Below, piece by piece: positions 1 to 52,549 of a stretch of DNA of 52,549 nucleotides. A program made the position numbers and the translations under genes. The stretch's first letter is position 1. The number at the start of each line of letters is the position of its first letter. The notes beneath the pieces are model-generated. The model did no database searches. It was given only the letters and a program-made list of their open reading frames with translations, and was not told where the DNA came from. Where the stretch lies: assembly GCA_035652295.1 (NCBI GenBank), contig DASREC010000428.1, positions 1-52,549 of the forward strand, read 5' to 3'. The stretch is from Polyangia bacterium (GTDB lineage Bacteria > Myxococcota_A > Polyangia > Palsa-1104).

Positions 1-2337
1 CTGATCGGCATCGACTGGGGCGCGGACTGGGCCGCTCACCGGACGCACCCCGGCGACGGGAACGTGACCGCGTGCTCGCCGTGCGCCGTCCAGGCGGTGG
101 TGATGGCGTTCGCCAGCGCCGAGCAGCGCGCGTCGTTCGACGCCGATCGCTTTCTCCACGACGCCGACTATCGCGCCGGCACCTGCTTCGCCACCGACGC
201 GCCGGTGCTGTTCAACACCGCCGCGCAGAGCAACCTGCACCCCGGCACGCACCAGCCCGAGGTGAATCTCGCCAACGCGCACGGCTACGACATCCACCCG
301 AGCACCGCCAACGGCTGGGTCGCGTCGGTGGTCGCGTTCGGGTTCGGCGTCGAGCACGACCTGGTGGATGCGAAACGCGGCGACTGCATCCACATCACGT
401 GGGACGGCACCGGCGGCACGCACGCGGGCGGCGAGCACGCGGGCTTCATCTGGGACGTGCACTACAACGCGCAGGGCCGCGCCGACGCGGTGCTGGTGGT
501 CGCCGCCAACGGCTCGCCGGGACCGCAGCCGTTTCCGCCGGGCGGAGGCGGACACGGCGACGGATTTTCCGTGCTCGGCAATCCCGGCAACCTGGTGACG
601 CACTCGGGCCCGGACACGAGCTTGCGCTATTCGGCGCCCGAGCCCTACTTCGACGAGTCGCGCGCGGCGACGTTCGTGACGCACGGGACGTGGCTCACCT
701 GGCCCGGCTCGGATCCGGTCGATCATTCGCCGAGCGCGTGGCGCCACACGCCGCCGCGAAACTTTCGCACCACGCAGCGGCTGCGCATCGCGCGGCTCAA
801 CGGCGTCGAAGGCGCGCCCTCGCTGTCGACGCCCGACCACGGCGCGGCCGCCGCGCCGCCGCCGCCGCACGTCGAGAGCGTCACGCCCGTCGAGGTGGAG
901 CAGTCGGCGCTGAGCGCGAGCCCGACGCAGACGGCGGCGAGCACGCGCACCGACGCGCAGCAGTCGGCGAGCACGTCGACGCGGCGGCAGCGCTCGGTCG
1001 AGCACTGGCTGCGCGTGCTGCATCGCCACCACTGGCTCGACGCCGATCCCGGCGACGCCGACGACGTCAACGACGCGCGCACGCAGGCCGCGATCCGCGA
1101 GTTCCAGCGCCGCTACATGAACGATCCGAGCCCCGACGGGATCGCCGGCCGGCTCACGCGCCCGCGGCTCCAGGAGTGCGCGAGCCAGGCCGCGAGCGGG
1201 CAGCCGCCGCCCGACGCGCCGCCCGCGCCGGCCACGACGCCGTCGATCGGGCGCTTCTATTGGGCGACCCCGTCGGCGCGCGCCAACACGACGGCGCGGC
1301 TGCTCGCGCGCACCGACGGGCTCGACGGCCACACGCTCCACGTCGCGCTCCGCAATCAAGCGACGGGCGCGTCGCTCGGCGAGCCGCGCACGATGTCGAT
1401 CGCGAACGGCCGCGGCGAGACGTCGATCGCGCTCGCGCCGCTCTACAGCGGCACGGGCACGTTGCTCCTCGAGGCGCGCGCCTCCGACAGCGGCGTCGCC
1501 GAGGTGGTGACCGAGGCGCTGCGCGTCGAGCCGCCGCTCGTCGTGATCGCGCCGACGGGAAAAGGCATCTTCGCCAACCGCAACGGCCACACCGCCGAAG
1601 CCGCCGCCACCATGCACGGCGACGGCCTGCAGTGGGTCGCGATCTGCGTGCGCGACACCGACGGCGTCAACTCCTCCCAGTCGCACGTGACCGCGGCCGT
1701 GCAGGTGTATCGCGACGTCGGCATCGAGCCGTGGCTGTGGGGCTGGCCCGGCAAGCCGCACCCCGGCAACGAGAGCGCGGTGATCGATCAAATCGCCGAG
1801 CTCGCGCAGACGTCGCACGCGCGCGGCTTCATCCTCGACATGGAGGGCGAGTACACCGCGGCCGAGCAGCACGCGCTCTTCCCAACCATCCGCGCGCGCG
1901 TGCAGCACGTGCTCGACGGCGGGCTGCTCGGCGTGGGCATCAGCAGCTTCCTCGAGTCGGTGATGTTGGGGATGGCGGTCGACGGCGCGTTCACCTCGCC
2001 GCAGTGGTACCACCCGACGGTGTTCGACGACGATCAAGACGAGCTCTCGGCGAAGATGCGCCGGCTCGCCGATCGCTGCGGCAAGGTCGTGCCGACCGTG
2101 GCGGTGTATGAGATCAATCCAAACTATCCGACGAACAATACGCCGAACCCGATTCCGCTGACGCCGGAGGCGCTGCGCCCGTTCCTCGATCGGCTGAACG
2201 TCGCCGCCGCGCTGCCCGAGGCGAGCGGCAAAGTGCCGGCGTCGAGCGCGTGGGTGTGGACCAGCCACCTGCACGGCGACGGCCCCAACGCCGCGCTCTA
2301 CCGCGTGTACCAGCAGTGGAGCTTCACCGGCACGTAG
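1..2337 (+). CDS. Multidomain cell-wall-associated protein (peptidoglycan-binding repeat plus C-terminal glycoside-hydrolase-like domain); probably 5'-truncated by the window edge
   Basis: ORF 64..2337 stays open in the same frame back to nt 1, so the true start may lie upstream. The segment WLRVLHRHHWLDADPGDADDVNDARTQAAIREFQRRYMNDPSPDGIAGRLTRPRL looks like a PG_binding_1-type domain. The C-terminal part (WLWGWPG, GFILDMEGEY) resembles GH25/Rv2525c-like hydrolase folds. Confidence 0.6.
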   Translation: MIGIDWGADWAAHRTHPGDGNVTACSPCAVQAVVMAFASAEQRASFDADRFLHDADYRAGTCFATDAPVLFNTAAQSNLHPGTHQPEVNLANAHGYDIHPSTANGWVASVVAFGFGVEHDLVDAKRGDCIHITWDGTGGTHAGGEHAGFIWDVHYNAQGRADAVLVVAANGSPGPQPFPPGGGGHGDGFSVLGNPGNLVTHSGPDTSLRYSAPEPYFDESRAATFVTHGTWLTWPGSDPVDHSPSAWRHTPPRNFRTTQRLRIARLNGVEGAPSLSTPDHGAAAAPPPPHVESVTPVEVEQSALSASPTQTAASTRTDAQQSASTSTRRQRSVEHWLRVLHRHHWLDADPGDADDVNDARTQAAIREFQRRYMNDPSPDGIAGRLTRPRLQECASQAASGQPPPDAPPAPATTPSIGRFYWATPSARANTTARLLARTDGLDGHTLHVALRNQATGASLGEPRTMSIANGRGETSIALAPLYSGTGTLLLEARASDSGVAEVVTEALRVEPPLVVIAPTGKGIFANRNGHTAEAAATMHGDGLQWVAICVRDTDGVNSSQSHVTAAVQVYRDVGIEPWLWGWPGKPHPGNESAVIDQIAELAQTSHARGFILDMEGEYTAAEQHALFPTIRARVQHVLDGGLLGVGISSFLESVMLGMAVDGAFTSPQWYHPTVFDDDQDELSAKMRRLADRCGKVVPTVAVYEINPNYPTNNTPNPIPLTPEALRPFLDRLNVAAALPEASGKVPASSAWVWTSHLHGDGPNAALYRVYQQWSFTGT

Positions 2338-2358
2338 GCGCGACGGTAGTCTCCTTCG

Positions 2359-3432
2359 ATGACGTCGCTCTTGGAACGGATCGGAATCAGCGTGCCGATC
2401 GTGCAGGCGCCGATGGCGGGCGGGCCGGATACGCCGGAGCTGGCGGCGGCGGTGTCGAACGCCGGCGGGTTGGGATCGATCGGCTGCGCCTATCTGTCGG
2501 CGCGCCAGATCGACGAGGCGGCGGCGGCGGTGCGCGCGCGCACGAGCGCGCCGTTCGCGCTCAACCTGTTCGTGCGCGCCGACGTGCCGCCCGACGCCGA
2601 CGCGCAGGCGCGCGCCGAGCCGATCGTGCGCGCGTTTCGCCGCGAGCTCGGGCTCGACGAGCCGCCGGCGAGCGCGCCGCCGGCGAGCGACTCGTTCGAC
2701 GCGCAGCTCGAGGCGGTGCTGCGCGCGCAGCCGCGCGTCTTCAGCTTCACGTTCGGCGCGCCGGCGCGCGAGCAGGTGCGCGCGCTGCACGATCGATCGA
2801 TCGTCGCCATCGGCACCGCCACCACCGTCGAGGAGGCCGAGGCGCTCGAGGCGATCGGCGTCGACGCGATCTGCGCGCAGGGCGCCGAGGCGGGCGGCCA
2901 CCGCGGCACGTTCCTCGGCCGCTTCGAGGATGGGCTCGTGGGCATCTTGCCGCTGGTGCGGCAAATTGCCGCACGCATGCACGTGCCGGTGCTGGCGGCG
3001 GGCGGCATCATGGACGGCGCGGCGATCGCGGCCATGCTCACGCTCGGCGCGAGCGCCGTTCAGCTCGGCACCGCGTTCCTGCTCTGCCCCGAAGCGGGCA
3101 CGAGCGCGCCCTATCGCGCGGCGTTGCGCTCGCCCGCCGCGCAGCGCACGGTGGTCACGCGCGCGTTCAGCGGCCGCGCGGCGCGCGGCATCCGCAACCG
3201 CTTCACCGACGCATTCGAAAATGAGCAGGCGGCGCCGTTTCCGTTTCAGCAGCAGCTCACGCGCGAGCTGCGCGCCGAAGCCACGCGCCAGGGCCGCGCC
3301 GATCTCATGCAGCTGTGGGCGGGACAGGCCGCTCCGCTCGCGCGCGCGATGCCGGCCGCGGAGCTGATGAAGACGCTGATGGCCGAGCTGGAAGCCGCGC
3401 GGGCTAGTAGTAGTGGAGGACCGCTCCATTGA
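2359..3432 (+). CDS. Nitronate monooxygenase / NPD-family FMN oxidoreductase (FabK-like)
   Basis: The N-terminus GISVPIVQAPMAGGPDTPELAAAVSNAGGLGSIG and later GVDAICAQGAEAGGHRG and AAGGIMDG are typical NMO/2-nitropropane dioxygenase family motifs. Starts 22 nt after the previous stop. Confidence 0.85.
   Translation: MTSLLERIGISVPIVQAPMAGGPDTPELAAAVSNAGGLGSIGCAYLSARQIDEAAAAVRARTSAPFALNLFVRADVPPDADAQARAEPIVRAFRRELGLDEPPASAPPASDSFDAQLEAVLRAQPRVFSFTFGAPAREQVRALHDRSIVAIGTATTVEEAEALEAIGVDAICAQGAEAGGHRGTFLGRFEDGLVGILPLVRQIAARMHVPVLAAGGIMDGAAIAAMLTLGASAVQLGTAFLLCPEAGTSAPYRAALRSPAAQRTVVTRAFSGRAARGIRNRFTDAFENEQAAPFPFQQQLTRELRAEATRQGRADLMQLWAGQAAPLARAMPAAELMKTLMAELEAARASSSGGPLH
2957..2973. repeat. Copy 1 of the palindrome TGCGGCAA-A-TTGCCGCA (inside the NMO CDS, read as R-Q-I-A-A)
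   Basis: Sequence ggTGCGGCAAATTGCCGCAcg read directly; 8-nt inverted arms around one central base. Confidence 0.9.
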
Positions 3433-5092
3433 CGCCGGCGGCGAAGATCTCGCCGGTCGAGGCCATCCACACCGCGTTCAGGTTGTCGCTCGACGAGGTG
3501 GTCTCGCTCACCCAGACGCCGCGGCTCGTCGAGCGCAGCACCTTGTTGCCGAGCGCGCCGACGGCGACGAGGTCGAAGTAGCCGCTCGCCGCGTCCTTGC
3601 GTCCCCACACCGCGTTGAGCCGGCCGTTGAGCGGCGACGCCTCGGGCGCGCACGTGAGCGTCGTGGCCGCGGTCTGCGTGCAGTGCAGGATCACCGCCGC
3701 GCCCGCGCCGCCGTCGCCGACGGCGAACAGGTCGGTGCCCGGCGCCCACGCGCCGTACAGGCTCGCGGTCGTGCCGCTCGTCGGTTGGTACCAGACGCCG
3801 TTGGTGGTGTTCCAGAACTCGATGTGCCCGCCCGCGCCGACGAAGTAGTAGTTGACGCCGGGGAACGTGCCGATCGCCGCCGCCGCGTAGCCGCCCCACG
3901 CGCCCGACACCGACGGCGGCACCTGGTTGAGCGCGCCCCACGTCGCGTTGCCGCAGCAGAAGTAGTAGGTGTTGCCGGTCTCGGTGATGCCCATCGCCGA
4001 CGCGCCGGTGTCCGAGAGCAGGTGGATGCTGCCGTTGAACGCGGTGCCGGTCTTGTCGGTCCACGTGCCGGTTCCCGTCGAGAAATAGGCGCTGGCGTTG
4101 GTGCCGAGGAAGACGTGCGTGGCGTCGACGCCGGAGATCGACGTGGCGATCTTGCCGGCGGGGATGCCGGTGTTGTACGCGGTCCAGGTGCCGTCGCCCA
4201 TCGTGTGATAGACGGTGCTGCCGCCGCCGACGGCGTAGACGTCGTTGGCCGCCGAGCCCCACACGCCGTTGAGCGTGGTCGCGCCGCCGACGGTCTCGGT
4301 CGACCACGCGGGCGTGCCCATGCCCGAGAGCATCATCGGGATCATGTCGCCGGTCGACGCGGTGACCGAGAACGTCGCGGAGCGCGTGCCCGAGAGATCG
4401 GGTTTGAAGGTGAAGATGAACGAGCAGCTCGCGTTCGGCGCCAGGCCCGGCGAGACGCTCGGGCACGACTGCGACGCGATGGCGAACGACGCCGCGTCGC
4501 CGGTGGCTTGCGGCGGCGCGAACGTCACCGGCGACGGCGTGTTGTTGGTGAGCATGAACAGCGCCTGCTGCGTCGAGAGCGACGCCCGCGGCACGGTGGC
4601 GAACTGGAAGGCCGCCGGCGTGAGCGCGATCGACGGCGTCGGCGCGAGATCGGCGGCGCTCGCGAGATCGGCCGGCGCCACCGCGCCGTCGGCGGTGGGC
4701 GCCAGGTCGGGCGGCGGCGCGCCGGCGGCCAGGTGGAACGTGTGGCTGAACGAGCCCGACGGCGGCACCACCACCGACTCGTCCGCGTCGCCGGCGATCA
4801 CCGCGCCGCCGCTCAGCGCCTCGACGGAGATCGAGACCGGCGTGCCGGCCGTCGACTGCGGCAGCAGCAGCGCCACCGTCTGCGGCAGCGAGAACGGCGC
4901 GCCCGGCGTCGTCGGCGAGAGCGCGGTCAGCGGCGGATTGGCGACGCGGAAGCGCAGTTGATCGAGCATCGGCGCCGCGCCCTCCACGCGCGCGTTCATG
5001 CAGATCCCGCCGCTCATTCCGGCGCACGGATCGGACGCCGAGCAAGCGGTCATCGAGAGAAGCGAGAGCACGAGCGGCCACGAGCGCATCAT
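3404..5092 (-). CDS. Lipoprotein with beta-propeller-like repeats
   Basis: Lipoprotein signal MMRSWPLVLSLLSMTAC. Recurrent motifs of the type VWGS..DVYAVG and AVWG....VAVG. The start overlaps the stop of the upstream gene (ATGA at 5089-5092). Confidence 0.75.
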   Translation of the reverse strand: MMRSWPLVLSLLSMTACSASDPCAGMSGGICMNARVEGAAPMLDQLRFRVANPPLTALSPTTPGAPFSLPQTVALLLPQSTAGTPVSISVEALSGGAVIAGDADESVVVPPSGSFSHTFHLAAGAPPPDLAPTADGAVAPADLASAADLAPTPSIALTPAAFQFATVPRASLSTQQALFMLTNNTPSPVTFAPPQATGDAASFAIASQSCPSVSPGLAPNASCSFIFTFKPDLSGTRSATFSVTASTGDMIPMMLSGMGTPAWSTETVGGATTLNGVWGSAANDVYAVGGGSTVYHTMGDGTWTAYNTGIPAGKIATSISGVDATHVFLGTNASAYFSTGTGTWTDKTGTAFNGSIHLLSDTGASAMGITETGNTYYFCCGNATWGALNQVPPSVSGAWGGYAAAAIGTFPGVNYYFVGAGGHIEFWNTTNGVWYQPTSGTTASLYGAWAPGTDLFAVGDGGAGAAVILHCTQTAATTLTCAPEASPLNGRLNAVWGRKDAASGYFDLVAVGALGNKVLRSTSRGVWVSETTSSSDNLNAVWMASTGEIFAAGVNGAVLHYY

Positions 5093-5826
5093 TGAAACCT
5101 CCCCGGCGGTAATCGATTGGTTGAGCTTCCCGACAGCGTGATCCCGAGCGCGACGCCGCCGGCGATCGCGACCACGCCGCCGACGACCACGCCCCAGAAC
5201 CAGCCTTTGCGATAGAGCGGACGCGGCGCGGGCGGCGCCTTCGCGGGCGTGCGCGCGGTGAGGCGCGGCGGATTCGGCGGCGCCAGATTCAGCGACGGCG
5301 GATTCGGCGGCGGCTCGTGCGGCGGCGGCAGCTCGGCGCGCGGCGGCGGCGGCTCAGCGTGCGGCGGCTCGACGTGTGGCGGCGGCAACTCGGCGCGCGG
5401 CGGCTCGGCGTGCGGCGTTCCCACGACGGGCGGCAGCGGCTGATTGGGCGGCTCCACCGCGATGCTGCGCTGCTGATTCGCCTCCGCCTCGAGCTTCGCG
5501 ATCCGCTCCTCGACCTCGCGCCGATTGGACGCGTTCGGCGCGTTGCGCAAGAACGATCGATAGAAGAACAGCGCCTGCCCGAGCTCGTTCGACTGCCGGT
5601 ACGCCTGCGCGATGTCGTAGAGGATCGCCGCATCCGGCAGCGTCTTGTACGCCGCCTTGTACTCGGTCACCGCCGTCTGAAACTCACCGAGGTTGTACGC
5701 GCGCGTCCCCTCTTCATAGTGGCGGCGCGCCTCCTCCACCTCGCGCCGCGAGTCGGCGCGCGCGACGCTGCACGCCGCCACCGCGACCAGCATCAACCAC
5801 CACCGCGCTCCGCGAGCCGTCATCAC
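5089..5826 (-). CDS. TPR-like protein with Pro-rich repeat linker and C-terminal TM anchor
   Basis: Signal-like N-terminus, a TPR-like helix pair (YNLGEFQTAVTEYKAAYK...AQAYRQSNELGQALFFYRSFL), PPPHxEPP repeats, and a C-terminal hydrophobic helix WFWGVVVGGVVAIAGGVALGITL. Start is GTG 5826 or ATG 5823. Confidence 0.75.
   Translation of the reverse strand: MMTARGARWWLMLVAVAACSVARADSRREVEEARRHYEEGTRAYNLGEFQTAVTEYKAAYKTLPDAAILYDIAQAYRQSNELGQALFFYRSFLRNAPNASNRREVEERIAKLEAEANQQRSIAVEPPNQPLPPVVGTPHAEPPRAELPPPHVEPPHAEPPPPRAELPPPHEPPPNPPSLNLAPPNPPRLTARTPAKAPPAPRPLYRKGWFWGVVVGGVVAIAGGVALGITLSGSSTNRLPPGRFQ
5249..5443 (-). repeat. Coding imperfect tandem repeat (Pro-rich AEPP/ELPPPH units)
   Basis: Translated PHAEPPRAELPPPHVEPPHAEPPPPRAELPPPHEPPPNPP. 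The DNA shows repeated ggcggctcg/gtgcggcggc units. Confidence 0.5.
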
Positions 5827-5838
5827 GCGACGTCACCG

Positions 5839-5854
5839 AGCACGCGACGTGCCG
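5839..5854 (-). promoter_or_regulatory. Candidate sigma-54 (-24/-12) promoter for the 5826<-3404 operon
   Basis: Minus strand reads CGGCACgtcgcgTGCT (GG-N10-GC spacing correct). 13 nt separate the -12 C from GTG 5826. Confidence 0.3.
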
Positions 5855-5908
5855 GCCGCCTTCGCGAGCCGGCGCGCGCGGCGACTGCGAATTCGGCCGC
5901 GCGCCGGC

Positions 5909-5955
5909 GTTACAGGTTACGCGCGCGGCGAGTTACGGCGCGCGGCGCGCGTTAC
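5909..5955. promoter_or_regulatory. Cluster of four GTTAC motifs in a divergent promoter region (candidate enhancer/operator)
   Basis: GTTAC at 5909, 5916, 5932 and 5951, each followed by a GC-only run (GTTACGCGCGCGGCG, GTTACGGCGCGCGGCG). AT-containing 5-mers are rare in this composition. Confidence 0.35.
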
Positions 5956-5982
5956 ACCCGCCGACTTCGCGCGCGCGCCACG

Positions 5983-5988
5983 TATAAT
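5983..5988 (+). promoter_or_regulatory. Perfect TATAAT -10 box 6 nt upstream of the kinase ATG (leaderless-type promoter)
   Basis: cgTATAATgtggcgATG read directly; weak -35 CCGACT at 5961-5966. Confidence 0.4.
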
Positions 5989-5994
5989 GTGGCG

Positions 5995-9255
<3,261 letters not shown>

Positions 9256-9259
9256 CCCC

Positions 9260-9276
9260 TGCGGCAAATTGCCGCA
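9260..9276. repeat. Copy 2 of palindrome TGCGGCAA-A-TTGCCGCA (in the 25-nt gap between convergent genes)
   Basis: ccTGCGGCAAATTGCCGCAag, between stop 9255 and stop 9281. Confidence 0.9.
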
Positions 9277-9280
9277 AGCG

Positions 9281-10663
<1,383 letters not shown>

Positions 10664-10760
10664 GAGACCTCCACCATTTCACGCCCGCCGCATCCATGAC
10701 AAGTCGATCGCCGCCGCCAATTGCAATCTCCGCCGCGCGCGGCTAGCGTGAGGAGGGGGA

Positions 10761-13700
10761 ATGGAGCCGAAGCGCGACGCGCCCGGCGAGCCCGCCTCGT
10801 CGAGCGCCGCGCCCGAGCCGCCGGCGACCGTCGAGGTGACCGGCTCGACCGAGGAGAAGCTCGACGCCGCGCCCGCCGTCCAGGCGCGCGACGGCGGACC
10901 GCTGTTCGCCGCCGGCGAGCGCGTCGCCGGGCGCTACCGCGTCACGCGGCGCATCGCCGCCGGCGGCATGGGCGAGGTCTACGAGGCGGAGGATCTCGAT
11001 CTCGGCGTGCGCGTGGCGCTCAAGACCATCCTCGCCGGCGGCGACGCGAGCGTGCACGCCGTCGAGCGCTTCAAGCGCGAGATCCAGCTGGCGCGCAAGG
11101 TCACGCACCCCAACGTGTGCCGCATCTTCGATCTCGGGCTGCACCTGCGCGAGCGCGCGTCGGGACAGCTCACGCCGCTCAACTTCTTGACCATGGAGCT
11201 GCTCGCCGGCGAAACGCTCGCGGCGCGCCTCGAGCGCGGGCCGCTCTCGGAGGCCGAGGCGCGGCCGCTGGTCGCGCAGCTCGCCGACGCGCTCGACGCC
11301 GCGCACGCCGCGGGCGTGGTGCACCGCGATCTCAAGAGCTCGAACGTGATGCTGGTGCCGGTGGACGGCGGCGCGCCGCGCGCGGTGATCACCGACTTTG
11401 GGATGGCACGCGACACGGCGGACGAGGGGGCGCGCATCACCGGGAACGGCGGCCTCGTGGGAACGCCGGCGTACATGGCGCCGGAGCAGATCGAGGGCGG
11501 GCCGATCGGGCCGGCGACCGACGTCTACGCGCTCGGCGTGCTGATCTTCGAGGCGGTCACCGGCGCGCTGCCGTTCTGCGGCAAAACGCCGCTCGAGACC
11601 GCGACCAGGCGGCTCAAGCAGGCGCCGCCGTCGCCGCGCGCGCTCGCGCCCGAGCTCGACGCGCGGTGGGAGGCGGCGATCCTGCGCGCGCTGGCGATCG
11701 ATCCCGCGCGGCGCTTCCCGTCGGCGGGCGCGCTGGCGCGGGCGCTCGACGAGGAACCGTCGGCCGGCGCGCCGCGCGGCCGCCGCCGCTGGCTGGCCGC
11801 GGCCGCGGTGCTGGCCGCGCTCGGGCTCGCCGGCGCGGCGGCGTATCGCGCGCGCCCGCGCAAGGTCGAGGCGCCGAGCGCGGGCGCGACCGCGGCGGCC
11901 GTGCCCGCGCCCGAGCGCCCGCCGGCGAAACCGCGCCGCGCCGTCGCCGTCCTCGGTTTCAAGGATCTCTCCGGCCGCGCCGAGACGCAGTGGCTCTCGA
12001 CGGCGCTCGCCGAGATGCTCGGCATGGAGCTCGGCGCCGGCGAGCAGCTGCGCATCATCTCCGGCGAGCGCGTCGATCGCGCGCGGCTCGCGCTCGGGCT
12101 CTCGGATCCGAGCGCGCTGGCGCCCGACACCCTGGCGCGCGTCGCGCGCACGCTCGGCGCCGACTACGTGGTGGTCGGCTCCTACGTCACGATCGGCGAC
12201 GGCGCCGACCGCGCGCTGCGTCTCGACGTGCGGCTCGAGGACGCGCGCGAGGGCGAGACCGCGCTGGCGCTCACCGAGCAAGGCCACGAGCGCGCGCTGT
12301 TCGACCTGGTCTCGTCGGCCGGCCGCCGCCTGCGCGGGCGCTTCGGCGCCGAGGTGGTGTCGGAGGCCGACACCGGCGCGCTGCGGGCCGCGCTGCCGTC
12401 GACGAGCGAGTCGGCCCGGCTGTACGCCGAGGGGCTGGTCAAGCTGCGCCGCTTCGACGCGCGGGCCGCGCGCGAGCTGCTCGCCGAGGCGGCCCGCCGC
12501 GATCCCGACAACGCGCTCATCCACGCCAGCCTGGCGCAGGCGGACTCGCAGCTCGGCTTCGAGGCGCGCGCCCGCGAGGAGTCGGAGCGCGCGTTCGCGC
12601 TCTCGCGCAAGCTGTCGCGCGAGGAGCGCCTGGTCGTCGAGGGCAACTACCTCGAGCTGCACCATCAATGGCAGCGCGCGCTCGGGCTGTACAAAGGACT
12701 GTTCGGATTTTTTCCCGACAACCTCGAGTACGGCGTGCGGCTCGGCTGGGCGCAGGTGCTCGGCGGCGCGGGCCAGGACGCGCGCGCGACGGTGGCGGAG
12801 CTGCGCAAGTTGCCGCACGCGCCCGACGTCGACGTGCAGCTCGATCTGATCGAGGCGGGCGCCGCCGAGACGCTCTCCGACTACAAGGCCGAGCTCGCCG
12901 CCGCCGAGCGCGCCGCCACCGACGCGCGCGCCGTCGACGCGACCATCGAGCTGGGACGCGCGCGCCGCGATCAGGCCTGGGCGCTGCTCCAGCTCGGGCA
13001 GCCCGACCGCGCGCTCGCCGCCGCCGAGGAGTGCCGCCGCATCTTCGCCGCCGCCAAGAACCCGTGGGGCGAGGCGTCGGCGCTCAACATGATGGGCAAC
13101 GCCGAGGAGGGCCGCGGCCGCCACGCCGCCGCCGAGCAGTCGTGGCGGCGATCGCTCGACATCGCGCACGAGGCCGGCGACCAGGACGGCGAAGCCGCCG
13201 CGCTCAACAACCTCGCCACGCTCTACACCAACTCGGGCGAGCTCGATCGCGCGCTGAAGATGTTCGACCAGGCGATGACCATCTCGCGCCGCACCGGCGA
13301 CGACGAGGGGCTGGCGTTCACGCTCTCCGACGTGGCCAACCTGTACGCCAAGCGCAACAACTACGGCGAGGACGAGCGCGCCGCCGCCCAGTCGATCGAG
13401 CTGTTCCACAAGATCGGCAACCAGACCGAGGCGGCGGTGGTGATGGGCAACCTCGCCGCCACGCGGCTGCAGCGCGGCGATCTCGCCGGCGCGCGCGCGC
13501 TGCGGGAGCAGGCGCTGGCGGTGTTCGAGCAGGCCGGCGCGAAGGCGCTCGAGGCGGCGCAGCGCTCGGGCCTCGCGCGCGTGCTGTGGGTCGCCGGCGA
13601 TCTCGACGGGGCGCGCCGCGAATACGGCCGCTCGCTCGCGCTGCGGCAGGCGATCGGCGACGAGGGCAAGCAGATGAGCACGCGGCTGGCGCTGGCGGCG

Positions 13701-14180
13701 ATCGACGTCGATCGCGGCGCGGTCGACGCCGCCGAGCCGGTGGTGCGCGCCGCGCTCGAGCGCGCCGTGAAGGAGAAGTCGGTCGACGACGAGGTCGAGG
13801 CGCGCGTCGAGCTGGCGCGCATCGCGCTCGCGCGCAAGCAGCTCGCCTCGGCCGACGCCGAGATCGCGCGCGCCGTCGAGCTGGCGAAGAAAGACGAGGA
13901 CGCGCGGCCGCGCCTCGACGCGGTGATCGTCGCGGCGCGGATTCATCTCGCCGCCGGCGACCGCGCGCAGGCGGCGCGCGAGCTCGACGCCACCATCGCC
14001 GAGGCGGCGCGCCTCGGCCTCGAGCCGCGCGCGATCGAGGCGCGCGAGCTGCGCGCGGAGGTCGAGCTGTCGTCGGGTGACGCCGCCGCCGCGCGCCGGC
14101 AGCTCGCCGCCGTCGAGAAACAGGCGCGCGCGCACGGCCTCGACGGGATCGCGCGCCGCGCCGCCGCCGTCCGCCCGTGA
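10761..14180 (+). CDS. Ser/Thr protein kinase with TM helix, periplasmic sensor-like and TPR domains
   Basis: [66 protein letters not shown]-like repeats ([47 protein letters not shown] etc). Strong RBS GAGGAGGGGGA before the ATG. Confidence 0.9.
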
Positions 14181-14196
14181 TAGAGTTGCGCGGCCC

Positions 14197-15522
14197 ATGA
14201 CCGTGAACGACGGCACCACGCACGACGCGCCCAGCGCGAGCGGCGAGCGCGCGCTGGTGCGGCGCTTTCAGCTGCGCGTCGTCGAAGGGCCGGACGCCGG
14301 CGCGGTGCACGTGTCGCGCGGCGAGCGGCTGGTGATCGGCACGCACGAGTCGGCCGACTTCCGCGTCAAGGACCGCACGGTGTCGCGCTTCCACTGCGAG
14401 CTCGAGCTCGTCGACGGGCGCGTGCAGGTGCGCGACCTCAACAGCCGCAACGGGACCGAGGTCGACCACGTCGCGGTGGCGCAGGCGTGGCTGCGCGGCG
14501 GCGCCACGCTCACGCTCGGGCAGACGCGCGTGCGCTTCGAGCTGGGCGACGGCCACGTCGAGATCCGCCTGTCGGAGCGCGAGCGCTTCGGCGTGATGGT
14601 GGGCCGCTCGCGGGCGATGCGCGCCGTGTTCGCCGTGCTCGAGCGCGCCGCCGGCTCCGACGCGACGGTGCTCATGGAGGGCGAGACCGGCTCGGGCAAG
14701 GAGGCGGCCGCCGAGTCGCTGCACCGCGAAAGCGCGCGCGCGCAGGGGCCGTTCGTGGTCGTCGACTGCGGCGCCATCCCGCGCGAGCTGCTCGAGAGCG
14801 AGCTGTTCGGCCACGAGCGCGGCGCCTTCACCGGCGCGGTCGGCGCGCGCGAGGGCGCGTTCGAAGCGGCCGCCGGCGGCACCATCTTTCTCGACGAGAT
14901 CGGCGAGCTGGCGGGCGATCTGCAGCCGAAGCTCCTGCGCGCGCTCGAGCGCCACGAGGTCAAGCGCGTCGGCGCCAACACCTACCGCCCCGTCGACGTG
15001 CGGGTGATCGCGGCGACCAACCGCAACCTGCGCGCCGAGGTGAACGCGCGCCGCTTCCGCTCCGATCTCTACTACCGGCTGGCGGTGATCGAGCTGCGCC
15101 TGCCGCCGATGCGCGAGCGCGGCGAAGATCTGCCGCTGCTCGTCGAGGATCTGCTGAGCGCGCTGGGCGCAGCCGACGATCCGGAAGCGGCGCGGCTGCG
15201 CACGCCCGAGCTGGCCGCCGAGCTGCGCCGGCACCACTGGCCGGGCAACGTCCGCGAGCTGCGCAACTACCTCGAGCGGTGCCTGGCCATGCGCGAGCCG
15301 ACGCCGCTCACCGCCGCGGGGCCGCTCGCGGTCGACGAGCTGGAGGTGAACGCGACGCAGCCGCTCAAGAGCGAGCGCGAGCGCTGGCTGCGCGTGCTCG
15401 AGCGCCGCTACCTCGACGAGATCCTGCGTAGCCACGAAGGCAACGTGACCGCCGCCGCGCGCTCCGCCGGCGTCGACCGCATTCACTTCTATCGACTGCT
15501 CTGGCGCCACGGCCTGCGCTGA
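14197..15522 (+). CDS. Sigma-54-dependent transcriptional activator with N-terminal FHA domain
   Basis: FHA ([24 protein letters not shown]...SRNGTEVD). [54 protein letters not shown] lies 17 nt after the kinase stop. Confidence 0.9.
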
Positions 15523-15523
15523 A

Positions 15524-15538
15524 GCGGCAAATTGCCGC
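15524..15538. repeat. Copy 3 of the palindrome (15-nt core GCGGCAAATTGCCGC) in the gap between convergent genes
   Basis: gaaGCGGCAAATTGCCGCgcg, immediately after stop 15522. Confidence 0.85.
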
Positions 15539-15548
15539 GCGCCGATCG

Positions 15549-16019
15549 CTAACGCCCGTCGATGAAGATGTCGCGATAGCAGGAGTAGATGCTGTTGTCG
15601 TCCTTGACCGAGTCGAGGATCAGGTTCCACAGCTGCTGGTGCACCACGCCGGCGCCGGCCTGGTGGACCTGCACGTTGAGGAACTGAAAGTGGTAGCGGA
15701 TGTTCGCGTCCCACTTGCCCATGCCGGTGAGCGACGCGAGCACGTCATCGTCGCTCTGCGACGGCGCGAAGTTGTCCTTCATCAGCTCGACGCGGATGTG
15801 CCCGGCCACGCGGTCGACGAAGTCCTGGAACGTCATCGTCGGCGGCAGCCCGCCCGCCGTCTGCTGCACGTTGTAGAAGTCGTTGCTGATGAACAGATCC
15901 GAAACCGCCGAATCCTGGATCTTGTTGAGCATGCAGATGGTGACGGTCTGCGAATCGTCGCTCGGGTCGAGCAGCGAGACGCAGCGTTGCGCGCGCGTGA
16001 GCCACGTGTCATCGGCCAT
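15549..16019 (-). CDS. Hypothetical cytoplasmic protein (156 aa), no recognisable family
   Basis: Non-shadow amino-acid composition (D, N, F, Q rich), locally lower GC, and AAGGAG RBS 7 nt upstream of the ATG. Lies 30 nt downstream of the propeller gene. Confidence 0.65.
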   Translation of the reverse strand: MADDTWLTRAQRCVSLLDPSDDSQTVTICMLNKIQDSAVSDLFISNDFYNVQQTAGGLPPTMTFQDFVDRVAGHIRVELMKDNFAPSQSDDDVLASLTGMGKWDANIRYHFQFLNVQVHQAGAGVVHQQLWNLILDSVKDDNSIYSCYRDIFIDGR

Positions 16020-16049
16020 GGAGACGCTCCTTTGGCGAGCACGCTATCA

Positions 16050-17579
16050 CTATTGTGAGCGGAAGGCGTAGACGCGATTGTCGGCGGCGACGTAGATGCG
16101 GCCCTTGGCGACGATCGGAGTCATGAAGCGCCGCACGGTGTTCATCTGATCGGTGGCGCAGCCGCCGTCGTAGATCGCGCGGCCGGTCTCGGCGTCGAAC
16201 GCGTGCAGCCGGTTGTCGCCCTCGGAGCCGACCGCCCAGACGATCGCGTCGTGTTGACCGTCGGTGGTCGTGATCATCGGCGAGCCGGTGCCCTGCTGAT
16301 CCGCGCACCAGATCGTCTCGAGCGCGAGCGCGCCGGTGGCGTTCGAGATCCGCAGCGCGACCAGATCGCCGACCTCGTCGGGGCAGTGCGCGCCGTTTCC
16401 TTTGAGCACCACCAGCGTCCCCGACGGCGACGTGTACGCCGCGCCCGCTTGGATGATCTCGTCGGTGGTGATCTGCGCGCTGGCGATCTGGCCGCCGACG
16501 CCGCCCAGGTGCTCGCGATCGAGCAGGTAGACGTTGGTGTCCTTGCCGAACGCGAGCGCCCACTTCTCGCCGGCGGGACCGTCGACGAGGATCGGCCCGC
16601 TGCCGCCGAGATCCTTGTCGTTGGTGTCGAGCGACATCCAGTTGCTCGCCGTGAAGGCGTCCTGCACCGCCGGGCCGGGCGCGAAGCGCAAGATCGACTC
16701 CTGGTGGCCGAACGGCTGCCCGTCGAACGAGTTGCCGGTGGCGGCGAAGATCGACGCGCCGTCGGAGGCGAGCCCGCCCGGCGCCCAGATGCCGGATTGC
16801 GGCGCCTCGGTGTGCCAGTCGGTGACCGAATCGGGATCGGCGATCGGCGCTTGCACGACGTAGCCGTGGTAGTCGCCGCAGTCGCCCCACATGCCGCCGT
16901 ACGGCACGTAGACCATTCCGCCGACGACGATGGTCGCGCCGCGCGCGCCTTGCGGGGCGGGCTGGAACTCGGGGAACCTGGCGGCGACGTCGATCGGCCA
17001 ACCGGCGCGCACCGAGCCGTCGTCGATCGAGAGCGCGTAGATGAGGTGCTTGAACGTCTTGCCCGCGCCCTCGGTGAGCACGTCGAAGAACAGGCTCCGC
17101 GACTGTAGATCGATCGAGGGCGTGCCGTGGATGCCCTGCACCGGGTTGACGTTGCCGCACGGCAGATCGCCCGCGTTCGCCGGAGGGCCGAGCGTCCCGG
17201 CGTCGACGCGCCACACCACCGCGCCGTCGGCGGCGTCGAACGCGGTCACCTGGTTCTTCTCGGTGGCGACGATGACCAGATCTTTTTCGTTCGCGCCGCC
17301 GGCGACGAACAGCGGCTGCGCATAGGTTTCGCCGTCGGTGACGGCGTCGAACGTCGGATCGATGTGCATGCTCGCGGCGGCGGCGGCGGTGATCGCCGGG
17401 TCGACGTACACGCCGTCGCGCGACGAGTTGTGGTGATGCTGCGTCACCGAAGCGGCGGCCGCGGTGACGCCGGCGAAGTCGACGCCGCCGAGATCGGGCG
17501 CGCCGCCGAAGACGCACACGCTGCTCTCGGCGCGGCAACCGGCTGTCGCCAGGATCGCTCCCAACACGAGTGCTCTCAT
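16050..17579 (-). CDS. PQQ-like beta-propeller repeat lipoprotein
   Basis: Lipoprotein signal MRALVLGAILATAGC. Repeated motifs typical of PQQ/BamB-like propellers (QVTAFDAADGAVVWRV, LHAFDAETGRAIY, IYVAADNRVYAF). Confidence 0.8.
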   Translation of the reverse strand: MRALVLGAILATAGCRAESSVCVFGGAPDLGGVDFAGVTAAAASVTQHHHNSSRDGVYVDPAITAAAAASMHIDPTFDAVTDGETYAQPLFVAGGANEKDLVIVATEKNQVTAFDAADGAVVWRVDAGTLGPPANAGDLPCGNVNPVQGIHGTPSIDLQSRSLFFDVLTEGAGKTFKHLIYALSIDDGSVRAGWPIDVAARFPEFQPAPQGARGATIVVGGMVYVPYGGMWGDCGDYHGYVVQAPIADPDSVTDWHTEAPQSGIWAPGGLASDGASIFAATGNSFDGQPFGHQESILRFAPGPAVQDAFTASNWMSLDTNDKDLGGSGPILVDGPAGEKWALAFGKDTNVYLLDREHLGGVGGQIASAQITTDEIIQAGAAYTSPSGTLVVLKGNGAHCPDEVGDLVALRISNATGALALETIWCADQQGTGSPMITTTDGQHDAIVWAVGSEGDNRLHAFDAETGRAIYDGGCATDQMNTVRRFMTPIVAKGRIYVAADNRVYAFRSQ

Positions 17580-17693
17580 TAATAAAGCGCTAGAACGCCG
17601 GCGCCGTGGCTGTCAACAATCGCCGTCGAACTTTACAGTCCTTTACAATCCCGCACCGTCGAGGCGCGGCGTTTTCGATTAACATGAGCGCGC

Positions 17694-19409
17694 ATGTTCT
17701 CGCTTCGACGCGGCCTCGCGCTGGCCGCCGTCGTCGTGCTGTCGGCCGCGCGCTTCGTCGAGAGCGCCGCCGGCAACATCGATGACCTGTTCAGTCTGCT
17801 CGTCTACGTGCGGCACTTTGCCGCGAGCGGCTCGTTCTATTACAACGCCGCCGACGGCCCGATCGACGGCTTCACCAGCCCGCTCGATCTGCTGTTCAAA
17901 GCGGCGGCGCAGGTCGTGGTGCGCGGCGATCCGGTGCTGATCGCGTGGTGGCTCTCGCTGGCGCTGCACGTCGGCGTCGGCGTCGCCGGGTTCCTGATCG
18001 CCGAGCGGCTGGCGCGGCGGCGCGGGCTGCCCGGCCTGTGGCTCGCCACGATCGCCGGGATCGCGCTCGGCACCGCGCAGGCGCTCGGCGACGGCTCGGC
18101 GTTCCTGCTGGAGACGCCGCTGTTCGTGCTGCTCGGCCTGGCGGCGTGCGCGATCGTGGTGCTCGAGCCGCCGTCGAGCCGCGCCGGCCGGCTCGGCGTC
18201 GGCGCGCTGCTGATCGCGGTGACGCTGGCGCGGCCCGAGGGACTGCCGCTGTCGCTGCTGCTGCTCGCGCTCTTGTACTTCGAGCGGCGCGACGCGTGGC
18301 CGCTCGCGCTGTTCGCCGCCGGCATCGGCGCCTACTACGCGTGGCGCGTCCACGTCTTCGGCTTCTGGGCGCCGAACACCTATTACGCCAAGACGTCGGC
18401 GTCGCGCTGGTACGAGATCCGCGACGGCCTCGACTACGTGCTGGCGTTCGCGCGCTCGCTCGGCGCGCCGTCGCTGCTGTGGATCGCCGCGGCGCCGCTG
18501 GTCGCGGGCGCGCGGTTCGTCGCGCCGCCGCATCGCCGCGCGTACGTCGCGTGCTGCGCGCTCGCGTGGGCGATGCTCGGCGTGGTGGTGTACTCGGGCG
18601 GCGACTGCTACGCCGGCGGCCGCTTCCTCGCGCTGCCGCTCGCGCTCGCCACGCTGGCGCTGGTGATCGCGGCCGCCACGCTCGACGGCCGCGCCCGCAC
18701 CGCCGCGCGCGGCGCGCTCGCCGCCTTGACCGCCGCGCAGCTCCTCGTGCTGATCGCGACGCCGATCTACGTCTTCGGCGTGCTTCAGCCGCGCGAGCCG
18801 TTGCGCATTCCCCTGCGCGGCGATTCGTTCGCGTGCGAGCGCGACGCCTCCGAGCAGATCGCCGCCCCGCTGCGCCGCCGCCCCGGCGCGGTGGTCGCGC
18901 AGACCGACTTCCAGCGGTTCAAGTTCTTCGTCGACGATCTCGAGTCGCTCGATCTCACCGGCCTCAACGATCGTCGCATCGCCCACCGGCGCATCGACGG
19001 GCCGGTGCGCTGGGGCAAGCTCGACGTGGTCGAGGCCGCGCGCCTGCGCCCCGAGGTGTTGATCCTCGGCCACCACACGACGGTGAACGCGCGCGCGATC
19101 GCCGCGTTTCCGCTCGCCGAGGTGTTCCGCGACGCGGCGCTGCAAGACGACTTCTTCGGCTACGGCGTCTCGCCGGCGGCGGCCGAGGCGCTGACCGCGA
19201 GCTACGCGCCGGCGAGCGTGCCGGTGTGCGGCGGCTGGTTCAACTTCCTCGCGCGGCGCGACCTCGCCTCCGCGTGGCCGGCGCCGAGCGCGCGCGCCAC
19301 CACGACCGGCGGCGCAGTTGCGGCAAATTGCCGCAGAGAATACGCCGAGGCGCGATTCGGGAAAAACGTGGATTCGGAGAAAAGCGCGCGCATGATTTAC
19401 CGTCGGTGA
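17694..19409 (+). CDS. Polytopic integral membrane protein, possibly a GT-C-type glycosyltransferase
   Basis: About 10 or more hydrophobic segments over the first ~370 aa, then a soluble C-terminal domain. The product call is a weak guess based on architecture only. Confidence 0.6.
   Translation: MFSLRRGLALAAVVVLSAARFVESAAGNIDDLFSLLVYVRHFAASGSFYYNAADGPIDGFTSPLDLLFKAAAQVVVRGDPVLIAWWLSLALHVGVGVAGFLIAERLARRRGLPGLWLATIAGIALGTAQALGDGSAFLLETPLFVLLGLAACAIVVLEPPSSRAGRLGVGALLIAVTLARPEGLPLSLLLLALLYFERRDAWPLALFAAGIGAYYAWRVHVFGFWAPNTYYAKTSASRWYEIRDGLDYVLAFARSLGAPSLLWIAAAPLVAGARFVAPPHRRAYVACCALAWAMLGVVVYSGGDCYAGGRFLALPLALATLALVIAAATLDGRARTAARGALAALTAAQLLVLIATPIYVFGVLQPREPLRIPLRGDSFACERDASEQIAAPLRRRPGAVVAQTDFQRFKFFVDDLESLDLTGLNDRRIAHRRIDGPVRWGKLDVVEAARLRPEVLILGHHTTVNARAIAAFPLAEVFRDAALQDDFFGYGVSPAAAEALTASYAPASVPVCGGWFNFLARRDLASAWPAPSARATTTGGAVAANCRREYAEARFGKNVDSEKSARMIYRR
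19319..19335. repeat. Copy 4 of palindrome TGCGGCAA-A-TTGCCGCA (in the C-terminal tail codons of the membrane protein)
   Basis: gtTGCGGCAAATTGCCGCAga, read as A-A-N-C-R. Confidence 0.9.
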
Positions 19410-19424
19410 CGCGGCGGTTTTCTA

Positions 19425-19453
19425 TTGTGGCGTACGATATCGGTACCTATGAT
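19425..19453 (+). promoter_or_regulatory. Candidate sigma-70-type promoter of the DUF1987/kinase operon
   Basis: TTGTGG-N17-TATGAT; the -10 box ends 15 nt before ATG 19469. Confidence 0.3.
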
Positions 19454-19468
19454 CGATAAACGGCGGAC

Positions 19469-19837
19469 ATGGAAAACCTGATATCCGGTGATCTGAAGAT
19501 CGAGCTGACGGCCGCGGATCCCGCGGCGCCCATCCAGATGATGTGGCGCGGCAAGAGCAACGATCGCACGCCCTCCAAGATCCTCGGCCCGTACTTCGCC
19601 ACCATCCTGGCGTCGGCGATCGAGCGGCGCGTGCCGGTGGAGCTGCACTTCGAGCGCATCGATCACTTCAACTCCTCGACCATCACGGCGGTGATCCAGC
19701 TGATCCAGGACGCGCGCACCGCCAACATCAAGCTGGTGCTGGTCTACGACAAGGCGCTCAAGTGGCAGAAGCTGAGCTTCGATGCGCTGCGCGTGTTCGT
19801 GCGCGACGATCAGCAGCTCGAGCTGCGCTCGGTCTGA
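19469..19837 (+). CDS. DUF1987 / SiaC-like partner-switch phosphoprotein (paralog 1)
   Basis: 122 aa. The pattern RGKSNDRTPSKILGPYF...VELHFERIDHFNSSTITAVIQLI...IKLVLVY matches the G-x-S-x-P...F-x-L-x-Y-x-N-[ST]-S-S layout of SiaC-type proteins. Confidence 0.7.
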   Translation: MENLISGDLKIELTAADPAAPIQMMWRGKSNDRTPSKILGPYFATILASAIERRVPVELHFERIDHFNSSTITAVIQLIQDARTANIKLVLVYDKALKWQKLSFDALRVFVRDDQQLELRSV

Positions 19838-19838
19838 G

Positions 19839-20327
19839 ATGGCCGACTTTCGCTTCTCGATCGATCTGCCGGTCACCAGCCGCTGGGAGAACGTCGACCT
19901 GCTGCGCACGTCGGTGCAGAGCTGTTTCACCGCCGTGTTCCAGGACGTCGACGGCTGCCACGCCATCGCCATGGTCACCGGCGAGCTGCTGGAGAACGCC
20001 GTCAAGTACGGCGCCTGGACGCTCACGCCGGGATCGTTTCGCCTGCGCGTCGAAGGCGGCGAGCGCGGCGCCACCATCACCGTCGAGAACCCGATCGTTC
20101 CCGACGATCCGAACGTCGCGGCGCTGATCGGCACGCTGCGCTGGATCGGCGGCTTCGCCAACGCCAGCGACGCCTATCGCGCCAAGCTGCTCGAGATCGC
20201 GTCGGCGCCGCGCGGCGGCAGCGCGAGCGGGCTCGGCCTGGTGCGCGTCGCCTACGAGGGCAACTGCACGCTCGACGCCGAGCTCGGCGAGCGCGCCGTG
20301 CGCGTCAAGGCCGTCCTGAGGCTGTGA
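19839..20327 (+). CDS. SiaB/RsbW-like GHKL-fold Ser/Thr kinase (paralog 1)
   Basis: N-box-like GELLENAVKYG; C-terminal SASGLGLVRVAYEG. ATG lies 1 nt after the stop of the upstream gene. Confidence 0.7.
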   Translation: MADFRFSIDLPVTSRWENVDLLRTSVQSCFTAVFQDVDGCHAIAMVTGELLENAVKYGAWTLTPGSFRLRVEGGERGATITVENPIVPDDPNVAALIGTLRWIGGFANASDAYRAKLLEIASAPRGGSASGLGLVRVAYEGNCTLDAELGERAVRVKAVLRL

Positions 20328-20821
20328 TGCGGCTGGCGCTCGAGCTGGTGGTGCCGCACGAGTGGGAGCGGATCGATCTGATCCGCGAGGCGGTGGGCCG
20401 CTGCGCGATGGCGGTGTTCGCCGACGAGGAGGCCAAGGACGCGCTCTCGATGGTGTGCTCCGAGCTGCTCGAGAACGCGATGAAGTACGGCTCGCCGGGC
20501 GCGGACGTGACGCTCTCGATCGGCGAGGACGCCGACGGGCTGGTGGTCACGGTGTCGAACGCCGTCGACGAAGCGTCGCGGCACGTGAGCGAGCTGCGCG
20601 AGCGCATCGAGTGGCTGCGCGGCTGCGCCGATCCCGCCGAGGCCTATACGCAGGCGCTGGCGAAGATCTACGCCCAGGGCAACGTCGATGAGAGCGGCCT
20701 CGGCATCGTGCGCATCGCCTACGAGGGCGGCTGCCGCATCGAGTGCGACACCTCGCAGCCGCGCCGCGTGATCGTGCACGCGCGCCGCCCGCGGCCGGCC
20801 GCCGCCGGAGCGCGCGCATGA
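20324..20821 (+). CDS. SiaB/RsbW-like GHKL-fold Ser/Thr kinase (paralog 2)
   Basis: SELLENAMKYG and DESGLGIVRIAYEGG, colinear with paralog 1. The start (GTG 20324 or ATG 20327) overlaps the upstream stop TGA 20325-20327. Confidence 0.7.
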   Translation: MMRLALELVVPHEWERIDLIREAVGRCAMAVFADEEAKDALSMVCSELLENAMKYGSPGADVTLSIGEDADGLVVTVSNAVDEASRHVSELRERIEWLRGCADPAEAYTQALAKIYAQGNVDESGLGIVRIAYEGGCRIECDTSQPRRVIVHARRPRPAAAGARA

Positions 20822-21213
20822 AGTTGCTGTTCGCGCCGATCGAGCGCGGCCCGCTGCGCGTGTTCGCGCGCGCGGGCAGCCACAACGTCGTGGCGTTCGA
20901 GGGCGTCCTGCGCGAGCAGGATCCGGCGGCGTGGCTGTGCCCGCTCATCGACACGATCCACGCGCGCGCCACCGATGAACACTTCAAGGAGGTGGTGCTC
21001 GATTTGCGCCGGCTCGAGTACGCCAACGCGGCGGCGTGGAAGTGCATCGTCTACTGGGTGCAGCTCCTCAAGGACGGCGGCGAGTCGTCCTATCACCTGC
21101 GCATCTACTCCGACGACAAGCACCGCTGGCAGCACATCGGCATGACGGCGCTGCGCGTGTTCGGTCAGAGCCGCCTGGAGATCACGGTGTATCGCGAAGG
21201 CCAACTGGCGTGA
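20818..21213 (+). CDS. DUF1987 / SiaC-like protein (paralog 2, hydroxyl-less acceptor motif)
   Basis: Colinear with paralog 1 (FEGVLREQDPAAWLCPLI...VLDLRRLEYANAAAWKCIVYWVQLL...ALRVF versus ...LHFERIDHFNSSTITAVIQLI...ALRVF). ATGA overlap with the upstream stop. The first 25 codons of ORF 20743 were rejected. Confidence 0.6.
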   Translation: MKLLFAPIERGPLRVFARAGSHNVVAFEGVLREQDPAAWLCPLIDTIHARATDEHFKEVVLDLRRLEYANAAAWKCIVYWVQLLKDGGESSYHLRIYSDDKHRWQHIGMTALRVFGQSRLEITVYREGQLA

Positions 21214-22561
21214 AGCGCAGCGCCAGGACGGTGATGTCGTCGTCCTGCGCCACCATCCACGCGCGCACCTCGCCGAGCACATGATCGCGGATCCGCTCGG
21301 GCGTCTCGTCTTTCACTTTCTCGACGGCGGCGCTCAGCCGATCGATGCCGAACTGCTCGCCGGCCGCGTTCATCGCCTCGGTGATGCCGTCGGTGTACAG
21401 CACCACCAAGTCGCCGTCGGCCACGCGCAGCTCGGTGTCGATGGTGACGTGGGCGATGTCGCGATCGGCGCCGAGCCAGGTCCCCGGCGTCTCGATGCAC
21501 TCGACGCGGCCGGTGCGCTTCGGGCAGAAGAGCACGTCCTGGTGCGCGCCGGCGAACAGCAGCCGCCCGTCGGCGAAGTAGCGCAAGAGCGACAGCGTGA
21601 CGTAGTCGCCGTGCTCCATGCGGTTGCGGATGTTGTCGACCATGACGTCGTTGAGCACGCGCAGCACGTCGCGCGGCGTGGCGTCGGGGCGCGAGTGCGT
21701 CGCCGCAGCCATCGCGCTCTGCACCATCAACATCACCAGGCCGGCGCTCAGGCCGTGGCCCGAGACGTCGCCGATCGCCAGCCAGCCGCCGTCGCGCAGC
21801 GCCATGACGTCGTAGTAGTCGCCGCCGACCTCGCTCGCCGGGATCATCGACGCCGCGATCGCGACGCCGGGCACGCGCAGATCCTTGGGCAGGAGCGACG
21901 TCTGCACGCGGCGCGCGATGGCGATCTCCTCTTCGATCTTCGCCGTGCGCACCGCCTCGTTGAGCAGCACCTCCTGCGCGCGCTTGCTCTCGGTGATATC
22001 GAACGCCACGCCTTGCAGGAACTGCGGGCGCCCCAGCTCGTCCTTGACCAGCCGCGCTTCGCCGTGCACCCAGACGACGTGGCCGTCCTTGGCGAGGAAG
22101 CGGCACTCGGCGCGGAACGGCCCGCCGGTCTGCACGCCGCGCGTGAACTCTTCGTTCCACATCACGCGGTCGGCGGGGTGGAGCCGCCAGTACCAGAGGA
22201 ACGGATCGGCCAGCCACTCCTCCTGCGTGTAGCCGAGGATGCTCTCGATGTGCGGGCTGATGTAGATCTCGTTCTCGCCCTCGCCGAGCACCGCCATGAA
22301 GGTGACCGCGGGGATCTGCTCGACCAGCGTACGGAAGCGCGCCTCGGCTTTGCGCAGCCGCGCCTCGGCGCTCGACGCGTCGTCGCGCGCGGCGCCGCCC
22401 GAGCGTTCGCTCCAGGTGACGCGCCCGCGATCGGCGTCGCCGGCGGGGAACAGGCCGCGCGCCAATCGATCGAGCGTGGAGAACGCCTCGGCGGTCATCT
22501 TGTCGAAGTCGAGGAGCTGCGCCGCCAGCGCCGCCTCGTCGTTCGCCTCCGGCTCGCTCAC
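21182..22561 (-). CDS. PAS-domain PP2C/SpoIIE-family Ser/Thr phosphatase
   Basis: PAS (FRTLVEQIPAVTFMA...YISPHIESILGYTQEEWL...WVHGEARLV). PP2C (ARRVQTSLLP, SEVGGDYYDV, AIGDVSGHGLSAGLVM, YTDGITEA, DDITVLALR). GTG 22561 overlaps the hypB stop (GTGA). The upstream 261 codons of ORF 21182..23344 are a shadow of hypB. Confidence 0.85.
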   Translation of the reverse strand: MSEPEANDEAALAAQLLDFDKMTAEAFSTLDRLARGLFPAGDADRGRVTWSERSGGAARDDASSAEARLRKAEARFRTLVEQIPAVTFMAVLGEGENEIYISPHIESILGYTQEEWLADPFLWYWRLHPADRVMWNEEFTRGVQTGGPFRAECRFLAKDGHVVWVHGEARLVKDELGRPQFLQGVAFDITESKRAQEVLLNEAVRTAKIEEEIAIARRVQTSLLPKDLRVPGVAIAASMIPASEVGGDYYDVMALRDGGWLAIGDVSGHGLSAGLVMLMVQSAMAAATHSRPDATPRDVLRVLNDVMVDNIRNRMEHGDYVTLSLLRYFADGRLLFAGAHQDVLFCPKRTGRVECIETPGTWLGADRDIAHVTIDTELRVADGDLVVLYTDGITEAMNAAGEQFGIDRLSAAVEKVKDETPERIRDHVLGEVRAWMVAQDDDITVLALRFTPVGLRDTP

Positions 22562-23337
22562 GCGCGCACCTCCACCTCGCGCGCCGCGCGCGCCGTCTTG
22601 AGCCAGTCGTACCAGCCGTCGAGCCCGTCGCCGCGCGTCGCCGAGAGCCGCAGCACGCCCAGCCGCGGATTGACCGCGCGCGCGTGCGCGACGCAGCGCT
22701 CGACGTCGAACTGCACGTACGGCAGCAGATCGATCTTGTTGACGATCATCAGCTCGGCGGCGCGAAACATGTGCGGGTACTTGATCGGCTTGTCGTCGCC
22801 CTCGGTGACCGAGACGGTGACCACCTTGGCGTGCTCGCCGAGCGGGAACAGCGCGGGGCATACCAGGTTGCCGACGTTCTCGATCAAGCACAGCGCGCCG
22901 CGCGGCGGCTCCAGCTCGACGAGCGCGCGCGCCACCATCTCCGCGTCGAGGTGGCAGCCGGTGCCGGTGTTGATCTGCACCGCGCGCGCGCCGGCGGCGC
23001 GGATGCGCGCGGCGTCGTTCTCGGTCGCCTGATCGCCCTCGACGACGTAGATCGCGAGGTCGCGCCCGAGATCGCGGATGGTGCGCTCGAGCAGCGAGGT
23101 CTTGCCCGCGCCCGGCGAGCTGACGAGATCGAGCGCCAAGATGCTGCGCTCGTCGAACCACGCGCGGTTGCGCTCGGCGCGGCGGCGGTTCTTCTCCAGC
23201 ACCTTCTGCTCGAGCCTCACCGTCACGCCCTCGAGCCGCACGCGCGGATGATCGTGATGATGATGATCGTGATCGTGGTGGTGCTGCTCGCCGTCGTGAT
23301 CGTGGCTGGTCTCGGAGCAGCCGCAGGTGGCGCACAT
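22558..23337 (-). CDS. hypB: Hydrogenase nickel-incorporation GTPase HypB
   Basis: MCATCGCSE start, His-rich HDHDGEQHHHDHDHHHHDH, P-loop GSPGAGKTSLL, ENVGNLVCP, NKIDL. The ATG shares one nt with the hypA stop. Confidence 0.9.
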   Translation of the reverse strand: MCATCGCSETSHDHDGEQHHHDHDHHHHDHPRVRLEGVTVRLEQKVLEKNRRRAERNRAWFDERSILALDLVSSPGAGKTSLLERTIRDLGRDLAIYVVEGDQATENDAARIRAAGARAVQINTGTGCHLDAEMVARALVELEPPRGALCLIENVGNLVCPALFPLGEHAKVVTVSVTEGDDKPIKYPHMFRAAELMIVNKIDLLPYVQFDVERCVAHARAVNPRLGVLRLSATRGDGLDGWYDWLKTARAAREVEVRA

Positions 23338-23666
23338 CAGACAACCTCCATCTCTTTGATCCGGAGCTCTTCGCCGGCGAGCCATTCGAGATCGGTGCCG
23401 CCGCACGCGCAGCGCCCGAACGGACGATCGAGCGCCAGCTCGGCGCCGCACGCGCGGCAGCGCGCCCGCCCCGGCGTCTCGATGATGTCGAGCCGCGCGC
23501 CCTCGGCGAGCGTGCCCTCCGCCGCCAGCTCGAAGCAGAAGCGCACCGCGTCGGGCAGCACCGCGGTGAGCCGGCCGATCTCCAGCACCACGCGCGTCAC
23601 GCGCGCGCCGCGCGACGACTCGCACACGCGCTCGATCACGTCCGCGACGATCCCCAGCTCATGCAT
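23337..23666 (-). CDS. hypA: Hydrogenase maturation nickel metallochaperone HypA
   Basis: MHELGIV start; two Cys pairs CRAC...CACG; 109 aa. Confidence 0.9.
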   Translation of the reverse strand: MHELGIVADVIERVCESSRGARVTRVVLEIGRLTAVLPDAVRFCFELAAEGTLAEGARLDIIETPGRARCRACGAELALDRPFGRCACGGTDLEWLAGEELRIKEMEVV

Positions 23667-24141
23667 GGCGCGCCTCGGCCACCAGCTTCTCCACCAGCGC
23701 GATCGCCGGATCGATAGCCGCCTCGACCGCGGGGCTCAGTCCCATGAGCGGCTCGTCGCCGTCGCCGAGGCACGCCGGCTCGCAGCCGACGACGCGCAGC
23801 CGCTCGAGCGCGCCGCCCATCGAGCGCACCACCGCCAGCACGCGCATCGGATCCATGCCGTGGGTCTCGACGATCGCCGCCGCGCCGGCGTCGGCGAGCG
23901 CGGGCTCGATCACGTAGAGCGTGCCGGGCGCGCCACCGCGCGCGGTGGCGTCGACGAGGATGGCCGCGTCCCACGGCTCGAGCAGCGCGTAGGTGAGATC
24001 GAAGCCGCGGATCCCGAAGTCGACCACGCGCACGTCGTCGCCGATCGGCCGGCGCTGGAGGCGCTGCGCCACCTCGACGCCGAAGCCGTCGTCGCCGAGC
24101 AGCACGTTGCCGATGCCGGCCACCAGGATGCGCGCCGTCAT
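23659..24141 (-). CDS. [NiFe]-hydrogenase maturation endopeptidase (HupD/HyaD family)
   Basis: ILVAGIGNVLLGDDGFGVEVAQRL and ILVDA...HG motifs. ATGA overlap with the upstream stop; 8-nt overlap with the hypA start. Confidence 0.85.
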   Translation of the reverse strand: MTARILVAGIGNVLLGDDGFGVEVAQRLQRRPIGDDVRVVDFGIRGFDLTYALLEPWDAAILVDATARGGAPGTLYVIEPALADAGAAAIVETHGMDPMRVLAVVRSMGGALERLRVVGCEPACLGDGDEPLMGLSPAVEAAIDPAIALVEKLVAEARHA

Positions 24142-25301
24142 GCGAGCGGCTCCACCTCGTCGGGGCGGAAGAAGAAGCGGTGGCCCGGCTGCCCGCGCGC
24201 GCCGAGATCCTTGCCCGGATCGTCGTCGATGGTGACCGCGACGAAGACGCGATCTTCGTAGTCCTGCTCCACCGACTCGATGGTCGCGGTCATTCCGGCG
24301 AGCGCGAGATCGAAGATGTCGGCGCGTCCGCTCGGCCGGAGCCGCACGCGATCGCCGGGGCCGAGCGCCACGCCGCGCGCCAGCACGCGCTCGGGCTTGG
24401 GCGCCTCCAGCTTGCGCAGCGCGCCGTGCAGCCGGGTCAGCTCCGCCTCGCCGAGCGCCTCGGTGCGGGCGAGCAGCGCGGCGCCGCGCGGATCGCCGGC
24501 GCGCAGCTCGCGCTTCTCGTCGTCCGAGAGCGTGAGGATGCGCAGCGTGAGGATCTCGTCGATCTCGGTGCCGTCGAAGAGATCGCCCGGGCTCTCGGGC
24601 GCCACGCGCGGGTGATCGTAGAGGATGATCGGCGACGAGAGCATGGTGTCGCGGCGCGCCTCGTCGCCGACCAGCACCGGCCAGGTTCCCACGTTGCGGC
24701 AAGTTGCCGCAGCGGCGGCGAGCGCGTCCGGCGGCTCGAGCAGCGAGACCAGCTCGCCCGCGCGCACGCCGACCAGCGTGTGCGCCGACGCGAACGATCG
24801 CAGCAGCGCCTCGTCGCGGCCGCCGCCGGCGAACGCCGTGACGTTGTCGACCGCGACGCTCACGCGGTAGAGCGCCTCGTCGAGCCGCTCGGCCGCGAGC
24901 GTGATGCGCCCTTCGATCGCCTCCTGCCGCGCGCCCGGCTCGGACGGCGACGACGACGGCGCGGCCGCGGGAAACGCGAACCGCACCTCGCGCGCCCGCC
25001 CGATCAGCTCGGCGAGCGCCACCTCGGGCACCGCCACCGTCCGCTCGACCGCCGCCTGCCAGCCGTCGCGCTCGACGAGGTGGAGGAAGCGCACCTCCGC
25101 CTCGAACACCGCGCCCGCGCCGCGCGCCAGGCACTCGGTGCGCATCGACGACGGATCGGCGCCGCCGCAAAAGCCCGGCGGATAGAGCACCGCGAAGCTC
25201 CAGCGCTGCCGGTTCTTCACCGACGACGCGCGATAGGGATACAAGAGGTACCCCTCATAGAGCAGCGCCTGCGCGATTCGTTCGGCCGCCGCGCGGTTCA
25301 T
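24138..25301 (-). CDS. Conserved hypothetical protein of the hydrogenase operon (387 aa)
   Basis: Protein-like composition with both ends translationally coupled (ATGA overlaps). I believe similar proteins accompany group 1h hydrogenase loci, but I cannot verify this. Confidence 0.75.
   Translation of the reverse strand: MNRAAAERIAQALLYEGYLLYPYRASSVKNRQRWSFAVLYPPGFCGGADPSSMRTECLARGAGAVFEAEVRFLHLVERDGWQAAVERTVAVPEVALAELIGRAREVRFAFPAAAPSSSPSEPGARQEAIEGRITLAAERLDEALYRVSVAVDNVTAFAGGGRDEALLRSFASAHTLVGVRAGELVSLLEPPDALAAAAATCRNVGTWPVLVGDEARRDTMLSSPIILYDHPRVAPESPGDLFDGTEIDEILTLRILTLSDDEKRELRAGDPRGAALLARTEALGEAELTRLHGALRKLEAPKPERVLARGVALGPGDRVRLRPSGRADIFDLALAGMTATIESVEQDYEDRVFVAVTIDDDPGKDLGARGQPGHRFFFRPDEVEPLA
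24695..24711. repeat. Copy 5 of the palindrome, central-base variant TGCGGCAA-G-TTGCCGCA
   Basis: gtTGCGGCAAGTTGCCGCAgc inside CDS 24138..25301, read on the minus strand as A-A-T-C-R. Confidence 0.85.
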
Positions 25302-25942
25302 CGCGTCTCCCCGGCGCGTTCGAGCAGCCGCTCGACGGTCTGCTCCCAGGTCGGCAGTCCGAGCCGCACTTTGTGTCCATAGAGACGTTCAAAGACGTCT
25401 TTGCGCAACGGCACGAACAAGCTGTTTGGATAGTAGAGATCCATGGTGTCCTTCCAGACGCGCACGGGAAGTCGATAGTGGGTCTCTTTGCTCCACGGAA
25501 TCTGCGCCACCTGGAGCGTGTCGTCGGCGCCGGCGTAGAACACCGTTCCACTGAACAGCAGCGTCAGCGGGATCTCGCCCTCGCGCAGCGCGTGAAACAA
25601 CTTGGTGGTGGCGAGATTGAAGTCATAGCCGCACGGTAAAGCCACATCCACCGTCACGTGGTCCGTGAACGCGGGGATCGTCACGGTGCTTTGTGTCCAC
25701 AGTACCGTGCGCAGCGTCTGTCCCCAGCGCTCCGGCGCGCCGAAGAGATCGCGCAGGCCGGCCTGCTCTTCATCACTATAGTGTCGATTGGGCGCGTCGA
25801 TCTGCACCTGACAGCGCAAGACCACCGCTTGAATGCTCTCGCCGGCGGGCGCGTTCGCGACGCGCAGCTCGAGCGCGAGCTGCGGGGACGCGGCGAAGCG
25901 CACTGTCTTGGCGCCCTCGACGGTGAAGCTCAGGTCGGGCAC
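25298..25942 (-). CDS. Hydrogenase-associated conserved hypothetical (DUF6084-like)
   Basis: GTG 25942 start (VPDLSFTVEGAK...) overlaps the upstream gene by 13 nt. Markedly lower GC (47% in 25381-25440). The family name is from memory. Confidence 0.7.
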   Translation of the reverse strand: MPDLSFTVEGAKTVRFAASPQLALELRVANAPAGESIQAVVLRCQVQIDAPNRHYSDEEQAGLRDLFGAPERWGQTLRTVLWTQSTVTIPAFTDHVTVDVALPCGYDFNLATTKLFHALREGEIPLTLLFSGTVFYAGADDTLQVAQIPWSKETHYRLPVRVWKDTMDLYYPNSLFVPLRKDVFERLYGHKVRLGLPTWEQTVERLLERAGETR

Positions 25943-26550
25943 GCCGCGCCTCCGTCGAGCTCGGCGAAGAAGCGGTCGAGGTGCGTCCAGACCTCCGCGC
26001 CGCCGCCGAGGCCGCGCCAGTGCAGCTTGATCAACCCGACCACGCGATAGCACTCGTCGATCGACACGCGATAGTGGCGTTCGGCGCCGCGCGCGCGATC
26101 GACCAGCAGCGCCTCGACGTCGGGCTCGAGCGACGCCAGCACCGGGTTCGCGGCCACCAGCTCGGCCCACGCTTGAGGCGGCAGCCATGCCTCGGCCGCG
26201 CCGGCGGGGCTGGGATAGAACGCCACCACGCGGCCGGCGGCGCTCGAATGGGTGAAGAACGCCAGGCGGATCGGAATCGCCAGCGCGTTCCACTGCGCGT
26301 CGTCGAGCACGAAGCCGTGGAGCCGCTCGACGCGCCGCCGCACGCGCCGCCACTTCGCCTGGCCGGCGAACAGGATCGCGCACGCGCCGCACGCGCACTC
26401 GAGCTGCCGCGCCGCGGGATCGATCAGGTGCTCGTGCGCCGGCGGAACCGCGGCGCCGCACAGCCCGCACACTTCCACGTCGCGCGGCCGCGGCCGGGCA
26501 AAACGCCGCAGCGCCGACAGCGCCGACGTGCTCTCGCGCGGCTCGCTCAT
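25930..26550 (-). CDS. Hydrogenase-associated conserved hypothetical with 4-Cys motif (DUF5947-like)
   Basis: VCGLCG...LECACGAC motif; ATGA overlap with the upstream stop. The family name is from memory. Confidence 0.7.
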   Translation of the reverse strand: MSEPRESTSALSALRRFARPRPRDVEVCGLCGAAVPPAHEHLIDPAARQLECACGACAILFAGQAKWRRVRRRVERLHGFVLDDAQWNALAIPIRLAFFTHSSAAGRVVAFYPSPAGAAEAWLPPQAWAELVAANPVLASLEPDVEALLVDRARGAERHYRVSIDECYRVVGLIKLHWRGLGGGAEVWTHLDRFFAELDGGAACPT

Positions 26551-27053
26551 CGCGGCGCGCTCGCGCGCAGGCGCTCGGCCGAGACCAGCGCGGCCGGGGC
26601 GCCGCCTTCGAGCTCGATGGCCGCGGCGTCGGGCGCGGCCTCGACGAGCGCCGCCTCGACCGAGGTCCGGAGCGCCGCCGATGCCACGCGCACGCGCACC
26701 ACGCCGTCGGCGATCCCGATCAGCTCGACGTCACCCGGCGCCGCGCGCAGCTCGTCGAGCGCCGCGCGCACGCGCGCCTCGAGCCCGAGCGGGTGCAGGC
26801 CGTGCAGCAGCAGCAGGCTCGCCACCAGCGGATCGGCCGCGCACCCGTCGAGGATCGCCCGCTCGATCGGCTCGCCGCGCGTGGCGACGACGGCGAACAG
26901 CCGCTCCAGCCCCGCCGCGTGCAGGTCGAGCACCGCGCGCACGATCGCCCGCGTCTTGTCGCGCGCCGCCGCGTCGCCCAGCCGCTCGACCTCGCCCACC
27001 AGCGTCTCGAGCTCGCGCAGCCGCCGCCCCACCTCGCCGTCGGCCGCGCTCAT
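26547..27053 (-). CDS. Hydrogenase-associated helical protein (NifU-C-terminal-like, no CxxC)
   Basis: ATG 27053 overlaps the large-subunit stop (ATGA). Contains VRAVLDLHAAGLERL and LLLLHGLHP motifs. Function not established. Confidence 0.65.
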   Translation of the reverse strand: MSAADGEVGRRLRELETLVGEVERLGDAAARDKTRAIVRAVLDLHAAGLERLFAVVATRGEPIERAILDGCAADPLVASLLLLHGLHPLGLEARVRAALDELRAAPGDVELIGIADGVVRVRVASAALRTSVEAALVEAAPDAAAIELEGGAPAALVSAERLRASAPR

Positions 27054-28822
27054 TTGACCTGCGCTCCGAAGCCGGGCGAGTGGCGCACCTCCAGCTCCTT
27101 GCCGTCGCCGAGGTACATGTGCACGCCGCACGGCAGGCAGGGATCGAAGCTGCGCACCGCGCGCATGATGTCGATGCCTTTGAAGTTGTCCGGCCCGTTC
27201 TCCTCGAAGATGGGCGTGTTCTGCACCGCGTCCTCATACGGGCCCGGCGTTCCGTACGAGTCGCGCGGGCTGGCGTTCCACGGCGTCGGCGGGTACGGGT
27301 GATAATTGGCGATCTTGCCTTCGCGAATGACCACGTGGTGCGACAGCACGCCGCGCACCGCCTCGTGAAAGCCGCAGCCGATCGCCTCGTCGGGGACCTT
27401 GAAGTCGGTCCACGTCTGCGTGTGGCCGGCGTGCAGCTCGGCGAGCGCCTTCTCGACGAAGTGCAGCGCGGTCGCCGCCGCGTACGCCTGGAAATAGGTG
27501 CGCGCGCGATTGCGCTCGAGCGCATTGGACCACTTCGGGATCTTCCACTCGTACTCGGCTTCCGGTTTCAGTGCGGTCTTTGGCAGGTTGATCTTGACGC
27601 TCTGACCAGTGGCTTTGACGTAACCAATGTCCACTAAACCGGCGAGCGCAGTGGTCCATAGACGCGCGATGGGCCCGCCGCCGGTGTCGAGCGCCAGGTG
27701 ATCGCCGGTGCGCTTGTCGAGCCAGCGCGGCGACATGACCCACGTGTACTTCGAGTTCAAATCCCGCTTCTGTGGCTTTGGCACCGTCGTTTGATTCCAC
27801 GGATGCCGCTGATCGACCGGATTGCCGAGCGGATCTTTCTTTACGAAGGTCTCGCCCGCCTGCCAATCGTCATAGAACGAGCTGCCGAGCAGGATGCGGA
27901 TCCCGAGGTTGATGTCGACGAGGTCGGTGGTGACCAACTCTCCGTCGACGACGATGCCGGGCGTGACGAACATGTCGCGCCCCCATTTGCTCATCGTCTC
28001 GTATTTGAAATCGCAGGTCTCCGGGTTTTGAAACGCGCCCCAACAACCCAATAGAACCCGCCGGCGCCCGACGTTCTCGTAACCGGGTAAAGCCTCATAA
28101 AAGAAATCGAACAAGTCGTCATGAAGCGGCACGACCTTCTTCATGAACTCGACGTACTTCATCAGTCTCACTAGATAGTCTGTAAACAACTGCACTGTGG
28201 CCACCGTCCCCACGCCGCCCGGATACAGCGTCGACGGATGGACGTGGCGGCCCTCCATGAGACAGAACATCTCGCGCGTCATGCGGCTCATCTGGAGCGC
28301 TTCGCGATAGAACTCACCCGTGAATGGATTGAGCGACCGCATGATGTCGGCAATCGTTCGATAGCCGTGCTCGGCGGCGTGCGGCGCACTCGTCGTCTCG
28401 GCTTTGGCGAACACGCTGGGATTGGTCTCTTTGACCATCGTCTCGCAGTAGTCGACGCCGACGAGATTGTCCTGAAAGATGTTGTGGTCGAACATGTACT
28501 CGGCCGCTTCGCCGAGGTTGACGATCCATTCGGCCATGTGCGGCGGTTTGACGCCAAAGGCCATGTTCTGCGCATAGACCGCGCAGGTGGCGTGATTGTC
28601 GCCGCAGATGCCGCAGATGCGGCTGGTGATGAAGTGCGCGTCGCGCGGATCCTTGCCCTTCATGAAGATGCTGAACCCGCGAAAGATCGACGACGTCGAG
28701 CGGCACTCGGCCACTTGTCGATTGGCGAAGTCGATCTTGGTGTGAATGCCGAGACTGCCGACGATCCGCGTGATCGGGTCCCAGGACATGTCGACGAGCT
28801 TCTTATCCGCGTCTGTGGACAT
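27050..28822 (-). CDS. hhyL: [NiFe]-hydrogenase large subunit, group 1h/5 (high-affinity type)
   Basis: L1 motif TSRICGICGDNHA and L2 motif SFDPCLPCGVHM, followed by a 22-aa C-terminal extension for proteolytic maturation. AAGGAG RBS before ATG 28822. Confidence 0.92.
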   Translation of the reverse strand: MSTDADKKLVDMSWDPITRIVGSLGIHTKIDFANRQVAECRSTSSIFRGFSIFMKGKDPRDAHFITSRICGICGDNHATCAVYAQNMAFGVKPPHMAEWIVNLGEAAEYMFDHNIFQDNLVGVDYCETMVKETNPSVFAKAETTSAPHAAEHGYRTIADIMRSLNPFTGEFYREALQMSRMTREMFCLMEGRHVHPSTLYPGGVGTVATVQLFTDYLVRLMKYVEFMKKVVPLHDDLFDFFYEALPGYENVGRRRVLLGCWGAFQNPETCDFKYETMSKWGRDMFVTPGIVVDGELVTTDLVDINLGIRILLGSSFYDDWQAGETFVKKDPLGNPVDQRHPWNQTTVPKPQKRDLNSKYTWVMSPRWLDKRTGDHLALDTGGGPIARLWTTALAGLVDIGYVKATGQSVKINLPKTALKPEAEYEWKIPKWSNALERNRARTYFQAYAAATALHFVEKALAELHAGHTQTWTDFKVPDEAIGCGFHEAVRGVLSHHVVIREGKIANYHPYPPTPWNASPRDSYGTPGPYEDAVQNTPIFEENGPDNFKGIDIMRAVRSFDPCLPCGVHMYLGDGKELEVRHSPGFGAQVK

Positions 28823-28833
28823 CGAGTCGCTCC

Positions 28834-29844
28834 TTACTTGCCCTGGTAACCGGTGGTGAGCTCGGCGCCCGGCTGGCGCCACTTCGGCTCTTTGTCGAGT
28901 GAGGACTTGGTGAAGTTGCGCAGCGCGCGCACCGTGCGGCCGTACATGAGCACCGCCGCCGACGACATCTTGGCGCCGGGCGGCTCCTCCATGAACGGCA
29001 TGAACTTGTCAGGGAAGCCGGGCATGGTGCAGCCGATACAGATGCCGCCGACGTTGGGACAGCCGCCGATTCCCGCCATCCAACCGCGCTTGGGAACATT
29101 GCAGAGAACGACCGGCCCCCAACAACCGAGCTTCACAATGCACTTCTTTGAACCATACTCGGCGGCGAAATCTCCCTGTTCGTAATAACCGCCGCGATCG
29201 CAACCCTCGTGCACCGTCTGTCCGAACAGCCACTGTGGGCGCAGCGCCTCGTCGAGCGGAATCATCGGCGCCAGCCCCGCGGCTTGATAGAGGAGATAGA
29301 GCACCGTCTCCATGAAGTTGTCGGGCTGCACCGGACAGCCCGGCACGCAGACGACCGGAATGCCGGCTTTGGATTTCCATTTCCAGCCGAGATAGTCGGG
29401 TAATCCCATCGCGCCCGTCGGATTGCCGGACATGGCGGGGATTCCGCCGTAGGTGGCGCAGGTGCCGATGGCGACGACGGCGAGCGCGTGCGGCGCCAGG
29501 CGATCGATCCATTCGCAGGTGGTGATCGGTTGGCCACTGGCGTCGACGCCCATGGCCGCCCAATAGCCTTCCGGTTTGATCTTTTCGTTCGGGATTGAAC
29601 CCTCGATGACCAAGACGAATGGATCGAGCTTTCCCTCCGCGGCGAGGTGAAAGCTCTCTAGAAAGTCGGCGCCGTTTTCATAGGCGAGGACTGGATTGTG
29701 CAGCCGCACTTTGGGCAGCCCGGGGAGCGCATTGAAGAGAATGTCCTCGAGGCTCGGCTGCGTGGCGGCGGTGATCGAGACTGAATCGCCGTCGCAGCTC
29801 AGGCCCGCGGTGATCCACAGAATGTCGATCTCTTTGACGCCCAT
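28834..29844 (-). CDS. hhyS: [NiFe]-hydrogenase small subunit, group 1h/5, no Tat signal
   Basis: The N-terminus MGVKEIDILWITAGLSCDGDS lacks an RRxF twin-arginine leader. Multiple FeS Cys ligands (CATYGG, CPVQPD, GCDRGG, GCWGP, CIGCTMPGFPD). AGGAGG RBS 6 nt before ATG 29844. Confidence 0.9.
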   Translation of the reverse strand: MGVKEIDILWITAGLSCDGDSVSITAATQPSLEDILFNALPGLPKVRLHNPVLAYENGADFLESFHLAAEGKLDPFVLVIEGSIPNEKIKPEGYWAAMGVDASGQPITTCEWIDRLAPHALAVVAIGTCATYGGIPAMSGNPTGAMGLPDYLGWKWKSKAGIPVVCVPGCPVQPDNFMETVLYLLYQAAGLAPMIPLDEALRPQWLFGQTVHEGCDRGGYYEQGDFAAEYGSKKCIVKLGCWGPVVLCNVPKRGWMAGIGGCPNVGGICIGCTMPGFPDKFMPFMEEPPGAKMSSAAVLMYGRTVRALRNFTKSSLDKEPKWRQPGAELTTGYQGK

Positions 29845-29854
29845 CAAAGGCCTC

Positions 29855-30898
29855 CTAACAAATTCGGGGGAGCTGCTCGCCCGCGAGCATTTGCACCAGG
29901 CGTTCGCCGCCGACGACCGAGCGCATCGTGACCAGGCCGGGGTGCTCGGCCACCACGCGGCCGATCGCCTGCGCGCGGCGGCCGAGCGGGTGCGCGCGCA
30001 TGGCGGCGAGCAGCGGCTCGACGTCGGCCTCGGGCACGACCGCGAGCAGCTTGCCCTCGTTGGCGACGTAGAGCGGGTCGAGGCCGAGCAGCTCGCACGC
30101 GCCGCGCACGTCGTCGCGCAGCGGGATCGCCGACTCGCGCAGCTCGACGCCGACGCGCGAGGCCTCGGCCAGCTCGTGGAGCGCGCTGGTCACGCCGCCG
30201 CGCGTCGGATCGCGCATGCAGCGGATGCGCGGACACGCCGCGAGCATCGCGCGCGTGAGCCCGCCGAGCGGCGCGCAGTCGCTCTCGAGCGTGGTCTCGA
30301 ACGCCAGCCCCTCGCGCACCGAGAGGATGGCGATGCCGTGATCGCCGATCGTCCCCGACACGATCACCACGTCGCCGGGCCGCGCGTGCGCGATCGACAG
30401 CGCGCGCCCGTCGGGGACGTGGCCGATGCCGGTGGTGGTGATGAACACCTGGTCGCCCTTGCCGCGATCGACCACCTTGGTGTCGCCGGCGACCAGTTGC
30501 ACGCCGGCCTCGTCGCACGCGGCGCGCATCGAGGCGACGATGCGGCGCAGCTCGTCGAGCGCCAGGCCCTCCTCGAGGATGAACGCGGCGGAGAGGAAGC
30601 GCGGCTCGGCGCCGCCGACGGCGAGATCGTTGACCGTGCCGCACACCGCCAGCCGGCCGATGTCGCCGCCGGGAAAGAACAGCGGGCGCACCACGAACGA
30701 GTCGGTGGTGAACGCGACGCGCCCGCCGGCGAGCGGCACCGTCGCTTGATCTTCGAGCGCGGAGAGCAAGTCGTTACGAAACGCCGGGAGGAACACGCGC
30801 TGGAGCAGATCGGCCGAGAGCCGCCCGCCCGAGCCGTGGCCCATCACCACGCGCTCGTATTGATCGATCGGCACCGGGCACTCGCCGAACGTCGCCAT
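29855..30898 (-). CDS. hypE: Hydrogenase maturation protein HypE
   Basis: MGHGSGG, DDLAV-type AIR-synthase fold motifs and the diagnostic C-terminus PRIC. ATGA overlap with the upstream stop. Confidence 0.92.
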   Translation of the reverse strand: MATFGECPVPIDQYERVVMGHGSGGRLSADLLQRVFLPAFRNDLLSALEDQATVPLAGGRVAFTTDSFVVRPLFFPGGDIGRLAVCGTVNDLAVGGAEPRFLSAAFILEEGLALDELRRIVASMRAACDEAGVQLVAGDTKVVDRGKGDQVFITTTGIGHVPDGRALSIAHARPGDVVIVSGTIGDHGIAILSVREGLAFETTLESDCAPLGGLTRAMLAACPRIRCMRDPTRGGVTSALHELAEASRVGVELRESAIPLRDDVRGACELLGLDPLYVANEGKLLAVVPEADVEPLLAAMRAHPLGRRAQAIGRVVAEHPGLVTMRSVVGGERLVQMLAGEQLPRIC

Positions 30899-31485
30899 CA
30901 GATCACGTCCTCCTCGCCGCGGATCACGTGGATCAGATCCCAGACGACGTGCAGCAGCGTCTCGTGCGTCTCCTGGATGCGGTGGATGCTGAAGCTCGGC
31001 ACGGTGAACGCGTGATCGCACAGCTCGGCGAGGCGCCCGCCGTCGCGGCCGGTGAAGCCGACGGTGAGCATGCCGAGCTCGCGCGCGGCGGCGAGCCCGC
31101 GGTTGACGTTGGCCGACTGGCCGCTGGTGGAGATCGCCAGCGCGACGTCGCCCTTGCGCGCGAGCACGCGGAGCTGGCGCGCGAACACCAGCGCGAAGTC
31201 TTGATCGTTGGCGACCGCGGTGACCAGCGCGGGAGCGGCGAGCGTGAGCGCCGGCAGGGCGGGGCGCCTGGCGAAGATCGGGTGCATGAACTCGACGGCG
31301 ACGTGCTCGGCGTCGCACGCGCTGCCGCCGTTGCCGAACGCGAACAGGCGCGCGCCGCGGTCGAACGCTTCGGCCATCGCGCGGCAGCACGCGACGATGC
31401 GATCGGCCTCGGCGGCGAAGAACTGCTCCTTGGTGGAGACGCTCTCGCGGCACTTGCGCAGGACCGCGTCGCGAAGATTGGTCAT
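30898..31485 (-). CDS. SIS-domain protein (GmhA/phosphoheptose-isomerase-like) embedded in the hyp cluster
   Basis: [17 protein letters not shown] and [13 protein letters not shown] motifs; ATGA overlaps at both ends. Confidence 0.85.
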
Positions 31486-47844: not shown

Positions 47845-48942
47845 ATGCGTTCGGCATTGACGTGTTGCGTGCTCGCGCCGTGCTGGCTGCTCGCGTGCTC
47901 CTCGCGCAGCGCCGATCCGTGCATCGCCGCGGGGACGTGTCCGCCGGGCGTGTGGATCGACGTGACGCCGAGCCAGATGTCCGCGGTGCTGCGCCCGACG
48001 GCGAACGTGTTCGGCCCCGGCAGCATCACCGGCGATCCGGCGCGCCCGAGCGATCTCTACGTCGGCGGCTCGAGCGCCGGGCTGTGGAAGTCGACGGACT
48101 ATGGCAACAGCTGGACGAAGATCAACGACACGCTGCCGGACGTTCCGCGCGGCATGGTGATCGCCGTGGCGGGAACCACGCCCGCGACAATCTGGGCCGC
48201 GGGCTATAACACCATTTACAAGTCTGTAGACGCGGGCGTTACGTTCAAACAAACCGCGCTCACGGTTTCACTCTATTCATTGACGGTCGATCCAAACGAT
48301 CCCACTCATTTGATCAGCGGGCTTCACGAAGCCGACGGGATCGTCGAGTCGACGGACGGCGGCGCCACGTGGCGGCTCGTCGGCGGCGCCGGTTTCCCGT
48401 CGGGCGGCGTCTCCTGGTATCCGTTCTTCGTCGACGCGGGCGGCGCGGCGGCGACGCGGCAAACCTGGTTCGCCATCGCGCAGAACGGCGCGAGCGCGAT
48501 CCTCACGCACGACGCGGGCGCGAGCTGGACCATTCCCAATGGACTGAACGGCCTTCAGCACCCGCACGGCAATTCGCAGCTCTATCAAAACGGGAGCACG
48601 CTTTATATCGCGGGCGATGGTGGTCCAATGGGACAAGGCGTCTATCGTTCGAGCGATCTCGGCGCGAATTGGTCGCGCGTCGATAGCGGACAGACGCCGG
48701 AGGCGCTCGTCTGGGGAACGCCGAAGAGCGTCTATGCGATGTACGCGTGGGCGTGCGCCGGCTGCAAGTTGGGGACGCAGTTCGAGAGCGCGCCGCAGCC
48801 GGGATTGGATTGGTCGATGAGCAGCGTTCCGAGCGAGCTGGTGATTGGTCCCAATAGTGTTGTTGTCACCAATGACGGTACTCACTACATCTTTGTCGGT
48901 TTGATGTGGGACCAGGGATTGTGGCGCTTCGTCGAGCCGTGA
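47845..48942 (+). CDS. BNR/Asp-box repeat beta-propeller lipoprotein
   Basis: Lipobox WLLACS. Asp-boxes STDYGNSW, SVDAGVTF, STDGGATW, THDAGASW, SSDLGANW. Confidence 0.8.
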   Translation: MRSALTCCVLAPCWLLACSSRSADPCIAAGTCPPGVWIDVTPSQMSAVLRPTANVFGPGSITGDPARPSDLYVGGSSAGLWKSTDYGNSWTKINDTLPDVPRGMVIAVAGTTPATIWAAGYNTIYKSVDAGVTFKQTALTVSLYSLTVDPNDPTHLISGLHEADGIVESTDGGATWRLVGGAGFPSGGVSWYPFFVDAGGAAATRQTWFAIAQNGASAILTHDAGASWTIPNGLNGLQHPHGNSQLYQNGSTLYIAGDGGPMGQGVYRSSDLGANWSRVDSGQTPEALVWGTPKSVYAMYAWACAGCKLGTQFESAPQPGLDWSMSSVPSELVIGPNSVVVTNDGTHYIFVGLMWDQGLWRFVEP

Positions 48943-48987
48943 TGCCGTGCTGCTCGGACAGACAATAGGCATCGGTTCCGTCACGCT

Positions 48988-49034
48988 GTAACGCCGAAGG
49001 TTACGGCGGCGCGCGCGTTGACCGGCGTGGTTAC
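48988..49034. promoter_or_regulatory. Second GTAAC/GTTAC cluster (candidate enhancer) upstream of a sigma-54-like promoter
   Basis: GTAAC 48988, GTTAC 49000, GTTAC 49030. The latter two are followed by GC-only runs, as at 5909-5955. Confidence 0.3.
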
Positions 49035-49063
49035 GTCGCGGCGCGCGATTGCGCGGGAAATGG

Positions 49064-49079
49064 TGGCGCGCTTTCTGCT
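49064..49079 (+). promoter_or_regulatory. Candidate sigma-54 promoter
   Basis: TGGCGCgctttcTGCT with correct GG-N10-GC spacing; 14 nt from the -12 C to ATG 49093. Confidence 0.3.
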
Positions 49080-49092
49080 CCGTGCGCGCGTC

Positions 49093-49305
49093 ATGAAGAC
49101 AGTCGGGTGGATGCTGGTAATGGCGGCGGCGGCGATCGGTTGCGATCGGCCGGCGCCGCGCGAGGCGCCGGGCGATCGCGTGATCATCGATCCGGGCGCG
49201 GCGGCGCGGTTGGCGCTGCGCCTCGAGCCGCGCGCGCCGGCGCCGGCGCTCGCGCCCGAGGAGGCGGCGCTGCGCCGGGCGGTGCACGCGGGAGCGGCGC
49301 GATGA
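49093..49305 (+). CDS. Small lipoprotein (70 aa)
   Basis: MKTVGWMLVMAAAAIGC lipobox. The stop overlaps the next ATG (ATGA). Short and Ala/Arg-rich, so uncertain. Confidence 0.45.
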   Translation: MKTVGWMLVMAAAAIGCDRPAPREAPGDRVIIDPGAAARLALRLEPRAPAPALAPEEAALRRAVHAGAAR

Positions 49306-51143
49306 GGGCGCTGCTGGTCGTGGCGCTGGTCGGCGGCTGTAGCGGCGCAAATCCCGGCGCCGTGCAGTGCGCCAGGGACGTCGATTGCAAAGGCACGCGC
49401 ATCTGCGTCGCCGGGCAATGCGTCGATTCCGAGTCGGGCGATCTCGCGCCCGCTGCGCCGCTCGACGGCGGCGATCTCGACGGCGCGCTCGCGCCCGACG
49501 GCGGCGATCTCGCGATTGCGCCGCTCGACGGCGGCGACCTGGCGATCCTCGACAGCGCGGGCGACGGCGGCGACCTGGCGGGCTTCGACGGCGCGGTTGT
49601 CGATGGCGGCGACCTGGCGATCGTCGACGGCGCGAACGATCTACCGGGGCCGCTCGATCTCGGCGGCGCCGATCTGGCGCCGCGGATCGCCTGGGGCGCG
49701 CCGTGCACGGCGGCCTCGGCCTGCGCCGCGCCGCCGGGCGAGACCGGCGCGTGCGCGCTCAGCTTCGGCACGCCGGCGTGCCTGCACACGTGCAACGCGC
49801 TTCCCGACTACGGCTCGTGCGAAGCCGGCAAAGGCATCTGCATCCCGGTCGGCGGCGGCGCCAAGTACTGCTTCGCCCGCTGCGGCGATTTGCCGCAGCT
49901 CCAGTGCGCGCCCGGCACCGGCTGCGCGCTGGTCGGCCGCGCGGTCTACGGCGGCGCCAACTATCCCGTCGGCGCGTGCGTCGCGTCATGCACCGCCGGC
50001 GGCCCCGACGCGTGCACGCGCGCCGGCACCACCTGCGATCCGGTGACCAGCCACTGCGTCGACAGCGCCACCTGCGGCGGCTGCGCGGCCGGCACCACCT
50101 GCCAGCCGAACGGCAGCTGCAACCCGCCGTCGCCGTCGCCGCTCTACGGCAGCTGCACGGCGCTCAACCCGAGCTGCGCCGACCAGCTCTGCTACGGCGA
50201 CGTCCTCGGCGGCAGCTGCGCGCGCTTCTGCGACTCGAGCGCGAGCGGCCTCCAGGCGTGCGGCGCCGGCGGAACCTGCTGGACCGACATCGACGTCACG
50301 CCCGAGGCGCCGAACGACTCGGGCGTGGTCACCGTCGACAACGGCTCGTTCATCGCCGCCGGCGGGCGCACGGTCGGCCTCTGTCTCAAGAGCTGCACCA
50401 CCGCGAGCGACTGCCCGTTCGGCTGGCACTGCGCCGAGATCAACGGGCGGCGCGGCTGTCTCATGAACCCCGATCCGTCGCCGTCGATCACCAGCGGCTC
50501 GCAGCAGCCGGGCGATCCGTGCACGTCGAGCGGCGACTGCGTCAGCAACAACTGCGTCCTGCAATCGACCGCGTGGCGCTACGGCGCGTGCGGCCGCGTC
50601 TCGACGGCGGTGGCCTGTCCCGCGGGCACCACCGCCGACGCCGCCACGCCGCTCCTCTGCCACAAGAACTGCACCGGCACGATCGGCGGCGAGTGTCCGG
50701 CGACGCAGGTGTGCAACCCGGTCAAAGGTTGGTGCGAGGTGGCGCTCTGCCGCTCGAGCGGCGACTGCTCGTTCCTCGGGCAGTGCAGCACGCAAGCGGC
50801 GGCGTGTCAGTCTGCGCCGGCGACGAGCGGCGGCGCGGTGGGCGCGGCGTGCACCGTCGACGGCGACTGCCTGAGCGGCCGCTGCTCGAAGCCGAGCGGC
50901 ACGCTCTGGCCCGGCGGCTACTGCTCGGCGCCATGCCAGGTGAACGCCGACTTCACCGACTCGTGCCCGTCGGGGAGCGTGTGCGGGCCGATGAACGCGG
51001 GCGGTCTGTACATCGGCGTCGAGGGGCAGTGCCTGGCGTTGTGCGACGCGGGCGCGGTGGCGCGCTTCGGCTCGTGCCGCGTCGGCTACAAGTGCACGCC
51101 GTTCGCGTACGACCCGCGCTTCGGCGCTTGCGTTTCGATGTAG
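49302..51143 (+). CDS. Cys-rich repeat lipoprotein with DGGDLA linker
   Basis: Lipobox ALVGGCS, DGGDL(A/D) tandem units, then more than 50 Cys in repeated C-x-x-x-x-C / DCxSGxC modules. Confidence 0.75.
   Translation: MRALLVVALVGGCSGANPGAVQCARDVDCKGTRICVAGQCVDSESGDLAPAAPLDGGDLDGALAPDGGDLAIAPLDGGDLAILDSAGDGGDLAGFDGAVVDGGDLAIVDGANDLPGPLDLGGADLAPRIAWGAPCTAASACAAPPGETGACALSFGTPACLHTCNALPDYGSCEAGKGICIPVGGGAKYCFARCGDLPQLQCAPGTGCALVGRAVYGGANYPVGACVASCTAGGPDACTRAGTTCDPVTSHCVDSATCGGCAAGTTCQPNGSCNPPSPSPLYGSCTALNPSCADQLCYGDVLGGSCARFCDSSASGLQACGAGGTCWTDIDVTPEAPNDSGVVTVDNGSFIAAGGRTVGLCLKSCTTASDCPFGWHCAEINGRRGCLMNPDPSPSITSGSQQPGDPCTSSGDCVSNNCVLQSTAWRYGACGRVSTAVACPAGTTADAATPLLCHKNCTGTIGGECPATQVCNPVKGWCEVALCRSSGDCSFLGQCSTQAAACQSAPATSGGAVGAACTVDGDCLSGRCSKPSGTLWPGGYCSAPCQVNADFTDSCPSGSVCGPMNAGGLYIGVEGQCLALCDAGAVARFGSCRVGYKCTPFAYDPRFGACVSM
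49437..49683 (+). repeat. Coding tandem repeat (GACGGCGGCGAYCTSGCG units, DGGDLA peptide)
   Basis: LDGGDLDGALAPDGGDLAIAPLDGGDLAILDSAGDGGDLAGFDGAVVDGGDLAIVDG read from the translation and the DNA. Confidence 0.6.
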
Positions 51144-51256
51144 TCGCCGCCCGCGACCTATTAATGGTGGGGCGGTTCTACGACACGGCTGTCGCGCTAA
51201 GCTGCTCGCGGCGATTTCGCCGCCGCCGAACTCGTTGATTTCTCGTCGACGGCGCG

Positions 51257-51272
51257 CGGCATCCATCGTGCT
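51257..51272 (+). promoter_or_regulatory. Weak sigma-54-like promoter candidate
   Basis: CGGCATccatcgTGCT with correct GG-N10-GC spacing. 24 nt containing a GGAGGAG RBS precede ATG 51296. Confidence 0.2.
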
Positions 51273-51295
51273 GAAGGGTCTCGCCGGAGGAGACC

Positions 51296-51688
51296 ATGAT
51301 TGGAATGCGGCGCTCGAGCTCGCTCGCGGTGGTGTGCTTGTTGATGTGCGTACCCGCGGGCTGCAACACGAACGGCAACAATGCGCAGGACGATGGCGGA
51401 GCCGATCTGCGATCCAACGTGGAGGACGCGGGCGGGCCGTGCGTCGTCGACACCGACTGCCCGTCGACGTCGACCGAGTTCTTCGTGTGCGCCTACAAGA
51501 TCGCGGACGGCTGCTCGGCGCACGGGCGCTGCGCGCCGATCCACGTGCCGACGTGCGCGTCGTTCATCGAGCTGTGCGGCTGCGACGGCTCGAAGGTGCG
51601 ATCGGGATCGTGCATGTACCAGGACGGCTACGCGGGCGGGCCGACCACCGGCAGCCCCGGGCCGACGTGCGGCGACGGCGGGCCGTGA
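51296..51688 (+). CDS. Small Cys-rich lipoprotein
   Basis: Lipobox VPAGC, 12 or more Cys, GGAGGAG RBS. Confidence 0.6.
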   Translation: MIGMRRSSSLAVVCLLMCVPAGCNTNGNNAQDDGGADLRSNVEDAGGPCVVDTDCPSTSTEFFVCAYKIADGCSAHGRCAPIHVPTCASFIELCGCDGSKVRSGSCMYQDGYAGGPTTGSPGPTCGDGGP

Positions 51689-51700
51689 CGCGCGGCGCGG

Positions 51701-52549
51701 CTACTGCTCGAGGCAGAACAGCAGCGTCGTCGACGAGCCGCAGTTGATCGGCGCGACGCCGGCGCCGGCGCGCGTGACCGAACCGACCAGGCCGTTCACG
51801 GTGCTGGAGTTGCTCGTCCAGTCGGTGCAGTTGTCGGTGGCGCTGCCGAGCCACGCCGAGATGCCCGGCCCGTAGCGGCCGCCGCCCGGTCCGGTGATGA
51901 GCGGCGCCAGACGCTGCGCGTCGCCGTTCTCGATCACCGTGGTGCGCGTCGACGGCGCGAGCAGCACGTTGTCCATGCGGTGCCACAACGCGCCCGCGAG
52001 GTTGAAGCGCGAGAGCCCGGTCGCCGTCGAGCCGTTGAGGTACGCCATGAAGCTCGAGCCGAGGCCGTGAGAGCTGGCCTCGCTGGCGCACTGCGCGTCG
52101 GCGGCGGTCGGGCCGTTCATCGGCGACCATATGTTGTTGGTGGCGAACGCGCGGCGCCCCGCCGGCGCGTCGACGGTGAGCGGCACGGTGTCGAGCATCT
52201 CGAAGCAGTAGAGCGCCGCCGCTTGATCGCAGCCTTGCGTGTTGATCGCGAGCCACCAGTTGCTGCCCTCGGCGGCGTAGCCGTAATAGGCGGTGCCCTG
52301 GTTGGTGGTCATGCTCCAGTCGGTGCAGTTGTTGCTGGGCGCGCCGCTCGCGCCGAGGCCGGTCCAGACTTTGTTGTTGTTCGGGTTGCCGAGCTCGTCG
52401 AACGCGATCGGATAGTAGTGCGCGCCGGCGAACAGGCTGGTGGGATCGTCGGCGAACGGCAGCCCGTCGACGCGCACCCAGCCGCGGAAGCCGCCGAGCC
52501 GCACCGCGCCGCCGGCGCCGCTCAACCCGAGCAGCGCGTGGAAGTTTGC
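51701..52549 (-). CDS. Secreted protein with two copies of an NCTDW-containing module; 5' end outside the window
   Basis: The frame is open to the window edge (ANFHALLG precedes the TTG called by the ORF track). Internal duplication: APSNNCTDWSMTTNQGTAYYG versus SATDNCTDWTSNSSTVNGLVG. C-terminus LLFCLEQ. Confidence 0.6.
   Translation of the reverse strand, partial: ANFHALLGLSGAGGAVRLGGFRGWVRVDGLPFADDPTSLFAGAHYYPIAFDELGNPNNNKVWTGLGASGAPSNNCTDWSMTTNQGTAYYGYAAEGSNWWLAINTQGCDQAAALYCFEMLDTVPLTVDAPAGRRAFATNNIWSPMNGPTAADAQCASEASSHGLGSSFMAYLNGSTATGLSRFNLAGALWHRMDNVLLAPSTRTTVIENGDAQRLAPLITGPGGGRYGPGISAWLGSATDNCTDWTSNSSTVNGLVGSVTRAGAGVAPINCGSSTTLLFCLEQ

Follow-up and report, generated by a model that had tools for sequence, protein, structure and literature searches.

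The window analysed here, a stretch of 52,549 nt from an uncultured soil myxobacterium (Polyangia), carries at the end of the operon of a hydrogen-scavenging hydrogenase one gene for a phosphatase, two for kinase-like proteins and two for small target-type proteins (Table 1). The last four, designated C1, B1, B2 and C2, occupy positions 19469-21213 and converge on the phosphatase gene. The initial annotation had described four tightly coupled genes in the order C-B-B'-C' with a 32-nt 3' overlap with the phosphatase gene, and the coordinates agreed with this: one gap of 1 nt, overlaps of 1-4 nt and a convergent overlap of that length. B2 can start at ATG 20327 or at GTG 20324, and it overlaps B1 by 1 or 4 nt, respectively.

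Table 1. Features of the cassette and of the adjoining hydrogenase operon (positions in the window)
Feature	Position	Strand	Description
Promoter-like hexamers	19425..19453	+	TTGTGG-17 nt-TATGAT, found by eye; C1 start 15 nt downstream
C1	19469..19837	+	122 aa; SiaC/STAS-fold; predicted phospho-substrate
B1	19839..20327	+	162 aa; 1 nt after C1; GHKL (anti-sigma-type) kinase-like; B2 paralogue
B2	20324..20821	+	164/165 aa; GHKL kinase-like
C2	20818..21213	+	131 aa; C1 paralogue with Ala71; ATGA overlap with B2
C2/PP2C convergent 3' coding overlap	21182..21213		32 nt
PAS-PP2C (SpoIIE-family) Ser/Thr phosphatase	21182..22561	-	459 aa; terminal cistron of hydrogenase operon
Group 1h [NiFe]-hydrogenase and hyp maturation operon	22558..35199	-	Assigned by Pfam matches

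Long spurious ORFs are abundant in high-GC DNA and dozens are listed for this region, which would favour considering the small ORFs as chance frames; moreover, the B2 and PP2C frames fail both GC3 filters. However, C1, B1 and C2 showed GC3 values of 0.86-0.92, passing the strict third-position filter, together with a low second-position GC, and independent gene calls in two other assemblies of the same locus returned the identical five genes. These calls and homology also support B2 and PP2C. Homologues with conserved motifs were found in the hundreds, and the AlphaFold2 (AF2) models were confident. Chance frames were thus refuted by the homology and structure results, and their probability is negligible.

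The hydrogenase operon is arranged in the order hypF, hypD, hypE, small subunit, large subunit, accessory genes, DUF6084 gene, a 387-aa gene, hycI, hypA and hypB. The best solved relative of the large subunit was the actinobacterial-type enzyme of R. eutropha (5AA5; group 1h/5) with 1174 bits, the others reaching at most 162. The GTG start of the phosphatase gene and the hypB stop share 4 nt (GTGA), in agreement with the proposed position of this gene as last cistron of the operon, and the same overlap was repeated in four relatives. The phosphatase contains SpoIIE (2.6e-35) and PAS_3 (2.8e-19) domains, and its motifs GGDYYD (246-251), GDVSGHG (264-270), YTDG (389-392) and DDD (440-442), which we assign to metal binding, are intact. 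None of its 19-residue windows had transmembrane-like hydropathy. The protein is thus predicted to be soluble, as had been supposed when it was described as carrying a cytoplasmic PAS domain and no membrane module. Its relatives in PDB by sequence include the Rv1364c phosphatase (3KE6) and SiaA-PP2C (6K4E), and its sequence fails the SiaA model.

The AF2 model of C1 (pLDDT 90.7) found its best PDB fold matches in SiaC (6KKO_C/D, 7E6G and 6K4F; E 2e-5 to 3e-4, TM 0.57-0.69), followed by RsbV and SpoIIAA. In the family profile, Ser69 of C1 aligned with the Asp-Ser of the STAS protein TM1442, which we take to be the STAS phospho-serine site. It lies in the motif Asn68-Ser69-Ser70-Thr71, begins helix 69-84 of the model, was invariant in 131/131 C1-type sequences and occupies the position of SiaC Thr68, which stands at the N-terminal end of helix alpha2 in the motif N67-T68-S69 (PMC8457831). 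At the level of HMMs, C1 did not match PF09345 (DUF1987/SiaC), scored 15.5 bits against the STAS model (cut-off 22.6), and had slr1659_superfam as its best NCBIfam match (2.7e-5, below the cut-off). C2 scored 15.1 bits (E 0.019) against PF09345, whose cut-off of 24.5 was not reached, and 8.2e-6, also below the cut-off, against slr1659_superfam. The DUF1987/SiaC label given earlier to both proteins was therefore upheld for the fold of C1 and not by the HMM cut-offs. C1 and C2 share 29% identity (E 3e-9), and C2 carries Ala71, within the motif Y-A-N-A-A, at the position of the phospho-acceptor Ser. This Ala was invariant in the 21 C2-type sequences (21/21) and present in 24/30 of the best representative clusters, most of the more distant clusters having Ser. 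Since the acceptor position is an invariant Ala, C2 is predicted to be a non-phosphorylatable paralogue of C1 and no second substrate.

B1 and B2 share 36% identity (E 4e-29). Judged from their identities, both the B1/B2 and the C1/C2 pairs appear to be ancient paralogues, so the proposed duplication of kinase and substrate stood as far as paralogy is concerned and failed for C2 as a substrate. B1 matched HATPase_c_2 (E 0.004) and slr1658_superfam (2.6e-7), both below the cut-off, and its closest relatives occur in C1-B1 pairs with a convergent PP2C gene after them. The AF2 model of B2 (pLDDT 93.3) matched the folds of SpoIIAB, UsfX/RsbW and RsbW (E 8e-6 to 1e-4), with the best query-normalised TM for SiaB (6KKO_A/B; 0.66-0.68). 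B2 was barely at the Pfam cut-offs of HATPase_c_2 (27.5 bits; cut-off 27.4) and DUF6272 (26.7 bits), and neither B protein reached that of the SiaB family (SiaB_fam_kinase). The initial annotation had taken both for SiaB/RsbW-type kinases, which the folds sustained and the SiaB model did not.

Invariant in the B family are the N-box ELLEN51AxKYG and a G2-like SGLGIVRIAYEG; Glu47, Asn51 and the G2-like GLG did not vary among 47 diverse B sequences. The family does not contain the G1 box DxGxG of GHKL ATPases, its Asp being replaced by Asn or Ser (Asn79 in B2), and kinase activity is therefore not assured. B1 and B2 might instead be binding-only pseudokinases with an anti-sigma or anti-adaptor role, Ser69 being phosphorylated by one of the numerous Hanks-type Ser/Thr kinases found in myxobacteria; the window contains two Pkinase genes at 5-14 kb upstream, and such genes recur near related loci. 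However, these neighbouring Pkinase genes are not kept in the closest relatives, whereas in phyla such as Desulfobacterota and Spirochaetota the sole kinase-like gene accompanying C and PP2C is B, and the invariance of Glu47, Asn51 and GLG would be unexpected in a pseudokinase. Furthermore, SiaB, to which B2 has its best query-normalised fold overlap, has been described as "unusual" (PMC7278518) and is a proven kinase (PMC7647112). We consider pseudokinases decidedly unlikely.

The association of B, C and PP2C extended over about 160 loci. In the 70 related loci flanked by 5 kb or more on either side, no more than 500 bp separated C from B in 66, and 60 had a PP2C domain no farther than 5 kb away, as expected from the proposed conserved linkage to the phosphatase. 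Fusions were also found: in PAS-PP2C paralogues with a length of about 610 aa and 58-62% identity to the window phosphatase, a C-family domain occupies the C-terminus (profile E 3e-11 to 2e-18), and P0430 is a B-C fusion. Conserved linkage to the hydrogenase, named in advance as a refutation test, was observed in the closer relatives, all of them metagenomic contigs and four from a single sample: the complete hyp/hhy-PP2C / C2-B2-B1-C1 arrangement occurs in the window, in the P0003, P0006, P0007 and P0195 contigs and in L167, that is, in 5/5 closer relatives whose contigs reach far enough. The hydrogenase/hyp gene order is common to the window, L167 and the P0195 contig. A comparison of the window with L167 gave 53-56% identity for the cassette proteins and 67% for the phosphatases. 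In three further relatives the cassette is followed by a convergent gene truncated at the contig end, the fragment being PP2C in L165 and L166 and an unidentified 43-aa fragment on the P0002 contig. In L168, an hhy operon ends with PAS-PP2C and no cassette was present within the following 1.1 kb; the L010 contig begins inside a B1-B2-C2 run, and no PP2C gene was found downstream.

The C2/PP2C overlap measured 29-50 nt in 8/9 relatives (32 nt in L167 and the P0007 contig, 29 on the P0195, P0006 and P0002 contigs, 38 in L166 and 50 in L165) and was replaced by a 6-nt gap on the P0003 contig; folding of this region was no better than that of shuffled sequence (z -0.51). The cassette seems to be served by a separate housekeeping-type promoter upstream of C1, the candidate being the hexamers listed in Table 1, which the consensus promoter scan did not call because the -35 matches only 3/6. 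Hexamers with similar spacing precede C1 in L166 (TTGCTG-18-CATACT), L165 (TTGTCG-17-TATCAT) and L167 (TTGTCA-18-CAAGAT). A terminator-like hairpin (19399-19418) closes the upstream gene.

In none of the ORFs of the window was a GG[DE]EF motif found, consistent with the reported lack of a diguanylate cyclase gene, and a GGDEF gene lay within 10 kb at only 14/165 related loci. It could be argued that the cassette is a SiaABCD-type system and that a GGDEF enzyme encoded at a distance is activated by C1 or C2 in the unphosphorylated form, since C1 resembles SiaC most closely in fold and GGDEF proteins are numerous in myxobacteria. Given the scarcity of GGDEF genes at these loci and the failure of C1 and C2 to reach the SiaC cut-off and of the B proteins to reach that of SiaB, we regard this as very unlikely.

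Based on these results, we consider it reasonably likely that, in one Polyangia lineage, the group 1h [NiFe]-hydrogenase operon has recruited a partner-switching (serine-phosphorylation) module of the RsbU/V/W, SpoIIE/AA/AB and SiaA/B/C type whose proteins belong to an uncharacterised branch. PAS-PP2C would be translated as the final, coupled cistron of the hydrogenase operon, and the amount of phosphatase would therefore track hydrogenase expression; kinase and substrate, with their apparent own promoter, would therefore be made independently of it. The PAS domain may gate phosphatase activity on a cytoplasmic cue, the phosphatase removing from Ser69 of C1 the phosphate added by B1 and/or B2. 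Like RsbV, SpoIIAA and SiaC, C1 without its phosphate would then bind a target and/or the B kinases, and C2 might be either a permanent pseudo-substrate holding B2 or a partner released by B2 under competition from C1. The output would be other than c-di-GMP synthesis by a linked enzyme. The conserved block contains no gene for an output partner, be it a sigma factor, a transcription factor or an enzyme, and this step is therefore conjecture. Its likeliest forms would be feedback on expression of the hydrogenase operon, with B holding a sigma factor or regulator encoded elsewhere, or a link between the H2-scavenging state and a programme of starvation or persistence.

A genuine partner switch could also be linked to the hydrogenase by position only and control a process unrelated to it, for example development or a general stress sigma factor. 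Hydrogenase genes adjoined none of the 161 more distant family loci, the tie being therefore lineage-specific; closely related modules of PAS-PP2C plus C1-B1 lie beside response regulators, sigma-54 activators or unrelated genes, and a hydrogenase-specific output is not visible. However, five or six genomes with cassette proteins only about 55% identical have retained the convergent cassette and the hypB/PP2C overlap of 4 nt, while the far-side flank of the cassette has turned over completely, with other genes in every genome, and co-transcription alone would tie phosphatase dosage to hydrogenase expression. A purely positional link thus seems unlikely. The proposed partner switch, with its layout in at least five other divergent genomes, offers a first concrete lead on the possible regulation of a group 1h-type hydrogenase.

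Among known systems, SiaA/SiaB/SiaC(/SiaD) of Pseudomonas aeruginosa likewise combines a PP2C phosphatase, a small dimeric GHKL-type kinase and a SiaC-fold substrate of about 125 aa (PMC8457831, PMC7647112), phosphorylated, as predicted for C1, at the start of helix alpha2 (N-T68-S in SiaC, N-S69-S in C1). In contrast to that system, the cassette has no SiaD/GGDEF output, two kinase-like proteins and a second, putatively non-phosphorylatable C protein; its genes converge instead of forming a single operon and are tied to the operon of a hydrogenase; its phosphatase is a predicted soluble PAS protein, whereas SiaA is predicted to be membrane-bound (PMC7278518); and its sequences fail the SiaC (PF09345), SiaB_fam_kinase and SiaA models.

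The RsbP/RsbU-RsbV-RsbW (sigma-B) and SpoIIE-SpoIIAA-SpoIIAB (sigma-F) switches of Bacillus share the three-part logic and the folds, SpoIIAB and RsbW being the top matches of B2 by E-value and RsbV and SpoIIAA matching C1. RsbP, a PAS-PP2C protein conveying energy stress to sigma-B, has the domain plan of the window phosphatase. Unlike these switches, the cassette has no linked sigma factor gene, C1 fails the STAS model, and the B proteins have no G1 box and carry two extra helices (86-118 of the AF2 model) at what we take to be the place of the ATP lid in GHKL kinases.

The closest precedent for the C1 (Ser) and C2 (Ala) pair is found in Mycobacterium tuberculosis, where UsfX is opposed by RsfB, regulated by phosphorylation, and by RsfA, unphosphorylated and redox-regulated. 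The UsfX-RsfB complex (8IH8) was among the top fold matches of both B2 and C1, and the phosphatase domain of the fused protein Rv1364c is a sequence relative of the window PP2C. The protein families differ, however, sigF is not linked here, and an invariant cysteine pair is lacking in C2, a "WKC" Cys being present in only 8/21 C2-type sequences.

The best-scoring curated models for B1/B2 and C1/C2 were those of Slr1658 and Slr1659 of Synechocystis (slr1658_superfam, NF047703; slr1659_superfam, NF047705), with 57.7 and 30.3 bits for the B proteins and 24-26 bits for the C proteins against cut-offs of 100 bits, which every relative tested likewise missed. Judged by HMM cut-offs, the B and C proteins are thus not members of the SiaB, SiaC or DUF1987 families, and their nearest curated models, below the cut-off, are slr1658/slr1659. 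In contrast to the cassette, no hydrogenase link is known for Slr1658/Slr1659. According to Zer et al. (2018; cited in PMC7555055), recovery from iron limitation was impaired and the pgr5-like gene de-repressed on loss of slr1658, so this pair is also tied to redox and energy balance.

The 52,549-bp contig derives from an uncultured Polyangia bacterium (Myxococcota) and carries four contiguous genes transcribed in the same direction (C1, B1, B2 and C2; C for small SiaC-like proteins and B for GHKL kinase-like proteins), which converge on a gene coding for a PAS-PP2C phosphatase of 459 aa. Checking of the gene coordinates showed that this layout, proposed in the initial annotation, was exact: the C1-B1-B2-C2 junctions consist of a 1-nt gap or overlaps of 1-4 nt, the 3' ends of the C2 and phosphatase genes overlap by 32 nt (21182-21213), and the GTG start codon of the phosphatase gene overlaps the stop codon of hypB (GTGA). 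The phosphatase (HZS40076.1, "SpoIIE family protein phosphatase") was also correctly recognized there. It reached the gathering scores of both SpoIIE (Pfam PF07228; 122.5 bits) and PAS_3 (69.6 bits), it carries the conserved PP2C motifs GGDYYD, GDVSGHG, YTDG, and DDD, and no membrane segment was found in it. C1 is 100% identical to the NCBI entry "hypothetical protein VFF06_24750 [Polyangia bacterium]". Two further assemblies carry the same locus, and independent gene calls in them returned the same five genes.

Coordinates of the cassette genes and of the convergent phosphatase gene
Feature	Position	Strand	Basis
C1	19469-19837	+	gene calls
B1	19839-20327	+	gene calls
B2	20324/20327-20821	+	alternative starts
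C2	20818-21213	+	gene calls
PAS-PP2C	22561-21182	-	gene calls

The minus strand upstream of the phosphatase gene contains hypF, hypD, hypE, the genes for the [NiFe] small and large subunits, accessory genes, hycI, hypA, and hypB. The large subunit matched structure 5AA5 (the actinobacterial-type enzyme of R. eutropha, group 1h/5) with 1174 bits, and all other hydrogenase structures with 162 bits or less. DUF6084 is present in this operon, and both DUF5947 and DUF6084 were found in its relatives; accessory genes of this type are known from group 1h clusters. By these sequence matches, the enzyme is a [NiFe]-hydrogenase of group 1h (previously called group 5). In the 138-nt gap before hypF (35200-35337, minus strand), a perfect 7-bp inverted repeat (TGCGACA-aca-TGTCGCA) lies directly upstream of a TTGACT hexamer, and a third TGCGAC copy occurs about 35 nt downstream of it; from the window sequence, this repeat is a possible operator for the promoter of the hydrogenase operon. 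The GC content dips to 0.62-0.63, versus about 0.72 elsewhere, at 28001-30000, 38001-40000, and 42001-44000, and the first of these dips spans the hydrogenase structural genes, which are better conserved relative to the related locus L167 (84-85% identity) than their neighbours (53-67%). A lower-GC stretch contains a gene with a phage tail lysozyme domain (37419-38114; Phage_lysozyme2, E 5e-31) surrounded by several ORFs without Pfam matches; it may derive from a prophage or tailocin or belong to a secretion system.

A first metagenome scan using B2 alone as query found nothing, while an alignment-based metagenome scan and a genome scan returned distant relatives only (up to 56% identity), none of them with hydrogenase genes; hydrogenase or hyp genes were present in 0/161 of the distant loci. 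From these scans alone, the hydrogenase link would have seemed unique to the window; this was overturned by contigs reached through exact-protein look-up of the closest homologues, which share 61-77% identity with B2 or 65-81% with the phosphatase. The complete arrangement, consisting of hyp and structural genes and hycI-hypA-hypB-PAS-PP2C converging on C2-B2-B1-C1, was found in L167 (from a 1.5-Mb contig) and in the contigs encoding the homologues P0006, P0007, and P0195, in all of which the hypB/PP2C overlap is also 4 nt and the C2/PP2C overlap 29-32 nt. The P0003 contig showed a slightly rearranged version. Linkage to the hydrogenase was thus repeated in 5/5 relatives whose contigs reach far enough, which bears out the conserved association with PP2C and hydrogenase genes on which the initial annotation had staked its proposal. 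Three further loci (L165, L166, and the contig of P0002) carry the cassette and end within a convergent gene; the truncated gene codes for PP2C in L165 and L166 and for a 43-aa fragment of no assigned family in the P0002 contig. A further hhy operon (L168) ends in a PAS-PP2C gene whose product is 65% identical to that of the window, but the contig stops 1.1 kb later and this stretch contains no cassette. Comparison of the window with L167 gave identities of 53-56% for the cassette proteins, 67% for the phosphatase, 66% for HypB, and 84-85% for the hydrogenase subunits, and the genes flanking the cassette on its outer side are different in each genome compared. The hydrogenase-linked switch is restricted to one uncultured lineage.

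A convergent 3' overlap of 29-50 nt between C2 and the phosphatase gene occurred in 8/9 relatives, the overlap junctions being those of the window, L165, L166, L167, and the contigs of P0002, P0006, P0007, and P0195. Such an overlap leaves no space for a terminator between both transcription units, and the hydrogenase operon and the cassette may affect each other by transcriptional interference or antisense pairing. A structured RNA or bidirectional terminator within the overlap was rejected, since its predicted fold was no better than that of shuffled sequences (z -0.51).

The initial annotation had assigned both small proteins to DUF1987, a label that did not hold at the family cut-off: on Pfam PF09345 (SiaC, DUF1987; gathering cut-off 24.5), C2 scored 15.1 bits (E 0.019) and C1 had no match. 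C1 likewise stayed below the cut-off of Pfam PF01740 (STAS; 15.5 bits, E 0.015, cut-off 22.6), and the C-family profile matched the STAS protein TM1442 only at E 0.025. The best-scoring curated models were slr1659_superfam (NF047705) for C and slr1658_superfam (NF047703) for B, in spite of scores far under their cut-offs of 100 (24.4 and 26.1 bits for C1 and C2; 30.3 and 57.7 bits for B1 and B2); relatives in other phyla were also under the cut-offs. Comparing the B2 and C2 sequences with solved structures yielded nothing useful, and the matches obtained with family profiles (STAS, SiaC, and histidine kinases) were weak, so that fold comparison was needed to place B and C. Here the SiaC likeness did stand for C1. 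Its AlphaFold2 model, built with a family alignment as input (pLDDT 90.7), had SiaC structures as all its top eight PDB fold matches (6KKO, 7E6G, 6K4F, 6KKP), followed by RsbV, SpoIIAA, and other anti-sigma antagonists. In this model C1 combines the SiaC/STAS alpha-beta fold with a phosphorylatable Ser that follows a conserved Asn where helix alpha2 starts, the corresponding helix beginning at residue 69. C2 probably shares this fold, given its homology to C1.

The N-S-S-T motif of C1 corresponds to N67-T68-S69 of SiaC, in which the residue phosphorylated by SiaB and dephosphorylated by SiaA is Thr68, located N-terminally in helix alpha2 (PMC8457831, PMC7647112, PMC7278518). In C1-type sequences from related loci, Asn68 was conserved in 130/131 and Ser69 in 131/131, and the C-family profile places both residues opposite the Asp-Ser of TM1442. 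C2-type sequences have instead Ala at the Ser69 position (21/21; motif Y-A-N-A-A) and so lack the phosphorylatable Ser/Thr of the SiaC-like class, which contradicts the earlier description of C2 as a duplicated substrate. Only 214 relatives of C2 were found among 1.84 billion representative proteins; of the 30 closest, 24 have Ala at the acceptor site, and most of the more distant ones have Ser again. Taken together, the invariant Ala, the small number of relatives and the Ser in distant ones indicate that C2 is a rare, derived, non-phosphorylatable branch. An engineered T68A/S69A double mutant of SiaC still restored biofilm formation (PMC8457831). Eight of the 21 C2-type sequences, those nearest the window, also contain a cysteine (Cys76, in "WKC", two residues past a conserved Trp), which is not invariant. 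This residue is of interest given that RsfA of M. tuberculosis is a redox-regulated, non-phosphorylated antagonist.

Identity is 36% between B1 and B2 and 29% between C1 and C2, indicating old paralogues and no recent duplication. On NCBIfam NF038262 (SiaB family protein kinase; cut-off 85), B2 scored 20.1 bits and B1 had no match; B2 was marginally over the cut-off of Pfam PF13581 (HATPase_c_2; 27.5 bits against 27.4), B1 was under it (17.6 bits, E 0.004), and B2 barely attained that of Pfam DUF6272. The AlphaFold2 model of B2, also built from the family alignment (pLDDT 93.3), gave its best fold E-values with SpoIIAB, UsfX/RsbW, and RsbW, and the best query-normalised overlap with SiaB (TM 0.66-0.68 over about 160 columns). 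The GHKL motifs looked for were the N-box (E...N), the G1 box (DxGxG), and the G2 box (GxxGxG). An N-box resembling that of histidine kinases (ELLEN51AxKYG) is present in the B family, its Glu47 and Asn51 being invariant, and a G2-like SGLGIVRIAYEG is kept (SGLG conserved); the DxGxG G1 box is absent, with Asn or Ser replacing Asp and the glycines missing. SiaB itself is a proven yet "unusual" kinase (PMC7278518, PMC7647112). From the invariant acceptor Ser, the constant company of PP2C and the lack of any other travelling kinase-like gene, we infer that B is a putative kinase.

B, C, and PP2C homologues were mapped on 161 related loci collected from genomes and metagenomes. Seventy loci extend at least 5 kb to either side of B; of these, 66 have C within 500 bp of B and 60 have a PP2C domain within 5 kb. 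Fusion proteins point, as this linkage does, to a partner switch: PAS-PP2C paralogues that share 58-62% identity with the window phosphatase and are about 610 aa long (P0237, P0265, P0268, P0270, P0284, P0286, P0288, P0292, P0294, and P0306) carry a C-terminal domain of the C family, with the motif F-M-S-S-S, and would unite enzyme and substrate in one chain, and P0430 is a B-C fusion. The co-occurrence of PP2C, a GHKL kinase-like protein and a STAS-like substrate is consistent with a generic partner-switching system. Gene order is B-C-(methyltransferase-like gene)-membrane PP2C in Desulfobacterota, Spirochaetota, Fidelibacterota, and some Gammaproteobacteria, PP2C-B-C in a second large group of loci, and C1-B1 with convergent PP2C, C1-B2, or C1-B2-C2 in Myxococcota. 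The cassette of the window looks like a C1-B1/convergent-PP2C module with an inserted B2-C2 pair.

Several accessory genes were observed around these modules. A gene for a protein of about 475 aa accompanies the B-C pair in 45 loci (L025-L082 and others, e.g., L079:9965-13739) from Desulfobacterota, Spirochaetota/Leptospiraceae, Fidelibacterota, and some Gammaproteobacteria, mostly between C and a multi-pass membrane PP2C and in a few after the PP2C (e.g., L059, L065, L081). A class-I SAM methyltransferase domain forms the C-terminal half of its product (Methyltransf_25, E 1.4e-7), the protein had no NCBIfam match, and the whole looks like an undescribed four-gene operon. In several C1-B1/convergent PAS-PP2C loci, a gene for a receiver-domain protein follows B1 (L067:10484-11152; L057:9332-10231), in the position of B2-C2 in the window, and L057 also has a sigma-54 activator alongside; the C1-B1/PP2C module may take different accessory partners by lineage. 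One contig from Polyangiaceae (L010:68-4093) begins within a B1-B2-C2 run, continues with a 270-aa gene and a 612-aa membrane protein and has no PP2C, indicating that the mirror cassette is not always tied to a convergent phosphatase.

No GG[DE]EF ORF was detected in the window, in agreement with the diguanylate cyclase gene having been reported as absent, and one occurs within 10 kb in only 14/165 loci; this discounts a linked diguanylate cyclase as the output. The conserved block, seen in relatives on contigs of about 20 kb or less, contains no gene for an output partner (sigma factor, DNA-binding protein, or enzyme). A cluster just upstream of the cassette (5317-15522) encodes a pair of large Ser/Thr protein kinases of 1312 and 1139 aa, both with TPR regions, and a pair of sigma-54 activators of 460 and 481 aa, both with an FHA domain; the cluster is not kept beside the cassette in relatives. 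Three other candidates were discarded: an upstream 571-aa membrane protein as conserved partner (no similarity to the genes at the same position in L166 and L010), a defence system (no PADLOC matches), and sigma-54 promoters (fewer matches than expected by chance).

Beyond gene anatomy and synteny, the mechanism outlined here is what we infer. The phosphatase would be translationally coupled to hypB and hence made when the hydrogenase operon is transcribed, and its PAS domain would probably gate its activity. A functional analogy is RsbP of B. subtilis, a PAS-PP2C protein conveying energy stress to sigma-B. Promoter-like hexamers (TTGTGG-17-TATGAT) were read by eye 15 nt upstream of C1, where the promoter scan made no call; three relatives have similar hexamers, also read by eye, at similar spacing upstream of C1, and a terminator-like hairpin closes the gene upstream of the cassette. 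The cassette thus seems to be transcribed from its own sigma-70-like promoter, in which case kinase and substrates would already be present before the phosphatase, whose arrival would shift C1 to the unphosphorylated, partner-binding form. The non-phosphorylatable C2 might either clamp B2 permanently or be the partner released by B2. The nearest precedent for the C1/C2 pair is UsfX of M. tuberculosis, with one phosphorylatable and one non-phosphorylatable antagonist. If the switch controlled the hydrogenase operon, the location of the phosphatase inside it would form a positive feedback loop, which is conjecture.

A more elaborate reading, which we consider quite improbable as a whole, is that the cassette is an asymmetric, self-reinforcing two-input switch reading out hydrogen scavenging, with C2 as the released effector. 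B1 and B2 would form a heterodimer, on which C1 would dock only with the hydrogenase operon on, the co-transcribed PAS-PP2C being made only then, and with the PAS domain reporting the right redox or energy state. Binding of C1 would displace C2, which phosphorylation could not switch off and which would take the role of the sigma factor in classical systems. Free C2 would then activate a target, for example the promoter machinery of the hydrogenase operon or a dormancy programme, and the circuit would reinforce itself through the phosphatase encoded within the regulated operon. Were this true, it could commit cells to a persistence state fuelled by atmospheric H2.

Group 1h [NiFe]-hydrogenases enable soil bacteria to persist on atmospheric H2 (PMC7784904). 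Partner-switching systems, the SiaABC system and the NCBI slr1658/slr1659 superfamily models are already known. In the literature searched, no paper was found that ties a group 1h hydrogenase to a PP2C, SpoIIE, or anti-sigma partner switch, or that links any partner switch to a [NiFe]-hydrogenase operon, and none on a C-B-B'-C' cassette, an Ala-type SiaC-like clade or Pfam DUF6272. Since the switch is kept attached to the operon across divergent genomes and no such tie emerged from the literature searched, it constitutes a specific, testable regulatory candidate and a concrete handle on the regulation of atmospheric-H2 hydrogenases. The analysis also gives functional context to Pfam DUF6272 and to proteins labelled "hypothetical protein", "ATP-binding protein", or similar. 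Relative to the known systems, it defines a clade of naturally non-phosphorylatable SiaC-like proteins and widens the couplings of partner switches beyond sigma factors and diguanylate cyclases.
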